Assembly (NCBI GenBank): GCA_963778645.1
Contig: CAVZVH010000001.1
Span: forward strand, 67,697 to 131,696
Origin: an uncultured Chloroflexia bacterium
GTDB lineage: Bacteria; Chloroflexota; Limnocylindria; Limnocylindrales; CSP1-4
Direction: 5' to 3'
Length of the DNA: 64,000 bases
Part shown: piece by piece, positions 1 to 64,000 of the stretch
Layout of the letters: every line of letters begins with the position of its first letter
How positions within the stretch are numbered: position 1 is the stretch's first letter
Notes under the pieces: generated by a model
What the model saw: the letters and a program-made list of their open reading frames with translations, nothing else
Databases searched by the model: none
What the model was told of the DNA's origin: nothing
Translations under genes and position numbers: made by a program

Positions 1-238
1 ACGCCCGCAGCAGCTCGGCCTGGTCCCGACACGGCATCGGGGCGACGAGCACCCTCGACATCCCCGCCCACGTGGTCGGGGCATCGATCCGGCGTGTCCG
101 CGCCAGATCGAGCGCGGTCGCGATTCGCAGCGAGCCATCGAGGTGCAGGTGCAGCTCAGCCTTGGGCATCGCCTCGACGAGACGGTGGAGCGATCGGCCG
201 GTCGGCGCGGTGTCGTCGGGGTTCGAGGGGTTCGTCAT
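1..238 (-). CDS. add: Adenosine deaminase, 5' part (runs off window start)
   Basis: Manual translation from ATG at 238: MTNPSNPDDTAPTGRSLHRLVEAMPKAELHLHLDGSLR. PKAELHLHLDGS is the adenosine deaminase N-terminal metal-binding motif. Absent from the ORF track because it is truncated. Confidence 0.9.
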   Translation of the reverse strand, partial: MTNPSNPDDTAPTGRSLHRLVEAMPKAELHLHLDGSLRIATALDLARTRRIDAPTTWAGMSRVLVAPMPCRDQAELLRA

Positions 239-245
239 CCCCCGA

Positions 246-254
246 TGCTACAAT
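246..254 (+). promoter_or_regulatory. Extended -10 promoter (TGcTACAAT), near-leaderless, for the NDUFA9-like gene
   Basis: TG at 246-247 and TACAAT at 249-254, 9 nt before GTG 264; no Shine-Dalgarno in between. Confidence 0.55.
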
Positions 255-263
255 TCCTCGGTC

Positions 264-1268
264 GTGTCCACCATCCTCGTCACGGGCGCCTCCGGCTTCG
301 TCGGCAGCTGGACCCTGCCGGTCCTCCTCGACGCCGGTCACCGCATCGTCGCCCTCGTTCGCACGGACCCGGCCGGTGAACTCGTCCTGGAACGCCTGCC
401 GGCCGCCTGGCGCGACCAAGTCGAGATCCGCAAGGGCGACGTCACCATGCCCGCGACCCTGTCGGCCGCGCTGGCCGGCACCGACGAGGTCCTCCACCTC
501 GTCGCGATCCCGCGGGACTACCGCGGCGGCGCGGACCTGCGCCTCATCAACACCGAGGGCACACGCACCTTGATCGAGGCGATGAAGGCGACCGGCGTCC
601 GACGACTGGTCCACATGGGGGCGATGGGCGTCGAGGACGATCCGGACCTCCACTACGCGAGCTCGAAGGCCAAGGCCGAAGCCCTGGTCGCGGCGTCCGG
701 GCTCGACTGGACGATCCTGAAGCCCTCGCTCCAGTTCGGCGCAGGCGATGGCTTCTTCAACATCATCGCGGACCTCGTGCGGCTGTCGCCAGGCCTGCTC
801 CCGGTGCCGGGGAACGGCGACAGCCGGTTCCAGCCGATCCATGGCGGCGATGTCGGGAAGGCGATCGCGGCCACGTTCGCCGACCCGTCCACGATCGGCG
901 GCACGTTCGAGCTGGGTGGGCCGCGCTACTGGACCTATCGCGAGATCACCCGCGAGGTGCTCTCGGCGATGGGCAAGCGCCGGGTGATCGTCCCGATGCC
1001 CGTGCCGCTGATCCGCCTCGTGGCCGGCAGCGCCGAGTTCCTGCGGATCCCGTTCCCGGTGGCCACCGACCAGCTCCGGCAGCTGCGCCTCGACAACATC
1101 GGCGCGCTGGACGTCATCCCGGCACGGTTCGGGTTCGAGCCGCGGCCGATGGAGGGCGCGCTGGGCTATCTGCGCGCGAAGCCGAGCGACCAGCGGACTC
1201 GCGGCGACGTCTTCGCGGACCAGGCGACGACCGACCGACCCACGGTCGATGGGGTCGCACCCGCGTGA
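264..1268 (+). CDS. NAD(P)-binding atypical SDR, complex I NDUFA9 subunit-like
   Basis: ILVTGASGFVG Rossmann motif, YASSKAKAE, LKPSLQFG and FQPIHGGDV are typical of the NDUFA9/SDR_a8 family. Start moved from 72 to GTG 264. Confidence 0.8.
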   Translation: MSTILVTGASGFVGSWTLPVLLDAGHRIVALVRTDPAGELVLERLPAAWRDQVEIRKGDVTMPATLSAALAGTDEVLHLVAIPRDYRGGADLRLINTEGTRTLIEAMKATGVRRLVHMGAMGVEDDPDLHYASSKAKAEALVAASGLDWTILKPSLQFGAGDGFFNIIADLVRLSPGLLPVPGNGDSRFQPIHGGDVGKAIAATFADPSTIGGTFELGGPRYWTYREITREVLSAMGKRRVIVPMPVPLIRLVAGSAEFLRIPFPVATDQLRQLRLDNIGALDVIPARFGFEPRPMEGALGYLRAKPSDQRTRGDVFADQATTDRPTVDGVAPA

Positions 1269-2284
1269 CCGTGCCCGATCCCCTCGAACCCGGGCAAGAG
1301 CCGAGCCTCGCCATCCCGGGCGACCTCGTGACGGCGGCCCGACCGGCTGCTGCGGCGGTCGTCTGGATCGTGGCCGCGATCGTCATCGCCCTCGGCGCGG
1401 CGGGCCTGGTGGCCGCGATGGCTCCCGGCCCGGATCGCCCGGTCGTGCCGGGTCTCACCTACGAGAACGATGCCGCCGTCGCCGGGCGTCTCGATGCGAT
1501 CGAGACCGACCTTCGCGCGCTGGCCGACGACGTCGACGCCCTCGGATCGCAGGCGAGAGGCGCCCTGGCCGCGATGATCAACGGCGACGCGGACACCGTC
1601 GATGCGGCGATCGCCAAGGGCGACGAGCTGCTGGCCGCGATCGCCGAACAGACGAAGGCGATCCGGGCCGACCTCTCGACCGTCCCGCACGTGCGCGCCC
1701 CCGAGGCCGATCTCCGCGTCTCCCCAGAAGTGCGACGACGGTACGCCCGCCTGCTCCCGGTGCCGACGGCGACCGATGGCCTCGATGCGGCCTGGGTCCA
1801 GTTGACGGTCGGGGCGGCCGCGGCCGGTCGCCTGGCGGCCCAGCTGGCCGAGCACGACCGGCTGGTGGCCGCCGCGGCCGAACAGGGTCGGGCCGCGAAG
1901 TACAAGGCGGCGATCGCGACGCTGGACGAGGCCGCGGCGACGATCGCGGCGAGCCGGGCGTTCCGGGACCGGCTCGTCGCCACGGTCGACGTGACCGTCC
2001 TGGATCAGTGGTTGGAGCGCAACGAGACCTACGACAAGGCGCTCGCCGCGCTGTACCAGGCGCTCGCGTCCGTTGGCGGCAAGGTGACCGACAAGGTCCG
2101 CGAAGCCATCGCGGCGGAGAAGGCCGCCAGGGCGCGGCTACCACCCGATGCCCGCGGGCTCGTGGTGATCATGGCCGACATCGGTCGGGGCAGCCTCAAC
2201 CGCGCCGTGATCGCCATCGAGGGGGCCAAGGCGGAGCTGTCCGAGGCGCTGGAGCCGGAGCCCGAGCCCTCGGCGACGCCCTGA
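1265..2284 (+). CDS. Hypothetical membrane-anchored alpha-helical protein
   Basis: One N-terminal TM segment (VVWIVAAIVIALGAAGLVAAM), then an Ala-rich coiled-coil-like body; GTGA overlap with the upstream gene. Confidence 0.7.
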   Translation: MTVPDPLEPGQEPSLAIPGDLVTAARPAAAAVVWIVAAIVIALGAAGLVAAMAPGPDRPVVPGLTYENDAAVAGRLDAIETDLRALADDVDALGSQARGALAAMINGDADTVDAAIAKGDELLAAIAEQTKAIRADLSTVPHVRAPEADLRVSPEVRRRYARLLPVPTATDGLDAAWVQLTVGAAAAGRLAAQLAEHDRLVAAAAEQGRAAKYKAAIATLDEAAATIAASRAFRDRLVATVDVTVLDQWLERNETYDKALAALYQALASVGGKVTDKVREAIAAEKAARARLPPDARGLVVIMADIGRGSLNRAVIAIEGAKAELSEALEPEPEPSATP

Positions 2285-2396
2285 TCCGGCATCCTCCCCG
2301 CTGACCGGCCGCGGGTACACTGCGCGCAGCCCATCGCGACTGCGAGTCGAGCGGGGGAGCTCGGCCGTACGCGAACGTGTCGGAGGCCCGATCACC

Positions 2397-3911
2397 GTGC
2401 AACTTCGTGTCGTCAACGACCAGCCCTGGGATGTCGCCGCTGATGTCCTCGTCATCCCGATCGTCGACGAGCCGGCCTTCGAGGGACCGCTCGACGAGCT
2501 GGATCGTCGGACCGGGGGTGAACTGCGCTCCCTGGCCGCCTTCGGCGAACTGAAGGCCAAGCGCTACACGACGTCGCTGGCCGCGCCGGGCGAGCTGCCA
2601 GCCGGGCGCGTGCTGGTGGTCGGAGCCGGCGAATCGGCCAAGCTCGACCGGGAGACGGTCGTCCGGATCGGTGCGACGGCCGAGCGCCGCCTCGGCGGTC
2701 GGACGGTCGAGCGCCTGGCCGTCTGGCTGGCACCGCTCATCGACGCGCTGGGCGAGCCCGCCGAGGTCGTGGGCGAGCTCGTCGCGCGCGGGGTCGTCGA
2801 GGGCTCGTACGACCCGAAGTCGATCTACCTCGAGACGGTCGAGGCGGCACCGCCGGAGCTGGACGAGCTGATCCTCGTGGCGCCGGGAGACTCGGACGTC
2901 GGCACGATCGCCGCCGCCGGCGAGCGAGGCGTGATCATGGGCGAGGGCGCGAACCTGGCCCGCACGCTATCGAACCGGGCCGCCAACGACGTCAGTCCGG
3001 ACGTCCTCGCGGACGAGGCCCGCGAGATCGCCCGCCAGCACGGCCTGTGGATCGACGTCATCGACGAGACGCGTGCGGCCGAGCTCGGCATGGGCCTGTT
3101 CCTCGCCGTCGGACGCGGCAGCGACAACCCTCCCCGGATGATCGTCCTTCGCTCCGGGGGCGTGGGTGAGCGCGACGCGATCGATCGGCACCTGGCCCTG
3201 GTCGGCAAGGGCGTCTGCTTCGATTCCGGTGGGATCAGCATCAAGCCATCCGACCGGATGGACGAGATGAAGATGGACAAGACCGGGGCGTGCACCGTGA
3301 TCGCGGCCATCGCGACCGTGGCCCGCCTGGCACCCGGGACGCCTCTGCTCGCTCTCGCGCCGGCGGTCGAGAACATGCCCGGCCCGCACTCGACCCGGCC
3401 CGGCGACGTCGTCAGGGCGCTCAACGGGAAGATGGTGGACATCACGAACACCGACGCCGAAGGGCGACTGATCCTGGGCGATGCGATGACGTACGCGGAG
3501 CAGCTCGGCGCCACCCATGTCGTGGACGTGGCGACGCTGACCGGTGCCGTCGCACGCGCGCTCGGGCACCTCGTGACGGGGGCATTCGGGCAGCCGCAGG
3601 ACTTCTACGACGACGTGATCGCGGCCGCGGACCGGGCCGGCGAGCGCTACTGGCAGCTCCCGCTCATCGACGATTACGTGCCGGACATGGAAAGCTGGTA
3701 TGGCGACCTGCAGAACTCCGGGTCAGCCGAGGGCTCGCTCGTCAAGAGCGGCCTCTTCCTGCGCGAGTTCGTGACGAAGCCGTGGGTCCACCTGGACATC
3801 GCCGGGACCGGCTACTACCGCAAGGCCGTGCCGTTCGCGCCACGCGGCGCGACCGGCGTGTCGCACGCGACGCTCGTCGAGCTGGCGCTGGCGGGCGCCA
3901 GCGGCGACTGA
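2397..3911 (+). CDS. pepA: Leucyl aminopeptidase (M17 family)
   Basis: LVGKGVCFDSGGISIK, MKMDKTG and NTDAEGRLILGDA M17 signatures. Confidence 0.95.
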   Translation: MQLRVVNDQPWDVAADVLVIPIVDEPAFEGPLDELDRRTGGELRSLAAFGELKAKRYTTSLAAPGELPAGRVLVVGAGESAKLDRETVVRIGATAERRLGGRTVERLAVWLAPLIDALGEPAEVVGELVARGVVEGSYDPKSIYLETVEAAPPELDELILVAPGDSDVGTIAAAGERGVIMGEGANLARTLSNRAANDVSPDVLADEAREIARQHGLWIDVIDETRAAELGMGLFLAVGRGSDNPPRMIVLRSGGVGERDAIDRHLALVGKGVCFDSGGISIKPSDRMDEMKMDKTGACTVIAAIATVARLAPGTPLLALAPAVENMPGPHSTRPGDVVRALNGKMVDITNTDAEGRLILGDAMTYAEQLGATHVVDVATLTGAVARALGHLVTGAFGQPQDFYDDVIAAADRAGERYWQLPLIDDYVPDMESWYGDLQNSGSAEGSLVKSGLFLREFVTKPWVHLDIAGTGYYRKAVPFAPRGATGVSHATLVELALAGASGD

Positions 3912-3963
3912 CGGTCCCCGGCCGGCGTCGCGAGCACGCTCGTTAGCCCGGAGGTCTGGGCGC

Positions 3964-4639
3964 ATGGAGTTCGCCGATGTGCCGATCCGGGCCTTCGCGG
4001 TCGTCGCCACCCTGCTGGGTGCCGGGGCCGGGTTCGCCGTGGGCGTCGTGGCCGACCGCCTGGCGACGCTCTGGCCGGAGCACGACGAGGAGCACCCGCC
4101 CGGGCGGAGCCTGGACTGGCGAACGGCCGTCACCGCGCTGGTCGGTGCGGCCGCACTCGGGCTGCTGCCGCTCAGGTTCTGGGCCGATCCCCTGGCGATC
4201 GGCCCTGTTCGGCGCATGGTTCGTCACGCTCATCGTCGGCCTGGCGACCGACCTCGACCAGCGGATGCTGCCCGACGAACTGACCCTGCCGGTCATCCCG
4301 ATCGCGCTGCTCTACGCCGTGAGCGGGCTCAACCCGCTGGTCGGCCCCGATCTGGTCTGGGCGATCGCGGCCGCGGTCATCATCCCGCTCGTGCTGTACC
4401 TGCCCTCGATCCCGTTCGGCGCGGGCGCCTTCGGCATCGGCGATGTCAAGCTGCTGGTCGGTGTCGGGCTGATGGCCGGTGGCGAGCGTGCGCTCGGTGG
4501 CGTCGTGTTCGGATTGATCCTGGCCGGGGTCGTGCTGCTGGCCCTGCTGGCCACGCGGCAGATCAGCCGGCGCTCGTATGTGCCGTTCGGGCCGTTCCTG
4601 ATCCTCGGGGCGTTGTGGGCCGTGCTCATCCGAGCGTGA
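3964..4639 (+). CDS. Prepilin peptidase, A24 family (one apparent frameshift near 4200)
   Basis: Frame 3964 gives the N-terminal TM helices; frame 3977 continues with TDLDQRMLPDELT, GIGDVKL and VPFGPFL (A24 aspartate motifs). Removing one C in ggccctg joins the two frames. Confidence 0.8.
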
Positions 4640-4762
4640 GCGTGCAGCGGGCGCCCGACGCGAACCGCCGTGTGGCCCCTCGGTCCCACGAAGCACCCCG
4701 GACCAACGTCTGGTTGGGTTGCGTGGCCGGGATGGCTAGACTCCCTCGGGTAAGATGCCCGT

Positions 4763-4860
4763 AAGCCGGTGTCGTCCAGCGGTCGTGTGCCCCGGTTTGG
4801 ACGGCGATGAACCGGCGGGCGTAGCCGTCAGACGCTGTGCGGGTCCCCAAGCCCGCCAAC
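4763..4860 (+). other. Candidate structured 5' leader upstream of the M23 peptidase
   Basis: TAAGAT -10 at 4751-4756. Stem 4765-4778 pairs with 4798-4816, with a bulge. Alternative pairing 4814-4820 with 4851-4857. No known RNA family recognised. Confidence 0.35.
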
Positions 4861-4897
4861 GACCCACGGAGTTTGCTCGCACGATGACATCGCCAAC

Positions 4898-6289
4898 GTG
4901 ATAGGCCGCCAGACCGACCGATCGGTCCCCTCGCTCGCGATCGGCTGGGCGTCGGCGCCCGCCCGCCGGCAGCCCGCCCGCCGCCGGATCCTCGCGTCGC
5001 TCCTGCTCGTGCCCCTCGTCCTGGGGTTGCTTGGCGCGCCCGCCAGCACCCCGATCGTGCGCGGCGACGAACTGACCGACGCGAAGGACAAGCAGGCTGA
5101 GCTCGCGAAGGAAGTCAAGAAGCAGAAGGAGCAGGTCAAGGAGCTCAACGCCCTGCAGCGTGGCCTCGCGACCGAGATCTCCAACACCCGCAAGCAGCTG
5201 GCCGGCATCAACGCCGACCTGAGCGCGGTCAAGAAGAAGATCACCAAGATGGGCGCGGCCATCGACAAGGTGAAGGCCAAGTACGCGGACCTGGTCGCGC
5301 AACTCGCGGCGATGGACGCGCAGCTCGTCGCGATCGAGGGCCAGGAGGTCGTCAAGCGGGAAGAGTTGCGCCAACGGAAGCTCCTGCTGGCCGAGCGGAT
5401 CCGGAGCGCCTACGACACGGATCGCACGTCGCTGCTGGAGTCGTTCCTGTCCGGCGGGACGTTCACCGACCTGCTTACCGAGATGAGCGCCTACATCGAT
5501 ATCGGGGAGCAGGACAAGGAACTCGCCCAGCAGATCGCACGCGACCAGGAGGCGCTGGCCGTCCTGCACCAGAACGTGGCCGCCACCCGCGAGCGCACGA
5601 ACGTCCTGCGGCAGGAGACGGCGGCCCAGAAGCGGACCCTCGACGCCAGCATGAAGGCCCTCAAGGCGGCCAAGGCCGAGCTCCGCAAGCTCGAGAAGGA
5701 GACCCAGCGGAACCTCTCGATCCAGCGGGCGACGTTCGCCAAGATCGCGAGGAGCAAGGCGAATGCGGCAAAGGCCCTGAGGATCGCCGCGACGGCGCAG
5801 CGGCAGCTCGCCGCGAAGATCTCCGAGATCGTCCGCAAGCAGACCCAGGCCGGCCGCATCCCATCCGAGTACAACGGGACGCTGTCCTGGCCGATGTCGG
5901 GCAACGTGACCCAGAACTTCGGATGCACCGGGTTCTCATGGGAGCCGCCGCGCGGCGATTGTCCGCACTTCCACTCGGGCATCGACATCGTCGCCCCGGA
6001 GGGCACCAAGGTCCGCGCGTCGGGCGCGGGCGTGGTCGCCTACATCGGGTGGAACTACGCTGACGGCGCCGATCCGGCCTGGATCGTCATCGTCGCGCAC
6101 AGCGAGAGCCTGCAGACGTGGTACGCCCACATGCGGCCCGCCTACCCGGGCGGGATCAGGGCCGGCAGCAACATCAAGGCCGGCCAGGTGATCGGCTACG
6201 AGGGAAACACGGGTCATTCGACCGGCGCCCACCTCCATTGGGCCGTCCGCTACAAGGGCGACTTCGTCAACCCGCGCCTGTTCCTGTAA
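4898..6289 (+). CDS. Coiled-coil M23 family peptidoglycan endopeptidase (EnvC/CwlO-like architecture)
   Basis: Signal or TM segment, long coiled coil, then C-terminal HSGIDI, YAHM and GHSTGAHLHW M23 motifs. Confidence 0.9.
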   Translation: MIGRQTDRSVPSLAIGWASAPARRQPARRRILASLLLVPLVLGLLGAPASTPIVRGDELTDAKDKQAELAKEVKKQKEQVKELNALQRGLATEISNTRKQLAGINADLSAVKKKITKMGAAIDKVKAKYADLVAQLAAMDAQLVAIEGQEVVKREELRQRKLLLAERIRSAYDTDRTSLLESFLSGGTFTDLLTEMSAYIDIGEQDKELAQQIARDQEALAVLHQNVAATRERTNVLRQETAAQKRTLDASMKALKAAKAELRKLEKETQRNLSIQRATFAKIARSKANAAKALRIAATAQRQLAAKISEIVRKQTQAGRIPSEYNGTLSWPMSGNVTQNFGCTGFSWEPPRGDCPHFHSGIDIVAPEGTKVRASGAGVVAYIGWNYADGADPAWIVIVAHSESLQTWYAHMRPAYPGGIRAGSNIKAGQVIGYEGNTGHSTGAHLHWAVRYKGDFVNPRLFL

Positions 6290-6433
6290 CTCGCCTCACG
6301 GGCGCGGCGCCTGTCACGAGACGTTCACGAGACCGATACCTGCCGTTGACCGACGCCTGATGGATGCCGTGCTAGCATCCAACGGCGGGGGCGACCGAAC
6401 GGCGTCCTGGCGACAGGTCAGGGAGGCGCGACC

Positions 6434-7792
6434 GTGAAGCGCACGATGGCGGTCATCCTCGCGGGCGGCGAAGGTGAGCGGCTGTCCATCTTGTCGCAGG
6501 AACGCGCCAAGCCGGCGGTCCCGTTCGGTGGCAAGTACCGGATCATCGACTTCACGCTGTCGAACTGCGTCAACTCCGAGATCGACAACGTCGTCGTCCT
6601 GACGCAGTACAACCCGCGCTCCCTCAACGATCACATCGGCCTGGGCCGGCCATGGGACCTGGACCGCAATCGCGGTGGCGTGAAGCTCCTCCAGCCCTAC
6701 ATCGCGCGCGGCCGCGTGGCGGAGTGGTACCGGGGGACCGCCGACGCGGTCCTGCGCAACATCAATGTCCTCGAGCACGATCCGGGCGACACCGTCGTCG
6801 TCCTCGCCGGCGACCACATCTACAAGATGGACTACCAGCCGTTCCTGGCCGCCCATCGTCGTCACCGCGCCGACGTCACGATCGCCGTCCGGCGCGTGCC
6901 GCTCGCCGAGGCGTCGCGGATGGGGATCCTCGCGATGGACGACCAGAACCGCGTCGTCGAGTGGCAGGAGAAGCCCAAGCAGCCCAAGAGCGACCTCGCC
7001 TCGATGGGCGTCTACGTGTTCTCGAAGAAGGCCCTCCGCACGTGGCTCACCGAGGACAACGTCGACTTCGGTCGCAACGTCATCCCGGCGATGATCGAGG
7101 CTGGCGCCCGGGTCTTCGGCTACCACTACAGCGGCTACTGGCAGGACGTCGGGACCATCCAGTCCTACTGGGAGGCCAACATGGCGCTCCTGGCCGACGA
7201 CCCCGAGCTCGACCTCTACGACAAGGACTGGGTCATCCACACCCGATCCGAGGAACGCGCCCCGGCGAAGGTGGGGCCAACGGCGCAGGTCCATCGGAGC
7301 CTCATCAGCCACGGCTGCGTCATCGACGGCACGGTCGTCAACTCGGTGCTGTCGCCGGGCGTGCGGGTCGGCGTGGGGGCGGTGGTGCGCGACTCGATCG
7401 TCATGTTCGACTCGGTGATCCGCTCGGGGGCGGTGGTCGACCGCTCGATCCTCGACAAGGAGGTCGTGGTCGGCCAGGGAGCCCTGGTCGGCGACGGCCC
7501 ATTCCCGGATCGACCGAACAAGCAGGAGCCGAGCCGGCTGAACACCGGCATCACGGTCGTGGGCAAGCGCGCGGTCATCCCTCGCGGCGTCCGCATCGGT
7601 CGCAACGTGCGGGTCGCGGCCGACATCCGCAGCTCCGACTTCGTGGGCCGCGTGGTGAAGAGTGGCGAGTCGGTCGAGCCGCGGCCGACGGCACGACGTC
7701 GTCCCGCGGCCGGCCCCAAGCCGGTCGCCGTCGCCGCCGAGGGCACGCGTCCGGCCGCGGCGGCCTCGGCCGGCGCAAGGCGAGGCAAGTAG
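6434..7792 (+). CDS. glgC: Glucose-1-phosphate adenylyltransferase
   Basis: [43 protein letters not shown] and YWQDVGT, plus a C-terminal left-handed beta-helix. Confidence 0.95.
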
Positions 7793-7878
7793 CCGCTCGC
7801 CGACGCCGATGGGGCCCGCCGGTCTCCGGGCAGGCTCCTGTGGAACGCCCCTCGGTTCTCGGCTAGACTCCGCGGGCC

Positions 7879-8406
7879 ATGCCATCCGCCGACCACGGCG
7901 CGCCCCTCGTGCGCCCGGCCGACGTCGAGCGATGGCTCGCCGAGCTGGGCCTGGAGGCGCTCGAGCGGGCCGATCGCGACGGGATCGTCTCCTGGGACCT
8001 CGTGCTCGACGGCCGCCGGCGCTTCGATCTCCGCGTGACCGTCATCCTGGATCCCGCGCTCGCGATCATCGCGTGGGGCCACTACGCGCCACCGATCAGC
8101 GACATGTTCCGCAAGTCGTACCGGAAGCTGCTGCGCTGGAATGACGAGTTCCCGTTCGCGAAGTTCAGCATCGGCGAGGATGAGCGACCGCTCCTGGCCG
8201 TGGAGGTGCCGATCGCCGATGCCGACGCCGATCGGCTGGGCCTTGCGTTGGCCCGCATCCTGGGCATGGCCGACCAGCTCCTCGACGAGTCCAGGGACTG
8301 GCTCTTTCTGGGCGGACGGATCCCCGACCCGGGCGAGCGATCCTCGCGGAACGCCGACCTCCTGGCACGGTACGAGGCGCGCATGCCAGAGCTCCTGATC
8401 GGGTGA
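7879..8406 (+). CDS. YbjN domain-containing protein
   Basis: Size and pattern (YRKLLRWNDEFPFAKFSIGEDERPLLAVE) fit the YbjN chaperone-like family. TAGACT -10 at 7864-7869 lies 9 nt before the ATG. Confidence 0.6.
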   Translation: MPSADHGAPLVRPADVERWLAELGLEALERADRDGIVSWDLVLDGRRRFDLRVTVILDPALAIIAWGHYAPPISDMFRKSYRKLLRWNDEFPFAKFSIGEDERPLLAVEVPIADADADRLGLALARILGMADQLLDESRDWLFLGGRIPDPGERSSRNADLLARYEARMPELLIG

Positions 8407-10436
8407 GGAGCGTCCGCCGGACCGTCCCGGTCCTCCTCGCGCTCGTGGCCGCGATCGGCCTCCTGGCCGCGCCAGTCGTCGGTCCCGTTGCCGAGGTTCG
8501 GGCCGCCGCCCCCGACCTGACCATCGTCAGCGAGGCCAGGTACGACGTCCAGCCCTCGAAGCACCGGGTCCGGGTGACGCTCGCCCTGACGCTCACGAAC
8601 CGCCTCAAGGACACAGTGACCAGGCGCTACTACTTCGACAAGGCGTTCCTGGCCGTCCTGCCGGGCACGACGGGTCACGCGCTGAGCTGGGACGGCGCCG
8701 GGACACCGACCGTTGGAGCGACGAAGAGGACCGCCGAGTACACGATCCTCCAGCTCAACCTCCCGAGACGCCTGTACAGCCAGAGCACCGCCCGCTACAC
8801 GCTCCGCTTCGACATCGCCGACAACGGCGGCAAGGCGACCCGCGACGTCCGAATCGGCGATTCGCTCGTGTCCTTCCCGGTCTGGGCATACGCGACCGAC
8901 GACACGCCGGGCAGCTCGGCCACGGTGGTCTTCCCCGCCGGCTTCCAGGTCGAGGTCGAGGCCGGCTCCATCCCCGCCCCGACGACCGACTCGACCGGCC
9001 GGACGATCTTCCGGTCCGGCCGCCTGGACAAGCCGCTGACCTTCTTCGCGTTCCTCGTCGGCGACCGGCCGGGGGCGTATGCCACCCGCACGATCAGCCC
9101 GATCGTGCTCGGACGGCCGGTACCGTTGACGATCCGCTCGTGGCCCGACGACCCGGCCTGGGACAAGCGGGTCGGCGGCCTGGTCGAACGCGCCTTGCCG
9201 GTCCTCGGCGACCAGATCGGCTTGCCATGGCCGCGCGAGGACACGCTCGTCGTGCAGGAGGCCGTGAGCCGCTCGACCGGGGGATATGCCGGGCTCTTCG
9301 ACCCGGCGGCCGGACGGGTCGAGGTCGCCTACTACGCGAGCGATTTCGTCGTCCTGCACGAGGCGGCCCACGGCTGGTTCAACGGCGCGCTGCTCGCGGA
9401 TCGCTGGGCGAACGAGGCGTTCGCGTCGTACTACGGCCTCGAGGCCGCCGCCGTTCTCAAGGTCAAGGCCGTCGGCGACGAGCTGACCGACGCGTTGACG
9501 AAGGCCCGGATCCCGCTCAACGCCTGGGGTTCGGTCGGCCGTGAGACCACGGCCGCCGAGGACTACGCGTATGCCGCCAGCCTGTCGCTGGCACGCGCGG
9601 TCGCAGAGCGGGCCGGCGGGGACGGTCTCCGGGCGGTGTGGTCCGATGCAAGCGAGCGTGTCGGGGCCTACCAGCCGGCTGGTGGCGGTTCCACCGAGCG
9701 GGTGGACGGGCCGCCGGATTGGCGCGGCCTGCTGGACCTGCTGGAGACCAGGAGCGGCAGATCGTTCGACGACTTGTGGCGGACCTGGGTCGCCCGGACC
9801 GAGGACCTGCCGCTGCTCGATGCCCGCCTGGCGGCGCGAACGCGCTACGACGAGGTCGTCGCCCAGGCGACCGACTGGCGGTTGCCGATGCCGATCCGCG
9901 ACGCCCTCCGCGCCTGGCAGTTCGAGGACGCCACGGCCATGCTCGACCTGGCGAGCGGCGTGCTCGACCAGCGGGCCGCCGTCGAGGCGGCGGCATCGGT
10001 TGCCGGTCTCGAGCTACCGGGGGCGCTCCAGACCGCCTTCGAAGGCGACGACGGGTTCGACGACGCGATCGCCGAGGCCGATGCCGAACTCCAGACGATC
10101 GAGCGCTATCAGGCGGCCGTCGCGGCTCGACCGAACGGCGGCGACCTGTTCCTGAGCCTGGGTCTGTGGGACGAGGCCCCGGAAGCCGACCTGGTCGCCT
10201 CACGGGAGGCGTTCTCGCGGGGCGACCTGTCCGCGGCCGCGGCCGCCGCCGGTGAGGCCGAGGCCGCCTGGTCCGGGGCCACTGGCCTCGGGCGCAGTCG
10301 CGTCATCAGCCTGTTGGTACTCGCCGTCGCGGCGCTGATGGCCCTCGTCCTGATCGTTCTTTGGAATCGCGGCCGGCGCCGCCGTCGGATCCACCGGATG
10401 CACGCCCATCGGATCAAGGAGTCGGCCAAGCCATGA
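8403..10436 (+). CDS. Secreted, C-terminally membrane-anchored gluzincin (M1/MA-like) metallopeptidase
   Basis: N-terminal signal peptide; VLHEAAHGWF...WANEAFASY (HEXXH plus downstream Glu); C-terminal TM followed by an Arg-rich stop-transfer segment. Confidence 0.7.
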   Translation: MRSVRRTVPVLLALVAAIGLLAAPVVGPVAEVRAAAPDLTIVSEARYDVQPSKHRVRVTLALTLTNRLKDTVTRRYYFDKAFLAVLPGTTGHALSWDGAGTPTVGATKRTAEYTILQLNLPRRLYSQSTARYTLRFDIADNGGKATRDVRIGDSLVSFPVWAYATDDTPGSSATVVFPAGFQVEVEAGSIPAPTTDSTGRTIFRSGRLDKPLTFFAFLVGDRPGAYATRTISPIVLGRPVPLTIRSWPDDPAWDKRVGGLVERALPVLGDQIGLPWPREDTLVVQEAVSRSTGGYAGLFDPAAGRVEVAYYASDFVVLHEAAHGWFNGALLADRWANEAFASYYGLEAAAVLKVKAVGDELTDALTKARIPLNAWGSVGRETTAAEDYAYAASLSLARAVAERAGGDGLRAVWSDASERVGAYQPAGGGSTERVDGPPDWRGLLDLLETRSGRSFDDLWRTWVARTEDLPLLDARLAARTRYDEVVAQATDWRLPMPIRDALRAWQFEDATAMLDLASGVLDQRAAVEAAASVAGLELPGALQTAFEGDDGFDDAIAEADAELQTIERYQAAVAARPNGGDLFLSLGLWDEAPEADLVASREAFSRGDLSAAAAAAGEAEAAWSGATGLGRSRVISLLVLAVAALMALVLIVLWNRGRRRRRIHRMHAHRIKESAKP

Positions 10437-10569
10437 GGCCGTTCGTGGGGAGACAGCCCGCCTGGCAGGGCGCCGCTCGAGAGCCATACGCTACACTCGC
10501 CGCCACCTCGGAGCCGGAGTCGCCGGCCCATGGCCACGACCCGCGCGAGAGAGGAGCCGATCCCGACTG

Positions 10570-11598
10570 ATGGGCCTGCAGCGTGCACGACCGTCGCACG
10601 AGATCCTCTCCGGTGACTCAGCCGACGTCTACTTCGCCCGCGCCGAAACCATCCTGGAACGCGAAGGCCTCGACCCGGTCGTGACCATGGAGGTGTTCGC
10701 CCGCCAGCATGCCGTGCTCTGCGGCATCGGCGAAGCCCGGAACCTCCTGGGCCACGTCCTCGCGGGGGCGGATGCGGAGCAGACGAGACTCGAAGCCCTC
10801 AAGGACGGCGACGTCATCGAGCCCAAGGAGGTCGTTCTCCGGATCCGAGCGCGCTATCGCACGTTCGGGCTCTACGAAACCGCGATGCTCGGGATGCTCG
10901 CGCAATCGACTGGCTGGGCGACCGCGTCGCGCGAGTGCGTCGACGCCGCGGCCCCGGACCCGGTCATCAGCTTCGGGGCACGGCACATCCACCCGGACAT
11001 CACCGACGTGCTGGACTACGCCGCGATCGTCGGCGGGTGCGTCGGCGCGTCCACGCCCGCCGGTGCTCGTCTGGCCGGCCTGGCGCCGACCGGCACCATG
11101 CCCCATTCGCTCGTCTTGATCTTCGGCGATACCGTCGAGGCGGCCCTCGCGTTCGACCGGCACATCGGACCGGACGTGCCGCGGATCGTGCTCGTTGACA
11201 CCTTCAAGGACGAGGCGGAGGAAGCGTTGCGCGTCGCCCACGCCCTGGGCGAGCGGCTGTACGGCGTCCGCCTGGACACCCCGTCCGAGCGCGGTCGGGT
11301 CACGGCCGAGCTGGTCCACGAGGTCCGCGCGCGTCTTGACCAGGCCGGCTTCGACCACGTGAAGATCGTCATCTCGGGCGGGCTCAACCCGGATCGGATC
11401 ACCTACTTCAAGGAAGCCGGCGCGCCGGTCGATTCGTATGCGGTGGGCTCGTACATCAGCGGCGCGACCCCGATCGATTTCACCGGCGACATCAAGGAGA
11501 TCGACGGCCGTCCGATCGCGAAGCGCGGACGGATCCCGGGCCCGACGAAATCCCCGCGACTGCAGCAGGTCGATCTCGCGGCCTGGCGCGAGGACTGA
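10570..11598 (+). CDS. pncB: Nicotinate phosphoribosyltransferase (short type)
   Basis: DVYF, SFGARH, GTMPHS, LVDTF, VRLDT, ISGGL and YAVGSYI motifs of the NAPRTase B type. Confidence 0.85.
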   Translation: MGLQRARPSHEILSGDSADVYFARAETILEREGLDPVVTMEVFARQHAVLCGIGEARNLLGHVLAGADAEQTRLEALKDGDVIEPKEVVLRIRARYRTFGLYETAMLGMLAQSTGWATASRECVDAAAPDPVISFGARHIHPDITDVLDYAAIVGGCVGASTPAGARLAGLAPTGTMPHSLVLIFGDTVEAALAFDRHIGPDVPRIVLVDTFKDEAEEALRVAHALGERLYGVRLDTPSERGRVTAELVHEVRARLDQAGFDHVKIVISGGLNPDRITYFKEAGAPVDSYAVGSYISGATPIDFTGDIKEIDGRPIAKRGRIPGPTKSPRLQQVDLAAWRED

Positions 11599-11640
11599 TC
11601 GCCCGACGACATCGGACGCGTTCCATGCCACCATCGCCGC

Positions 11641-12051
11641 GTGCACGAACGAGATCCACTCGAGCGAGATCCGAGCGAACCGGGCCCCGACGACGAGCAT
11701 GAGGGTGCGTACGCGCTGTTCCAGCGCGGCCATGAGCTGCTCGAGGGCCGACATCACGCCCAGGCCGCCATCGTCCTGGAGCGGGCGGCCCGCCTGGAAC
11801 CGGGCAAGGCATCGATCCTCGAGGCTCTCGGTCAGGCCTACTACAACTCGGGCCGCCACGAGCGGGCGAGGGCGACGTTCGAGGCGCTCCTGGAGATCGA
11901 CCCGTCGGCCCATTACGCGCATTTCGCACTCGGCCAGAGCCTGAAGCGGCTGGGCCGACGCAACGAGGCGGGCACGCATCTGCGACTCGCGGTCGCGCTG
12001 AGCCCGGAGACGACGCTGTACCGCGAGGCCCTGGCGCGACTCGGTCCGTAG
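11641..12051 (+). CDS. Tetratricopeptide repeat protein
   Basis: Repeated TPR-like helices (LEALGQAYYNSGR; AHFALGQSLKRLGR). Confidence 0.8.
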   Translation: MHERDPLERDPSEPGPDDEHEGAYALFQRGHELLEGRHHAQAAIVLERAARLEPGKASILEALGQAYYNSGRHERARATFEALLEIDPSAHYAHFALGQSLKRLGRRNEAGTHLRLAVALSPETTLYREALARLGP

Positions 12052-12069
12052 GCGCGGCCCGTCGCGACG

Positions 12070-12570
12070 TCACCGGGGCGCGCCGGCCGGAAGAAGTCCG
12101 CGACGCTCCAGTAGCCGGTAGAACGTCCCGCGTTGCGACGGTGTGAAGGCTCGGGTCGGCAGGATGTGGATGATGCCCTTGCCGGCATCGAGCACCAGGA
12201 ACGCCCCGACCTCATCCGCCCGCTGGATGCTCGACCAGGGCCGCCGGTCGTCCGAGATCGCGGAGTGGAACCGGATGCCTTCGTCGTCCGCGGTCATCGT
12301 CTCGTCGAGTCCCTCAGGCCCGATCCTCGTGCGGGCCATCCGCCAGACGAATGGCGCCATGATCCAGCCGGTGATGAGCCCGATCCCGAGCACGACGCCG
12401 ATGATCGAGATCAGGTCGCCGAGCAGGATGACAGCGGCACCACAGACCACGACGACCGCGATGCCGAGGACCTGTGTGAACCACGAGCGTCTGGCGGCCG
12501 CGGTGGACCCTCGGAGCATGTCCGACATCGTGACGTGATACGTCACCTCGACGACGTCGTCAGTGGTCAT
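12070..12570 (-). CDS. YcxB family membrane protein
   Basis: Two TM helices, then DDEGIRFH...PWSSI...FLVL...ILPTRAF, the YcxB-like C-terminal pattern. Start reassigned to ATG 12570 or GTG 12573. Confidence 0.7.
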   Translation of the reverse strand: MTTDDVVEVTYHVTMSDMLRGSTAAARRSWFTQVLGIAVVVVCGAAVILLGDLISIIGVVLGIGLITGWIMAPFVWRMARTRIGPEGLDETMTADDEGIRFHSAISDDRRPWSSIQRADEVGAFLVLDAGKGIIHILPTRAFTPSQRGTFYRLLERRGLLPAGAPR

Positions 12571-13180
12571 CACGCTCGCCTCGATCGCTCGACCCAGAAC
12601 AGGCCGACGATCGACTTCGCATCCACGATCTCGCCAAGCTCGACCGCCGCGAGCGCCGCCTCGAACGGGATCCGCTCGAGCAGCAGGCGCTCGTCTTCGT
12701 CGGGTCCGAGTCGGTCGCCGTGAGCCGGCGCCAGATCCGTCGCGAGGTACAAGTACATGACCTCGGAGGTGAACCCCGGCGTCGTGTAGAAGCGGGTCAG
12801 GAATTGCCATGACCCGGCCCGCATGCCGGTCTCCTCTTCCAGCTCGCGACGCGCCGCGATCGCCGGGTCCTCGGTCGTCCCGTCGTCGGCGACCTCGAGC
12901 GTTCCGGCGGGCAGCTCGAGGAGCGTCTCGCCGACCGCGACCCGGTACTGGCGCACGAGCAGGACGCGATCCTCCGAGTCGATGGCGACGACCGTCACCG
13001 CGCCCGGGTGGCCGGCGATCTCACGCGTTGCTCGCGATCCATCGGACCGCTCGATGGTGTCGACCCGGAACGTCAGGTAGCGGCCCTGGTGAAGGACCTG
13101 GGACTCGACGACGCGCTCGACGAGACCGGCCCCGGAGGGATCCTCCGGGGCCGGTCGGTCGCTGGTGGACGGATCGGTGC

Positions 13181-13184
<4 letters not shown>
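12570..13184 (-). CDS. NUDIX hydrolase (ADP-ribose pyrophosphatase-like)
   Basis: LELPAG...[11 protein letters not shown] Nudix box and HPGAV motif. The frame stays open upstream of GTG 12998 to a CTG at 13184 that overlaps the upstream stop (CTGA). Confidence 0.85.
13124..13156. repeat. Perfect 15-bp inverted repeat (hairpin) just downstream of the ABC ATPase stop
   Basis: gaccggccccggagg - gat - cctccggggccggtc. Confidence 0.85.
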
Positions 13185-14296
<1,112 letters not shown>

Positions 14297-14543
14297 GCCA
14301 GAACCTCCGCTCCCGACCGACCATCGCGGGCTCATGCATCCAGCCACCGAAGTGGAACGTGGACGAGCCCCGTACGTGGGCGGCTCAGGGTCTGCGCATC
14401 GTACGGTCGCCGACACCCACACGCAATACTCGCGTCGCGGGCGATCACAGGCACACGAAGCAGCGGCCTATCCCGGCGTTGTCGGCTGGGCGCTCGTGAC
14501 CCGGTGGGCGGACGGCGCGACTCCGGTGTGGTAGATAGTGCCC

Positions 14544-15350
14544 ATGGGTGATCGACTCGCCGGCCGCGTCATCGTCGTCACGGGTGCCAGTGGCATCGCG
14601 GCCGCCGGGGCTCGGCGCTTTGCGGCCGAGGGCGCGACGGTCGGCATCGTGTCGCGCGATCCGGCCAAGACCGAGGCACTCGCGGCGTCCATCGCCAAGG
14701 CCGGCGGGCGGGCCGAGTGGTCAGCAGCCGATCTCCGGGACGAGGCAGCCACGGTCGCGGCGTTCGCCACGTTGCGCTCTGCATTCGGTCGGTTCGACGG
14801 CCTGTTCGCCGTCGCGGGCGGGTCGGGGCGGAAGTTCGGCGATGGGCCGATCCACGAGATCCAGCTCGAAGGCTGGCAGGAGACGCTCGACCTGAACGGG
14901 ACGCCGGCGTTCATGGCCGCCCGCGAGGTGGTTCGCGTCATGCTCGACACGCCTGAGCGCGATGGGGGAGGGCGCGGATCGATCGTGCTCGTCAGCAGCG
15001 TGCTGGCCAGCCACCAGTCGCCCCGCCTCTTTGCGACCCACGCCTACGCCGCGATCAAGGGTGCGGAGGTCGCGCTGGCCCGGACGATGGCGGCCTACTA
15101 CGCGCCGCATGGGATCCGGGTCAATGCCGTCGAGCCGGGGCTGGTCGCGACTCCGATGTCCGCGCGCGCCGCGGCTGACCCGTTGACGTCCGCCTACGCC
15201 GCGGCCAAGCAGCCCCTCGCCGGCGGGCTCCTCGCCCCGGAGGCCGTCGCCGACGCCGCCCTCTTCCTGCTGTCCGACGAGGCCGGCCAGATCACCGGCC
15301 AGTCCATCGCCGTCGACGGCGGCTGGAGCGTCACCGAAGCCACGGGTTGA
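14544..15350 (+). CDS. SDR family oxidoreductase
   Basis: VTGASGIAAA, YAAIKG (YxxxK), VNAVEPG and GQSIAVDGG. Confidence 0.9.
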   Translation: MGDRLAGRVIVVTGASGIAAAGARRFAAEGATVGIVSRDPAKTEALAASIAKAGGRAEWSAADLRDEAATVAAFATLRSAFGRFDGLFAVAGGSGRKFGDGPIHEIQLEGWQETLDLNGTPAFMAAREVVRVMLDTPERDGGGRGSIVLVSSVLASHQSPRLFATHAYAAIKGAEVALARTMAAYYAPHGIRVNAVEPGLVATPMSARAAADPLTSAYAAAKQPLAGGLLAPEAVADAALFLLSDEAGQITGQSIAVDGGWSVTEATG

Positions 15351-15352
15351 TC

Positions 15353-15766
15353 ATGTTCCGCGGCTTGCGTATGCCGTCGCTCCTGGTCGGGGTGGCAGTC
15401 GTCCTCGGAGCGTGTGTCCCGGAGGCCGGTGCGACCTTCGAGCAAGGGGTCGAGCAGCAGCCCGGCCCGGGCTACATCCATCTCGTGACCCAGCCCGCGA
15501 CCGCCGAGATCGAGCTCACCTTCCGGTTGATCGTCGGAGGGGAGGATTCGAGCCGAACGACGACGATCGCGGCCGGTGAGGTCGTGGACGTCGACTTGAC
15601 CACCCTGCCCGGTGCATACGGCATGCGGATGAACGGGACCGCGTGCGACGGACGGTTCCCCGTCGAGGCCGAGCGCGTCACCGACGTCGTCGTGCGGATC
15701 ACCGCGAACGGCTGCGCGATGTCCGTCGGCGCGATCCGCGACGCCGAGGAGATGCGTCCGCCATGA
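15353..15766 (+). CDS. Small putative lipoprotein
   Basis: Hydrophobic stretch ending in a VLGAC lipobox; small beta-rich domain with two further Cys. Confidence 0.6.
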   Translation: MFRGLRMPSLLVGVAVVLGACVPEAGATFEQGVEQQPGPGYIHLVTQPATAEIELTFRLIVGGEDSSRTTTIAAGEVVDVDLTTLPGAYGMRMNGTACDGRFPVEAERVTDVVVRITANGCAMSVGAIRDAEEMRPP

Positions 15767-15781
15767 GGCCCAACCCGAGGT

Positions 15782-15791
15782 TGTCTAGACA
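15782..15791. promoter_or_regulatory. GntR/HutC-type operator TGTCTAGACA overlapping the -35 (TAGACA) of the leaderless deoC promoter
   Basis: Perfect palindrome matching the HutC-subfamily GTnTAnAC consensus. TAGACA 15786-15791, 17-nt spacer, CATCAT 15809-15814, ATG 15821. Confidence 0.7.
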
Positions 15792-15820
15792 TTTGCGGTC
15801 GCGCCTGCCATCATCGGGCC

Positions 15821-16531
15821 ATGGACGCCCTGACGATCGAAGACCTGACGTACGAGCGGGTCGCCAAGACCATCGACCACTCGCTGCTGCGACCGGAGCT
15901 GACGCTCGACGACGTCATGGAAGGCTGCGCGATCGCGGCTCGCTACGAGGTCGCGTCGGTGTGTGCGCGTCCGACCGATGTCCGGACGTGCCGAGACCTC
16001 CTGGCCGGGTCGGGCGTCGTCGTGGGGACCGTCATCGGCTTCCCGCACGGGGCGCACGCGACCGAGACCAAGGTCTTCGAGGCGGAACGGGCGACTGCCG
16101 ACGGCGCCGTCGAACTCGACATGGTCATCAACATCGGCTGGCTTCGCTCGGGTGAGGACGACCGCGTGGAAGCCGACATCCGATCCGTGACCGAGGCGGC
16201 TCACGCCGGCGGGGCCATCGTCAAGGTCATCCTCGAGAACGCCTACCTGACGAAGGACGAGATCGTGCGTGGCTGCCAGGCGGTCGAACGCGCCGGCGCC
16301 GAGTACGTCAAGACCTCCACCGGGTTCGCGCCATCGGGGGCCACGCTCGATGACCTGCGCCTGATGCGAGCCAGCGTCTCGCCGAGCGTCAAGGTCAAGG
16401 CTGCCGGCGGCGTCCGGACGCTCGATGCGCTCATCGAGGTCATGAACGCGGGCGCTGACCGCTGTGGGGCGACCCGCACGGCCGAGATGCTCGACGAGTT
16501 CCGCGCCCGCAAGACCGCCGCGGCCGGCTGA
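15821..16531 (+). CDS. deoC: Deoxyribose-phosphate aldolase
   Basis: IDHSLL, GFPHG, ELDMVINIG, KVILE, YVKTSTGF and VKAAGGVR. Confidence 0.93.
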   Translation: MDALTIEDLTYERVAKTIDHSLLRPELTLDDVMEGCAIAARYEVASVCARPTDVRTCRDLLAGSGVVVGTVIGFPHGAHATETKVFEAERATADGAVELDMVINIGWLRSGEDDRVEADIRSVTEAAHAGGAIVKVILENAYLTKDEIVRGCQAVERAGAEYVKTSTGFAPSGATLDDLRLMRASVSPSVKVKAAGGVRTLDALIEVMNAGADRCGATRTAEMLDEFRARKTAAAG

Positions 16532-16550
16532 GCGGCCGGTCGTTCCAGGC

Positions 16551-17459
16551 CTAGACGCCCTCTGCGCCGGCCAGCGCCGCCCCGATCCCTCCGGCCAGCG
16601 GGCCGAGCTGCGCCAGCACGATCTCGATCCGCTCCGGCGGGAGCATCCGCGCATGCTCCATGACGTTGGCTCGCAGCGGCTCCAGGATGATGTTGCCAGC
16701 CGCGGCCATGCCGCCCCCGACGACCACCCGATCGGGGGCAAGGACGTTGACGATGTTGGCGATCGCGATCCCCAGGGCGCGGGTCGCCTGGTCCACGGCC
16801 GCGATGCAGCGCTCGTCGCCGGCCACAGCGCCCGCAAAGACTTCCTCCACCGTGGCCTTACCGGCCGCCGTCGTGATGGCCTTGGCCTGGGCCAGGGCTT
16901 CGGTGCAGCCACGATTGCCGCAGCCGCACATCGGCCCATCCTCGAGCACCGTCTGATGGCCGATCTCCCCAGCGGTGCCGGTGCCCAGGTGGAGCATGCC
17001 GTCGATGATCAGCCCACCGCCGATGCCCGTACCGAGCGTCACGAGCGCCATCGTCCGGGCGCCGCGGCCGGCGCCCATCCGCGACTCCGCGAGCGTGTGG
17101 GCTCGCGCGTCGTTGATGAACACGACCGGTCGGCCGAGGCCGTCCTCGAGGCGTGCCTTGAAGGGATAGCCGGTCCATGGTCCCGGGAAGTTGGGAAAGA
17201 GGCGGATCACGCCAGACTCCCGATCGAACAGGCCGGGTACGCCGATGCCGATCGTGGCGATGGGGCCGTGGGCCGCCACCGCCGCCAGCCCGGCCTCGAC
17301 CATGACCGCGACGACCCCATCGGGCCCGCGCTCGGCGTAGGTCGGCACGGTGTCGCGGGCCAGCAACACGGGCTCCTCGCCGCGGTCCGACCGCTCCAGG
17401 ACGGCCACCTTCAGGTTCGTCCCGCCGAGGTCCAGGCCCAGGTGCCGGCTCGCAGTCAC
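16551..17459 (-). CDS. ROK family sugar kinase
   Basis: GLDLGGTN, INDARA, LGTGIGGG, GEIGH and CGCGNRGCTE Zn motif; no HTH. Confidence 0.92.
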   Translation of the reverse strand: MTASRHLGLDLGGTNLKVAVLERSDRGEEPVLLARDTVPTYAERGPDGVVAVMVEAGLAAVAAHGPIATIGIGVPGLFDRESGVIRLFPNFPGPWTGYPFKARLEDGLGRPVVFINDARAHTLAESRMGAGRGARTMALVTLGTGIGGGLIIDGMLHLGTGTAGEIGHQTVLEDGPMCGCGNRGCTEALAQAKAITTAAGKATVEEVFAGAVAGDERCIAAVDQATRALGIAIANIVNVLAPDRVVVGGGMAAAGNIILEPLRANVMEHARMLPPERIEIVLAQLGPLAGGIGAALAGAEGV

Positions 17460-18193
17460 GACATCTCCGCGTGGTCGCCGCGCTGGAGCACGGCCTCGAA
17501 CTCGTAGCGTTCGGCGGCATAGAGGGTCTCGGTGTGTTCGATGGGGATGCCGTCCTGGTCGTCGATGGTCCGTCGCTCGCTGAGGACGACCCCGTCGGGA
17601 TCGAGGCCCAGCAGGCGTCGTTCGATGTCGGTCGCGAGCCGCGCGGAGACCCGTGCCTGGGCTCGGGTCGGGATGCGCCCGAGTCGCTCGAAGGCGTCGT
17701 GGAGCGAACCGCCGGCCAGGTCGTCATCGAGGATGCCGGCGCACGTCGGCGGGGCGACGACGCGCTCGATGGCCATGGGCAGGTCGTCGGCGAGGCGGAG
17801 TCGTTCGACGACGATGGCCCGACTGCCCACCGGCAGGTGGAGCGCGGCGCGGTCCTCGGGGCTCGGTTCGATCCAGCCCGTGTGGAGCATCCGCGACGAG
17901 GCCCGTCGACCCCGCCGACGCATGCTCTCGGTGAACGAGAGCGGCGATCCGAGGAGTCGCGCCACCACGCGCGGAGCCGTGAACGTGCCCTCGCCTCGAC
18001 GCCGCACGAGCAACCGCTCGTTGGCCAACAGCTGGACCGCCTGTCGGACCGTCATCCGGCTCACACCGAAGCGCTCGCAGAGCTCGGCTTCGGACGGCAG
18101 CCGATCGCCCGGTCGCGACGCCGCGACGAGGCGACGAAGGTAGTCGGCGATCTCCAGGTATCGCGGGGTCGTGGCGGCGGTCATCGTGTCCAT
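17456..18193 (-). CDS. GntR family transcriptional regulator, HutC/UTRA subfamily
   Basis: RLPSEAELCERFGVSRMTVRQA wHTH, RRGEGTF and a C-terminal UTRA domain. Confidence 0.93.
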   Translation of the reverse strand: MDTMTAATTPRYLEIADYLRRLVAASRPGDRLPSEAELCERFGVSRMTVRQAVQLLANERLLVRRRGEGTFTAPRVVARLLGSPLSFTESMRRRGRRASSRMLHTGWIEPSPEDRAALHLPVGSRAIVVERLRLADDLPMAIERVVAPPTCAGILDDDLAGGSLHDAFERLGRIPTRAQARVSARLATDIERRLLGLDPDGVVLSERRTIDDQDGIPIEHTETLYAAERYEFEAVLQRGDHAEMS

Positions 18194-18194
18194 G

Positions 18195-18224
18195 TTGACG
18201 GAGTCTTCGGGGCGTGCTTAGGAT
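18195..18224 (+). promoter_or_regulatory. Sigma70-type promoter for the SIS operon
   Basis: TTGACG (18195-18200), 18-nt spacer, TAGGAT (18219-18224); the operator lies at the predicted +1. Confidence 0.65.
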
Positions 18225-18230
18225 GGCACA

Positions 18231-18246
18231 CCTGTCTAGACATCTT
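18231..18246. promoter_or_regulatory. GntR/HutC-type operator (CCTGTCTAGACATCTT) between the divergent gntR and SIS genes
   Basis: Palindrome TGTCTAGACA at 18233-18242; these 16 bp are identical to 52290-52305. Confidence 0.75.
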
Positions 18247-18290
18247 GGGCGACCGCCCGAGGATCCCCTGGGCACCTCTGGAGGACGGTC

Positions 18291-19088
18291 TTGCCCATCG
18301 CCGGCGCGTGGCTCTCCGAGGCCCGAGCAGTCCTCGATCGGATCGAAGCCACCCAGATGCCCGCCATCGCGGAGACCGTGAGCCTCTGCGCACGAGCCAT
18401 CGGCGACGGTGGCCTCGTCCACCTCTTCGGGACAGGCCACTCGCGGATCCCGCTCGAGGAGATGTTCCCGCGGTACGGGTCCTACCCCGGATTCCATCCG
18501 ATCGCCGAGCTCTCGATGACGTTCCACACCCAGGTCGTCGGTGCGAACGGCCAGCGTCAGGCGATGTTCATCGAGCGAACCGAGGGCCTCGCCGAAGTGA
18601 TCCTGGCCAACTTCCAGTTCGGGCCGAGCGACGTGATGATGGTCTTCTCGGCGTCCGGGCTGACCGCCGTCCCGATCGAGATGGCGATGGGCGCGCGAGC
18701 CCGCGGCCTGGTGGTCGTGGCCGTCACCTCGGTCGCCCAGTCGATGGCCGGTGTGCCGGAGCACCCGACCGGCAGCCGCCTGCTGGACCAAGCGGACATC
18801 GTCATCGACCTGTGCACGCCGGCCGGCGACGCGCTTGTGCGCCTGGACGGCCTGGACACGCCGATCGGCCCGGGCTCCACGGTCGCCAACGCCGCGATCG
18901 TCAACGAGATCAAGGTGGGGACCGCGGCGATCCTCCTGCAGCGGGGAGCGCTGCCGCCGGTCCTCACGAGCGCCGCCGTGGTCGGACCGGAGCGCTCGAT
19001 CGAACTGTTCGAGGCGGCGTACCGGGAACACGCTCGCCGGGTCGCTCTGGCGCTCGCCGGGGCCGTGGCGCCAGCTGACGAGGCCTAG
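18291..19088 (+). CDS. SIS domain sugar isomerase-like protein (UPF0309 type)
   Basis: HLFGTGHS, FSASG, VAVTS, IDLCTPAGDA and GPGSTV match the SIS fold; TTG start preceded by GGAGG. Confidence 0.8.
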   Translation: MPIAGAWLSEARAVLDRIEATQMPAIAETVSLCARAIGDGGLVHLFGTGHSRIPLEEMFPRYGSYPGFHPIAELSMTFHTQVVGANGQRQAMFIERTEGLAEVILANFQFGPSDVMMVFSASGLTAVPIEMAMGARARGLVVVAVTSVAQSMAGVPEHPTGSRLLDQADIVIDLCTPAGDALVRLDGLDTPIGPGSTVANAAIVNEIKVGTAAILLQRGALPPVLTSAAVVGPERSIELFEAAYREHARRVALALAGAVAPADEA

Positions 19089-19163
19089 GCTCGTATCATC
19101 ATCGATCATCGATGACAGGCACGATCCGCAAGCGGACGTTCGGGACGCGATGGAGGACTCGCC

Positions 19164-20948
19164 GTGGCCGTGACAGAGGAGATCCTCGGCCAGTTCCTTG
19201 GAGACGACACGTTTCCGGTCGACTGGGACTCGGAGGTCGAGAAGGACTTCTTCTGGGTGTACGACGACCTGCACATCCCGCACCCGGTCAGCCCGATGTT
19301 CTTCGACATCGGTGGTTGGTGGCTCAGCTGCGACCACATGTTCCGCCGCTTCGGGACACCGTTCGCCGTCGACTGGCTGGCCAAGAACGTCAATGGCTAC
19401 GTGTACACGACCGCCATCCCGGCCGATCCGGACCTCCGGATCGAGGGAACCGAGTACAGCTCGCGCTACAGCGCGCGGGTGCCGCGCGACGCCACCTTCG
19501 CCGCCACGATGGGGGCGTATCTCGACGTGGTCCTGCCCGTCTACGGCCGGGACTTCGCCGACTGGTGGCGGGACCGCCTGCGGCCGGAGATGGAGCGCAA
19601 TTTCGCCTTCCTGGAGGCGCGCCTCGACGCCGCCGACGGCATGAGCCTGGCCGACGTGGCCTGCCTGCTCGAGGACGCTATCGACATCCACGATCGTCAC
19701 TGGAAGATCCACTGGATGCTGAACTTCGCCCAGCTGTCCGCGACGCTCCACCTGCGCGCCGTCATGGAGAAGATCCGCGGCACGGTCGACGAGGCGCTGC
19801 TGGGCCGCCTCCAGAACTCGGCATCGGACCGCAACTGGGACTCGATCGAGGCGCTGTGGCGGATGAAGAACGAGGTTCGCGATGATCACGAGCTGCGGGC
19901 GGCGTTCGCATCCGATGCCGCCGCCGAGATCGCCGCGTCGCTCCATGCGAGCGAGCGGGGCCGGCGGTTCATCGCCGAGGCGATCGGGCCGTATCAGCGC
20001 GAATTCGGATGGCATGCGGTCTGGAGCCACGAGTTCATCTTCCCGACGGTCCGCGAGCAGATGGAGCCGGTCCTCGAGCTCATCCGCGGGTACCTGGCCA
20101 GCGACTACGACTTTCCGAGCGCGATCGAGGCGATGCGGATCGACATCGCGGCCGCGTCCGAGGAGATCCTCGACGGGCTGACCGGCGATGCGCTCGAGGA
20201 GATGCGCGCGGCCAACGCCGTCAATCGCAGGATGGCGCCGCTGACGCCCGACCACCACTTCTACATCGACCAGGGCGCCAACGCCCACGTCCGCCTCGTC
20301 CTGCTCGAGGTCGGCCGCAAGCTCGTGGATGCCGGGCGCCTCGATGCGCCCGACGACGTGATGTTCCTTCGCTACAACGAGCTTCGGGGCCTGATCGGCA
20401 GCGCCGAATCGATCGACGCGCGGGCATTCGTCGCCAGCCGCCGCCTCGAGCGCCAGGCCGCCGCTCGCCGACATCCGCGCGACTGGGTCGGCACGGTCAC
20501 CCCATCGCAGCTCGCCTTCCCATACCTCGTCAATTGGGGGTACCCGGATCGCTTCCATCAGACGCAATCGGAGGATGTGCGCCTCATCACGGGGATCGGT
20601 GCGTCCCCGGGCATCGTCGAAGGCATCGCCCGGGTCGTGCGGACCGTCGACGAGTTCGACGAGGTCCGCGACGGCGACATCCTCGTGTGCCAGATGACCA
20701 ACCCGGCCTGGGTGGTCCTGTTCACCAAGATCGCCGGCCTGGTGACCGACACCGGGGGGACGACCTCGCATCCCGCCGTCCTCGCCCGTGAGTTCGGGAT
20801 CCCGGCGGTCATCGGCACATCCGTGGCGACCCAGCGGATCGCCACCGGCGACCGGTTGAGGATCGATGGCGCGGCAGGGCGGGTGGAGGTCATCGGCGAG
20901 GCGCCGGCCGGATCGACGGTCGTGTCGGCGACGGCGATCGGTCGCTGA
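19164..20948 (+). CDS. PEP-utilizing enzyme: substrate-binding domain plus phospho-His swivel, no ATP-grasp (phenylphosphate synthase alpha-like)
   Basis: C-terminal GIGASPGIVEGIARV...TDTGGTTSHPAVLAREFGIPAV phosphohistidine signature. N-terminal EKDFFWVYDDLHIPHP, VNGYVY and DHHFYID resemble PpsA-type proteins (recalled, not searched). Confidence 0.8.
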   Translation: MAVTEEILGQFLGDDTFPVDWDSEVEKDFFWVYDDLHIPHPVSPMFFDIGGWWLSCDHMFRRFGTPFAVDWLAKNVNGYVYTTAIPADPDLRIEGTEYSSRYSARVPRDATFAATMGAYLDVVLPVYGRDFADWWRDRLRPEMERNFAFLEARLDAADGMSLADVACLLEDAIDIHDRHWKIHWMLNFAQLSATLHLRAVMEKIRGTVDEALLGRLQNSASDRNWDSIEALWRMKNEVRDDHELRAAFASDAAAEIAASLHASERGRRFIAEAIGPYQREFGWHAVWSHEFIFPTVREQMEPVLELIRGYLASDYDFPSAIEAMRIDIAAASEEILDGLTGDALEEMRAANAVNRRMAPLTPDHHFYIDQGANAHVRLVLLEVGRKLVDAGRLDAPDDVMFLRYNELRGLIGSAESIDARAFVASRRLERQAAARRHPRDWVGTVTPSQLAFPYLVNWGYPDRFHQTQSEDVRLITGIGASPGIVEGIARVVRTVDEFDEVRDGDILVCQMTNPAWVVLFTKIAGLVTDTGGTTSHPAVLAREFGIPAVIGTSVATQRIATGDRLRIDGAAGRVEVIGEAPAGSTVVSATAIGR

Positions 20949-21006
20949 TATGCGCAGCCGCATCGTCCTGGTCGGCGTCGTCGATCAAGGGCCCTAGACC
21001 CGGCCG

Positions 21007-21879
21007 ATGCGAGCCTTCGCCTACGAGCGTCCGACCCGCCTTGAGGACGCGCTCGAACTGCTCGCCGAGCACGGCCCGGAGGCGAGCCTGCTTGCCGGTG
21101 GGACCGACCTGATCATCCGGCTTCGCGACGGGACGATCCGGCCGAGCGTGGTGGTCGATCTCAAGCGCGTCGCGGAGCTCGACGCGGAGATCGGCGACGC
21201 CGACGGCCATCTGCGGATCGGGGCTCGGACCGTGATGACCGACATCGCCGCGGACGAGCGCATCCGGCGGGACTACCCGGCCCTGGCCGAGGCGGCGTCG
21301 GTCGTGGGATCTGCCCAGATCCGGAACCGCGCGACGCTCGCCGGCAACATCTGCAATGCCTCCCCCGCGGCCGACACGGTTCCCGCGCTCCTGGTCTACG
21401 GCGCCCGGGTCGTCGCGACCGGCCCGGCGGGGACGCGGACGATCCCGATCGACGACGTCTTCGTCCGATCCGGTGTGACCACGCTCGGCCGCCGTGAGCT
21501 CCTTGTGGCCATCGAGCTGCCCGCCCCGACCGACCCACGGGGATCCGTCCATGTCCGACGTACCCGGCGTCGCGGTCACGACCTCGCCTCGGTCACGTTG
21601 ACCTGCGCCGTCCTGGCCGATGGGGTGACCACCTTGGCCTATGGCAGCCTCGGGCCCCGGCCGTTGCTGGTGGTCGACGAGACGGGTCTGCTCGCCGATC
21701 CAGCGGCTCCGGATCTCGCCAAGATGGCGCGGCTCGAAACGCTTTTCGTCGACGCCAGCCCGTCCGCGCGATCGATGCGGGCGAGCCCCGACTACCGCCT
21801 CGCGATGCTCCACGTCCTCGGGCTCCGGGCGGTCGGCATCGCCATCGAGCGACTCGCCCAGGCGACGGCCCCGCGATGA
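21007..21879 (+). CDS. Molybdenum hydroxylase FAD-binding subunit (CoxM/XdhB-like)
   Basis: LLAGGTDL, IRNRATLAGNICNASPAAD and RTRRRGHDLA. Confidence 0.92.
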   Translation: MRAFAYERPTRLEDALELLAEHGPEASLLAGGTDLIIRLRDGTIRPSVVVDLKRVAELDAEIGDADGHLRIGARTVMTDIAADERIRRDYPALAEAASVVGSAQIRNRATLAGNICNASPAADTVPALLVYGARVVATGPAGTRTIPIDDVFVRSGVTTLGRRELLVAIELPAPTDPRGSVHVRRTRRRGHDLASVTLTCAVLADGVTTLAYGSLGPRPLLVVDETGLLADPAAPDLAKMARLETLFVDASPSARSMRASPDYRLAMLHVLGLRAVGIAIERLAQATAPR

Positions 21880-22352
21880 CGACCACTCGCAGGATCGAAA
21901 CGACCGTGAACGGACAACGTCGCGCGATCGACGTCATCGCGCATCACACGCTTCTCGAGGTCCTCCGTGACGACCTCGGCCTGACCGGGACGAAGGAGTG
22001 CTGCCTGGTCGGCGAGTGCGGCGCCTGTACCGTGCTCGTCGATGGGGTCAGCGTGGACTCGTGCCTCATGCTCGCGGTCGAGGCCGACGGCGCGTCGGTC
22101 ACCACGGTCGAGGGTCTCGCCGGCGAGGACGGCCTGCACCCGCTTCAGCAGGCATTCCTCCGGACGGGTGCCGTCCAGTGCGGATTCTGCATCCCCGGTC
22201 AGCTCGTCTCGGCCCACGCCATGCTCGCGCTGATCCCACACCCGACCCGATCCGAGGTCGAGGAGGGCCTCGCCGGCAACCTGTGCCGATGCGCCGGGTA
22301 CGAGCAGATCATCGAAGCCGTCATGTCGGCGGCGGGAGACGAGGAGTCGTGA
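21876..22352 (+). CDS. Molybdenum hydroxylase 2Fe-2S subunit (CoxS-like)
   Basis: GTKECCLVGECGACTV, QCGFCIPG and GNLCRCAGY. Confidence 0.95.
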   Translation: MTTTRRIETTVNGQRRAIDVIAHHTLLEVLRDDLGLTGTKECCLVGECGACTVLVDGVSVDSCLMLAVEADGASVTTVEGLAGEDGLHPLQQAFLRTGAVQCGFCIPGQLVSAHAMLALIPHPTRSEVEEGLAGNLCRCAGYEQIIEAVMSAAGDEES

Positions 22353-24604
22353 GCGACCGAGTGGTCGGCTCGTCCCCGGCTCGCGTGGGCGGGCTCGATC
22401 GGGTCACGGGCCGGCAGGCGTATGTCGCCGATCTGCGACTCGAGGGGGCGCTCCAGGCCAAGCTGGTGAGCCTCGATGTCGCGCGGGCCACGGTCACGCG
22501 GATCGACACGCGTGCCGCGCTCGAGGTCCCGGGCGTCCGCCTGATCCTCACGGCGGCCGACCTGCCCCAGCCGGTCCCGCGCTTCGGTCCGCAGTGGCAG
22601 GACCGGCCGGTCCTCGCGGCCGGCGAGACCCACTACCACGGTGAGCCGATCGCGGCGATCGCAGCGGACACGGTCGACGCGGCGGAGGAGGCGGCTCGTC
22701 GGGTCCGGATCGAGTACGAGGAACTACCGGCGGTCGTCACGATCGCGGCGGCCCTCGCCCCGGACGCGCCGCTCGTCCAGGACCCCGCACTGCGACCGGG
22801 CGATCCGCTGGCGACCACGAACGTCCTTCGCGAGCACCACTACGGCTGGGGCGATGTGGAGGCCGCATCGGCCGACGTCGTGGTCGAGGGGACCTACCGA
22901 TTCCCGATGGTGACCCAGTTCGCGATCGAGCCACACGCCTTCATGGCCGCTCCCGACGGCGACGGGATCGCCATCTGGAGCTCGATCCAGCACCCCAACT
23001 GGCTGCAGCGGGTCATCGCCGGCGTGCTCCATCTGCCCCTCGCCAAGGTCCGGGTCTTCGCACCCGACCCGGGTGGCGGGTTCGGCGGCAAGCAGCACGC
23101 CAAGTACGAGCCGCTCGTCGCGTTCCTGGCCCTGCGGACGGGACGCCCGGTCCGCCTTGTCCTGACGCTCGAGGAGACCTTCCAGGCCGTCCGCCGGGGC
23201 GCATCGGAGATCCGCGTTCGCTCCGGTTTCCGGACGGACGGCAGCCTCGCGTTCCGCGACGTCGTCGCCGACTACCTCATCGGCGCGTACGCCGACATCG
23301 CCGACCGCACCGTCGGCAAGGGCAGCTATACCTCGAATGGGCCGTATCGCACGCCCGCCGTGCGGATCGTGGCGCGCAGCGTCCTCTCCCACACGACGCC
23401 TTCCACCGCCTTCCGTGGCTTCGGGAATCCCCAACAGATCTGGGCGGTCGAATTGAACATGGACGAGGCGGCGCTGGCGCTCGGCATCGATCCGCTCGAT
23501 CTGCGCCTGCGCAACCTGGCCCGCCGCGGGGAAGACTTCATCCCCGGCGATACCCCGGTGGACGGCGATTGGGCGGCGACCGTCGTTCGGGCGGCCGAGC
23601 TGATCGGGTGGGGGAGCCCGTCGGCTCCTGGTCGCGGTCGTGGCCTGGCGGTCGGCCTGAAGTCCGGGCCGACGACGGGGCTGTCGTATTCGACCGTCCG
23701 CCTGCTCGCGGACGGAAGCGTGATCGTGCACGCTGGCACGTCGGACATGGGCCAGGGCGCGCGGACGATCTTCGCCCAGATCGCCGCCGACGAGCTCGGT
23801 GCCCCGATCGACTGGGTGACGATCGTGATGGGCGACACGGCCGTGGTCCCGTATGACCAGCAGACGTCGGCGAGTCGGTCGTCCGTCCTCATGGGCAATT
23901 CGGTCCTTGATGCCTGCCGCCAGGTCCAGGGGAAGATCCAGGCGATGGCCGCCCGGCTGGAGTCGGTCGATGCGTCCGAGATCGTCGTGGATCGCGGCGA
24001 GGTCCGGATCGGGGAGCGGGTGATGCCGATCCGGGACGTCCTGATCCGCGGCCTCGGTCGGCTGGGCGGGGAGGTCATCGGGATCGGGGAGATGCGCAAG
24101 GAGGCCGACCCGGACCATCCGCTCGGCGGGACCGCCGCCTTCTTCGAGTTCAATTGCACCGCCGTCGAGGTGGAGGTCGATCGGGCGACGGGCGACATCG
24201 TCATCGTCCGGCACGTCACCGTCTCGGACGTCGGCAAGGCCCTCAACCCGACCCAGGTCCGCGGCCAGGACGAGGGCGCCGCCGTCATGGGGCTCGGGCA
24301 CACGCTGATGGAGCACTACATCTACGACGACGACGGCCGGATCCGCAACCTCGGCGCGATCGACTACCGGATCCCGACGAGCATGGACCTGCCGTTGCGC
24401 ATGGAGAGCGACATCATCGAGAACGAGGACGGCCCCGGCCCGTACGGCTCGAAAGGGATGAGCGAGGGCGCGCTCCTGTGCGTCGCTCCGGCCGTGGCCG
24501 CGGCCGTCCGCGATGCCACGGGGGTGACGATCCGCGAGTTGCCCCTGACCCCCGAGCGCGTCTGGCGAGCGCTCCGCGAGTCGGGCGCGGGTGACGACGC
24601 ATGA
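22349..24604 (+). CDS. Molybdenum hydroxylase molybdopterin-binding large subunit (xanthine dehydrogenase family)
   Basis: DRVTG...Y, GGGFGGK, AFRGFGNPQ, DMGQG, SASRS and YGSKGMSEG. Start GTG 22349. Confidence 0.92.
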   Translation: MSDRVVGSSPARVGGLDRVTGRQAYVADLRLEGALQAKLVSLDVARATVTRIDTRAALEVPGVRLILTAADLPQPVPRFGPQWQDRPVLAAGETHYHGEPIAAIAADTVDAAEEAARRVRIEYEELPAVVTIAAALAPDAPLVQDPALRPGDPLATTNVLREHHYGWGDVEAASADVVVEGTYRFPMVTQFAIEPHAFMAAPDGDGIAIWSSIQHPNWLQRVIAGVLHLPLAKVRVFAPDPGGGFGGKQHAKYEPLVAFLALRTGRPVRLVLTLEETFQAVRRGASEIRVRSGFRTDGSLAFRDVVADYLIGAYADIADRTVGKGSYTSNGPYRTPAVRIVARSVLSHTTPSTAFRGFGNPQQIWAVELNMDEAALALGIDPLDLRLRNLARRGEDFIPGDTPVDGDWAATVVRAAELIGWGSPSAPGRGRGLAVGLKSGPTTGLSYSTVRLLADGSVIVHAGTSDMGQGARTIFAQIAADELGAPIDWVTIVMGDTAVVPYDQQTSASRSSVLMGNSVLDACRQVQGKIQAMAARLESVDASEIVVDRGEVRIGERVMPIRDVLIRGLGRLGGEVIGIGEMRKEADPDHPLGGTAAFFEFNCTAVEVEVDRATGDIVIVRHVTVSDVGKALNPTQVRGQDEGAAVMGLGHTLMEHYIYDDDGRIRNLGAIDYRIPTSMDLPLRMESDIIENEDGPGPYGSKGMSEGALLCVAPAVAAAVRDATGVTIRELPLTPERVWRALRESGAGDDA

Positions 24605-26731
24605 CGCTGACCCTCGCGCTCGGCGCGCCCTGGTCCGGCACGCTCGACGAGGCCAGGGCGTTGGTCGGCGGCAAGGCGGCGAATCTCGGGGTCATGGCGC
24701 GCGACCTCGGCCTGCCGGTTCCGCCCGGGTTCGTCATCACGACCGACGCCTGCCGGGCTGTGCTGGCCGGCGGCTGGCCGGCCCACCTCGACGAAGAGAT
24801 CCGGGACCGGATGGCCGGCCTCGAGGCGGCCGTCGGTCGCCGGTTCGGGGATGCGCGGGATCCGTTGCTGGTCAGCGTCCGATCCGGAGCCCCAGTGTCG
24901 ATGCCCGGGATGATGGACACGATCCTCGACCTGGGCCTCAACGACGCGACGACCCGTGGCCTCGCGCAGGCCTCCGGCAGCGAGGTCTTCGCTCGCAGCT
25001 GTCGCCAGCGATTCGAGGCGAGTTTCCGTTCGATCGTCGGGGTGGCCGAGGTGCCGGCCGATCCCTGGGCTCAGCTCCGCCTGGCGATCGAGGCGGTCTT
25101 CCGGTCCTGGAACAGCGATCGCGCCCGAGCGTACCGCCGAGGAGGAGGGCATCCCGGACGACCTAGGGACGGCGGTCACGGTCCAGGCGATGGTCTTCGG
25201 CAACCGTGGCCGGAGGTCGGGCACCGGCGTCGTCTTCACGAGGAATCCCGCGACCGGTGAGCCGACCCTCTACGGCGACGTCATGTTCGACGCCCAGGGC
25301 GAGGACGTGGTCGCCGGGACGCATCCGACCGATCCGATCACGGTCCTCGACGAGCGGCTGCCGGAGGTCGCCGCCGACCTGCGGCGATACGCGGACCAGC
25401 TCGAGCGCCACTTCACCGATCTCTGCGACATCGAGTTCACGATCGAACAGGGCCGACTGTGGCTGCTCCAGGTCCGGGTCGGCAAACGGAGCCCGCAGGC
25501 GGCCCTGCGGATCGCGGTCGACATGGCCAGCGACGACACGTTCCCGCTGACCCGGGCGCACGCGGTCGAGCGTGTGGCGTCGCTGCTCGCCGATCCGCCG
25601 TCGGTCGCGACGACCCGCGCCAGCTCCGTCCTGCCGCTCACGACCGGATTGCCGGCCTCGCCCGGGACCGCGAGCGGGCCGATCGTCACGAGCCCCGAGG
25701 CGGCGCAGGAAGCGGCCGAGGGTGGACAGGCGGCGATCCTCGTGCGAGCCGAGACCTCGCCCGACGACGTTCACGGGATGGCTCGCGCGGCTGGGATCCT
25801 GACCTCGCGGGGCGGCCTCGCCAGCCACGCGGCGGTCGTCGCCCGCGGGTGGGGGATCCCGGCCGTCGTCGGGGCGGCCGCGATGACCGTGGGTGACGGC
25901 CGGGTCGTCTTTGGCGGACGGAGCCTCGAGGCCGGAACGGTCATCACGATCGACGGGAGCTCCGGCGAGGTCTTCGAGGGCACGATCCCCGGCACGACCG
26001 AGGTCGTGCCCGAGGCGCGGACGCTGCTCGGCTGGGCGCACGAGCTCGGGATCCTCGTCGCCGACGAAGGGAGCGTCGCCGACCCGTCGAGCCTGTCCGG
26101 TCCGGTGAGCAAGATCACGCCCGATGGCTGCCTCCAGGCCCTGGACATCAAGGGCTTGGCGCCGATCGAGGGCGTCGCGGATGCGGTGCGTTCGACCCCG
26201 GAAACCGTTGGCCCGATCCTCGACCAGCTGGTCGTCGACGGCCTGGTGGAGACCGTCACGGGCGCCTATCGACTCACCGAGCTCGGCACGGACCGGGCGA
26301 GGGGCCTGCGCCGCACCGAACAGGACGCGTGGGGGATCGCCGAGGCCATCGTGGCACTCGACGCGTTCCTGGGGCTCGACCATGCGATGAAGGAGATCGT
26401 GACCGCCTGGCAGCTCCGTGACGATGCGGACGGCCAAGTCATCAACGATCACTCGGACTCGGTCTATGACCAGAGGGTGCTGGACCACCTCGCCGCGATG
26501 CACGCCGATGCGGCGGCCTGGTTCACACGACCGGAGCAGGGCTGTCCGCGACTGGCGGCCTATCGGATCCGCCTCGGCCGGGCGCTCGAGATGGCCCGCG
26601 CCGGCGACCAGCGGTTCGTGGCTTCACCGCGCGTCGACAGCTACCACGGGATCTGGTTCGAGCTCCACGAGGACCTGATCCGTCTCGCCGGGCGGAGCCG
26701 AGAGGAAGAGGTGGCCGCCGGCCGGGCATAG
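24601..26731 (+). CDS. Truncated pyruvate phosphate dikinase-like protein (ATP-grasp plus His swivel) fused to a wHTH/helical C-terminal domain; apparent frameshift near 25140
   Basis: GGKAANL, VSVRSGAPVSMPGMMDTIL, QAMVFGN, QGEDVVAG, DIEFTIE and GGLASHAAVVARGWG. The pyruvate-binding barrel is absent, replaced by about 200 aa ending DSYHGIWFELHEDL. Confidence 0.85.
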
Positions 26732-26776
26732 CAGGTCGCCGGGCGGTCCCACGGGCCCTAGTGGCGGGCTCAGTCC

Positions 26777-27236
26777 TCAGCTCACCGCTTTCTTCACGAG
26801 CGTCACGATCCTTGCCTCGTCGGCGGCGGTCAACTTCGTGAGAGCGAAGGACGTCGGCCACATGGTGCCTTCGTCGAGGTTTGCGTCGTCGTTGAAGCCG
26901 AACGTCGCATACCGCGACTTGAACTTGTCCGCGCTTGTGAAGAAGCAGACGATCTTGCCGTCCTTGGCATATCCGGGCATCCCGTACCAGGTCTTCGGCG
27001 AGAGGGCTGGCGCGTTGGCTTTGATGAGGGCATGGAGCCGCTCGGCCATGACCCGATCCGATTCTCGGCATCTCGGCGATCTTCTCGAGCACGTCGCGTT
27101 CTCCGTCCGCCGCGCCCGCCCGCGGGCCCCGGCGCGCGGCCGCCTTCTGCTCCTTGGCGCGCTCCTTGATCGCGGCTCGTTCCTCGTCGGTGAAGATCGC
27201 GGTGGTGGTCTTGGCGGACTTCTTCGTGTCGTTCAT
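26777..27236 (-). CDS. DUF1801/YdhG-like protein (apparent frameshift near 27060)
   Basis: [16 protein letters not shown]-terminus joins MAERLHALI...[20 protein letters not shown]...YATFGF in the next frame. Confidence 0.8.
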
Positions 27237-27421
27237 TGGAGGTTTCCTCCTCGGCGAGTCTTGATCTGTCGCTCCTGATGGTAGGGAGCCGCCGCCGCGG
27301 CGGCTTCTTCAAAACTGCTCGATCGTGACCGGCGCGAGATGCCCGGATGCTCGGGGTCGAAGGCATACCGACGATCTACGATCGACGCACCACCGGATCT
27401 CGACGAGGAGGTGCACGCGCG

Positions 27422-28669
27422 ATGTTCACGGCCACCAAGGACCTGATGCTCCCGGCGACCGTTACTGGTTCGTGGCCGCGGCCACGCTGGTACGACGGCG
27501 GCCTCTGGGGCCGCCCGCTCGACACGGCGCTGCTCGACGTCCGCTTCCGTGAGCAGTTCCTCGACGCGCACGCCACCGTGATCGCCGAGCAGGAGCGCGC
27601 GGGGCTCGACATCCTCACGAATGGCGACTACCACCTCGACGAGGACTTCGCCGGCCGCTCGTGGCACCACTATCCGTTGCAGCGCTGGAAGGGGTTCGAG
27701 CACGAGGAACTCCAGTACGAAGGCTCGCGCGACCGCCTGCTCGAGTTCCCGCCAGGCACCCTGATGAACGAGATCGAGACGACGTGGCGGTGGCCGCGCG
27801 TCGTCGGCAAGGTCGAACACGACCCTCGCAATCCGCTCGAGTACGCCAAGCTCTGGCGGATCGCCCAGGCACGCGCGGGCTCGGGCAAGCCGGTCAAGTT
27901 CGGAACCTGCTCGTCGCAAGTGCTGTCGATCTTCCTCGATAGCCATACGGCCGAATACGACCTGGAGGACAAGAAGCAGCTGATCTGGGACATGGCCGGC
28001 GCGATGAACATCGAGCTTCGTCAGCTCGCGGCCGCCGGGGCCAAGGTCATCCAGATCGAGGAGCCGACGATCCATTTCGTGGCGTGCTTCTATCCCGACC
28101 AGACGGAGTTGCTCGACTTCCTCGTCGACGCGTTCAACCACGAGGTGGACGGCCTCGACGATGTCGAGCTGTGGATCCACACCTGCTGGGGCAACCCGAA
28201 CATGCAGAAGGTCTACACCGGCGAGTCGTACGAGAAGTCGATCGACATCTACCTGGAGCGCCTCAAGGGCGACGTCTGGACCATCGAGGCGACCGAGAAC
28301 GAGCTGGCCGAGATCGACCTGTTCAAACCGTATGCCGGCCGGCTGCAGAAGAAGGTCGCCGTCGGCGTTGTCAACCACCGCACGCTTCAGGCCGACATGG
28401 CGCCGGTCGTCGCCGGGCGGGTGCGGCGCGCATTGGAGGTGATCCCGGCGGACAAGCTGATCCTCTCCACCGATTGCGGGTTCGGCCGGCAGGGGTTCAA
28501 CCGGACGGTCGCGTTCTACAAGACGACGGCGATCGCGCAGGCGCGAAATATCGTCCTGAAGGAGCTCGGGCTGGAGGAGCGCTACGTGCCGGCGGCCGAC
28601 CCGTCCCTGCAGACCGACGTGCTCCCGGACCGCGAGCCTCTGACGCACCTGCCGTCACCCTGGAAGTAG
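27422..28669 (+). CDS. Cobalamin-independent methionine synthase II family (MetE C-terminal-like) Zn enzyme
   Basis: TVTGSWPRP, LDILTNGD, IQIEEP, HTCWGN (His/Cys Zn ligands) and STDCGFG; GAGGAGG RBS before ATG 27422. Confidence 0.85.
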   Translation: MFTATKDLMLPATVTGSWPRPRWYDGGLWGRPLDTALLDVRFREQFLDAHATVIAEQERAGLDILTNGDYHLDEDFAGRSWHHYPLQRWKGFEHEELQYEGSRDRLLEFPPGTLMNEIETTWRWPRVVGKVEHDPRNPLEYAKLWRIAQARAGSGKPVKFGTCSSQVLSIFLDSHTAEYDLEDKKQLIWDMAGAMNIELRQLAAAGAKVIQIEEPTIHFVACFYPDQTELLDFLVDAFNHEVDGLDDVELWIHTCWGNPNMQKVYTGESYEKSIDIYLERLKGDVWTIEATENELAEIDLFKPYAGRLQKKVAVGVVNHRTLQADMAPVVAGRVRRALEVIPADKLILSTDCGFGRQGFNRTVAFYKTTAIAQARNIVLKELGLEERYVPAADPSLQTDVLPDREPLTHLPSPWK

Positions 28670-28757
28670 CGGCACCCACTCACGCGGACGCAACCGAGCC
28701 CATCACGCGAGGAGTCGGGCCCGCGTCAACTCGTGCAAGTCGCGTCTAGAGGGAGAG

Positions 28758-29656
28758 ATGGGTAGGACGACACTCGGAGCAGTTTCGGCCGCGATCCTTC
28801 TCCTCGTCGCGGCCTGCGTGGCGCCCGTCCCTCCGTCGGGGAGCCCATCGACGCGTCTTAGCCCGACACCGTCCGGGCCGGCCGTGACGCCGACGGCGAT
28901 CTCCTGCGCTCGCTCCGTCGCCGTCGCCGTCGCCGACTGTGGCCCCCATCAGTGAGATCGAGCCCGTCGACGGGAACGTCCTCCCGATCGCGGCGCGGGA
29001 TGGCGCACCAGGACTGGTCTCATGCAGCGGACTCGGACCGTTCCGTGTCGAGCTCCTCAGGGGGCCATTCGGTGCCGAAGGCCTCGTGGGACCTGAGTAC
29101 GACGCCATGCGCCAAGTCATCGCTCAGTACAGCTGGCCGGGTGATCCGGAGACCGAGGCCCTCTCTCGCGCCACCTACAAGGTCGTGTCCCGGGACGACA
29201 CGACGGTGGAGTTTCTTGGTAGCGTCGGCAGGCCGGAGGGCAAGTTCACCTGGGTGACGGTGGCATTCCGAGATGGCGTGTGGCAGTACGGCGGCTTCGA
29301 TGGCGCGTGCCTCCTCACCGGGGCTCCTGGCGATGGCTGGGGCAGCGCCATCCTGGGACCTCGACCCGGCCTTCAAGAACCCGACCGCCGAGACGCGGAA
29401 GCTCCACCTTCTCGTGCGCGAGGCCGAGTGCGTGACTGAGGTGCCGGTCGCGGGCCGCCTGTCGCCTGCCTGGGTCTTCTACGACCAGGACAAGGTCCGG
29501 ATCCAGGTGTTCCTCCGTTCGGCCAGGGCCAGCGGATCGTGCGACGACGTCCCTCTGACGCCGGTGACCGTCATCCTCCCCGAACCGCTCGGTGGACGCG
29601 TCCTGAAGGACGTCACGAGCCACGATCTGTGCAACAACCAGTGCGCCGGTGGCTAG
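28758..29656 (+). CDS. Putative lipoprotein of unknown function, split by two apparent frameshifts (near 28945 and 29350)
   Basis: LLVAAC lipobox and Pro/Ser linker; three overlapping ORFs join into one protein with several Cys. Could be a pseudogene. Confidence 0.55.
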
Positions 29657-29668
29657 GCGGACCGTCAT

Positions 29669-30562
29669 TTAGCGGCCCTTCGCGTACCCCGTCGCGGTCA
29701 GCTTGTCCCAGAGGGTCCCGGCATTGTTGTTCTGGATGTGATCCATCATGTAGCCCTGCCCGACGTCGACCGGCCCGAAGGCGTCGTCGAACCGGACGCG
29801 CGCGATCGTCTCCTCGCGCGTCCAGCCCTTCGCGACCGCGTCTGCGACGGCGGCCTTCCACTGATGCAGGACGGACCGCTGCGTATCGACGTAGGCGATC
29901 GTCTGGACGGGACCGTGGCCCGGGATCAGGTGGTCGACGTCGAGCTGGCGGATCCGCTCGAGCGCATCCAGCCATTGGTCGACGTTCGAGGTCATCAGCC
30001 ACGTCTGGCACTCGGCGAAGATCGTGTCGCCGGTAAAGACGGCCCGCTCCTCGGGCACGTGCACCGCGAGCTGGCCGGGTGTGTGCCCCGGCGTGTGGAG
30101 CAGGTGAAAGGTGTGATCGCCGACGCGCAGCGTCAGGTCGCCCGTGAAGACCACCGTCCCCTTGTTCGGGTCCTGGTAGTAGACCTCGCGATCGGGAATC
30201 AGCGGCGCCGCCTCGGGGTCGTCGGTCGGGATCGCCTCGAGGGCATACGCGAACGGATCGAGGGCCGCATTCGGGTCCATGAAGTTGTCGTACAGCCCCT
30301 GGTGATTGACGACCGGCACGCCCTTGTACCAGTAGTTCCCGAAGATGTGATCGACGTGGTGCTCGGTGTTGATGAGGTAGCGGATCGGGCCGTGCGACTC
30401 CGCCTCCGCCCGCATCGCGACCGCCCGTGTCGGCAGCTGGGGCGTGTCGATGGCCACGACCCCATCGGCGGTCACGACGAAGCTCGGGTTGCACCCGCGG
30501 AGCTTGGTCGTCGTGTAGATGTTCGGCGTGACGCGTTCGAGGTCCAGGGTGGCAACCGCCAT
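29669..30562 (-). CDS. Metallo-beta-lactamase fold hydrolase (cyclase-like)
   Basis: IDTP, TEHHVDHIFGN, TPGHT, FTGDT and IPGHG. Confidence 0.88.
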   Translation of the reverse strand: MAVATLDLERVTPNIYTTTKLRGCNPSFVVTADGVVAIDTPQLPTRAVAMRAEAESHGPIRYLINTEHHVDHIFGNYWYKGVPVVNHQGLYDNFMDPNAALDPFAYALEAIPTDDPEAAPLIPDREVYYQDPNKGTVVFTGDLTLRVGDHTFHLLHTPGHTPGQLAVHVPEERAVFTGDTIFAECQTWLMTSNVDQWLDALERIRQLDVDHLIPGHGPVQTIAYVDTQRSVLHQWKAAVADAVAKGWTREETIARVRFDDAFGPVDVGQGYMMDHIQNNNAGTLWDKLTATGYAKGR

Positions 30563-30580
30563 GCGACGAGACTCCTCGGG

Positions 30581-31366
30581 CTACTGGGTCGCGGTGAGAC
30601 CGCCGTCGATCCCGAGGACCTGGCCGGTCACGAATGAGGCGGCGTCCGAGCACAGGAAGATGGCCGGTCCGACGAGGTCGCTGGTCTCGCCGACGCGGCC
30701 GAGCGGGATGCGGTTCACGATGCCGGCCTTGAAGGCCGGGTCCTCGAGCAGCATCGCGACCTGCGGCGTGTCGACGAACGTCGGCATGATGGCGTTGACC
30801 CGGATCCCATGCTTCGCCCATTCGGTCGCCCATTGCCGGGTGAGCGAACTGATCGCTCCCTTCGCGGCCACATACGCGGAATAGCCGGCGTTGATCCCCA
30901 GGTTCGCGCGCACCGACGAGATGTTGAGGATCCGCCCGCCGTGACCCTGCGCGATGAGCTGACGGACGACGGCCTGGGTCGGCACGACCGTGCTTCGTAC
31001 GTTGAGCTCCATGATCCAGTCCCAGTCGGATCGGGGGTAGCCCTCGGCGGGATGGAGCGCCTTGCCGGCACCGCCGCCGACCGCATTGACGAGGATGTCG
31101 ATGCGACCGAACCGATCCACGGTCTCCCGGACCATCCGATCGCCGTCGGGCTCGCTGGTCACGTCCGCGACCACCGTGACGCCCTCGGATCCGGTCGCCT
31201 CCACGCGCTGGGTCGTCGCATCCAGGGTGTCGCGGGTCCGCCCGGCCACCGCGACGCGAGCACCCGCGCCAGCGAGGGCCACGGCCATGTCGGACCCGAT
31301 GCCCCCGCCGCCACCGGCGACGATGGCGACCAGCCCGTCGAGGCTGAAGATGTCGAGTTGGCCCAA
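30581..31366 (-). CDS. SDR oxidoreductase (gluconate 5-dehydrogenase/KduD-like)
   Basis: VAGGGGGIG, YVAAKG, VNAIMPT and GQVLGIDGG; TTG start at 31366 with AGAGGAG RBS. Confidence 0.88.
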   Translation of the reverse strand: MGQLDIFSLDGLVAIVAGGGGGIGSDMAVALAGAGARVAVAGRTRDTLDATTQRVEATGSEGVTVVADVTSEPDGDRMVRETVDRFGRIDILVNAVGGGAGKALHPAEGYPRSDWDWIMELNVRSTVVPTQAVVRQLIAQGHGGRILNISSVRANLGINAGYSAYVAAKGAISSLTRQWATEWAKHGIRVNAIMPTFVDTPQVAMLLEDPAFKAGIVNRIPLGRVGETSDLVGPAIFLCSDAASFVTGQVLGIDGGLTATQ

Positions 31367-31451
31367 TCCGTGCTCCTCTGCGCCTTCATCGATTATCGAA
31401 CGTTGGGCTGGCCGATGCACGAGCACGCGGCAGGATCGGCCCGTTCGGTCG

Positions 31452-31470
31452 TACCATAGAAAACGGTTGC
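31452..31470 (+). promoter_or_regulatory. -10 box (TACCAT) followed by a LacI-type operator GAAAACGGTTGC
   Basis: TACCAT 31452-31457; 31459-31470 fits the LacI consensus GnAAnCGnTTnC. A LacI gene lies in the downstream operon. Confidence 0.6.
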
Positions 31471-31505
31471 TGTCGCGACGAACACACGAGTCCGGAGTGA
31501 GTGAG

Positions 31506-32453
31506 ATGGCGCTGAACCTGGACGGTCTGATCCCGGCCACCGTGCTCCCGATGGCGGCCGACGGCAGCATCGACGAACCGGCCCTGCGCTCGTACATCGC
31601 GTGGATCGTCGAGCAGGGGCCGGTGGCGCTGGCGATCAATGTCGACACCGGCGAAGGGCCTCATCTCACCCACGACGAGAGGGTCCGGATCCTGCAGATC
31701 GTCGACGACGTCACTGACGTTCCGATCGTCGCCGGGCTCGCCGGACCGTCGACCGATGCGGCAGTCCGCCAGGCCGCGGAGTTCAAGGCAGCCGGCGCCG
31801 ACGCGCTCCTCGTCTTCCCGATCCCGGCGTACCTGAGCGAGCCGCTCGACGTGCGGGTCCCGGTGCGCTACCACGAGGCCATCGCCGAGGTTGGCCTGCC
31901 GCTCATCCTGTTCCAACTGCAACCCGCACTCGCCGGTCTGAACTTCGAGCCCGAGACGTTGCGGGCGATGGCCGAGGTCGACGGCGTCATCGCCATCAAG
32001 GAAGCGTCGTTCGATGCTCGGCGGTTCGTCGATACCGCGAACCTCCTCGCCGAGCTGCCCCGGCCGATCACGCTGCTGACCGGCAACGACAACTTCATCC
32101 TCGAGTCGTTCATGCTCGGGGCGACCGGCGCGCTCATCGGTTTCGGCGCGGTGATGACCCGCGAGCAGGTCCAGATGATCGAAGCGTGGCAGGCCGGCCG
32201 GATCGACGAGGCCCGGGCGCTCGGCAAGCGGGTCCAGCGGCTCGCCGACGTCGTGTTCGCGAAGCCCGTCGGCGACTACCGCGTGCGCCTCAAGGAGTGC
32301 CTGCGACTGCTGGGCGTCCTCGACGCGGCCCATGTCCGGCGCCCGTTGATGCCGATCAGCGAAGACGAGCGGGCGTACCTCGTCTGGGTCCTCTCGGAAG
32401 TCGGGCTGCTGTCCGGTGCGCCCGCCGCATCCCCCGCGTTCGCGCGACCCTAA
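31506..32453 (+). CDS. DapA/NanA-like class I aldolase family protein (non-canonical active site)
   Basis: GLIPATVLP, NVDTGEG, GADALLVFP, IAIKEAS (Schiff-base Lys) and LLTGND. Confidence 0.85.
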   Translation: MALNLDGLIPATVLPMAADGSIDEPALRSYIAWIVEQGPVALAINVDTGEGPHLTHDERVRILQIVDDVTDVPIVAGLAGPSTDAAVRQAAEFKAAGADALLVFPIPAYLSEPLDVRVPVRYHEAIAEVGLPLILFQLQPALAGLNFEPETLRAMAEVDGVIAIKEASFDARRFVDTANLLAELPRPITLLTGNDNFILESFMLGATGALIGFGAVMTREQVQMIEAWQAGRIDEARALGKRVQRLADVVFAKPVGDYRVRLKECLRLLGVLDAAHVRRPLMPISEDERAYLVWVLSEVGLLSGAPAASPAFARP

Positions 32454-32476
32454 CCACCGAGTCGGAGGGAGGAGCC

Positions 32477-34090
32477 ATGGCCACCGAGCCCGCAGATGTC
32501 CTGGTCATCGGTGCGGGCGCGTCCGGCGGCGTCGTGGCCCTTCGGCTCGCCCAGGCCGGGTTCGGCGTCGTCTGCCTCGAGCAGGGTGGGTGGCTCGACC
32601 GCGCGGACTATCCGGGCAACAAGCTCGACTGGGAGCTGAAGGCACGCAAAGACTGGGCGACCAGCCCGAACATCCGCAGGCTCACGCAGGACTACCCGAT
32701 CGTCGAGGACGACACCCCGGTCTCGCCGCTCATGTACAACGCGGTCGGCGGCTCCACGATCATCTTCGCCGGCGCCTGGCCTCGGGCACTCCCCTCGGAC
32801 TTCCGTGTCCGCTCGCTCGACGGCGTCGCCGACGACTGGCCGATCGACTACTTCGAGCTGCTGCCGTACTTCTACCGGACCGACCGAGACTTCGGCGTGT
32901 CCGGCCTGCCGGGCGATCCGGCCTATCCGCCGGACACCGAGGACGCGCCGATGCCGCCGCTCCCGATCGGGTCGGCCGGGCTGAAGGTGGCCCGAGCGCA
33001 AACGAAGCTGGGCTGGCACTGGTGGCCGGAGTTCAACTCGATCAACTCGACGCCGTATGACGGCCGTCGACCGTGCGTCCAGCGGAGCACCTGCCAGTCG
33101 GGCTGCAACGAGGGTGCCAAGGCGTCGACCGACCTGACCCACTGGCCGAAGGCGCTCGCCCTGGGCGCGCGACTCGTGACGGGCGCACGCGTTCGCCGGA
33201 TCGAGACCGACGCACGAGGCCTCGCGACCGGCGCGACCTGGATCGACCAGGACGGCGGCGAACACTACGAACCGGCCAAGGTGGTCGTCGTCGCGGCCAA
33301 CGCCATCGGCACTCCCCGGCTGCTGCTGCTCTCGGCGAGCCCGAAGCACCCCGACGGGTTGGCGAACTCGTCCGGCCTCGTCGGGAAGCGGCTGATGATG
33401 CATCCCTTCGCCAACGTCGCCGGCCTGTTCGAGGAGCCGCTGATGAGCTGGCAGGGCCAGTTCGGCGACCTCATCGAGTCGCTCGAGTTCTACGAGACCG
33501 ACGAGAAGCGTGGCTTCGTCCGTGGCGCCCGATGGGGCCTGGCCCCGACCGGCGGGCCGATCAACACCGCACTCCCGAGCCGGGCCGGCGAGCAGGCCTG
33601 GGGCCGCGAGCACCACACGCATGTCAAGACCCATCTCGGCCACGGCGCGAACTGGGGTCTCTTCGCCGAGGACCTGCCCGACGAGGCGAACCAGGTCACG
33701 ATCGCACCGACGGTCACCGACTCGTCCGGCATCCCGGCGCCCGAGGTCCACTACCGGATGTCCGACAATTCGCGCCGGATGCTCGATTTCCACATCGAAC
33801 GGGCGAAGGAGTCGATGGACGCCGCAGGCGCCTACAAGGTCGAGGTCGACCGCCTGATGCGCTACTCGGGCTGGCATCTGCTGGGTACCGCCCGGATGGG
33901 CGACGACCCGGAGACGTCGGTGCTCGACCGCTGGAACCGCGCCCACGACGTCCCGAACCTGTACGTCGTCGACGGCTCGTGCTTCGTTACGTCGACGGGC
34001 GTGAACCCGACGTCGACGATCGTCGCGATCGCCCTGCGAGCGGCCGATCACATGATCGAGACGCGTTTCGAGCAGCAGGTCCCGGCATGA
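32477..34090 (+). CDS. GMC family FAD oxidoreductase
   Basis: VIGAGASG, VGGSTIIF, Cys-rich CVQRSTCQSGC, NAIGTPRLLL, HLLGTARMG and NLYVVDGS..NPTSTI. Confidence 0.93.
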   Translation: MATEPADVLVIGAGASGGVVALRLAQAGFGVVCLEQGGWLDRADYPGNKLDWELKARKDWATSPNIRRLTQDYPIVEDDTPVSPLMYNAVGGSTIIFAGAWPRALPSDFRVRSLDGVADDWPIDYFELLPYFYRTDRDFGVSGLPGDPAYPPDTEDAPMPPLPIGSAGLKVARAQTKLGWHWWPEFNSINSTPYDGRRPCVQRSTCQSGCNEGAKASTDLTHWPKALALGARLVTGARVRRIETDARGLATGATWIDQDGGEHYEPAKVVVVAANAIGTPRLLLLSASPKHPDGLANSSGLVGKRLMMHPFANVAGLFEEPLMSWQGQFGDLIESLEFYETDEKRGFVRGARWGLAPTGGPINTALPSRAGEQAWGREHHTHVKTHLGHGANWGLFAEDLPDEANQVTIAPTVTDSSGIPAPEVHYRMSDNSRRMLDFHIERAKESMDAAGAYKVEVDRLMRYSGWHLLGTARMGDDPETSVLDRWNRAHDVPNLYVVDGSCFVTSTGVNPTSTIVAIALRAADHMIETRFEQQVPA

Positions 34091-34650
34091 CCGCCGGATC
34101 GAGGCCCTCCACGACACCGGTCGACCCGCTCGCGAGCCTCGACGCCGCGGAGCGGGCGACGCTCAGCGCGATCGCCGACCGGCTCATCCCCGCCGCGCAC
34201 GGGATGCCGTCGGCGGCCGATGTCCTCGGCGACGATCGGCTGCGGTTCGTCCTGAACGCCCGGCCTGACCTCATCGAGCCGCTTCGAGGGGCGCTCCGGC
34301 GCGAGCTCGGCGACGACGTCGGGGCGCGCCTCGATGCCCTCGGCCGGGACGAGCCGTCGACGCTCGGAGCGTTGCAGCTGGTGATCGTCGCCGGTTACTA
34401 CACCGACCGTCGGATCCGGGAGCTGATCGGGTACCCCGGGCAGATGGCAGTCGAGCTGCGGTCGTGGGAGTACCCGGCATATCTCGAGGAAGGACTGATC
34501 GACGCTGTGCTCGCTCGCGGGCCGGTATGGCGGGATCCGGCGACCGGGCAGCGGGCTGTCGCCACGGGCGCGCCGCGGACCTACGCGGAGCGCTGGGCGA
34601 CGGACGCTGGGTCGCCCGAAGGAGGACGAGATGGCCCCGATCGCACCTGA
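34087..34650 (+). CDS. Gluconate 2-dehydrogenase subunit 3-like partner of the GMC enzyme
   Basis: ERATLSAIADRLIP and GYYTD...LIGYPG patterns; ATGA-coupled to the GMC gene. Confidence 0.7.
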   Translation: MTAGSRPSTTPVDPLASLDAAERATLSAIADRLIPAAHGMPSAADVLGDDRLRFVLNARPDLIEPLRGALRRELGDDVGARLDALGRDEPSTLGALQLVIVAGYYTDRRIRELIGYPGQMAVELRSWEYPAYLEEGLIDAVLARGPVWRDPATGQRAVATGAPRTYAERWATDAGSPEGGRDGPDRT

Positions 34651-36106
34651 GACGGAGTCTGCGGCACCGAGCTGGCTCGGGTCCTTCGTCGAGACGTGGG
34701 AACCGGGCACGGGCGCGCCGATCGAGGACCGCGAGCCGGCGACCGGCCGACTCATCACGACCGTCGCCGGCAGCACCCCGGACGACGTCGCCCGCGCCGC
34801 CGCCCGCGCCGCCGAGGCGCAGCCTGCCTGGGCCGCGACGAACTACCAGGAGCGGGCGCGCGTCCTGCGCCGGGCGGCCGAGATCTACGACGCCAACCGC
34901 GACGAGTTCGGCAGGTGGACGCAGCGCGAGACCGGAGCCTCCCACAGCAAGATGCACCATGAGTCGAACTTCGCCTACCACGAGATCCTCAACGCGGCGA
35001 CCCTCCCGTCACAGGCCTACGGCTCGCTCATGCCATCGGCGGTCAGGGGCCGGCTCTCGATGGTCCGACGGGTGCCCGCCGGGCTCATCGGTGCCATCAC
35101 GCCGTGGAACTCGCCATCGGTGTTGGGCATGCGCGTGGTCGCGCCGGCGTTGGCGCTCGGCAATGCGGTCGTGCTCAAGCCGGACCCGCAGACACCCGTC
35201 GTCGGCGGCGCGATGTTCGCCGCGGTCTTCCGGGAGGCGGGCTTGCCGGAAGGCCTGCTCCAGGTCGTGATCGGCGGCGCCGACGTCGGCGAGGCCCTGG
35301 TGACCGACCCCAACGTCTCGGTCGTCTCGTTCACCGGGTCGACCACCGTCGGCCGGCGGGTCGGCCAGTTGGCCGGGGGCCTGCTCAAGAAGGTCTCGCT
35401 GGAGCTCGGTGGCAACAACGCGTTCATCGTCCTCGACGACGCCGACCTCGACGCGGCTACGGCGGCTGGTGCCTTCTCCGCGTTCCAGTTCCAGGGCCAG
35501 GTCTGCTTCGCGGCCGGCCGGCACCTCGTCCACCACAGCCTCGCCGACTCGTACATCTCGGCTCTCACCGAGAAGGCGAGGGGCCTGCGGACGGGCGATC
35601 CGTATCGCGAGGATGTCCAGATGGGCCCGATCGTCAACGAGAAGCAGATCGCCCGCGTCGATGGGATCGTCCAGCGCTCGATCTCGGCTGGGGCCGTCGT
35701 GAACGAGGGCGCCACCTTCGAGGGTCTGTTCTACCGACCGACGGTCCTCACCTCGGTCACCCCGGACATGCCGGCGTTCACCGACGAGATCTTCGGCCCG
35801 GTCGCGCCGATCACGGTCTTCGAGACCGACGAGGACGCGATCGCCCTGGCCAACGCGAGCAGCTACGGGCTCGTGGCGTCGATCTACACGCGCTCGATCT
35901 CGCGCGGGCTCGCGTTCGCCGACCGGATGCGCACCGGCATGGTCCACATCAACGACGGCACGCTCAACGACGAGGCGATCATCCCGTTCGGCGGGATGGG
36001 CGACTCCGGCAATGGCAGCCGGTACGGCGGCGAGGCCAGTCTCGACACGTTCACCGAGTGGCAGTGGGTCACGGTGCGCGACGAACAGCCGACCTTCCCG
36101 TTCTGA
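34631..36106 (+). CDS. Aldehyde dehydrogenase (benzaldehyde dehydrogenase-like)
   Basis: ITPWN, LKPDPQTP, FTGST, LELGGN, QGQVC, EIFGPV and PFGGMGDSGNG. Confidence 0.92.
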   Translation: MAPIAPETESAAPSWLGSFVETWEPGTGAPIEDREPATGRLITTVAGSTPDDVARAAARAAEAQPAWAATNYQERARVLRRAAEIYDANRDEFGRWTQRETGASHSKMHHESNFAYHEILNAATLPSQAYGSLMPSAVRGRLSMVRRVPAGLIGAITPWNSPSVLGMRVVAPALALGNAVVLKPDPQTPVVGGAMFAAVFREAGLPEGLLQVVIGGADVGEALVTDPNVSVVSFTGSTTVGRRVGQLAGGLLKKVSLELGGNNAFIVLDDADLDAATAAGAFSAFQFQGQVCFAAGRHLVHHSLADSYISALTEKARGLRTGDPYREDVQMGPIVNEKQIARVDGIVQRSISAGAVVNEGATFEGLFYRPTVLTSVTPDMPAFTDEIFGPVAPITVFETDEDAIALANASSYGLVASIYTRSISRGLAFADRMRTGMVHINDGTLNDEAIIPFGGMGDSGNGSRYGGEASLDTFTEWQWVTVRDEQPTFPF

Positions 36107-36123
36107 TCGACGGGATCGCACGC

Positions 36124-37194
36124 GTGACGTCCATCACCGACGTGGCTAGGCTGGCCGGGGTCTCGACGGCCACGGTCTCGCGGGTCGTGTCGGCGGCGCC
36201 ATACGCGGTCAGCGCCGCGACCCGCGCGCGCGTGCTCGACGCGGCGCGCACCCTCGATTACGTCCCCAACGCCCTCGCGCGCGGGATGCTCAAGAGCCAC
36301 ATCCCGGTCGTCGGCGTGGTCGTCCACGACATCACGGACCCGTACTTCTCGGAGGTCGTGCGTGGCGTCGAAGACGCGGCCGCCGTCGGCGGATCGCTCG
36401 TCATCACGTGCAGCTCCGATCGGATCGCGGAGCGAGAGAACTCGTACGTCCGCCTGCTCCGCTCGATGCGCGTGGCGACCCTCATCTTCGCGGGCAGCGG
36501 GCTCGACGATCCGGCGGCCAACGCCGAGATGCGCAGGCATGTCGCCGCGATGCGCGGCTACGGGGCGGCCGTCGTCCACTTGTCGCCGCACGCCTTCGGG
36601 CAGGCAGAGGTCGGCGTCGATAACGTCGGCGGCATCGCCAGCGTCGTGGCCGAGCTCGTCCGGCTGGGGCACCGGCAGATCGCGTTCCTGGCTGGCCCGA
36701 CCTCGCTGTACGTCGCGCGCCAGCGACTGGAGGGGTACCGGCGCGGCCTGGCCGAGGCCGACATCCCCTTCGATGAGGCCCTGGTCGTGAGCACCGGGTT
36801 CAACCGCGACGGCGGCGCGCTCGGCATCGACACCTTGCTGGCCGGTGTAGCGCCGTTCACGGCGGTCTGCTCGGCCAATGACCTGCTCGCGCTGGGCGCG
36901 CTGCAGCGCCTGGCGGAGCTCGGCATCAAGGTGCCGCGAGAGGTCTCGGTCGCGGGCTTCGACGACATCCAGACCGCGGCGATGGCGACGCCCGGGCTGT
37001 CGACCGTCCGGCTGCCGCTCCACGAGATCGGCCGCCGCGGCTTCGCGTTCGCCGAACGACAGCTGGCCGGTGCCCGACCGCGTCGGGAGGTGCTCCCGAC
37101 CGAGTTGGTCATGCGCGAGTCGACCGCCCAGGCGCCGGCCTCGGCGCTGCCCCGAGCCGCAGCCCATCGGCGCGCGGCGGCAGGGGCCGCCTGA
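36124..37194 (+). CDS. LacI family transcriptional regulator
   Basis: SITDVARLAGVSTATVSRV, LDYVPNALAR, NDLLALG and VAGFDD; GTG start at 36124. Confidence 0.93.
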   Translation: MTSITDVARLAGVSTATVSRVVSAAPYAVSAATRARVLDAARTLDYVPNALARGMLKSHIPVVGVVVHDITDPYFSEVVRGVEDAAAVGGSLVITCSSDRIAERENSYVRLLRSMRVATLIFAGSGLDDPAANAEMRRHVAAMRGYGAAVVHLSPHAFGQAEVGVDNVGGIASVVAELVRLGHRQIAFLAGPTSLYVARQRLEGYRRGLAEADIPFDEALVVSTGFNRDGGALGIDTLLAGVAPFTAVCSANDLLALGALQRLAELGIKVPREVSVAGFDDIQTAAMATPGLSTVRLPLHEIGRRGFAFAERQLAGARPRREVLPTELVMRESTAQAPASALPRAAAHRRAAAGAA

Positions 37195-37949
37195 TGGGTG
37201 GGGCACTAGCCGACCGGGTGGTGCTGGTGACCGGCAGCAGCCGGGGGATCGGGGCCGAGGTCGCGGTCAAGGCGGCGACCGAAGGCGCGGTGGTGGCGGT
37301 CCACTACCACGGGTCTGGCGACGCCGCCGAGGAGACCCTCGCGCGCGTGCGCCTCGCTGGCGCGGACGGTGCGACCTTCGCCGCCGACGTCGCCGACGGC
37401 CGCCAGGCGGAGGACCTCGTCGAGGCGGTCATCGGTCGGTTCGGACGGGTGGACGGGCTCGTGAACAATGCGGGCCGGACACTGGTCGGTCCGTTCCTCG
37501 AGGTCGCGCCGGCCGAGTGGGACGAGGTCATCCGCACCGACCTGACGGCCGCTTTTCACACGTGCCGCGCCGTGCTGCCCTCGATGGTCGAGCGCGGCAG
37601 CGGGGGCATCGTCAACATCGCGTCGCGCCTCGGCCAGGTCGGTGTCGCGGAGACCGCTGCCTACAGTGCGGCCAAGGCGGGGCTCATCGGCCTGACACGA
37701 GCCCTGGCTCGCGAGTTCGGGCCCCTCGGGATCCGCGTGAACGCGGTCGCGCCGGGCATGACGATCACGGGGATGACGACCGAGCTCGCCGACAGCGAGG
37801 AGGGCCGACGGCGGCTGCGCGACATGCCGCTCGGGCGGTTCGGTCGCGCGGATGAGGTCGCGGACGCCGTGATCTTCCTGCTGTCCGATGCCTCGTCGCT
37901 GTTCCTTGGTCAGACCCTCAACCCGAATGCCGGAGGCTACATGCCGTGA
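37194..37949 (+). CDS. SDR oxidoreductase (FabG-like)
   Basis: TGSSRGIG, NNAG, YSAAKAG and VNAVAPG. Confidence 0.92.
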   Translation: MGGALADRVVLVTGSSRGIGAEVAVKAATEGAVVAVHYHGSGDAAEETLARVRLAGADGATFAADVADGRQAEDLVEAVIGRFGRVDGLVNNAGRTLVGPFLEVAPAEWDEVIRTDLTAAFHTCRAVLPSMVERGSGGIVNIASRLGQVGVAETAAYSAAKAGLIGLTRALAREFGPLGIRVNAVAPGMTITGMTTELADSEEGRRRLRDMPLGRFGRADEVADAVIFLLSDASSLFLGQTLNPNAGGYMP

Positions 37950-39505
37950 CCACGATCGTCGACGTTCGGGAGGCGGTCGGTCTGGTCCGCGACGGTAGCA
38001 CCGTGGTCATCGGCGGTTCCGGGGCGGGCCACGCGCTGCCGCAGCGCTTCATCGACGAGCTGGCGACGGCCTTTGCCGAGGAGGGCCGGCCGCGCGACCT
38101 GACCACGGTCCGGGTCGTGGGCATCGGCGACTTCGCGGACCGTGGCTTCTCGCAGCTCGGCCTGTCCGGGCTCATGAGGCGGACGATCGGCAGCAACATC
38201 GGGAACGAGCCCCGTCTTGGCGCGCTCGTCGAGGCCAACGAGATCGAGTCCTATTCGTTCCCCCAGGGCGTGCTGTCCCAGCTCATGCGCGAGATCGCCG
38301 CCGGGCGGCCCGGCGTCCTCACCCAGGTCGGGCTCGGCACGTACGTGGATCCGCGTCAGACCGGCGGCAAGCAAAACGCGAGGACGACCGAGGATCTCGT
38401 CGAGGTCGTCACGATCCGGGGCCGGGAATGGTTGCTCTTCCACGCCTTCCCCATCGATGTCGCCGTCATCCGGGGCACGAGTGCCGACGAGGACGGCAAT
38501 CTGACGATGGAGGGCGAGGCGATCCAGGGCGAGATGCTGGCCATGGCGATGGCCGCCCGGAACAGTGGCGGCATCGTCATCGCCCAGGTCCGACAACTCG
38601 CCACGCGAGGGAGCGTTCGGATGCGGGACGTGAAGGTGCCGGGTGCCCTGATCGACCACGTGTACATCGACCCGGACCAGTGGCAGACGTACATCACGCA
38701 GGACTCGCCCTACTACGCCGGGGCGCTGCGCCGACCGGTCCGGCCGGAACCGCCCTTGCCGCTCGACGTCCGCAAGATCATCGCGCGCCGCTCATTGCTG
38801 GAGTTCCCGCCCGGCGCCATCTGCAATCTCGGCTTCGGGATCAGTCAGCTCATCGGCCGGGTCGCCTGGGAGGAGGGGATCACCGACCAACTGGTGCTGA
38901 CCGTCGAGCAGGGCATCTTCGGTGGCGTCCCGGTGGCCGGCAACGAGGGGGGAGCCGGGTTCAACTACCAGGCCATGATCGACCAGCCCTACATGTTCGA
39001 CTTCTACGACGGCGGCGGGCTGGACATCGCGAGCCTGTCGTTCGCCGAGGTGGACGCGGAGGGCAACGTGAACGTCCACGCCTTCGAGGGGCGGGTCCGC
39101 GGCCCGGGCGGGTTCCCCAACATCAGCGCCCGGACCGCCAAGATCAACTTCGTCGGCACCCTGACCGCGCGCGGTCTCGAGATCGATATCGACGGCGGGG
39201 TTCGGATCGCCAGCGAAGGCCGCCTCGGCAAGTTCGTGCCGGAGGTGCGCGAGATCTCGTTCAACGGTCGGCTGGCCCGCGAGCGCGGGCAACAGGTGCG
39301 CTACATCACCGAGCGTGCCGTCTTCGCGCTGGAGGACGACGGCCTCGTCCTGATCGAGGTCGCGCCCGGCATCGATGTCGAGCGCGACGTCCTGGGCCAG
39401 ATGGGCTTCCGGCCGCGTGTCGCCGATGACCTGCGGACTATGGACCCGCGGCTGTATTCGACGGGACCGATGGGGCTCGCGGCGGACTTCGCGGGCGCCC
39501 GGTGA
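37946..39505 (+). CDS. Family I CoA-transferase, fused alpha/beta (YdiF/propionate CoA-transferase type)
   Basis: [28 protein letters not shown] (catalytic Glu), GPGGFPNI and YITERAVF. Confidence 0.9.
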
Positions 39506-40283
39506 GCGGCCTGATCGCACTCGAGCTCGGACGGGTCGCGCACCTCGAGCTGGTCAACCCGCCGCTGAACCTGGTCACGCGCGACCTGCTCGACGAGCTG
39601 GAAGCGGCGCTCGATGTGCTCGCGGCAGCCTCCCCGGGCGACGTCCGCGCGGTGGTCCTGAGCGGGCGCGGGCAGCGCGCGTTCTCCGCGGGATCGCACG
39701 TCGGCGAGTTCGAGGCCCAGCGCGGCCCCGGCGGCCGGCAGCGGCACGAGCTCGAGGCAGGCGTCGCGCGGCGCCTGGCCGAACTGCCGATGCCGACCAT
39801 CGCCGCGATCGAGGGCAACGCGCTCGGTGGCGGGCTGGAGCTCGCGCTGTGCTGCGACATCCGGATCGCGTCGGACCGTGCCCGGCTCGGCCTGCCGGAG
39901 GTGCGCCTGGCTGTCATCCCTGGCGCCGGAGGCACGCAGCGGCTCCCGCGGGTCGTGGGATCGGCCTGGGCGCGGGAGATGATCCTGACCGGGCGTGTGC
40001 TGACCGCGGCCGAGGCCGAGCGGATCGGCCTCGTCGCACGAGGTCGTGCCGGCTGGCGACGCCGTCGCGCGCGCCCAGGCCATCGGCGAGGAGATCGCCG
40101 CCCGTGGCCCGCTCGCCGTCCGCGAGGCAAAACGACTGATCGACCTCGCGACCGAGGTCGACCTGGACGCCGGCCTGGCGGCCGAGTTGGACGCGTCGGA
40201 ACGGATCTTCGCCAGCGAGGACATGCTCGAGGGCGCTCAGGCGTTTCTCGGCAAGCGACGACCCGGAGTATCGCGGCCGTTGA
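39502..40283 (+). CDS. Enoyl-CoA hydratase/isomerase (apparent frameshifts near 40037 and 40265)
   Basis: [25 protein letters not shown] and [21 protein letters not shown]; the C-terminus continues in another frame ([16 protein letters not shown]). Confidence 0.88.
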
Positions 40284-40307
40284 GGCCGACCTGGAGGTGG
40301 TTTGTCC

Positions 40308-41351
40308 ATGAGCGACGTCGGACGGTTCGGGGTCTTCCTGCCGTCGTACATCTGGGAGGGCGACGGTCCGGAGCGCGCGCGCGGGATCAAGGCGTTCGCG
40401 CGGACGGTGGAGGAGCTCGGGTTCGACTCGCTGTTCATCACCGACCACCTGCTGGCGGCCAGGCGGTTCTATTCGGTCTCGTTCCTGGAGCCCCTCGCGG
40501 CGCTCGCCGTCGCGGCCGGCGTGACGGAGCGGGTCCGCCTGGGCACCTCGATCCTGATCATGCCGCTGCGCAACCCCGTGCTGCTGGCCAAGGAGCTGGC
40601 GACGCTCCAGTTCCTGTCCGAGAACCGGATGATCCTCGGTGCCGGCGTGGGCTGGAACGAGGCCGAGTACGAGGCGGTCGGGGTCCACAAGTCGGAGCGC
40701 GGCAAGCGCACCGACGAGATGCTGGACATCCTGCTGCCGCTGCTGGAAGGGGAAAGGGTCACCTACCACGGCCGGTACTACTCGGTCGACGACCTGTTCA
40801 TCGAGCCGATCGCGTCGCAGCGCCCCGAGGTGTGGATCGGCGGTGGCTCGCAGCTGGCCGACGAGAAGTCCCCGGACCTGCCCCGGTTCGTGGAGGCGGT
40901 CAAGGCCCGCGTCCTGCGAACCGATGGCTGGATCCCGCGCCCGACCTGCCCGCCCGACGACATCGCCCGCGACTGGGTCGAGCTCCAGGCCTACTACCGC
41001 GAGCACGGTCGCGACCCGCGCGAGTGCGTCGTCGCCCACGAGAACTTCCTGCACCTCGTCCTGACCAACGACCCGGTGAAGGCGCGGGAGGAACAGCACC
41101 GCGCGTTCCTCAAGGTGATGAGCGCCGAGCGCGGCGAGCACTACCTCGAATCGGTCTATCTGTTCGGGACGCCTGACGAGGTGATCGCGTCGCTCCAGGC
41201 CCGGGTGGATGCCGGGGTGGAGTACTTCGTCCTGCACACGATGACGCCGGATCCCGCCCAGCTCCAGCACTGGGTCGACGAGATCATCCCCAACATCACG
41301 TTCCCCGCGACGGCTGGGCCGGTCCGGCGGGTGTCCCCGGCGTTGCGGTGA
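40308..41351 (+). CDS. LLM class flavin-dependent oxidoreductase (possibly F420-dependent)
   Basis: [42 protein letters not shown] and PEVWIGG. Confidence 0.88.
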
Positions 41352-42208
41352 CCCAGCGGGTCGGCCTCATCGGGAAGCCGCTGAAGCGACGCCACTCGCA
41401 GGTGATGCACGACGCCGCGTTCGACGCGGCCGGGATCGACGCGCGCTACGTCCTGCTCGAGCTCGAGCCGGATGCCGTCGAGGAGGCGGTGCGCGAGGCG
41501 CGCGGGCCCGACTGGCTCGGTCTCGGCGTGACCGCCCCGTACAAGCGGCTGGTCGCGGGCCTCGTCGACGAGGTCGAGGCCGACGCCGGCGACGATCGGT
41601 GCGGTCAACAACGTCGTCGCGGACCGAGACCGGCGGCCTCGTCGGGTTCAACACGGACGCGCCCGGCTTCCAGGTCGGCGTGGAGCTTGCGATGGGCCGG
41701 CCGCTCGCTGGAGCCGAGGTCGTCGTCGCCGGGGCCGGCGGCGCCGCCCACGCCGTCGTGTTCGCCTGTCTTCGTGCCGGTGCTCGGCTGGTGACCGTCG
41801 GGAATCGGACGCCCGCGTCCGCGACCACGCTCGTGGAACGCTTCGTCGACGTCGGGACGGGGTCTCGGTCGGCCGTCGCGCTCGCGGACCCCGCCTTCGA
41901 GACCGCGCTGCGGTCCGCGGACCTGGCGGTCAATGCCACGACGGTCGGGATGCTCGATCCGGGCGCGACCATCCCGGTCGACGCTGCTGCCGGCGACGGC
42001 GACCGTCTTCGACCTCGTCTACGTGCCGCCGGAGACGCCGTTGCTCCAGGCGGCGCGGGCGCGTGGCCTGCGCGCGGCGAACGGGTCGGAGATGCTGATC
42101 GCCCAGGCCGCCATCGCGTTCGAGCGCTGGACCGGCGTCGCCGGCATGGCGGACGTCATGCGCGTGGCCGTCGCGCCGCTGCTCGCCGACGCTGCGGCGC
42201 GCGCCTGA
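41348..42208 (+). CDS. aroE: Shikimate/quinate dehydrogenase-like protein (apparent frameshifts near 41590 and 41985)
   Basis: MHDAAF, VTAPYK, GAVNN, GFNTD, GAGGAA, VNAT, DLVY.P and NGSEMLIAQAAIAFERWTG across three frames. Confidence 0.8.
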
Positions 42209-42212
42209 CCCG

Positions 42213-43041
42213 ATGCGGCTCGCCACGATCGTCGGTCCGCATGGCCCCGGGGTGGGGATCGTCCGCGACGACCGTGTCCTCGAGCTCGAGCCGTTCGTCG
42301 ACATGCGCAGGTTCGCCATGACCCCCGACGGCATCGACTGGGCGCGCGACTGGGCCAGGTCCCGACCGAACAACGCCTGGTTGCCGCTCGCCGACGTGGC
42401 CCTCGGCCCGGCCGTGCCAGACCCGGGCGCGATCTACACCGTCGGCCTCAACTACGACGGCCCGGGTGCGGCCGGGCGCCCGGATGCGCCGCTCATCTAC
42501 GGCAAGGCGGCGAGCGCCGTCGCCGAGCATGGGGCGACGCTGTCGTGGGACCGGACACTGACCGCCAACGTGGACCCGGAGGTCGAGCTGGGCGTGGTCA
42601 TCGGCGCGACCGCCGCGAACGTCGGTGTCGAGGCCGCGATGGACCACGTCTTCGGCTTCACGTGCATGAACGACGTCTCGTCGCGCGACCCGTGGCTCGA
42701 CGGCGACCAGTGGCTTCTGGGCAAGTCGATGCCCGGCTTCTGCCCTGTCGGGCCGTGGATCGTCACCGCCGACGAGCTCGACCCGGCGGACCTGCGTCTC
42801 GGCTGCTCGATCGGTGGCGTCGCCATCCAGGACGGCACGACCGCGGACATGCGGTTCGCGAGTCGCCGAGATCGTGTCCTTCCTGAGTCATCACGCCACG
42901 CTGCGCCCCGGAGACCTGATCGCGACGGGGACCCCGACCCGCCTGGCCGCGCCCCTGGGACCGGACCGGCATCTCGAATCGGGCGACGTCGTGACGGTCT
43001 GGATCGAACGCATCGGGGAGCTCACCACCACCATCGCCTGA
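42213..43041 (+). CDS. Fumarylacetoacetate hydrolase family protein (apparent frameshift near 42860)
   Basis: VGLNY, DPEVELGVVIG, NDVSSRD, GKSMPGFCPVGP and LRPGDLIATGTP. Confidence 0.88.
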
Positions 43042-43062
43042 CCGCAGCCAGGAGGAGGCACC

Positions 43063-43851
43063 ATGAAACCGCCCACCGTGTTCCTCGGCGAGATGACCAG
43101 TCCGGAGGTGGAGGCCTTCCTGCGCGAGCACCAGACCGTCATCGTGCCGACCGGCTCGACCGAGCAGCACGGCCCGCACGGCCCGCTCCTGACCGATGCC
43201 CTGATCCCGCAGGAGGTGGCCCGTCGCGTCGCGCCCCGGGTAGGCGCCGTGGTCGCGCCGACGATCAACTACGCGCTGTCCTATCCGCACGTCGGCTTCA
43301 CGGGCGTGGTGCACATCCGGATCCCGACGTTCATGACGCTCATCGAGGACCTGTGCGCCTCGCTCGCGTCGATCGGCTTCCGGCGGATCGTCTTCCTGAA
43401 CGGGCACTACGACAACACGTACGCGATCGCCTACGCCTGCGCGACGGCCGCTGAGCGGATGCCGGCCGGCACGCGCGCCTTCCCGATCAACTACTGGGAC
43501 GGCATGACGGCCACCGAGGCGGCCGAGTACTTCGGCCCCGCGACCGGGCTGCACGCGAACCGTGCGGAGACGTCGGCGGTGCTCGCGATCGACCCGGCCC
43601 TGGTGGACCTGGATCGCGCGAACGCCGAGATGCCGCCGTTCCCCGAGGTCACGAGTCCGGCCCCGGTCCATACCGCCTTCTTCTTCTCGGCGCCCGGATC
43701 GGTCCATCGTGCGACGCGCTCCGGGACCTGGGGCGACGCGCGCGAGGCGACGGTCGAATTCGGCGAGCGTTACCTCGAAGTCGTGACCGAGGCGACGATC
43801 CGCATGGTCGACGACATCGAGCGGACGTTCGAGGCGATGCCACCGCGCTGA
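43063..43851 (+). CDS. Creatininase family amidohydrolase
   Basis: PTGSTEQHGPH, TD, NGHYDN and HANRAETS. Confidence 0.9.
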   Translation: MKPPTVFLGEMTSPEVEAFLREHQTVIVPTGSTEQHGPHGPLLTDALIPQEVARRVAPRVGAVVAPTINYALSYPHVGFTGVVHIRIPTFMTLIEDLCASLASIGFRRIVFLNGHYDNTYAIAYACATAAERMPAGTRAFPINYWDGMTATEAAEYFGPATGLHANRAETSAVLAIDPALVDLDRANAEMPPFPEVTSPAPVHTAFFFSAPGSVHRATRSGTWGDAREATVEFGERYLEVVTEATIRMVDDIERTFEAMPPR

Positions 43852-43867
43852 CGTCTCGCCGCCGTCG

Positions 43868-44998
43868 TCATGGCTCGGCCGCGAACCAGGCCCCGCCGCG
43901 CATGACCCGCTGGACCGAGAGATCGGCGTCGAGCTCCACGAGGTCGGCACGCTGGCCGACCGCGATCCGGCCACGATCGGTGACCCCGAGCAGGGCGAGC
44001 GGGTTGCGGCTCGCGGCCGCGACGGCCGCCGGCAGCGGGACGCCGGACGCCACGAGGTTCCTGACCGCGGTGTCGAGGGCGATGACGGATCCCGCCAGCG
44101 TGGACGTCCCGGCGAGGGTGACCCGCGCGCCCACGACCTCCACGTCCAGGTCGCCGATCCGCCCACGTCCCTCGCCGTTCCCGGCGAGCGCCAGCGCGTC
44201 GCTGACGAGCACGAGTCGGTCGACCGGCTTCAGCCGCGTGATGAGCGGCCACAGCGCGCGATCGACGTGGATCCCATCGGCGATGAGCTCGACGTAGACC
44301 GCGTCATCGAGCAGTGCGGCCACGGCGACGCCTGGGGCCCGATGGTCGACGCCGCTCATCGCGTTGAAGAGGTGCGTCGTGGAGGTCGCGCCGGCCTCGT
44401 ACCCGGCCCGCGCTTCCGCATCCGTGGCCGCCGAGTGGCCGATCGAGACCGCCGCCCCACGGTCGCGCAGCCAGCGGATGAGCTCGAGCGCGCCGGGAAG
44501 CTCGGGCGCGATGGTGACCAGCCGGAGTCCGTCGATGAGCGGCTCGAGGTCGGCGACCGGCACGTCACCCGGGACCAGGAGGTGGGCCGGATCATGTGCC
44601 CCGTGTCGTGCGGCGGCGAGGAACGGCCCCTCCAGGTTGAAGCCTAGCGGCTCGGCCCCGTTGGCCGGAGCGGCCGGCAGCCACTCCCGAACCATCTCTG
44701 CAAAGGCGACGAGCGACGGAAGGGGCGCGGTCACGGCGGTCGGCAGGAACGCGGTCACTCCCCGTCGCAGGAGGCTCCTGGCCATGCCGTCGAGCGCGGC
44801 CGGGTCGCCCATCGCGTCGTGGCCGCCCCAGCCGTGGACGTGCACGTCGACAAACCCGGGGCTGAGATATGGAGCGTCGGCGCCCGACTCCTCGTCGAGC
44901 TCGATCGCGGCGATCCACCCGCGTTCGATGGTGATGTGCCCGTCCACGACCCGATCGTCGAGGACCAGGCGACCGCGGACTGCCTTCCGCTCGGTCAT
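43868..44998 (-). CDS. nagA: N-acetylglucosamine-6-phosphate deacetylase
   Basis: PGFVDVHVHG, LEGPF, TIAPE, GHS, HLFNAM, ADGIH, SDA and LAGS. Confidence 0.88.
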   Translation of the reverse strand: MTERKAVRGRLVLDDRVVDGHITIERGWIAAIELDEESGADAPYLSPGFVDVHVHGWGGHDAMGDPAALDGMARSLLRRGVTAFLPTAVTAPLPSLVAFAEMVREWLPAAPANGAEPLGFNLEGPFLAAARHGAHDPAHLLVPGDVPVADLEPLIDGLRLVTIAPELPGALELIRWLRDRGAAVSIGHSAATDAEARAGYEAGATSTTHLFNAMSGVDHRAPGVAVAALLDDAVYVELIADGIHVDRALWPLITRLKPVDRLVLVSDALALAGNGEGRGRIGDLDVEVVGARVTLAGTSTLAGSVIALDTAVRNLVASGVPLPAAVAAASRNPLALLGVTDRGRIAVGQRADLVELDADLSVQRVMRGGAWFAAEP

Positions 44999-45014
44999 CG
45001 GGCGACCGTGACGG

Positions 45015-45092
45015 TCACGCGTCGCGTGCGCCGCTGCCGTCGAGGGCGAGACCGAGGTGGCGGCTGGTCGGCTCGCGGTCGATCGCGTCCAT
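45015..45092 (-). pseudogene. 25-codon mini-ORF, probable internally deleted ROK kinase remnant
   Basis: Manual translation MDAIDREPTSRHLGLALDGSGARDA*; TGATG-coupled to the permease; SRHLGL matches the start of the ROK kinase at 17459 (MTASRHLGLDLGG). Confidence 0.45.
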
Positions 45093-46078
45093 CAGGCTTC
45101 GCCGGTCACCCGAGCGTACAGCGCGGCGACGGCGACGATGATCGAGCCGAACAGCACCTGGCGCACGGCTTCGGGATACCCGAGTGCGGTGAGCAGCGCG
45201 CTGATGATCGTCAGGATCAGCGCCCCGACGATCGTCCCGCCAAGGCCGCCTCGTCCACCGAAGATCGACGTCCCGCCGATGACCGCCGCGGCGACCGACG
45301 GCAGGACTAGCGAATTGGCGAGCGTCACGCTGGCGACGTTCGTGAGTCCGGAGAGAAGGAACCCGGCCACGGCTGCCATCAAGGCCGACACCACGTAGAG
45401 GACGACCAGGACCTGCCAGCTGCGCGCGCCCGACAGGCGCGCCGCGACCGGGTTGTCGCCGATCGCGTACAGCATCCGGCCGTACCCGCTCCGACGTAGG
45501 GCGACAAGGATCAGCACGATGAGCGGCACGAACACGATGAAGCTGAACGGGAGCAGCAGGCCCAGTCGCTCCGAGCCGAGGGTACGAAGCTCGGGCGGGA
45601 CACCAGTCGAGCTCTGGACCATAAGGATCTGCCAGGCGTTGGCCAACCCGAGCACGACGAAGCTCACGCCCAGCGACATGATCAACGGATGGACCCGGAA
45701 GATGCCGACGCCGATCCCGGTCAGGAGGCCCGCCAGCGTGGCCGCCGCCAGGGCCACGAGCAGCCCGACCTCCAGTCCTGGGCCGCTCACCAGGGAGGCG
45801 ACCACGAATCCAGACATGGAGGCGACGGCGCCGACCGAGAGATCGATCCCGCCCGTCAGCATCGTCAGCGTCTGGCAGCCTGCGAGGATCGCGAGCGGGA
45901 CCGCTGCACGCAGCATGACGCCCGCCCAGTCCGCGCTGACGACACCCGGTCGGACGATCGCGTAGGCGCCGACCAGGAGTAGGAGGAGGACGGACAACGG
46001 GATGATCGGCCGCTCGCGCAAGAGGCGGCGCCAGGTCGTCGCGGTTCGCCAGTCAGGGGCACTGGTCACCGGAGTCAT
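45092..46078 (-). CDS. Monosaccharide ABC transporter permease (RbsC-like)
   Basis: GGIDLSVG, YAIGDNPVAARLSG and AAVIGGTSIFGGRG; start MTPVTS at 46078. Confidence 0.92.
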   Translation of the reverse strand: MTPVTSAPDWRTATTWRRLLRERPIIPLSVLLLLLVGAYAIVRPGVVSADWAGVMLRAAVPLAILAGCQTLTMLTGGIDLSVGAVASMSGFVVASLVSGPGLEVGLLVALAAATLAGLLTGIGVGIFRVHPLIMSLGVSFVVLGLANAWQILMVQSSTGVPPELRTLGSERLGLLLPFSFIVFVPLIVLILVALRRSGYGRMLYAIGDNPVAARLSGARSWQVLVVLYVVSALMAAVAGFLLSGLTNVASVTLANSLVLPSVAAAVIGGTSIFGGRGGLGGTIVGALILTIISALLTALGYPEAVRQVLFGSIIVAVAALYARVTGEA

Positions 46079-47079
46079 CGCCGACTCCGGCGCCATTGCA
46101 GAAGGCTGCCGAACATCACGACGCCGATCAGGATCAGGCCTTGGCTGACGAGGGAGAGGTTCGGGTCGAGGCTCATGAAGGCCATGTCGATCTGGACCAG
46201 CTGGAGGAGGAGCACGGCCACGATCGGGCCGAACACGCCGCCCCGACCACCTGCAAGGCTGACTCCACCGAGGACGACGGCGGCAACACTCATGAGGGTG
46301 TAGGGACCCGGGACCGGGTTCCCGATCCCGGTGCTCGCGGTGAGCGCGAGACCTGCGAAGGCCGAGAACAGGCCCGTCAAGGCGTAGGCGATGATCTTCG
46401 TCCGACCGACCGAGACGCCACTTCGGAAGGCCGCAAGCTGGTAGCTCCCGATGGCGTAGATCGAGAGTCCAAGCCGCGACCGTCGGAGCGGGATCCAGAT
46501 GACGGCCACGATCACGAGCAGGACGACCGTGGCCTTGGGGATCCAATCGACGCCGACCGACCCCAGGACCAGCTCCTTGAGCCACAGCGCGGAGCCGCCC
46601 GCTGGCGTCTTGAGGACCAGGAGCGCACTGCCGCCCCAGACGAACGCCATCGCCAGCGTGACCACGATGTCCGGGACCCGCGTGGCGACGATCAAGCTGC
46701 CGTTGATCGCGCCGAGCAGGAGTCCGAAGACCAGCGTGGCGAGCACGATGGCGACGGCGAACTCCTCGCTCTGGCCCTCCATGTTTGCCGCTGCGAACAC
46801 GCTCGTCAGGGCCATCATCGATCCGATCGAGAGATCGATGCCCCCAGCGATGACGCAGATCGCCTGGGCCACCGCCGCCAAGGCGAGCGGCAGCACCGAG
46901 ATGGCCAGGGCCTGGATCCCGGCGGCGCCGTAGTTCGAGTTGATCAGCCGGGTATAGATGAGCAAGAGCGCGAGGAGACCCAGGAGCGCCAGCGTCCAGC
47001 CGTTCCGGCGGACCCACGCGAGCAGCGCGACGGTCGGGCTGCTCCGGGTGTCGTCGAATGCGGGAGCCATCGCGCTCAT
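46075..47079 (-). CDS. Monosaccharide ABC transporter permease
   Basis: GGIDLSIG, YAIGS...AFRSG and AAVVLGGVSLAGGRG. Confidence 0.92.
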   Translation of the reverse strand: MSAMAPAFDDTRSSPTVALLAWVRRNGWTLALLGLLALLLIYTRLINSNYGAAGIQALAISVLPLALAAVAQAICVIAGGIDLSIGSMMALTSVFAAANMEGQSEEFAVAIVLATLVFGLLLGAINGSLIVATRVPDIVVTLAMAFVWGGSALLVLKTPAGGSALWLKELVLGSVGVDWIPKATVVLLVIVAVIWIPLRRSRLGLSIYAIGSYQLAAFRSGVSVGRTKIIAYALTGLFSAFAGLALTASTGIGNPVPGPYTLMSVAAVVLGGVSLAGGRGGVFGPIVAVLLLQLVQIDMAFMSLDPNLSLVSQGLILIGVVMFGSLLQWRRSRR

Positions 47080-48683
47080 CGGCCGTCCGCCGGCCGGCTG
47101 GGCGGTTGATGGGTGTCACCCGATGCCCCGGCAGCGTCGCTGGCGACCCCCGCCGCGACGACCTCCGCCGCCACTTCCTCGGGCATCGCCGCGTCGGATC
47201 GGAGGTTGTAGGCGGCGCGCAGCAATGTCGATTCGTCTGCGTCTGCGGCATCGACCTCGGCGACCACGCGACCTCCGAAGATCACGATCGTGCGGTCGCA
47301 CACGAGCTGCACCTCCTTGAGCTCTGAGGTGTACAGGAGGATCGCGGCTCCGGCACCGGCGAGGTCCCGGAGCAGGACGTAGATCTGCTGTTTCGTCCGG
47401 ATGTCGATGCCGCGCGTCGGGTCGAAACACAGCATCGTATGCACGCCGCCGGCGACCCAGCGCGCGATGGTCACCTTTTGCTGGTTGCCACCGGACAGCC
47501 GCCGTACTTCGCCCCCGGCCCGGGCGTCGATCTGCAGCTTCTCGACGGCGCCCTTCACCCGCTTGCGCTCCGCGCCAAGATCGATCAGGCCCCACTGGCG
47601 GATACGCGCGGTGACCGGGAGGGTGATGTTCTCGGTCACGGAGCGTTGCGGGAGCAGCGCTTCCGCCCGGTCGGCCGCGACGTAGACGATGCCGGCCCGG
47701 ATGGCATCCGCGGGATGGCGGAATGAGACGGGGGATCCGTCAGCGAACAGCTCGCCCCCGCTCGGTCGCTCGGACCCCGCCAGGATGTCGAACAGCTCGT
47801 CCTGCCCCTGCCCCTCGAGGGCGACGACACCGAGCACCTCGCCCGGGTACAGCTCGAACGACACGTCCTGCAGCTTCGTGTCGGAGCTGAGCGCCCGGGC
47901 CGACAGGCGCGGTGTGAGCCCGCTCGCTCGCTCGATCGGCGCTGCCCCGTCGCTCATGCGGGAGTGGAGCTCCTGGACGATCCGGCCGAGCATGAGCTCG
48001 ACGATCCGCTCTTCGGAGCCTTCATTCACGTCGACGACGCCGACGGTCTCGCCTTCTCGCAGGACAGTCGCGCGATCGCAGACCGCCGCGATCTCGATCA
48101 TGCGGTGCGAGATGAAGATCACGGATCGGTCCCCGCCGCGCTGCCGGCCGACCACCTCGAGGACCCGCTCGGTCAGGTTCGCTGGAAGCGCGGCCGTCAT
48201 CTCGTCGAGCATCAATACATCGGGCTCGATGGCGAGGGCGCGGGCGAGGTCGATGATTCGCAGCGAGGCGAGCGGCAGCTGCCTGGCCACAGACGATAGG
48301 TCGACATTCCCGAGGCCGAGCTCGTTGAGCCAGTGACGGAAGGGCTCGATCGGCGTGTCCGTGAGCCGCAGGTTCGAGCGGATGTCGAGGTCCGAGACGA
48401 GCGCCGGCTCCTGGTAGACGGAGACCAGGCCGCCCCGTCGGGCGTCGGCCGGCGAATGGACGGTGCGCTCTCGGCCGCGAACGAGGATACGGCCGCTGTC
48501 CGGCCGGACGTTGCCTGTGAGGATCTTGACCAGCGTGCTCTTGCCCGCGCCGTTGGCGCCCATGAGCGCGTGGACCTCGCCCGGGCGGACCGCCAGCGAC
48601 GCGGAACGGAGCGCGACCACCGCGCCGTACGACTTCGCGATGCCGGTCGCCTCGAGCAGGAGATCAGTGGCGGTCAGGGTCAT
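47076..48683 (-). CDS. Monosaccharide ABC transporter ATP-binding protein (RbsA-like, two domains)
   Basis: GANGAGKST, LDEMT, LSGGNQQK and DPTRGID. Confidence 0.93.
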   Translation of the reverse strand: MTLTATDLLLEATGIAKSYGAVVALRSASLAVRPGEVHALMGANGAGKSTLVKILTGNVRPDSGRILVRGRERTVHSPADARRGGLVSVYQEPALVSDLDIRSNLRLTDTPIEPFRHWLNELGLGNVDLSSVARQLPLASLRIIDLARALAIEPDVLMLDEMTAALPANLTERVLEVVGRQRGGDRSVIFISHRMIEIAAVCDRATVLREGETVGVVDVNEGSEERIVELMLGRIVQELHSRMSDGAAPIERASGLTPRLSARALSSDTKLQDVSFELYPGEVLGVVALEGQGQDELFDILAGSERPSGGELFADGSPVSFRHPADAIRAGIVYVAADRAEALLPQRSVTENITLPVTARIRQWGLIDLGAERKRVKGAVEKLQIDARAGGEVRRLSGGNQQKVTIARWVAGGVHTMLCFDPTRGIDIRTKQQIYVLLRDLAGAGAAILLYTSELKEVQLVCDRTIVIFGGRVVAEVDAADADESTLLRAAYNLRSDAAMPEEVAAEVVAAGVASDAAGASGDTHQPPSRPADGR

Positions 48684-48712
48684 CGGTCCCCGCGTCAATG
48701 CACCGGTGTGAG

Positions 48713-48745
48713 TCGAGGGATGCCGGCGGTGCCGGCATCCCTCGA
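48713..48745. terminator. Perfect 15-bp hairpin between the SBP and ATPase genes (partial terminator or mRNA stabiliser)
   Basis: tcgagggatgccggc - ggt - gccggcatccctcga. Confidence 0.7.
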
Positions 48746-48773
48746 AACGGACGACCGATTTTCGGGTCGGTGG

Positions 48774-49955
48774 TTACTCGCCTGGGCCCTTGCAGGCGAT
48801 GGCCTGCTCAGGCGTGTAGGTGGTCCATCCGTCGATCGTCACGCTCAGTGGCCAGAGCGGGTTGAGCCCCTCGACCTGCTGCCATGACGCCAATAGCGCC
48901 TTGCCCTCGTCGGTGATGTTGTCGGCCAGGACGGGCTTGAGCAGGACCGTATTGGGGTAGGGAGCCGAGGCATCGGCCTGGACGGTCTCGCCGCTCAGGA
49001 CCTTCAGCGCCAGGTTGACGCCCGCACCGCCGACGGCGGCCGTGTTTGTCACCGCTGCGCCCTGCAGGCCAGCATAGTTGGTGGCGTCACCCAGATAGTT
49101 GGCGAACGCACCGAGATCCGCACCGACGATCGGCTTGTACTCCTTGCCGGCTGCCTTCACGGCATCGACGACCTGTGAGTCCATGCCGGACGTCCAGATG
49201 CCGTTCACCGTGTCGTACTGGCCGCTCGAGATGAACTCGTTGGCCAGGTTCGTTGCGGTCGTTGGGTTCCAATCGGTATGGACGCCCTCGTTGTTCGGGA
49301 CGACTTCGATGCCCGGGGTCTCGGAAAGTGCCCGTTCGAAGCCGGTATGACGGTCGGTGTCGGCCGGATGGCCGGCGATACCACGCGTGTACCACACCTT
49401 GCCCGTGCCACCGATCTGGTCGAACAGCCACTTGGCTCCGAGGTACGCGTACTCCACCTGGTTGTTGTAGAACTTCCAGGTCTCCGGGTCCTCGACGTAC
49501 GCGTCGACGGCGACCATCAGGATGCCGGCCGCCTGGGCCTCGTCGATGGCCGCTTGAAGCGCGGTCGCGTGGCTTGGGTTGAAGACGATCGCGTCGGGGT
49601 CGTTGGCGATGAGCGTCCGCAGGTCCGCGAGCTGCTGCGCCGTGTCGGCGTCGCGCGCGATCATGTCGACCTTCGACACCTGGCCGGACGCCAGCGCCTC
49701 GGCCTTGGCCGTGCAGTTCTGCTCTTCTCGGAACCCGTTGCCGGTGCCACCGGTGTTCGAGAAGCCGATCGTGTACTGCGTGGCCGCGCTCGGGGCGGCA
49801 GACGATGCTGCCGCGCTTGGTGCCGCCGCGCTCGCGCTTGGTGCCGCGACGCTCGGCGCGGCGGATGATCCGCCACTGCTGCAGGCCACCGCGACCATCG
49901 CGACGGCTGTGAAGACCACGAGCCATTTGGCCCGGGTCGTGCCCTTTCCTGTCAT
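48774..49955 (-). CDS. Sugar ABC transporter substrate-binding lipoprotein (periplasmic binding protein type 1)
   Basis: AVAC lipobox, SAAAPS linker, IGFSN, DPDAIVFNP and VAVDA; GAGGAGGAG RBS before ATG 49955. Confidence 0.92.
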   Translation of the reverse strand: MTGKGTTRAKWLVVFTAVAMVAVACSSGGSSAAPSVAAPSASAAAPSAAASSAAPSAATQYTIGFSNTGGTGNGFREEQNCTAKAEALASGQVSKVDMIARDADTAQQLADLRTLIANDPDAIVFNPSHATALQAAIDEAQAAGILMVAVDAYVEDPETWKFYNNQVEYAYLGAKWLFDQIGGTGKVWYTRGIAGHPADTDRHTGFERALSETPGIEVVPNNEGVHTDWNPTTATNLANEFISSGQYDTVNGIWTSGMDSQVVDAVKAAGKEYKPIVGADLGAFANYLGDATNYAGLQGAAVTNTAAVGGAGVNLALKVLSGETVQADASAPYPNTVLLKPVLADNITDEGKALLASWQQVEGLNPLWPLSVTIDGWTTYTPEQAIACKGPGE

Positions 49956-50132
49956 GTGCACTCCTCCTCGAAAATGGCGCGCTCGTCGGCATCGCCGACG
50001 GGCTGTGCGCTCGCATGAACACTGCCCCGCTCACCGGGGTGTGTGCGTCGCATTATGTCGGGGTCACCTCCTCGCGTCCCTCGACCGTTCCATGATCCGT
50101 CGTGCGGATGCGGAAACGAGCCTTCGCCTCGG

Positions 50133-51047
50133 TCACTTGATGTATGGCCGCAGGACGTCGCGCGCGATCAGGAAGCCCTGCTTCACACGCTCGTCGGTGC
50201 CCTCGAACACGCGGTCTTCGTGCTCGATGATGATGTCGCCGTCGTAGCCGGTCCGATAGAGCGCCGAGAACAGGGCGCCCCATTCGACCTCGCCGAGACC
50301 CGGGATGCGGGGGATCTGCCAGCCGATCCCGGCCGACAGGATGCCGCGCTCGTACAACCCGTCACGGTCGATCATCAGGTCCTTGGCCTGCACGTGCAGG
50401 ATGTGCGGCCCGAACTCGCCGATGAAGCGGGGGATCTCGATCATCTGGAGGATGAGGTGGGACGGGTCGAAGTTGAGCCCGATCGTGCCGCCCCAGGTTT
50501 CGAGGATCCGGCGCCAGATGCGCGGGGTGGTGGCGAGGTTGTGGCCGCCCGGCCACTCGTCGTACGAGAACAGCATCGGGCAGTTCTCGAGGGTGATCTG
50601 GCGACCGTGATCCTGCGCGAAGGTGACGATGTCCGGCCAGACTCGGAGCGCCTCCGCCCAGTTGTCGTCCTGGTTCTTCGACCCGTCCGCGCCCATGAAC
50701 GTGTTGACGTATGAGACGCCCATCGCCTCGGCGGCTTGGATGACGCGCTTGAGGTGCCCGATGACCTCGGCCCGATGTTCCGGATCGGGGTGGAGCGGGT
50801 TCGGGTAGTAGCCCAGGCCGGAGATCGAGAGGCCCTTGGCCGTGATCGCATCGACGATCTCGGTGGCCTGACTCGCGGAGAGGTTCGCGACGTCGATGTG
50901 GGACGTGCCGGCATACCGTCGCGTCGTGCCGGTCGTGCGCGGCCAGCAGGCGATCTCGACGCTGTCGAATCCATTGGCCGCCGTCCAGTCGACGACGTCG
51001 CTGAGCGGGGTCTCGGGGAATGGGGCGGTCAGCAGGCCTAGCTTCAT
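50133..51047 (-). CDS. Sugar phosphate isomerase/epimerase (xylose-isomerase-like TIM barrel)
   Basis: VEIACWP, ITLENCP, GLNFDPSH, HVQAKD, PGLGEVEW and IIEHED. Confidence 0.88.
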   Translation of the reverse strand: MKLGLLTAPFPETPLSDVVDWTAANGFDSVEIACWPRTTGTTRRYAGTSHIDVANLSASQATEIVDAITAKGLSISGLGYYPNPLHPDPEHRAEVIGHLKRVIQAAEAMGVSYVNTFMGADGSKNQDDNWAEALRVWPDIVTFAQDHGRQITLENCPMLFSYDEWPGGHNLATTPRIWRRILETWGGTIGLNFDPSHLILQMIEIPRFIGEFGPHILHVQAKDLMIDRDGLYERGILSAGIGWQIPRIPGLGEVEWGALFSALYRTGYDGDIIIEHEDRVFEGTDERVKQGFLIARDVLRPYIK

Positions 51048-52246
51048 CGGGTTGGCGCCCCCAGCCCGGTCGCACCGACCGGAACGGGCTCGCGAACGAC
51101 GTCCACCCAGCGGCCGAGGCGGGCGCTCTCGGCCACGGCATCGTTGACGAGCATCTCGTCGTGGCCGTCCGCGAAGGTGGGATAGGCCGGTCGCGCGGCG
51201 GGTCGGCCGGCCGCGATATCGGCGTAGACCGCACGGAAGTGGGCGGCGAACGTGTCCCCGAACCCTTCGACGTGACCGCCCGGCAGCGCGGCGGCGGCTC
51301 GGCCGGCCGGACCCATGAGCGCCGGGTTCTTGATGAGGATCTCATTGGGCCGCTCGCGATGACCGATCCACAGTTGATCGGGTTGCTCCGAATCCCAGGC
51401 GACCGACGCCAGCGATCCGTCGACCTCGTACTGGAGCGAGTTCTTCCGCCCGGCGCTGATCTGGCTGATGCTCACCGCGCCACGGGCGCCGTTCTCGAAG
51501 CGGAGCAGGATCGTGGCGGTGTCCTCGGTCGCGATGTCGCGGGTGACCGTCTCGGTCGCGACCTCGGTGGAGTACGTCTCGACCGGGCCGGTCGGCTCGC
51601 GACGAGCCGCCACGAACGTGGCGAGCTCGGCCATGACCGCGGCGATGCGCTGCCCGGTGATGAAGCTGGTGAGGTCCAGCCAGTGCGACCCGATGTCGCC
51701 GACCGCGCGGAGCGCGCCGCCACGCTCGGGCTGCAGCCGCCAGTTCCAGTCCGACTCGAGCAGGAGCCAGTCCTGGAAGTAGCGTCCGGTCACCAGGCGG
51801 ACGTCGCCGATCTCGCCGGACGTCACGACCTCGTGCGCGTGCTGGTTCAGCGGGTAGTAGCGGATATTGAAGTTCGCGGCGTTCACGAGGCCGGTCGCGG
51901 CGGCGGCGGCCACGAGTTCCGCGGACTCCGTCGCCGACATCGCCAGCGGCTTCTCGCAGATGACGTGACGGCCGGCGGCCAGCACGGCCTTCGCCTGGGG
52001 CAGGTGGAGGTCGTTCGGGGAGGTCACGTGCACCGCGTCGACCGACGGATCGTCGAGGAGCTGGTCGAGGGACGGATAGGCGCGCGGCACGCCCAGCACC
52101 TCCGCCCGCGTCTCGCCACGCTCCGGCGTGCTGCCGAGGACACCGCGCACCTGGACGCCGATCCGGCGCAACGCCTCGACGTGGACGGTGCCGATGAAGC
52201 CGGTACCGATCACGGCAGCTCCGATGTCGGCGATGCTTCGCGTCAT
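51044..52246 (-). CDS. Gfo/Idh/MocA family NAD-dependent oxidoreductase
   Basis: VIGTGFIG, VHVTSPNDLH, HVICEKP and DIGSHWLD. Confidence 0.93.
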   Translation of the reverse strand: MTRSIADIGAAVIGTGFIGTVHVEALRRIGVQVRGVLGSTPERGETRAEVLGVPRAYPSLDQLLDDPSVDAVHVTSPNDLHLPQAKAVLAAGRHVICEKPLAMSATESAELVAAAAATGLVNAANFNIRYYPLNQHAHEVVTSGEIGDVRLVTGRYFQDWLLLESDWNWRLQPERGGALRAVGDIGSHWLDLTSFITGQRIAAVMAELATFVAARREPTGPVETYSTEVATETVTRDIATEDTATILLRFENGARGAVSISQISAGRKNSLQYEVDGSLASVAWDSEQPDQLWIGHRERPNEILIKNPALMGPAGRAAAALPGGHVEGFGDTFAAHFRAVYADIAAGRPAARPAYPTFADGHDEMLVNDAVAESARLGRWVDVVREPVPVGATGLGAPTR

Positions 52247-52289
52247 ACCCGGTCCACCACCTTGTCAGCGGCCTCCGCGTGCGATCGAG

Positions 52290-52306
52290 CCTGTCTAGAC
52301 ATCTTA
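52290..52306. promoter_or_regulatory. GntR/HutC-type operator adjoining the TAAGAT -10 of the minus-strand Gfo operon
   Basis: CCTGTCTAGACATCTT (52290-52305) is identical to 18231-18246; minus-strand TAAGAT at 52306-52301. Confidence 0.72.
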
Positions 52307-52403
52307 GACGGTTGCCGAGACGGGGGAACGTCCAGGATGTCACCGAGCGATGGGACGACCATGGGTCGGTTGCTCCTCCCCCACCGGTGTCGCCAATGGA
52401 CGT

Positions 52404-52428
52404 ACTTTGACATGTCGAGTGCAAAAGT
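52404..52428. promoter_or_regulatory. AT-rich imperfect inverted repeat, candidate ROK repressor site
   Basis: ACTTTG-acatgtcgagtg-CAAAAGT upstream of the ROK regulator; AT-rich against the GC background. Confidence 0.4.
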
Positions 52429-52469
52429 CAACCGATGAACGGACGAAGAGTCGGTATCATGGCGCTGTC

Positions 52470-53753
52470 ATGAACCTGCCGATGCACGCGCCACTCGCGG
52501 ACGAGGCGCTCGACGCGCTCGTCATGGTGCTCGATGAGGTTCGGCTCGGCCGGTCGAGGTCGCGTCCCGAGCTCGTCGCACGGACCGGCCTGGGGCGAGC
52601 GATCGTGGCCCAGCGCGTCGGTGAGCTCCTCGATCGCGGCCTGGTCACCGAGGGCGAGGTCGGCCCGAGCACGGGCGGACGACCGCCACGCCAGCTGACG
52701 TTCCGTGCCGATGCGGGCCATGTGCTCGTCGCCGACCTCGGAGCGACGAGCATCGACGTGGCCGTCACGAGCCTGGACGGACGGATCCTCGGACATCATG
52801 ACGAGCCGGCCGAGATCGAGGCCGGACCGGATCGCTGCCTGGACCGGGTCGACGCGCTCTTCGAGTCGCTGCTGACGACCGCGCAGGCGATCCCGGGCCG
52901 CCTGTGGGGCGTGGGCATCGGCGTCCCGGGCCCGGTCGAATTCGGATCCGGCCGGCCGATCTCGCCGCCCATCATGCCCGGCTGGGACGGCTACCCGATC
53001 CGAGAACGGTTCGCCGATCGCTATGACGCGCCGGTCTGGGTCGACAACGACGTCAACCTGCTGGCCCTCGGCGAGTGGCGGTCGGGGGTCGCGGCCGGCC
53101 ACGACAACGTCGTCGTCGTGAAGGTCGGCACGGGCATCGGCGCCGGGATCATCTCCGACGGCCACCTGCATCGGGGCGCGCAGGGCAGCGCCGGCGACGT
53201 CGGCCACATCCAGGTCGTCGACGACCCTGCGGTCGTTTGCCGGTGCGGCAACCTGGGCTGCCTGGAGGCCCTGGCAGGCGGGGCGGCGCTCGGGCGGGCG
53301 GGCGAGGCGGCCGCGGCCGACGGACGCTCGCCGCGACTCCGCGTGGCGCTCGACCAGCACGGCAAGGTCACGGCCCAGGACGTGGCGAGGGCAGCGTCGT
53401 TCGGTGATCCGGTCGCAGTCGCCCTGCTCCAGGGGGCGGGCCGACGGATCGGCTCGATGCTCGCGAGCGTCGTCAACTTCTTCAACCCCTCGCTCGTCGT
53501 GATCGGCGGCGGCGTGGCCAACAGCCCGGACCAGTTCCTTGCCTCGATCCGCGAGACGGTCTATCGCCGCTCCCTGCCGCTCGCCACGCGCGACCTGCTC
53601 ATCCAGCGATCGTCGCTCGGTGGTCTCGCCGGGGTGATCGGCGCGTCGTCGATGGTCGTGGACCAGCTGTTCGCGCGCGATTCGATCGGCCACTGGATCG
53701 AGGCCGGCGACCCGGCCGGCTCGCCGGACGTGGCCATCGGGCGGGCGAGTTGA
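52470..53753 (+). CDS. ROK family transcriptional regulator (HTH plus ROK)
   Basis: SRPELVARTGLGRAIV HTH, STGGRPP, VDNDVN and CRCGNLGCLE; TATCAT -10 at 52455-52460 before ATG 52470. Confidence 0.92.
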   Translation: MNLPMHAPLADEALDALVMVLDEVRLGRSRSRPELVARTGLGRAIVAQRVGELLDRGLVTEGEVGPSTGGRPPRQLTFRADAGHVLVADLGATSIDVAVTSLDGRILGHHDEPAEIEAGPDRCLDRVDALFESLLTTAQAIPGRLWGVGIGVPGPVEFGSGRPISPPIMPGWDGYPIRERFADRYDAPVWVDNDVNLLALGEWRSGVAAGHDNVVVVKVGTGIGAGIISDGHLHRGAQGSAGDVGHIQVVDDPAVVCRCGNLGCLEALAGGAALGRAGEAAAADGRSPRLRVALDQHGKVTAQDVARAASFGDPVAVALLQGAGRRIGSMLASVVNFFNPSLVVIGGGVANSPDQFLASIRETVYRRSLPLATRDLLIQRSSLGGLAGVIGASSMVVDQLFARDSIGHWIEAGDPAGSPDVAIGRAS

Positions 53754-53783
53754 TGGAGCGGAGTTGACGGCGACCGGGAACGC

Positions 53784-54758
53784 ATGACCATCGTCCGGAC
53801 GGTCCTCGGAGATATCGATCCGGCCGAGCTCGGGGTCACATATGCCCACGAGCACCTGGTCATCGACGGCGGCGCGCCCGTTCGGATGAACCCGGACTTC
53901 GATCTCGGCGACATCGAGCGCATGGCCGCCGAGGTGGCCGAGGCGGTCGGGTTCGGGCTGCGGGGCGTCGTGGACGCGATGCCGTGCGACTGCGGGCGGA
54001 ACGTGATCAAGCTCGCCGAGCTGAGCCAACGGTCGGGCATCCACATCATCGGTCCGACGGGGCTCCATCACGGGCGGTATTACGGTCCGGACCACTGGAG
54101 CGCCCGACTTCCGGTCGACGAGATCGCCGAACGTTTCACGCTCGACGTGACGGTCGGCATCGACGCCGACGACTACGCCGGGCCCGACGTCCACCGAACC
54201 GAGCATCGCGCCGGCGTCATCAAGATCGCTGGGAGCGAAGGCGGTCCGTCACCGCGCGACCGCCGGGTCTTCGAGGCCGCCGCGACGACCCACCTGGCCA
54301 CCGGTGCCCCGATCCTCACCCATTGCGAGGGTGGCACGGGCGCGCTGATCCAGATCCGCGCCCTGGCGGACATGGGCGTGCCGCCGTCGCACGTGTCGCT
54401 CAGCCACGTCGACAAGGTCGTCGACCGTGGCTACCACCGGGAGCTGCTCGGGACGGGCGCCTTCGCCGAGTACGACGGCTCGTTCCGCTGGGGCGACGCC
54501 GAGAACGGCACGCTCCAGTTGCTCGAATGGGCGCTCGAGGACGACCACATCGGTGGCATCCTGCTGGGCATGGATGCCGCGCGACAGGGCTACTACCACG
54601 CCTACGGCGGATCACCCGGTCTGGCCTGGCTGCTGGACGGGTTCGCCGAGCTGATGCGCGAGCGAGGACTCGACGAGGCGACCCAACGGCGACTGTTCGT
54701 CGACAACCCGGCCCGCGCCTTCACATTCGCGCGGCCTCCCTCCGACACGCCGGCATGA
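53784..54758 (+). CDS. Phosphotriesterase family amidohydrolase (PTE/Php-like)
   Basis: TVLGDI, YAHEHL, GVIKIA, ILTHCE, LSHVD and LLGMDAAR. Confidence 0.88.
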   Translation: MTIVRTVLGDIDPAELGVTYAHEHLVIDGGAPVRMNPDFDLGDIERMAAEVAEAVGFGLRGVVDAMPCDCGRNVIKLAELSQRSGIHIIGPTGLHHGRYYGPDHWSARLPVDEIAERFTLDVTVGIDADDYAGPDVHRTEHRAGVIKIAGSEGGPSPRDRRVFEAAATTHLATGAPILTHCEGGTGALIQIRALADMGVPPSHVSLSHVDKVVDRGYHRELLGTGAFAEYDGSFRWGDAENGTLQLLEWALEDDHIGGILLGMDAARQGYYHAYGGSPGLAWLLDGFAELMRERGLDEATQRRLFVDNPARAFTFARPPSDTPA

Positions 54759-55832
54759 ACGGACCGATCCGCCCGGCCGACCGACCGGGCGGCCTGCTCA
54801 CGAGCGTCGTCGGTTCGCACGCCCGTCCGTCCTGGTTCGTGGCGGGCATCGAGGCCGCCGAACGCGGCGCGTTCGGCCCGGTCGACCTCGCCGAGATGCT
54901 CGACGACGGCGTGGACCTCGCCATCCGGGATCAGGAGACCGCTGGCATCGACGTCGTCAGCGACGGCGAGATGCGCCGGGCCGGCTTCTTCACCGCCGAG
55001 TTCTATCGCCACTTGACCGGCGTCCGGGCGCGCCCGTCCGACCGGCGGCTCGGTGCCGGGGGCCACGACCAGCAACACCGATTCGACGTCCTCGAACCGA
55101 TCGCCGCGCCCGACGGCCTCGGGGTCGTCGAGGAGTTCCGGTTCGCCGTGACCCGTGCCTCGAGACCCCTGAAGGTCACGATCCCCGGTCCCTACACGCT
55201 GTCGGGCCGGCTGTCGTACGGGCCGGACCAGGTGTACCGCCAGCGCAATGACGCCGCCGAGGCGTTCGTGCCGATCCTCCGGGCGGAGCTGGAAGGACTC
55301 GTCGACGCGGGCGCGACGTTCATCCAGATCGACGACCCGTCGCCGGCCATCCATCCCGAGGCCCCGTCCGACTTCGCCGCCCTGTTCAACGCCTCGGTCG
55401 AGCCGGTCGTCGGGCGGGTCAGGCTCGGCGCCCACCTGTGCTTCGGGAACTACCTCGGGCGGCCGTTGTCGCGCCGGACCTACCGACCCGTGCTCGACGC
55501 GATGCTCGGCTTCCGGGTGGACGAACTGGTCCTGGAGTTCGCCAACCGCGAGATGGCCGAGGTCGCGATCCTGGGCGAGATCGCGGCCGCTGGTCGCGAC
55601 GTCGCAGCGGGCGTCGTCGACGTCAAGAACTACCATCTCGAGTCGGCCGACGAGGTCGCCGAGCGGATCGACCAGGTGCTGGCCGCGGGCGTGCCGGCGG
55701 AACGCCTGGCCCTCGTGCCGGACTGCGGGTTCAGCCAGACCGCACGCTGGGCGACGACGGCCAAGCTGCGCGCGCTGGTGGCCGGGCGCGACCTGGTGCT
55801 TGGCCGGACGGGCAGAACCGCACGGGCGATGA
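54755..55832 (+). CDS. Cobalamin-independent methionine synthase II family protein (second paralog)
   Basis: TSVVGSHARP, DVVSDGEMRR, IQIDDP, HLCFGN, LEFANR and PDCGF. The stop at 55830-55832 is reached only after removing one G near 55811; as given, the frame reads through into the amidase. Confidence 0.82.
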
Positions 55833-57145
55833 CGGCCACGCCCACCGACGCGGGCGTGCTGGAGGCCGCTGGTCGCGTCCAGCTCGGCGAGTGGACCTCG
55901 GTCGCGCTCACGGAAGCGTGCCTCGAGCGGATCGAGGCGCTCGAGCCCGCGGTTCGAGCCTGGGCACATCTGGACGCGGCGGCGGCCCTGGCAGAGGCGG
56001 CCGATCGCGACGCGGACGTCCGTGCCGGTCGGCCGCTCGGGCCGCTCCACGGCGTGCCGATCGGGATCAAGGACCTCATCGACGTCGCCGGGATGCCGAC
56101 GACGGCCGGCGCCGCCACATTCGCGCACACCGCGACCGACGCGAGACGCGACGCTCGTCGCGCGGCTGCGGGCGGCCGGCGCGGTGATCGTCGGCAAGAC
56201 CCATGCCACCCAGTTCGCCTATCGCGACCCGGCGCCCACCCGCAATCCCTGGTCCCTCGGACACACGCCGGGCGGGTCGTCGTCGGGATCGGCAGCCGCG
56301 GTCGCTGCCCGGATGATCCCAGCCGCGATCGGCACCCAGACCGTCGGCTCGATCCTGCGCCCCGCCGGCGTACTGCGGAGTCGTCGGGCTGAAGGGCTCC
56401 TACGGCGCCGTGCCACTCGACGGCGTGGTGCCGCTCGCCCGCTCGCTCGACCATGCCGGACCGATCGCCCGGTCGGTGGCGGACGTGGCGCTGCTCGAGC
56501 GCGTGCTGACCGGCGGAGCCGCTCGAGGTCGAGCCGGTCGTGGCGCCCCGGCTCGGCGTGATCCGCGCAATCGCTCGATCGGGCGGAGCCCGGGCTCCGC
56601 CGCCACCTGGACGAGGTCATCGAACGGTTGACCGATGCCGGGGCGAGCGTCGTCGACGTCGAGCTGCCGGAACCGTTCGCGGGAGCTGCCCGAGGCGGGC
56701 GCGGTGCTCCTCGAGGCCGGCGCGGCCGCCGTCCACGCCGAGATGTTCGCCGCCCACGCCGCCGAGTACGGTCCGACGATCCGGGACCTCGTCCTCGCCG
56801 GGCTGGCACGATCGGCCAAGGAGTCGGACGCCGCACAGCGGGTCCGCGTGGCGCGCCCGCACAGGCCTTCGAGCCGATCGTCGCGGCGCACGATGCGCTG
56901 GTGCTCGCCGGTCGCACCGTCATCGGCCCCCGTCCTGACCGAGGGGACCGGCGACGGCTCCCTGTGCGCCCCGTGGAGCACGATCGGCGTGCCGGCGATC
57001 GCCCTACCGACCGGGGTCGATGCGGCATGGGCTGCCGTTCGCCGTCCAGCTCGTCGGGCAGCATCGACGAGCGGGCCACGGCTGCTCGGTGTCGGCCGCC
57101 TGGTGCGAGCGAGTCATCGGGTTCGACGCCCGACCCGGGATGTAG
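55829..57145 (+). CDS. Amidase signature family protein, multiply frameshifted (sequencing error or pseudogene)
   Basis: [21 protein letters not shown]...[14 protein letters not shown] and [12 protein letters not shown]; fragments continue over several frames to [12 protein letters not shown]. Confidence 0.75.
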
Positions 57146-57161
57146 TGCGCGCCCGCCGATG

Positions 57162-58199
57162 TCAGCTGCGCGGCGGCGCCGTGCTCTCCCGGATCACGAG
57201 CTCGGTGGCGAGCTCCACGCGGGTCTGCCCGGGCTGCTCGCCACGGGCCATCGCGAGGACGAGCTCCGCGGCGGCGACGGCCATCTCCACGAGCGGCTGT
57301 CGAACGGTCGTCAATGGCGGGCCGACCCATTGCGCGACCGGTAGATCGTCGAAGCCGACGACGCTCAGGTCCTCGGGGATGTGCAACCTCGCTTCCCGCG
57401 CGGCCTGGTACACGCCGAGCGCCTGCAAGTCGTTGCCCGCGATGATGGCCGTGGGCGGGTCCGGCCGACGCAGGAGGGCACGACCCTTCTTGACGCCTTC
57501 CTCCACCTGGAACGGTCCGTGGCTGATGAGCTCGGGTTCGATCGGGACCGCAGCCGCGTCCATCGCCGCCCGATAGCCGTCCATCCGGGCGCGGCTGCAC
57601 AGGATCCCAGCGGGACCGCCGATGACCGCGATCCGGCGATGGCCCAGGCCGAGCAGGTGCCGCGTGGCGGCGAGACCGCCGTTCCAGTTCGTCGCACCGA
57701 TCGATGACGTGTCATGCAGCGGCTCGCCGGTGGGATCGACCACGACGAAGGGGATGCCGCGGGTCTTCAGCTGGGTCCGGACCGATTCGCTCAGGTCGGA
57801 GAAGACCGCGATGACGCCGGTCGGCCGGCGAGCGAGCGCGCCCTCGATCCAGCCACGCCCCGGCGTCCGCCGCCCGTGCAGCTCCGAGAGGACCACGGCC
57901 ATGTGCTGCTGGCCGGCCACCCGCTCGACGCCCCGGACGATCTCGAGCGCCCACTCGCTCTCGAGCTCGTGGAAGATCAACTCCAGGATCGGGGCGGCGC
58001 GGGATGCCCGGTCGGATCGCCGATATCCTTGCTCGCGGATGGCCGCCTCGACGCGGAGTCGCGTTTCGGGCGCCACGTCCGATCGGCCGTTGATCACCTT
58101 GGAAACGGTCGGCACGGACACCCCGGCCTGCGCCGCGATGTGCGCGATCGTCGGTCGGCCGGAAGCTCGCCGCTTGGTCCCGATGGTCGGGCTGGTCAT
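57162..58199 (-). CDS. LacI family regulator (BxlR-like)
   Basis: TIAHIAAQAGVSVPTVSKVING, GNDLQALG, VVGFDD and LTTVRQP; leaderless start (TACACT 58211-58206, 6 nt, ATG 58199). Confidence 0.92.
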   Translation of the reverse strand: MTSPTIGTKRRASGRPTIAHIAAQAGVSVPTVSKVINGRSDVAPETRLRVEAAIREQGYRRSDRASRAAPILELIFHELESEWALEIVRGVERVAGQQHMAVVLSELHGRRTPGRGWIEGALARRPTGVIAVFSDLSESVRTQLKTRGIPFVVVDPTGEPLHDTSSIGATNWNGGLAATRHLLGLGHRRIAVIGGPAGILCSRARMDGYRAAMDAAAVPIEPELISHGPFQVEEGVKKGRALLRRPDPPTAIIAGNDLQALGVYQAAREARLHIPEDLSVVGFDDLPVAQWVGPPLTTVRQPLVEMAVAAAELVLAMARGEQPGQTRVELATELVIRESTAPPRS

Positions 58200-58211
58200 G
58201 GACGGAGTGTA

Positions 58212-58224
58212 CCGAAAGTTTCGG
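58212..58224. promoter_or_regulatory. LacI-family (BxlR-type) operator CCGAAAGTTTCGG
   Basis: Palindrome CGAAA-G-TTTCG immediately upstream of the regulator's -10. Confidence 0.7.
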
Positions 58225-58315
58225 CCGCGTTGCCGGCCGAAATCTTGCGCCCGGGTCTTGACGCGGTGGTTGCCGTTCCGTACCGTTCGACACCGAAAGC
58301 AATCGTCAGATTGCG

Positions 58316-58326
58316 CGAAACTTTCG
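58316..58326. promoter_or_regulatory. Second BxlR-type operator CGAAACTTTCG
   Basis: Reverse complement of the first site's core, upstream of the SBP gene. Confidence 0.68.
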
Positions 58327-58429
58327 ATGCACAGGAGGACACGCGACGCGGGCCACGGCCGAGGCCGACGGGTCCGCCAGGAGGAGATCGCTGACCGAAC
58401 CGCGCCGCAGCGTGCGGGAGGAGTGACGT

Positions 58430-59788
58430 ATGACAGGAGGGCGAGTCGTGTCAATGCATCGGCGTCTGTTCGGGCTCCTGGCCGTGATGGCCCTGGTGCT
58501 CGCGGCATGTAGTGGGGGCGGTTCCGCGAGTCCAAGCGCAGCGGCCACGACCGCCCCATCGGTGGCGGCACCCAGTGCGGCCGCGTCCCCATCGGAGGCG
58601 GCCGCCGAGCCGGTCACCATCGAGTGGTGGAACCTCCAGGTGAACGACCCGGGGAAGGGCTTCCTCAAGACCCTGGCCGATGAGTACATGGCCGCGCATC
58701 CCAACGTCACGATCAACGAGACGGTCCTCGAGAACGAGGCCCTCAAGACGAAGATCGCGACCGCGATGCAGGCGGGCACGCCGCCGGACATCTTCCAGTC
58801 GTGGGGCGGGGGCGGTCTCGGCGAACAGGTCGCCGCCGGCCTGGTCAAGGACATCACCACGGACGTCTCGTCCTGGGCGGACACGATGAACCCCGCCGCG
58901 ATGGGCATCTACCAGGTCGATGGCAAGCAGTACGGCATTCCGTACAACTTCGGGATGGTCGGCTTCTGGTACAACAAGGCGCTCTTCACCCAGGCCGGGA
59001 TCACCGCCCCGCCGACCACGTGGGACGAGCTGCTGGCCGATGTCGGCAAGCTCAAGGACGCGAAGATCACTCCGATCGCCCTCGGTGGCAAGGACAAGTG
59101 GCCCGGGATGTTCTGGTGGGCCTACCTGTCGATCCGGCAGGGTGGCCAGGCCGCCCTCGATCCCGCGATCAAGGACGGCGCCTGGGACGCGCCGGCGTTC
59201 GTCGACGCCGGGACCCAGCTCAAGGCGCTCATCGACATGGAGCCCTACCAGGACGGGTTCCTCGCCGCGACCTACCCGAACGAGTCGGCGGCCATGGGTA
59301 ACGGCAAGGCCGCCATGGAGCTGATGGGCCAGTGGGCCCCTGGCGCGCAGGCCGGCGAGAGCGCGAGCAAGAAGGGGATCGGTGAGGACCTCGCGTGGTT
59401 CCCGTTCCCGACGCTCACCGGCGGAGCCGGACAGCCGACCGATGCGTTCGGTGGGACCGACGGCTGGGCGATCGGCAAGGATGCCCCGGCCGAGGCCGTC
59501 GACTTCGTGAAGTTCCTCGCCAGCATCGACGTCGCCAAGCGTTGGGCGGCACTCAACGACGGCACGCTCCCCGCAACCAACGGTGCCGAGACGGCCGTCA
59601 CCGACCCGTACCTCAAGACGGTGCTGGAGAACCGGTCCAAGGCCACGTTCGCACAACTCTATCTCGACCAGGCGACCACGCCGGCCCTGGGCGCAGCCAT
59701 CAACGACGCGATCGCCGAGCTCTATGCCGGCACGGCCGCCCCCGCGGACGTCGCCACGACCATCGCCGAGGCCGCCAAGACCCAGTGA
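58430..59788 (+). CDS. Oligosaccharide ABC transporter substrate-binding lipoprotein (BxlE-like)
   Basis: LAAC lipobox, VTIEWW, PPDIFQSWGG, YGIPY and PTTWDEL; the start may be 58453. Confidence 0.92.
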   Translation: MTGGRVVSMHRRLFGLLAVMALVLAACSGGGSASPSAAATTAPSVAAPSAAASPSEAAAEPVTIEWWNLQVNDPGKGFLKTLADEYMAAHPNVTINETVLENEALKTKIATAMQAGTPPDIFQSWGGGGLGEQVAAGLVKDITTDVSSWADTMNPAAMGIYQVDGKQYGIPYNFGMVGFWYNKALFTQAGITAPPTTWDELLADVGKLKDAKITPIALGGKDKWPGMFWWAYLSIRQGGQAALDPAIKDGAWDAPAFVDAGTQLKALIDMEPYQDGFLAATYPNESAAMGNGKAAMELMGQWAPGAQAGESASKKGIGEDLAWFPFPTLTGGAGQPTDAFGGTDGWAIGKDAPAEAVDFVKFLASIDVAKRWAALNDGTLPATNGAETAVTDPYLKTVLENRSKATFAQLYLDQATTPALGAAINDAIAELYAGTAAPADVATTIAEAAKTQ

Positions 59789-59810
59789 GCGGACCCCTCG
59801 GCACAGGTTT

Positions 59811-59841
59811 CGAATGGGCCGGCATCACGCCGGCCCATTCG
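59811..59841. terminator. Perfect 13-bp hairpin between the SBP and permease genes
   Basis: cgaatgggccggc - atcac - gccggcccattcg. Confidence 0.7.
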
Positions 59842-59858
59842 CCATCCTTGCCCCACCG

Positions 59859-60794
59859 ATGACCGCGTCCGCGATCGCCCGCTCCGGACCCTCGCGTCGC
59901 CGATCCTCGAGGCTCACGACGGCCGCGTTCTTCGTGCTGCCGGCGTTGTTCGTCTACGCCGTCTTCGTCGTCATCCCCGTGGTCCAGGCCGTCTACTACA
60001 GCGGGTTCAAATGGAACGGGCTCAAGCCGCTCACCGACTTCGTCGGGCTGGCCAACTACGAGCGCGCCCTGTCGGACCCGGTGTTCCACTCCGCGATCGC
60101 GCACAACGCCTTCTTCGTCACGCTGTCGCTGGCCATCCAGATCCCGTTCGCATTGGGTCTGGCGCTGATGCTCAACGGCCGGTTCCGCGGCCGCGCGATC
60201 TTCCGACTGATCTTCTTCGCGCCGTACGTCCTCTCCGAAGTCATCACCGCGGCGATCTGGCAACTCCTCCTCCTGCCAGACTCGCTCGTGGACCAGGCCC
60301 TCGCGGGCATGGGGCTCGGCGCGCTCACGCAGCTGTGGCTGGCCGATCGCTCGGTCGTCCTGTTCACGCTCTTCGTGGTGATCTCGTGGAAGTACTTCGG
60401 CTTCCACATGATCCTGCTCCTGGCCGGGCTCCAGGGGATCCCCCGCGAGCTCGAGGAGGCCGCAGCCATCGATGGCGCCTCGCGTCGCCAGGCGATCCGC
60501 TACGTGACGCTGCCCCTGCTCGGTCCGACGCTGCGGGTGTCGGTGTTCCTCGCGATCATCGGGGCGCTACAGCTGTTCGACCTGATCTGGGTCATGACCG
60601 GCGGGGGACCGGCGAATGCCTCGAACACGATGGCGACCTACCTGTTCGATTGGGGCTTCCGCCGGTTCCAGCTGGGCTACGGCAGCGCGGTCGCGGTCAT
60701 CCTCTTCGGCCTCTCGTTCCTCATCGCCCTCGCGTACCAGCGCTTCGTGCTGCGCCGCGACACCGAGGGCGCCATCACGACCGCCGGTGGGTAG
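59859..60794 (+). CDS. Carbohydrate ABC permease (BxlF/MalF-like)
   Basis: FVGLANY, WKYFGFHMILLLAGLQGIP and EEAAAIDGA (EAA motif). Confidence 0.93.
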   Translation: MTASAIARSGPSRRRSSRLTTAAFFVLPALFVYAVFVVIPVVQAVYYSGFKWNGLKPLTDFVGLANYERALSDPVFHSAIAHNAFFVTLSLAIQIPFALGLALMLNGRFRGRAIFRLIFFAPYVLSEVITAAIWQLLLLPDSLVDQALAGMGLGALTQLWLADRSVVLFTLFVVISWKYFGFHMILLLAGLQGIPRELEEAAAIDGASRRQAIRYVTLPLLGPTLRVSVFLAIIGALQLFDLIWVMTGGGPANASNTMATYLFDWGFRRFQLGYGSAVAVILFGLSFLIALAYQRFVLRRDTEGAITTAGG

Positions 60795-61671
60795 CGTCGT
60801 GGCCACGGCGTCCGCGGACGCCGTCGGCCGTCCGATGACCCGTCGCGTCAGGGCCCTCGCCGTGCGATCGGCTCGCTACGTCGTGTTCGTCGTCGTGGCC
60901 GGGGTCATCGTGATCCCGTTGGCCTACGCGATCCTCGGTGGCTTCCGTGACAACGGCCAGATCGGGAACGCGCCGCTCGGCTGGCCCGATCCGTGGGTGC
61001 CGACGAACTACACCGAGGTGCTGGCGTCTGGCGATTTCTGGCGGCAGCTCTTCAACAGCGCGCTGATCGCCGCGGTCTCCACGTTCTCGGTCGTGGCCCT
61101 TTCGGCCCTGGCCGCATTCGCGTTCGCTCGGTTGACGTTCCCCGGTCGGGAGGCCCTGTTCACGTTCTTCGCCCTTGGGTTACTGTTCCCGACCGCGGTC
61201 GCGATCCTGCCGTTGTACATCCTCGTCCGAGGCATCGGCCTGCTGGACAATCCCCTCGGGGTGGCGATCCCGCAAGCGGCATTCCAGCTCCCGCTGACGA
61301 TCCTCATCCTCCGCCCGTTCTTCCGGAGCATCCCGGCCGAACTCGAGGACGCCGCGCTCATCGATGGCTGTGGGCCGGTCGGGTTCTTCTGGCGGGTCCT
61401 GCTGCCGCTGTCGCGGCCGGCCCTCGCGACCGTGGCCGTCCTCGCCGTGGTGACGAGTTGGAATGCGTTCCTGCTCCCACTCGTGGTCCTCTCGAGCGCC
61501 GACCAGTGGACGCTGTCGCTCGGTGTGACGAACTTCACCACCCAGTACACGAGCGATACGGCGCGGATCCTCGCGTTCACGGTGCTCGCGATGGTCCCGG
61601 CGCTGATCTTCTACGCCATCGCCGAGCGCCAGCTCGTCGGCGGACTCACCTCCGGAGCGGTGAAGGGCTGA
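60787..61671 (+). CDS. Carbohydrate ABC permease (BxlG/MalG-like)
   Basis: FNSALIA, IPAELEDAALIDGC and WNAFLLPL; the start may be 60799 or 60835. Confidence 0.93.
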   Translation: MGSVVATASADAVGRPMTRRVRALAVRSARYVVFVVVAGVIVIPLAYAILGGFRDNGQIGNAPLGWPDPWVPTNYTEVLASGDFWRQLFNSALIAAVSTFSVVALSALAAFAFARLTFPGREALFTFFALGLLFPTAVAILPLYILVRGIGLLDNPLGVAIPQAAFQLPLTILILRPFFRSIPAELEDAALIDGCGPVGFFWRVLLPLSRPALATVAVLAVVTSWNAFLLPLVVLSSADQWTLSLGVTNFTTQYTSDTARILAFTVLAMVPALIFYAIAERQLVGGLTSGAVKG

Positions 61672-61673
61672 GC

Positions 61674-64000
61674 ATGTCGACCGAAGCCCTCCGCGAGGCA
61701 CCCTATCGCGATCCATCGCGCTCGCTCGATGAGCGCGTCACCGATCTCCTGGTGCGGATGACCCGGCGCGAGAAACTCGCGCAGATCGGATCGTTGTGGG
61801 CGTTCGAGGTGGTGGCGGACGATGGACTCGACGTCGAGCGTCTCGCGGCGCTCGCCGGTGACGGGCTTGGCGAGCTCACGCGCCTCGCCGGTTCGACCAA
61901 CCTGCTTCCGGCCAAGGTCGCGGCAACGGCGAACGCGATCCAGCGCTACCTCGTCGAGGAAACGCGTCTCGGGATCCCGGCGATCGTCCACGAGGAATGT
62001 CTGCACGGCTTGCTCGCCCGGGCCGCACCGACCTTCCAGCAGTCGATCGGGGCCGCAGCGACCTTCGACCCGGACGTCGTGACGGCGGTCGTATCGACCA
62101 TCCGACGCCGGATGCTCCTGACCGGGGCTCGCCACGCCCTTGGCCCGGTCTTCGACATCGCGCGCGACCCGCGCTGGGGCCGGATCGAGGAGACCTATGG
62201 GGAGGACCCGTACATCGCGGCGGCCTTCGGTTGTGCGTATGTCGCGGCCCTCCAGGGTGACGACCTCGCGACCGGGGTCCTGGCGACGGGCAAGCACATG
62301 GTCGGACACGGGCTCGCCGAGGGGGGCCTCAACCAGGCCCCAGCCCACGTCGGCGGGCGCGAGCTCCGCGACGAACAGCTCCTCCCATTCGAGGCCGCCG
62401 TCCGACAGGCCGGTCTCGCCTCGATCATGCCCGCCTACTGCGACGTCGACGGTGTGCCCTGCCATGCATCGCGAGAGCTCCTCGAGGACACGCTCCGCAC
62501 CGAGTGGGGTTTCGACGGGATCGTCGCCTCCGACTACATCGCTGTCGAGATGCTCGCCACGGCCCACCGGCTCACCGAGGACCTGGGCGAAGCCGCCCGA
62601 CTCGCCCTCGTCGCGGGCGTCGACTCCGAGTTGCCGCGCACGGCTGCGTACGGCGAGCCACTCCTCGCCGCGCTCGAGGACGGCTCGGTGGACGAGGCCG
62701 TCGTGGACGCTGCGGTCGCCCGGATGCTGCGGATGAAATTCCGTCTCGGGTTGTTCGACCGGCCGTATGTGTCGATCCCGTCCGACGCCGAGCTCGACGC
62801 GCTCGCGGCCGACGAGGCGCTGGCTGCGAGGGAACTGGCGCGACGCTCGATCGTTCTTGTCACCAACGACGGCGTGCTCCCCCTGGCGTCAGCGTTGACT
62901 CGGATCGCCGTCGTCGGTCCGCTCGCGGACAGCGCGCGCGACCTGCTCGGCGACTACAGCTATCTCGTGCACATCGAGACAATGCGGGAGATGCGCGAGC
63001 AGGGGAACGCCCTCGGCGTCGAGGGCGGGCGTGAGATCGCCCCGGCCGATGTGCTCGCCGACCAGCGGACGATCCTGCGAGCGATCGCGGATCGGTGGCC
63101 CTCCGCGAGCGTCGCCCATGCCCGCGGTTGCGGACTGACGGACGGCTCGGACGCGGACATCGCGGAGGCCGTCGAGATTGCTCGCGATGCCGAGGTCGCG
63201 ATCGTCGTTGTGGGCGAGCGGTCGGGACTCACCGACGATTCCACGACCGGGGAGTTCCGGGACCGGCGTGACCTCGGGTTGATCGGTCGCCAACAGGAGC
63301 TGCTCGATCGAGTCGTCGCAACGGGTAAGCCCGTGATCCTCGTCGTCGTCAGCGGTCGACCACTGGCGATCGAGCGGGCTGCCGCGCAGTGCGCCGCGAT
63401 CGTGCTCGCCTGGGTGCCGGGCGACGCCGGGCCGGACGCGATCGCCGACGTCCTCGCCGGAGCGGTGAACCCGGGCGGCAAGCTACCCGTCACCGTGCCG
63501 CGGAACGTCGGCCAGGTCCCGCTGACCTACCGTCACCATCCCACCGGCGGCCACTCGCAACCCAAGGGCGATTACGTGGACGGGCCGACCTCGCCGCTCT
63601 GGCCGTTCGGGTTCGGGCTCTCGTACACGAGCTTCGAGGTCTCGGCCCTGCGGGTCGCGTCGCCGACGCTGCCGACCCACGGTGGCGAGCTCGTGGTCCG
63701 GGTCGATGTCGCCAACACCGGGGCCTGCACGGGCGATGAGGTCGTCCAGCTCTACACCCGGGACGAGGCGGCTTCGGTCGCACGGCCCGTCCGCGAACTC
63801 CTCGGGTTCCGCCGCGTCACCCTCTCACCCGGTGAACGTCGGACGATCGCGTTCACGGTCGCCGCCGAGCAGTTCGCCTTCACCGGGGCCGACCATCGTC
63901 GCGTCGTGGAGCCCGGTCGGGTCACCCTGGCCGCCGGCACGTCGTCGACGGACCTGCCGGTGCGCACCACGATCGAGCTGGTCGGCCAGGAGGCCGATCT
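61674..64000 (+). CDS. GH3 beta-glycosidase (beta-xylosidase BxlA-like), 3' end outside the window
   Basis: Manual translation from ATG 61674: MSTEALREAPYRDP...EETRLGIPAIVHEECLHG, RDPRWGRIEETYGEDP, GKHMVGHG, GFDGIVASDY (nucleophile Asp), NPGGKLPVT and PFGFGLSYT. No stop before the window end. Confidence 0.93.
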   Translation, partial: MSTEALREAPYRDPSRSLDERVTDLLVRMTRREKLAQIGSLWAFEVVADDGLDVERLAALAGDGLGELTRLAGSTNLLPAKVAATANAIQRYLVEETRLGIPAIVHEECLHGLLARAAPTFQQSIGAAATFDPDVVTAVVSTIRRRMLLTGARHALGPVFDIARDPRWGRIEETYGEDPYIAAAFGCAYVAALQGDDLATGVLATGKHMVGHGLAEGGLNQAPAHVGGRELRDEQLLPFEAAVRQAGLASIMPAYCDVDGVPCHASRELLEDTLRTEWGFDGIVASDYIAVEMLATAHRLTEDLGEAARLALVAGVDSELPRTAAYGEPLLAALEDGSVDEAVVDAAVARMLRMKFRLGLFDRPYVSIPSDAELDALAADEALAARELARRSIVLVTNDGVLPLASALTRIAVVGPLADSARDLLGDYSYLVHIETMREMREQGNALGVEGGREIAPADVLADQRTILRAIADRWPSASVAHARGCGLTDGSDADIAEAVEIARDAEVAIVVVGERSGLTDDSTTGEFRDRRDLGLIGRQQELLDRVVATGKPVILVVVSGRPLAIERAAAQCAAIVLAWVPGDAGPDAIADVLAGAVNPGGKLPVTVPRNVGQVPLTYRHHPTGGHSQPKGDYVDGPTSPLWPFGFGLSYTSFEVSALRVASPTLPTHGGELVVRVDVANTGACTGDEVVQLYTRDEAASVARPVRELLGFRRVTLSPGERRTIAFTVAAEQFAFTGADHRRVVEPGRVTLAAGTSSTDLPVRTTIELVGQEAD

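Follow-up and report, generated by a model that had tools for sequence, protein, structure and literature searches.

What does a PPDK do once its PEP/pyruvate TIM barrel is gone and another module stands in the barrel's place? The question is raised by a gene at 24601-26731 (+) of the 64,000-nucleotide stretch of Chloroflexota DNA analysed here (the window). A first-pass annotation had described it as a truncated PPDK fused to a winged helix-turn-helix (wHTH) and a helical domain, and all of the motifs quoted in support were found in the gene, including the PPDK N-terminus, the swivel motif RGGLASHAAVVARG, IDGSSGEVFEG, LQALDIKGLAPIEG, NDHSD and, at the protein C-terminus, DSYHGIWFELHEDLIRLAG. 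Pfam recovers PPDK_N (1e-23 and 7e-20) and PEP-utilizers (1.8e-23), with no match to the PEP-utilizers_C barrel. Judged by its sequence and read through one surplus base, the gene is a 709-aa natural fusion of a VadK-type truncated PPDK, comprising an ATP-grasp domain and a swivel domain with His409, and an Rv1126c-type module, such that an acidic winged helix and a helical bundle take the place of the absent barrel. VadK is the recent name for M. tuberculosis Rv1127c, formerly PpdK (Pascoe et al., EMBO Rep 2026, PMC13400623).

A truncated PPDK interrupted, as assembled, by one surplus base

Residues 1-179 (24601..25137, +, frame 1; PPDK_N 1e-23) form the start of a PPDK-type nucleotide-binding (ATP-grasp) domain, match positions 17-189 of the short-PPDK family NF004531 and are colinear with VadK residues 6-190. 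Residues 180-461 (25139..25984, +, frame 2; PEP-utilizers 1.8e-23) hold the remainder of this domain and the phospho-His swivel, whose catalytic His409 (CAC, 25826-25828) aligns with the catalytic His of VadK. Two residues before it, at the position of the canonical regulatory Thr, lies Ala407 (LASH; 25820-25822), in agreement with the Thr loss already remarked on; the Thr is absent from 19/19 members of the fusion's clade and from M. tuberculosis VadK, and present in 7/7 canonical PPDKs of the motif table. PPDK alignments (NF004531 and PDB chains) end in the region of residues 462-506 (25985..26119, +), made up of a post-swivel linker remnant, PEARTLLGWAHELGILV, and then an acidic linker of low complexity, ADEGSVADPSSLSGPVSKIT.

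Canonical PPDK chains (PDB 1DIK, 1KBL and 5JVJ) align through the nucleotide-binding and swivel domains as far as about chain residue 530 (E ~1e-72; PDB PPDK chains 1e-71 to 4e-73). The window protein differs from them in having neither the TIM barrel nor the regulatory Thr, and falls far below the cut-off of the canonical family TIGR01828 (516.5 against 843), while the read-through protein passes NF004531 (515.7 bits against a cut-off of 456), of which M. tuberculosis VadK is the archetype (912.6 bits). The missing barrel is consistent with the earlier suggestion that the protein would not make PEP; the genome has a separate, canonical housekeeping PPDK on contig C20.

As assembled, the gene consists of two ORFs, 24601-25260 (219 aa) and 24956-26731 (591 aa), owing to one surplus base in CGCCGAGGAGGAGGGCA (25133..25149, +), inside TACCGCCGAGGAGGAGGGCATC. 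The exact extra base is not distinguishable, and we read the gene as skipping 25138, which places codons 1-179 in frame 1 (24601-25137) and the remaining codons in frame 2, where they begin at 25139 and run up to the stop codon (26729-26731). Because the break falls in the ATP-grasp domain, away from the Rv1126c-like junction, the fusion itself lies in one frame.

If the extra base were real, this copy would be a pseudogene with its ATP-grasp domain cut after 179 residues, in a decaying cluster. Apart from the frame break itself, this possibility draws on the deletion of a 296-aa gene that precedes coxM in 38/82 relatives and is absent here from both the cluster and the whole assembly; with a conserved cluster gene missing, decay of the cluster and a genuine frameshift are both conceivable. 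However, the 709 codons carry no other lesion, are ~80% identical to relatives and keep their GC3 in both halves, and the housekeeping PPDK of the same genome has one surplus base too. A GC3 frame-switch heuristic gave 37 sites/Mb in this genome, compared with 26.6/Mb in long-read MAG loci and 6.0/Mb in short-read or isolate loci, which puts apparent frame switches in the assembly at ~6x background. Among same-genus MAGs, PPDK genes are broken in few-contig but not in many-contig ones. All 16 relatives checked (twelve relatives plus four same-genus orthologues) are in frame at the break, reading Y-R-x-K/R-E-G-I, and tblastn finds the 1-base gap between the gene halves in the window only. Given the 16/16 relatives in frame at the site and the ~6x break rate, an assembly error is a likelier source of the break than a real lesion in a dead gene, and we regard a pseudogene as unlikely.

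The Rv1126c-like module

A published qRT-PCR primer, matched exactly, led us to M. tuberculosis rv1127c (contig of 4,411,532 bp). The 201-aa gene overlapping its stop is Rv1126c and carries DSYHTVWFELHEELI, the motif named for it in the first-pass annotation. The C-terminal module is homologous to Rv1126c end to end (BLASTP 32% identity, E = 4e-27; hhalign probability 100%, E = 1.7e-52), and the N-terminal part shares 46% identity with VadK across residues 3-462, bearing out the proposed Rosetta-stone link between ppdK and Rv1126c. Both systems combine an ATP-grasp domain and a swivel His without a barrel, both have Ala for the regulatory Thr, and the module order in the fusion is that of the two M. 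tuberculosis genes. They differ in that two M. tuberculosis genes correspond to a single polypeptide in the window, and in their neighbours, which are prpR and prpDC in M. tuberculosis, with no HpeH-like gene or molybdenum (Mo) hydroxylase alongside, and an HpeH-like gene and a Mo hydroxylase in the window.

VadK autophosphorylates on the His with which His409 aligns, Rv1126c co-purifies with it and improves its solubility, and a 2 M NaCl wash is required to separate the two (PMC13400623). That study does not describe fused forms, and the role it describes for Rv1126c is that of a solubility aid only. VadK also pulls down PrpC and PrpD, and its loss raises methylcitrate-cycle flux while transcription of the methylcitrate genes is unchanged (PMC13400623). 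As far as shown, then, the part played by VadK in M. tuberculosis is regulatory and involves binding to enzymes of the methylcitrate cycle, an observation that speaks against a dikinase role. In a tree of the kinase part, canonical PPDKs lie between the deep clade that holds the fusion and that of M. tuberculosis VadK, a separation that counts against a dikinase role and against a VadK-like regulatory role alike; a single origin of the two clades is not rejected (AU p = 0.25).

The fusion is widespread, common in soil bacteria and not special to the window. The module occurs in at least 589 species genomes and has 1369 relatives among 50%-identity cluster representatives, and a survey of fused and split forms found 71 of the relatives' 82 loci to be fused; others are split into overlapping or adjacent genes. 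On a Diaphorobacter plasmid an Rv1126c-like gene follows that of a PEP-utilizing enzyme and precedes that of a truncated PPDK. The R. opacus B4 version of the module is joined to another swivel protein, and that of Rhodococcus LW-XY12 to an AMP-binding enzyme, with a truncated PPDK gene immediately downstream. These gene arrangements place the module with swivel kinases.

The last 215 aa of the fusion match no Pfam or NCBIfam family, and are modelled with high confidence (pLDDT 96; first 10 residues, pLDDT 66) as a winged helix and a helical bundle. The acidic wHTH (module residues 13-66; 26120..26281, +) has the AF2 secondary structure H-H-H-E-E and resembles the wHTH of IdeR, DtxR, MntR and AspA over ~77 residues (Foldseek, rmsd ~2 A, E 0.02-0.03; profile search against the PDB, IdeR-like, 1e-3). 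This fold, which also matches MarR, could make the fusion a one-component transcription factor whose winged helix binds operon DNA and is switched by His409 phosphorylation or ATP level, and RefSeq labels stand-alone homologues of the module 'MarR family transcriptional regulator'. The earlier proposal of a DNA-binding output nonetheless fares poorly, on account of the acidity of the winged helix: the wHTH has a net charge of -6, its would-be recognition helix one of -2 and the whole module one of -11 (family means -1.5, -1.65 and -8.6, respectively). In a 40-sequence alignment, conservation within the module is lowest in the wHTH and highest in the bundle; a divergent GntR regulator is already present at the operon, and the unaltered transcription in M. 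tuberculosis lacking VadK likewise argues against this role. We therefore consider a transcription factor very improbable, and the charge of the module points to docking, with DNA binding unlikely.

The bundle, which includes a beta-hairpin and runs to the stop codon (26282..26731, +), is predicted on its own at pLDDT 96.3 and has no match among PDB folds (best E 0.3, TM 0.47); as modelled, it is a confident and distinct fold without a solved relative. Thirteen invariant positions among 40 diverse sequences fall in the bundle and include two His, N, D, E, Q and R. Family-invariant residues comprise W603, Q604, N615, H617, D619, R657, S680, H682, W685, E687 and R700, and H689 is nearly invariant. 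These bundle residues are conserved in Rv1126c, H617, H682 and H689 among them. The invariant His, Asp and Glu residues suggest that the bundle is more than a passive dock. In a PTS-like relay of the kind envisaged in the first-pass annotation, the bundle would be a third catalytic or acceptor domain taking phosphate from the swivel His onto H617, H682, H689 or a metal-assisted site and passing it to water, a protein or a substrate. The conserved histidines, the distinct fold and the position of the module, where the barrel with PPDK's second active site would be, all fit such a relay. Profile and Foldseek searches, however, detected no fold or motif likeness to HPr, HPt or any phosphotransfer or metal site, and a module also fused to an AMP-binding enzyme is a poor fit to a dedicated His~P acceptor; an acceptor bundle thus seems doubtful.

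An operon with a second swivel protein

The fusion is the last gene of a translationally coupled operon encoding, in order, a SIS protein, an HpeH/PpsA-like swivel protein, Mo-hydroxylase subunits M, S and L, and the fusion, a context missed by the first-pass annotation. The CoxM, CoxS, CoxL and fusion genes are joined by 4-nt overlaps, the fusion ATG overlapping the stop of the Mo-subunit gene (ATGA). The divergent GntR/UTRA regulator (17456-18193, -) and the SIS-domain gene that opens the operon (18291-19088, +) are each shared with only 2-3 of 82 relatives and are local additions. A metallo-beta-lactamase-fold hydrolase (29669..30562, -; Lactamase_B 2.5e-21) is present at 42/82 loci; a phosphoesterase role for it would be a guess.

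The 594-aa HpeH/PpsA/CreH-like protein (19164..20948, +; PEP-utilizers 3.4e-25) has a C-terminal swivel, GGTTSH with His536, and no ATP-grasp domain. Its putative substrate-binding part resembles rifampin phosphotransferase and PigC, with NCBIfam matches to PRK08296.1-5 (1.6e-50), RedH (1.2e-45, positions 509-878) and RIF_Ptrans_rph (8e-33, positions 680-863), and an orthologue at another locus (L006) matches PF27448 Rph_4th. The three-subunit Mo hydroxylase (21007..24604, +) is of the xanthine-dehydrogenase/CoxMSL family (FAD_binding_5, Fer2_2, Ald_Xan_dh_C and MoCoBD_1/2), with FAD (21007-21879, +), 2Fe-2S (21876-22352, +) and Mo (22349-24604, +) subunits; its NCBIfam scores for XdhA (453 bits) and 4-hydroxybenzoyl-CoA reductase alpha (417 bits) are both below the cut-offs. 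At the 58 loci of at least 15 kb, an HpeH-like gene is near the fusion in 32 and the Mo hydroxylase adjoins it in 39.

This company recalls the two-component small-molecule dikinases HpeHI (Rhodococcus), CreHI (Corynebacterium) and the phenylphosphate synthase PpsAB(C) (Thauera), whose ATP-grasp protein works for a second protein that carries the swivel and substrate domains (PMC12167813). The known systems and that of the window both lie in catabolic gene clusters, and the 594-aa neighbour likewise pairs a rifampin-binding-like substrate domain with a swivel His. The ATP-grasp component of the known systems, however, has neither its own swivel nor an Rv1126c-like module, whereas that of the window is PPDK-type, with its own catalytic His and the module, making three parts and two histidines. 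RPH and PigC/RedH, which also phosphorylate small molecules, rely on the same trio of ATP-grasp, substrate domain and swivel His, but on one chain and without the module, as opposed to two proteins and an added module here.

By gene type, the operon also resembles the 3-hydroxypyridine dehydrogenase (3hpd) cluster of Ensifer adhaerens HP1, where a xanthine-dehydrogenase-family Mo hydroxylase, HpdA (HpdA1-A4), lies beside PPDK-like and PEP-utilizer genes. HpdA converts 3-hydroxypyridine only with orf9 ('PPDK') and orf10 ('PEP-utilizing mobile subunit'), and knocking out either abolishes growth on 3-hydroxypyridine (bioRxiv 10.1101/2020.01.08.898148). The window differs in that the fourth, SRPBCC subunit of HpdA was not seen and no maleamate-pathway genes were found among the window genes scanned.

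A proposed multi-part dikinase

A regulatory kinase of the kind proposed for VadK would sense ATP, autophosphorylate and tune neighbouring enzymes by binding, with the Mo hydroxylase or the HpeH-like protein as target, the module as adaptor and no small molecule phosphorylated. The behaviour of VadK, the NF004531 score and the resemblance of the acidic module to a protein-binding surface agree with such a role. Translational coupling to an HpeH-like protein with a substrate pocket instead has the look of a split small-molecule dikinase (PMC12167813), and in Ensifer the chemical conversion itself needs both genes; we thus hold this alternative to be rather unlikely.

Because the operon holds both an HpeH/PpsA-like protein and a Mo hydroxylase, the context favours a small-molecule dikinase over a two-protein relay. 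The domain make-up, the VadK/Rv1126c homology, the occurrence of both fused and split forms and the conservation of the neighbourhood are shown by the sequences; going beyond them, we lean, on balance, towards the fusion being the ATP-using, self-phosphorylating part, or ATP/His~P donor, within a small-molecule dikinase of several parts. ATP would phosphorylate His409, by homology with the VadK experiments, and the acidic winged-helix/bundle module at the barrel's place may dock a partner or aid transfer. The route of the phosphate is a guess, since the ATP-grasp proteins of known split dikinases lack a swivel and two swivel histidines occur here; it could pass onward to, or through, the HpeH-like protein with its His536 and rifampin-binding-like pocket, and would end on a hydroxyl of a compound made or consumed by the neighbouring Mo hydroxylase.

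Truncated PPDK and its C-terminal module

The fusion gene (24601–26731, +) joins the ATP-grasp and swivel domains of pyruvate, phosphate dikinase (PPDK) to a C-terminal module of the type of Mycobacterium tuberculosis Rv1126c. Its start codon (ATG, 24601) shares bases with the stop codon of the gene before it (ATGA), and the frame from there encodes a textbook PPDK N-terminus and stays open only up to 25260; the remainder (…EEGIPDDLGTAVTVQAMVFGN…) is offset forward by one base and runs from ~25139 to the stop at 26729–26731, so that two ORFs are present as assembled (24601–25260, +, 219 aa; 24956–26731, +, 591 aa). Skipping one base yields a 709-aa protein that aligns without a gap at the joint with every relative and with M. 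tuberculosis VadK (Rv1127c, formerly PpdK). A Pfam scan of this protein returned PPDK_N and the PEP-utilizers swivel domain and no PEP/pyruvate-binding TIM barrel (PEP-utilizers_C), confirming the truncated PPDK fused to a winged-helix and helical domain that the first-pass annotation had described. Alignment to the canonical PPDK model TIGR01828 ends at position 526 of 865 and alignment to solved PPDKs at approximately residue 530; IDGSSGEVFEG is followed by a short post-swivel linker remnant, an acidic low-complexity linker and the 200-aa module, which has no family in Pfam or NCBIfam. The catalytic histidine is His409 (codon CAC, 25826–25828) within GGLASH, and Ala407 stands where canonical PPDK has the Thr targeted by the PPDK regulatory protein (G-G-x-T-S-H). 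All seven canonical PPDKs compared read TSH, bearing out the earlier observation that this Thr is missing, and motif comparison indicates that it was lost across the whole clade of the window protein and separately in M. tuberculosis VadK.

Canonical PPDK identity (EC 2.7.9.1) was rejected on account of the absent barrel and a TIGR01828 score of 516.5 bits for the read-through protein, below the curated cut-off of 843.45. The same protein passes the cut-off of 456 for NF004531/PRK05878, the VadK-type short PPDK (515.7 bits, positions 17–477), against which M. tuberculosis VadK scores 912.6 bits and the two pieces as assembled 211 and 288 bits, each under the cut-off. In BLASTP the kinase part shares 46% identity with VadK (E = 3e-102) and is colinear with it, His409 aligning with the catalytic histidine; self-phosphorylation of the swivel His, dependent on ATP and Mg, has been demonstrated for M. 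tuberculosis VadK only (PMC13400623). A maximum-likelihood tree of the kinase part resolves two deep clades, with the window protein in clade B (19 members from Chloroflexota, Actinomycetota and Myxococcota; support 100/99) and M. tuberculosis VadK, the Nocardia fusions and Diaphorobacter together in clade A (support 99/96). The seven canonical PPDKs, the only ones in this tree and with no outgroup, fall between clades A and B, and with this sampling the AU test does not reject a single origin for the truncated forms as a whole (p = 0.247).

For comparison of the module with its M. tuberculosis counterpart, rv1127c was located by a qRT-PCR primer printed in the VadK paper (PMC13400623), scanning the genus reached via a 'Mycobacterium sp.' locus. 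The primer has one exact match, at 1,250,849 on a 4,411,532-bp contig, and is unmatched in 401 Nocardia-family genomes, a sample without M. tuberculosis. The gene at the match reads …GGAASHAAVVSREL…, agreeing with the paper's mutagenesis primer, and Rv1126c was identified by its position after it, as the product of a 201-aa gene that overlaps the rv1127c stop and ends …DSYHTVWFELHEELI…. Residues 16–215 of the module match residues 6–200 of 201 of Rv1126c with 32% identity over 200 residues (BLASTP, E = 4e-27), a homology that spans the WQ, N-x-H-x-D, SYH and WFELHE motifs, and the module family profile matches Rv1126c with a probability of 100% (hhalign, E = 1.7e-52). The Rosetta-stone link to ppdK–Rv1126c drawn from the sequence is therefore correct.

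The module is widespread, being present in at least 589 species genomes and matched by 1369 representatives of 50%-identity clusters at E ≤ 1e-3 (806 at E ≤ 1e-10), among them stand-alone proteins of ~205 aa and proteins of ~715–785 aa that carry it C-terminally. Weak split matches (E ~1e-13) occur in nine of 81 Mycobacteriaceae genomes; in five of these (L133–L137; genomes G010, G064, G042, G076, G057) proteins of ~200 aa match both ends of the module profile and lack the central WQ…NDH region, and no PPDK gene lies nearby in these five inspected neighbourhoods. This family was set aside as a more distant paralogous one rather than Rv1126c.

An AlphaFold2 model of the module (pLDDT 96, pTM 0.91) consists of a winged helix (residues 13–66) followed by a helical bundle with a β-hairpin. 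Foldseek matched only the winged helix of the whole module, to IdeR/DtxR, MntR, AspA and MarR (for IdeR, MntR and AspA, rmsd ~2 Å over 77 residues, probability 1.0, E 0.02–0.03), and searching the profile against PDB sequences likewise gave wHTH matches only (E = 1e-3). This fold is what would speak for a transcription factor, and the first-pass annotation had considered the module as a possible DNA-binding output. Charge, as a proxy, counts against that reading: the module carries a net charge of -11 (family mean -8.6), the wHTH -6 (mean -1.5) and the would-be recognition helix -2 (mean -1.65), where a basic recognition helix or wing was looked for. DNA binding is therefore disfavoured and a DNA-binding output unlikely. 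For the bundle modelled alone (pLDDT 96.3), no solved structure is a credible relative (best E 0.3, TM 0.47). In an alignment of 40 diverse members, all 13 invariant positions (F, WQ, N-x-H-x-D, R, G, S-x-H, W-x-E and R) lie in the second half of the module, a pattern compatible with a rival reading in which the bundle is itself the true acceptor or a catalytic site.

Origin of the frame break

Several observations point to an error in the assembly at the joint. The motif Y-R-x-(K/R)-E-G-I is in frame at the break site in all 16 relatives compared (12 relatives and four same-genus orthologues), and the window holds 22 bases inside CGCCGAGGAGGAGGGC compared with 21 in relatives, among which the surplus base cannot be singled out. 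The canonical full-length housekeeping PPDK of the same genome (contig C20, 68130–70830) likewise carries one base too many, which puts …AAHGAD and QDTDLG… in different frames, and among same-genus MAGs the PPDK genes are broken in those with few, long contigs and intact in those with hundreds of contigs. A purpose-written GC3-based heuristic for coding-frame switches, which recovered both known cases, flagged 149 sites in the 4.02 Mb of this genome (37 per Mb). The corresponding rates are 26.6 per Mb for loci of long-read MAGs from projects of the same type and 6.0 per Mb for loci of isolates or short-read MAGs. The flag rate is thus roughly six times that of short-read assemblies, from which it follows that most sites flagged in this assembly are artefacts, and the assembly appears rich in indel errors.

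We consider it probable that the frame break is an assembly error. A rival reading, that the gene is dead, draws on the break itself and on the absence here of a conserved 296-aa cluster gene, which counts against the error reading; some decay of the cluster in the source organism is accordingly possible. A programmed +1 frameshift at the GGAGG-rich site was rejected, being unlikely because none of the 16 relatives is shifted there, and the site has no arrangement of slippery codon and stop. Similar fragmentation is seen in long-read 'uncultured Chloroflexia' MAGs (L008, L027, L070, L071, L077), in which CoxL, CoxS, PPDK and module genes lie in pieces in different frames; the 'stand-alone' 250-aa gene calls starting MPEARTLL… in such MAGs are probably frame-break artefacts.

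Fused and split forms and their neighbourhoods

The survey of fused and split architectures across taxa that had been proposed with the annotation found kinase and module in one frame at 71 of 82 relatives' loci, including cultured Nocardia species, and split forms at others. Adjacent or overlapping separate genes are found at two loci (L006, L007), and on a Diaphorobacter plasmid the gene order is PEP-utilizing enzyme, module, PPDK. Mycobacteriaceae loci hold mostly adjacent kinase and module pairs, several kb apart in a few (L089, L130), and the module gene lies just 5' of PPDK in many. The 81 Mycobacteriaceae genomes sampled include upstream module genes, fused forms and forms with intervening genes; none has the M. 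tuberculosis arrangement of kinase and module. RefSeq entries for such proteins carry the names 'pyruvate, phosphate dikinase', 'MarR family transcriptional regulator' or 'hypothetical protein', and the first name for the fused form and the second for the stand-alone module are both probably wrong.

The module also occurs in other company. On plasmid pROB02 of Rhodococcus opacus B4 (L172, 1522–3903) it is C-terminal in a 793-aa 'PEP-utilizing enzyme' that has a swivel at its N-terminus, and on plasmid pLW3 of Rhodococcus sp. LW-XY12 (L140, 7426–9597) it is likewise C-terminal in a 723-aa AMP-binding, acyl-CoA-synthetase-like protein whose gene adjoins a truncated PPDK, directly 5' of it. In Mycobacterium sp. 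(L089/L090, 4432–9373) a GntR/FCD regulator and an acyl-CoA dehydrogenase separate the truncated PPDK from the module, amid genes for acyl-CoA carboxylase, ACAD and enoyl-CoA hydratase, a setting that recalls the methylcitrate link of M. tuberculosis VadK.

In the window the fusion gene is the last of an operon whose last four genes are joined by 4-nt overlaps. Its other members encode a SIS protein (18291–19088, +), a 594-aa HpeH-like swivel protein (19164–20948, +) and the FAD, 2Fe-2S and Mo subunits of a xanthine-dehydrogenase-family hydroxylase (21007–24604, +), with a divergent GntR/UTRA regulator upstream. The 594-aa protein matches the substrate-binding and swivel part of rifampin phosphotransferase, PigC/RedH and PRK08296 and has GGTTSH, and a domain search found no ATP-grasp in it; its L006 orthologue carries PF27448 Rph_4th. 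Of the 58 loci that span 15 kb or more, 39 have the hydroxylase alongside the fusion, 33 an MBL-fold hydrolase and 32 the HpeH-like protein, the last number being an undercount because the swivel gene often lies beyond the fetched flank. Across the 82 loci the local neighbours (SIS, DeoC aldolase, GntR/UTRA, QRPTase-like, DHDPS-like and ALDH) are not conserved with the cluster, and no substrate conclusion is therefore drawn from them.

A highly conserved 296-aa protein without a Pfam family is encoded directly 5' of coxM in 38 of the 82 relatives (e.g., L013, 3123–4007), its copies being 65–80% identical to one another; it is absent from the window, where a 58-nt gap (20949–21006) occurs instead, and from the assembly as a whole. 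The hydroxylase/kinase system may include this protein as an additional part. Elsewhere in the window, an ORF of 677 aa (8403–10436) shows a strong coding signal and matches no Pfam family; a quinolinate/nicotinate phosphoribosyltransferase-like gene (10570–11598) follows it.

A proposed multi-part dikinase

Split dikinases are known from HpeHI, CreHI and PpsAB, in which an ATP-grasp protein serves a swivel-plus-substrate protein and a phenolic hydroxyl is phosphorylated (PMC12167813). The reaction of this family uses ATP to phosphorylate phenolic or other hydroxyl substrates and releases AMP and Pi. The window operon resembles these in encoding a partner with a rifampin-binding-like substrate domain and a swivel His, and differs in that their kinase is an ATP-grasp alone whereas the fusion carries its own swivel and an extra 200-aa module; the fusion may therefore work like the HpeHI-type family, but is no plain member of it. 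Another parallel is Ensifer adhaerens HP1, whose Mo hydroxylase HpdA converts 3-hydroxypyridine only when two further genes accompany it, orf9 for a 'PPDK' and orf10 for a 'PEP-utilizing mobile subunit'; that study left the role of both open (bioRxiv 10.1101/2020.01.08.898148). Judged from its genes, the window operon has the same triad as the Ensifer cluster.

From homology, architecture and synteny, from which we infer all phosphate flow, a multi-part dikinase appears the most economical mechanism. ATP would load His409; the module, in the barrel's former place, would dock the HpeH-like partner or assist transfer; and the phosphate would end on a hydroxyl of the Mo hydroxylase's substrate or product. 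The phosphorelay envisaged in the first-pass annotation is plausible in outline, with the neighbouring HpeH-like swivel protein, rather than the module, as the likely phosphate acceptor. That assignment runs counter to the bundle as acceptor, for which the module's invariant histidines could be cited. A purely regulatory VadK-like kinase is a further rival: it would fit the homology to VadK, which a 2026 paper presents as a non-canonical histidine kinase linked to virulence and as a possible drug target (PMC13400623), and has to be set beside the recurrence of the fusion with the HpeH-like protein and the hydroxylase.

Extending the multi-part dikinase to the family, we tentatively propose, with low confidence, that the module is a new third domain of swivel-histidine enzymes, a docking or transfer station replacing the barrel, and that it completes VadK-type kinases as three-part machines. 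With the HpeH-like protein these would form an ATP-driven His-to-His-to-substrate phosphorelay needed by the cluster's Mo hydroxylases on hydroxylated (hetero)aromatics, and the M. tuberculosis virulence pair VadK/Rv1126c would have arisen from a catabolic kinase of this kind by splitting and re-purposing.

The fused type is common, and the window copy alone adds little, being one among many and frame-broken in the assembly; what is new is the connection, as yet unpublished, of VadK/Rv1126c with HpeH-like proteins and with Mo hydroxylases. Fused forms and a function for Rv1126c are both absent from the VadK study, which reports that VadK became more soluble when co-expressed with Rv1126c and that the two were parted by washing with 2 M NaCl (PMC13400623). 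Fusions in hundreds of species, together with the recurrence of the HpeH-like protein, argue for Rv1126c as a functional component of the kinase and provide concrete test partners for VadK/Rv1126c. M. tuberculosis encodes a second swivel-domain protein far from vadK (G630 C1, 2292004–2292564, minus) that matches residues 376–581 of the HpeH-like protein (E = 6e-22) and could be a candidate partner for VadK/Rv1126c. The Mo-hydroxylase link, in turn, could explain why the Ensifer 3-hydroxypyridine hydroxylase needs its 'PPDK' and 'PEP-utilizing' genes.

Follow-up and report, generated by a model that had tools for sequence, protein, structure and literature searches.

A predicted twelve-gene, LacI-controlled catabolic operon of soil Limnocylindrales (Chloroflexota) that may serve the oxygenase-free breakdown of a polyhydroxy compound

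In Mycolicibacterium austroafricanum and Actinomycetospora chiangmaiensis, a gene cluster encodes the large and small subunits of MpdB, together with MpdC and CoA activation (PMC7176365). Small partner subunits also occur in the membrane-bound fructose dehydrogenase (FdhSCL; FDH) and FAD-glucose dehydrogenase (FAD-GDH) complexes. A further enzyme, gluconate 2-dehydrogenase, is linked with the LacI-family regulator PtxS. The myo-inositol route of Thermotoga maritima runs through the IolG and IolM dehydrogenases, the creatininase-family ring hydrolase IolN and IolO, followed by KDG kinase and Eda. In the non-phosphorylative L-rhamnose/L-fucose route (LRA5 SDR/LRA6 FAH; YagE), FAH- and DHDPS-family enzymes liberate pyruvate from 2-keto-3-deoxy or 2,4-diketo sugar acids, while in the β-oxidation of alicyclic acids (BadK/BadH/BadI for cyclohexanecarboxyl-CoA; perillate) the acid is converted into a CoA ester, hydrated by a crotonase and oxidised by an SDR. 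No characterised pathway onto which the gene set described here maps was found, which bears out the initial annotation in proposing an uncharacterised pathway.

The gene set is located in the genome of an uncultured soil Limnocylindrales (Chloroflexota), represented by a metagenome-assembled genome (MAG), within a window of 64 kb (the whole stretch of DNA that was analysed). Twelve plus-strand genes, identified by Pfam and NCBIfam family calls, are tightly packed between positions 31506 and 43851 (Table 1), successive genes either overlapping by 1-20 nt or standing no more than 23 nt apart. The sequence predicts a single operon of translationally coupled genes with its own LacI repressor and an operator-overlapped promoter. 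The nearly contiguous run, its internal LacI gene, the divergent SDR-MBL pair and the gene families named in the initial annotation were all confirmed, but the run comprises twelve rather than eleven genes, as the dehydrogenase small subunit had been overlooked and the second SDR left unnamed. Dioxygenase families were absent from the run genes and the scanned flanking genes, in agreement with the reported lack of a ring-cleavage dioxygenase.

Table 1. Features of the predicted operon and of the divergent gene pair (positions in the window)
Feature	Position	Strand	Evidence
Metallo-beta-lactamase-fold (MBL) hydrolase, second of divergent pair	29669-30562	-	Pfam Lactamase_B, E 2.5e-21
SDR, gluconate-5-dehydrogenase/KduD-like, divergent from run	30581-31366	-	Pfam adh_short_C2
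-10-like hexamer and LacI-type operator AGAAAACGGTTGCT	TACCAT 31452-31457; palindrome 31458-31471	+	Operator directly abuts hexamer
DHDPS/NAL-family class I lyase (aldolase or dehydratase), first run gene	31506-32453	+	Pfam DHDPS, E 1.4e-44
FDH/FAD-GDH-type flavoprotein dehydrogenase (GMC fold), large subunit	32477-34090	+	PDB matches, full length
Dehydrogenase small subunit, gluconate 2-dehydrogenase subunit 3-like, 187 aa	34087-34650	+	Start overlaps GMC stop as ATGA; GC3 coding signal in this frame
NAD(P)-dependent aldehyde dehydrogenase (ALDH)	34631-36106	+	Pfam Aldedh, E 1e-149
LacI-family repressor, inside run	36124-37194	+	Pfam LacI HTH and Peripla_BP_3
FabG-like SDR (3-hydroxy/3-oxoacyl type)	37194-37949	+	Pfam adh_short, E 3e-58
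Fused family I CoA-transferase, YdiF/FadX type	37946-39505	+	PDB 2ahu, E 2.9e-137
Crotonase-type enoyl-CoA hydratase	39502-40283	+	Pfam ECH_1; two extra bases read through
Luciferase-like (LLM) oxidoreductase, F420-dependent TIGR03619 family	40308-41351	+	195.9 bits; cut-off 166.9
AroE-family dehydrogenase paralogue	41348-42208	+	Pfam Shikimate_dh_N and Shikimate_DH, different frames
FAH-family hydrolase/decarboxylase, HpaG/LRA6-like	42213-43041	+	Pfam FAA_hydrolase, match ends at frame change
Creatininase-family binuclear-metal hydrolase, terminal run gene	43063-43851	+	Pfam Creatininase, E 2e-63

The large GMC subunit shares full-length homology with the FDH and FAD-GDH large subunits, at E-values of the order of 1e-69 to 1e-71 (fructose dehydrogenase: 1.6e-71; FAD-glucose dehydrogenase: 5e-69). 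In the alignment, its residues C200, C206 and C210 match three cysteines in the CCGNNNCMPIC stretch of FDH, a region that binds the [3Fe-4S] cluster in the FAD-GDH structure; the remaining cysteine of the stretch, one of the CC pair, corresponds to Val. The small subunit, encoded in 64/67 related loci, gave no match in Pfam and PDB sequence searches, but the atlas clusters closest to it carry the name gluconate 2-dehydrogenase subunit 3 family, at a score of 0.95. Unlike in the FDH and FAD-GDH systems, a cytochrome c subunit gene is lacking here and no twin-arginine motif is visible on the small subunit; the two-subunit dehydrogenase is probably cytoplasmic. The closest NCBIfam models of the aldehyde dehydrogenase are those of succinate-semialdehyde, KGSA and glyceraldehyde dehydrogenases, each below its cut-off. 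In gene make-up, this block resembles the Mpd cluster, where a GMC-type large subunit (~550 aa), its small partner (~200 aa) and an aldehyde dehydrogenase (~500 aa) are likewise co-encoded and the next step converts the resulting hydroxy-acid into its CoA ester. The postulated sequence of alcohol, aldehyde, acid and CoA ester has a characterised precedent in two-subunit MpdB, MpdC and a CoA ligase (PMC7176365). The Mpd cluster, however, combines the CoA ligase with a ThDP lyase and a GntR regulator, where the present locus encodes a YdiF-type transferase, crotonase, LLM, AroE-like and FAH proteins and a LacI regulator.

The CoA-transferase, conserved at 87-95% amino acid identity across 80 species, provides the strongest single match in the run, to the E. 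coli acyl-CoA:acetate CoA-transferase YdiF (PDB 2ahu; residues 4-512), and scores 379 bits against the NCBIfam FadX model, below its cut-off. In E. coli, ydiF adjoins the AroE paralogue ydiB and aroD, and here too the transferase gene is accompanied by one for an AroE-family paralogue, although the E. coli ydi genes themselves have no settled physiological role and the AroE-like protein scores higher against AroE (185 bits) than against YdiB (102 bits). Its intact ortholog (L009:4971-5828) scores 203 bits against TIGR00507 (cut-off: 200.2); the Lys/Asp dyad and NRT motif are retained, with Arg at the first Ser of HSxSP, and a second, housekeeping aroE is located on contig C19. The genome furthermore encodes CofD (313.8 bits, above cut-off), suggesting that F420 is available to the LLM enzyme.

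Two of the core enzymes recall the L-rhamnose/L-fucose route, which likewise employs SDRs and an ALDH. The DHDPS-family lyase scores 140 bits against the NCBIfam DapA model (cut-off: 206) and has YagE KDG-type aldolases among its PDB matches; the lysine of its IKEAS motif presumably occupies the Schiff-base position of the family, as judged from general family features rather than from an alignment. The intact FAH ortholog matches HpaG-type proteins and L-2,4-diketo-3-deoxyrhamnonate hydrolase in PDB (E 1e-36 to 1e-41). The LRA6 model, however, reaches 141.8 against a cut-off of 500, and the usual sugar-acid dehydratase and lactonase are missing. The crotonase (intact ortholog: L009:3115-3894, 259 aa) and the FabG-like SDR, found in 76/76 related loci and closest to the FabG and acetoacetyl-CoA reductase models of NCBIfam, would follow the order of steps in alicyclic-acid β-oxidation. 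Unlike the BadK/BadH/BadI route, the locus encodes a single crotonase, putatively a plain hydratase by its two glutamates (in GGGLELA and LPEV, assumed by eye, without alignment, to be the catalytic positions), and lacks an acyl-CoA dehydrogenase and a BadI-type ring hydrolase, with BadH scoring 170 against a cut-off of 431.

The terminal creatininase-family protein, encoded in 62/64 related loci, remains below the cut-offs for creatininase (133.6/235), MftE (107.9/172) and IolN (90.7/245). When it is aligned with relatives of 40-65% identity, the Glu, His and Asp residues that we take to be the metal and catalytic positions of creatininase do not vary. Next after one homolog, 73% identical, comes a family III CoA-transferase, a non-homologous enzyme, which ties this type of hydrolase to CoA activation. 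The creatininase-family hydrolase occurs alongside dehydrogenases of sugar type, a TIM-barrel enzyme and a CUT2 importer, and in one variant also Eda and a KDG-type kinase. This combination resembles the T. maritima inositol route, with which O2-free ring opening via diketone hydrolysis would be the common logic. The low IolN score sets the two apart, and CoA steps are absent from the Thermotoga route. Furthermore, the GFO protein adjoining the run has its nearer relative in levoglucosan dehydrogenase, not in IolG, and the TIM barrel is neither IolE nor IolO.

This GFO gene accompanies a CUT2 sugar ABC importer operon on the opposite strand that ends 16 nt past the run, such that the statement that no transporter is present holds for the run itself but not for its surroundings. 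Importer and GFO genes are convergent with the run here and divergent in the related genome G049, and a NagA-type amidohydrolase gene also adjoins the run. Of the divergent pair, found in 36/56 related loci with sufficient flank, the SDR (TTG start at 31366, picked by Pfam register) best matches the NCBIfam models of gluconate 5-dehydrogenase (223 bits) and KduD (206 bits) without reaching the cut-off of either, and the MBL hydrolase passes no NCBIfam cut-off.

The operator, correctly placed by the initial annotation just past the -10 hexamer, is the sole match to AGAAAACGGTTGCT within the window against a chance expectation of 0.1, and the form AGnAAACGnTTaCT after TAnnAT is kept in about half of 46 aligned upstream regions. 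Of the 31 operator matches across 80 related loci, 30 fall in the 250 nt that precede the first run gene, and the operator precedes the first operon gene in both gene orders, DHDPS-first or GMC-first. The LacI gene is present in 64/72 related loci, with CytR, RbsR, CcpA and GalR as closest NCBIfam models, each below cut-off. A regulator of this kind had been considered unusual for such a set, which does not hold, since the GMC enzyme belongs with the sugar dehydrogenases (FDH/FAD-GDH type) and the neighbours and variants are also sugar-type; gluconate 2-dehydrogenase with PtxS offers a parallel.

Among CoA-transferase-anchored loci with sufficient flank (80 species-level loci), every gene from the DHDPS to the creatininase gene occurs in 89-100%, arguing against a random mosaic, although all conserved loci stem from one class and their co-conservation thus partly reflects shared ancestry. 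Three modules can be distinguished, namely the two-subunit FDH/GDH-type flavoprotein dehydrogenase with ALDH; a core of DHDPS-like lyase, SDR, YdiF-type CoA-transferase, crotonase, F420-type LLM, AroE paralogue and FAH; and the terminal creatininase-family hydrolase. The gene set also occurs with the DHDPS gene relocated behind LacI, and one variant appends an SDR, Eda (over cut-off) and a KDG-type kinase. As a point against the reading favoured below, family f4 has a binding protein of the NMT1/TauT type which, like the creatininase and amidohydrolase neighbours, is equally characteristic of small anions and N-compounds.

Modularity is at the root of the alternative that survives best, yet which we still consider unlikely, that two or three unrelated small pathways (a polyol/sugar dehydrogenase-ALDH unit, a unit for short hydroxy-acids that depends on CoA, and a hydrolase acting alone) have been fused under one promoter and repressor and no single substrate passes through the twelve enzymes. 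In family f4 genomes, LacI and the core are found together with an ABC importer whose binding protein is of the NMT1 type, in the absence of GMC, ALDH and creatininase, L122 carries ALDH-LacI-creatininase without the core, L176 has DHDPS-CoA-transferase-crotonase-SDR in another setting, and creatininase homologs of 70-74% identity occur in other gene contexts. The run is as such not one indivisible pathway. Across 80 species, however, the blocks are adjacent and co-directional with stop/start overlaps and one operator, and they may also represent the upper, feeding part and the lower core of a single route, an importer substituting where the first block is missing.

We favour such a reading, in which an oxygenase-free route, in keeping with the oxygen-independent one first suggested, is the most economical for the operon. 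The first block would act on a polyol or sugar-like compound: a cytoplasmic two-subunit FAD/[3Fe-4S] dehydrogenase, related to the fructose and glucose dehydrogenases, and the ALDH would oxidise one of its hydroxyl or hydroxymethyl groups and so yield a keto or carboxyl compound, comparable to MpdB, its small subunit and MpdC on a diol. In the core, the NADP-type AroE paralogue, the F420-type LLM and the two SDRs may move hydroxyl and keto groups, the FAH-family enzyme and DHDPS-family lyase may cleave the 2,4-diketo or 2-keto-3-deoxy acids so formed, liberating pyruvate, and the leftover short hydroxy-acid could be converted by the YdiF-type transferase into a CoA ester for the crotonase and FabG-like SDR. 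The creatininase-family hydrolase would open a cyclic amide, lactone or cyclic diketone, and no step would involve an oxygenase. No run enzyme passes an equivalog cut-off naming a substrate, and the run lacks a sugar-acid dehydratase, a thiolase and a second (ring-opening) crotonase, so that any drawn pathway has gaps. The FDH/FAD-GDH-like GMC enzyme, the subunit 3-like small subunit, the gluconate-5-dehydrogenase/KduD-like SDR, the CUT2 importer, GFO and the Eda/KDG-type kinase variant give the locus a sugar-type character. The substrate probably belongs to the polyhydroxy compounds that derive from sugars or are alicyclic (cyclitol or hydroaromatic), the aromatic or N-heterocyclic compounds of the initial annotation being less likely than such a polyol or acid.

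Degradation of an N-containing ring or amide (creatinine-, hydantoin- or pyrimidine-like, or a hydroxymethyl N-heterocycle), with the creatininase-family enzyme as ring opener, nevertheless finds some backing in the intact metal ligands of this enzyme, the NagA-type neighbour, the NMT1-type binding protein of f4 variants and the amidohydrolases and NMT1-type ABC systems that accompany distant homologs. We deem it improbable: f4 variants keep the core without a creatininase gene, the score against the creatininase model stays below its cut-off (133.6 against 235), the deaminase, amidase, molybdenum hydroxylase and flavin monooxygenase typical for N-heterocycle routes are absent from the run, and the regulator, GMC type, neighbours and Eda/KDG-kinase variant are all sugar-type.

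Cyclohexanecarboxyl-CoA is made from shikimate by steps resembling CoA-transferase, crotonase and SDR chemistry. The presence of these three families and of an AroE paralogue with an NADP-type NRT motif could accordingly point to biosynthesis, for example of a cyclitol or alicyclic acyl-CoA out of a shikimate-pathway intermediate. This is very doubtful given the LacI repressor, the adjacent or embedded ABC importers, the ALDH, FAH and aldolase-type cleavage and the Eda/KDG-kinase ending, all of which indicate breakdown, while synthase, ligase and tailoring genes are lacking.

Single extra bases interrupt the crotonase (40037, 40258), AroE-like (41586, 41619, 41984) and FAH (42859) genes. All six are missing from five related genomes, three of them short-read MAGs, in which each gene reads in a single frame; five were compared with these relatives alone, while 42859, the only break covered, is also missing from contigs of four short-read soil runs. 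Other few-contig or long-read MAGs of the genus are broken elsewhere and short-read MAGs are intact, the housekeeping aroE on C19 is likewise split, and the genome is 82% complete in 42 contigs. On these comparisons the breaks appear to be single-base long-read assembly insertions, and every gene is therefore to be taken as intact. That six breaks within 3 kb mark a decaying cluster with true pseudogenes is scarcely credible and largely refuted by this pattern.

Of the initial interpretation, the co-conservation, the lack of a known-pathway match and the oxidation logic stand, whereas the run is modular and its LacI regulator is not odd. The CoA-transferase ortholog is found in only 42 of 301 sampled genomes of the class (17/57 genera), marking the run as an accessory island. 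The run is thus an optional catabolic island of soil Limnocylindrales, and we hold it to be moderately probable that it constitutes, as a whole, a LacI-controlled operon with artefactual breaks whose three blocks would serve the oxygenase-free catabolism of a polyhydroxy compound.

At the high G+C content of the window (~70%) many spurious frames are open, and genes were therefore called from codon-position G+C and profile searches. Twelve plus-strand genes form a tight run beside a divergent minus-strand pair, with successive genes overlapping by 1-20 nt or lying no more than 23 nt apart. The initial annotation had described eleven genes here; the tight run is real, while the gene of a small protein had been overlooked and the second, FabG-like SDR (SDR2) left unnamed. 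At 29273-29656, just upstream of the end of the MBL gene, a plus-strand ORF of 127 aa shows coding-like GC3, no Pfam match and no homolog in related loci at the threshold used.

Genes of the run, its divergent pair and convergent neighbors, with presence in related loci (only loci with enough flank enter the denominators)
Feature	Coordinates	Strand	Basis or assignment	Presence
MBL-fold hydrolase	29669-30562	minus	Pfam/NCBIfam map	36/56 (as pair)
SDR of divergent pair	30581-31366	minus	Pfam/NCBIfam map	36/56 (as pair)
DHDPS-family lyase	31506-32453	plus	Pfam/NCBIfam map	56/57
GMC-fold dehydrogenase	32477-34090	plus	Pfam/NCBIfam map	56/58
Small protein (187 aa)	34087-34650	plus	predicted small subunit of GMC dehydrogenase	64/67
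ALDH	34631-36106	plus	Pfam/NCBIfam map	65/68
LacI	36124-37194	plus	Pfam/NCBIfam map	64/72
FabG-like SDR (SDR2)	37194-37949	plus	Pfam/NCBIfam map	76/76
Fused family I CoA-transferase	37946-39505	plus	Pfam/NCBIfam map	
Crotonase	39502-40283	plus	Pfam/NCBIfam map	74/74
Luciferase-like oxidoreductase (LLM)	40308-41351	plus	Pfam/NCBIfam map	74/74
AroE-family dehydrogenase	41348-42208	plus	Pfam/NCBIfam map	69/69
FAH-family enzyme	42213-43041	plus	Pfam/NCBIfam map	64/64
Creatininase-family hydrolase	43063-43851	plus	Pfam/NCBIfam map	62/64
NagA				43/62
CUT2 genes				52-53/61

With the CoA-transferase as query and one genome per species, 80 loci (L011-L090) were recovered at 87-95% amino acid identity. 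Nearly all are labeled Limnocylindrales, Limnocylindria, Chloroflexota or 'uncultured Chloroflexia', with four otherwise labeled (Thermomicrobiales, Anaerolineaceae, Acidimicrobiales); CSP1-4 and numerous soil MAGs from long reads are among them. The grouping of the run genes into one set in the initial annotation is borne out by the conservation of their neighborhood, as they stay linked and are near-universally present across these loci; since the loci were picked by the CoA-transferase and are mutual kin, the figures reflect stable linkage rather than independent events. When the class is sampled evenly, CoA-transferase orthologs (e-value: ≤ 1e-150) are present in 42/301 genomes and 17/57 genera, comprising 31/91 genomes in the family of the window and 10/103 in a second family, with none in the small-genome family or in a fourth family. 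G319, which belongs to these 42, is an unpublished genome, and its exclusion gives 41/300 genomes overall and 9/102 in the second family. As such, the operon represents an accessory island. The CoA-transferase is itself unusually conserved, the identity observed over the 80 species being accompanied by 79-89% in another family, whereas the FAH enzyme of the same operon shares only 52-83%. A homologous-protein search returned only near-identical Limnocylindrales proteins, and the nearest out-group homologs come from Nocardioides, from an Atribacterota MAG and, for P0124, from a JGI metagenome contig (139 kb).

The LacI protein contains the Pfam LacI HTH (58.9 bits) and Peripla_BP_3 (111.5 bits) domains. 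In the divergent intergenic region of 139 bp, TACCAT (31452-31457) is directly followed by AGAAAACGGTTGCT (31458-31471), an imperfect palindrome that was not picked up by the inverted-repeat finder. It has the properties of a LacI-family operator (a 14-16 bp palindrome with a central CG in a regulated promoter) and is the sole match in the 64 kb window to a pattern derived from relatives, with 0.1 expected by chance. TAnnAT followed by AGnAAACGnTTaCT occurs in about half of 46 aligned upstream regions. Of 31 operator matches over the 80 related loci, 30 are found no more than 250 nt upstream of the gene that opens the run, which is DHDPS in 20 cases and, in genomes with GMC first, GMC in ten. 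The operator thus tracks whichever gene is first, which is good evidence for a single LacI-controlled transcription unit with a predicted repressor-operator pair. A consensus scan for sigma-70 promoters and terminators gave nothing above chance.

Three-frame translation reveals two frame changes in the crotonase gene, three in the AroE-like gene and one in the FAH gene. In a multiple alignment with five intact relatives, six window-specific single extra bases are located within coding sequence (40037, 40258, 41586, 41619, 41984 and 42859), and every window-specific indel in the 39.5-43.1 kb region is a single inserted base, including the intergenic ones at 42209 and 43044. The source genome is a MAG of 4.02 Mb in 42 contigs (82% complete). 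All three genes are each in one frame in five related genomes, three of which are many-contig short-read MAGs, while four other few-contig MAGs of the genus have breaks at other positions, one within the CoA-transferase gene. Furthermore, base 42859, the exact FAH break, is missing in the Logan contigs of four out of four short-read soil runs, which cover the remaining five sites poorly or not at all, and the housekeeping aroE (contig C19 of the same genome, 172145-172952) is likewise split in two. All twelve genes were consequently treated as intact. The assembly seems to contain insertion-type errors in patches, and the same may apply where ORFs of one strand overlap at 24601-26731 and 58430-61671. 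In practice, frame breaks seen in long-read MAGs from this Limnocylindrales group should not be taken as gene decay.

Variant arrangements were read from larger stretches of other genera and families and from metagenome contigs found with creatininase homologs; contexts outside the Chloroflexota derive from metagenome contigs without known taxonomy.

Arrangements of the operon and its parts (CoAT, CoA-transferase; ECH, crotonase; Crea, creatininase-family gene; DHDPS', DHDPS paralog behind LacI)
Variant	Arrangement	Loci
1	gene order as in window	
2	GMC-small-ALDH-LacI-DHDPS'-SDR-CoAT-ECH-LLM-AroE-FAH-Crea	L101, L172, L173, L178, L179
3 (second family)	LacI-ABC ATPase-BPD_transp_1 permease-NMT1-type binding protein-DHDPS' (or convergent DHDPS)-SDR-CoAT-ECH-LLM-AroE-FAH	L171, L174, L175
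4	ALDH-LacI-Crea, 4-nt overlap, no core	L122
5	FAH-Crea-SDR-Eda-PfkB kinase	L121:1784-4321 (metagenome)
6	paralogous DHDPS-CoAT-ECH-SDR unit, 60/56/39/39% identity	L176

The DHDPS' of variant 2 is a paralog of ~53% identity. Variant 3 lacks the GMC, ALDH and creatininase genes, and an embedded importer (ATPase, BPD_transp_1 and NMT1/THI5-type binding protein; L171:4788-7538 and L174:5589-8393) takes the place of the GMC/ALDH block, which fits an upper 'feeder' block that would make intracellularly an acid that other lineages import. In variant 5, Eda (KDPG/KHG aldolase) scores above its NCBIfam cut-off and the PfkB kinase is KDG/KDGal-kinase-like; a molybdenum hydroxylase gene set is found farther along the same contig. 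The paralogous unit of variant 6 (region L176:4534-19461) is accompanied by an isocitrate/tartrate-type dehydrogenase, a D-serine-dehydratase-like gene and an Opp/Dpp-type ABC system, and is adjoined by a divergent LacI-SDR-MaoC-acyl-CoA dehydrogenase set. A separate Eda-KdgK...ECH-CoAT arrangement is found at L177. The variants define a stable core of DHDPS-like, SDR, CoA-transferase and crotonase genes (with those for LLM, AroE-like and FAH), with the creatininase gene and the GMC/small/ALDH block as add-ons. Downstream of the creatininase gene the content differs by genome (a further LacI with an ABC system, a molybdenum hydroxylase, a 2-hydroxyacid dehydrogenase or unrelated genes), and these genes were left out of the operon parts. 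Such modularity would also be in keeping with a regulatory fusion of separate small pathways, a real if unlikely possibility.

The GMC protein matches over its full length (residues 4-527) the large subunits of fructose dehydrogenase (FDH; e-value: 1.6e-71) and FAD-glucose dehydrogenase (FAD-GDH; e-value: 5e-69). Three cysteines of the FDH CCGNNNCMPIC stretch, which we take, from the structure of FAD-GDH, to provide the ligands of a [3Fe-4S] cluster, have aligned counterparts in its C200, C206 and C210. For the small protein there is neither a Pfam match (PF13618 included) nor a PDB sequence match even at an e-value of 10; it looks like atlas clusters of the 'gluconate 2-dehydrogenase subunit 3 family', and on this one resemblance it may be considered gluconate 2-dehydrogenase subunit 3-like. 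No twin-arginine motif is visible at its N-terminus and no cytochrome gene occurs among the twelve run genes or the divergent pair; the predicted enzyme is probably cytoplasmic. It shares the full-length large subunit and the three cysteines with the FDH, FAD-GDH and gluconate 2-dehydrogenase complexes, but differs from them in lacking a Tat signal and a cytochrome c subunit. By architecture alone, the large subunit, small subunit and ALDH of the run also resemble the diol oxidation module characterized in Actinomycetospora, which consists of the MPD dehydrogenase MpdB (~550 aa), a small subunit (~220 aa) and the ALDH MpdC (~500 aa) and is located next to a CoA ligase (PMC7176365).

The CoA-transferase is a close homolog of YdiF (2ahu; residues 4-512 against 15-525; e-value: 2.9e-137) with a fused alpha/beta architecture, and scores below the FadX equivalog cut-off (379 vs 750). 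By eye, the GGGLELA and LPEV motifs of the crotonase retain their glutamates in both the window and the intact ortholog at locus L009. These presumably represent the catalytic positions of the canonical GGG-x-E and P-E motifs, and their joint presence is taken to mark a true hydratase. The LLM scores above the cut-off of the F420-dependent family TIGR03619 (195.9 vs 166.9), and F420 biosynthesis is represented in the genome by CofD (313.8; cut-off: 257.45) on contig C25. The intact AroE-like ortholog (L009:4971-5828) reaches TIGR00507 (203; cut-off: 200.2). The AroE-like protein keeps the Lys/Asp dyad aligned with AroE (K of APYK, D of NSD/NTD) and the NADP-type NRT motif, while the first Ser of the HSxSP carboxylate-binding motif is replaced by Arg, and 5-ketofructose reductase is among its PDB relatives. 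It was rejected as the biosynthetic copy of the cell on the basis of this replacement, the second aroE on C19 and the lack of the operon in most genomes of the class. The FAH enzyme is equidistant from HpaG-type decarboxylase/isomerases and L-2,4-diketo-3-deoxyrhamnonate hydrolase. The DHDPS-family protein is below the DapA cut-off, has YagE-type KDG aldolases among its PDB matches and carries a lysine within an IKEAS motif, which we assume to be the expected Schiff-base residue. The identities DapA, NanA, KdgD, LRA6, BadH, true creatininase, MftE and IolN were all discarded, each falling below its curated cut-off.

For the creatininase-family hydrolase, the scores are 133.6 bits against the creatininase equivalog (TIGR04448; cut-off: 235) and 90.7 bits against the IolN 3-dehydro-scyllo-inosose hydrolase (NF041098; cut-off: 245), and the MftE cut-off is likewise not reached. 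Numbered as in alignment A1 of this protein, residues E35, H37, D46, H116, H165 and E170 do not vary within that alignment, and presumably correspond to the binuclear metal site and catalytic His of creatininase. Relatives from soil metagenomes with 40-50% identity are located directly behind CUT2 sugar importers, others belong to TIM-barrel-Crea-GFO-like-amidohydrolase units that also have a ROK regulator and an NMT1-type ABC system, and one relative with 73% identity is flanked by a TIM barrel on one side and a family III CoA-transferase on the other. As two unrelated CoA-transferase families adjoin this type of hydrolase, its product is suggested to be a carboxylic acid which is then activated. 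Homologs of 40-73% identity recur (L132:6694-10082, L158:4674-12881, L107, L112, L118, L120, L129 and L136) among xylose-isomerase-like TIM barrels, family III CoA-transferase, GFO-like, amidohydrolase and ROK genes and CUT2/NMT1-type ABC importers, and may form a sugar- or cyclitol-linked subfamily without a characterized member.

A convergent operon, ending 16 bases past the last stop of the run (neighboring stretch 43868-54758), encodes NagA, two CUT2 permeases, an ATPase, a binding protein, a TIM barrel protein and a Gfo/Idh/MocA dehydrogenase (GFO), beyond which ROK and phosphotriesterase-family (phospho-furanose-lactonase-like PTE) genes are found. The GFO scores 176 bits against levoglucosan dehydrogenase, below the cut-off, vs 111 bits against IolG. 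An inositol (iol) assignment of this operon was rejected on the latter comparison and on the TIM barrel scoring only 25.8 bits against IolE. In genome G049 (L171), GFO, TIM and CUT2/binding-protein genes are divergently located beside the core operon, suggesting that the core operon and the neighbor unit may be functionally linked.

The run is shown to constitute one conserved and modular operon, predicted to be under LacI control, in which all genes can be regarded as intact and none encodes an oxygenase. We consider it reasonably probable that it serves oxygenase-free catabolism of a sugar-derived or cyclitol/hydroaromatic substrate, a class favored by the sugar-type regulator, the FDH/GDH-type dehydrogenase, the gluconate-5-dehydrogenase/KduD-like SDR, the CUT2 and GFO neighbors and the Eda/KDG-kinase variant. 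The FDH-type flavoprotein, ALDH, AroE paralog, F420-LLM and SDRs would convert hydroxyls of a polyhydroxy compound to carbonyl or carboxyl groups, and the creatininase-family enzyme would open a cyclic bond. The FAH enzyme and DHDPS-type lyase would cleave diketo or 2-keto-3-deoxy acids to pyruvate and a fragment, which would be hydrated and oxidized as its CoA ester. This route has gaps, as the run encodes no sugar-acid dehydratase, thiolase or second crotonase. A more specific version, which we regard as doubtful, is an undescribed route for the O2-independent, hydrolytic opening of an inositol-, quinate- or shikimate-like compound (a carbocyclic polyol or hydroaromatic acid). The FDH-type flavoprotein, AroE paralog, F420-LLM and SDRs would here act in succession as dehydrogenases to yield diketones, followed by hydrolytic C-C cleavage by the creatininase-family and FAH enzymes, with one fragment processed as a CoA-thioester and pyruvate and KDG-type intermediates as end products. 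No literature was found usefully combining creatininase, CoA-transferase and shikimate dehydrogenase, nor any match for creatininase with inosose, and a 2026 paper on the Limnocylindria makes no mention of these enzymes.

A route for an N-containing compound, to which the creatininase, amidohydrolase and NMT1 associations could point, is quite improbable given the sugar-type features, and given that the creatininase gene is dispensable. A biosynthetic function is very unlikely. Gene decay is hardly credible and was rejected, the breaks being single extra bases without counterpart in five relatives and that at 42859 being contradicted by short reads.

Limnocylindrales of the CSP1-4 type are abundant, uncultured soil bacteria, the carbon sources of which are largely guessed from annotation. 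The oxygenase-free catabolic operon favored here is a well delimited unit with its own regulator, is near-unchanged in dozens of species and matches no textbook route. Its cleavage chemistry may proceed without an oxygenase, by means of an F420-type LLM and a creatininase-family hydrolase. With one repressor, one operator and twelve soluble, expressible enzymes, it provides a handle that could reveal a soil substrate of the Limnocylindrales.
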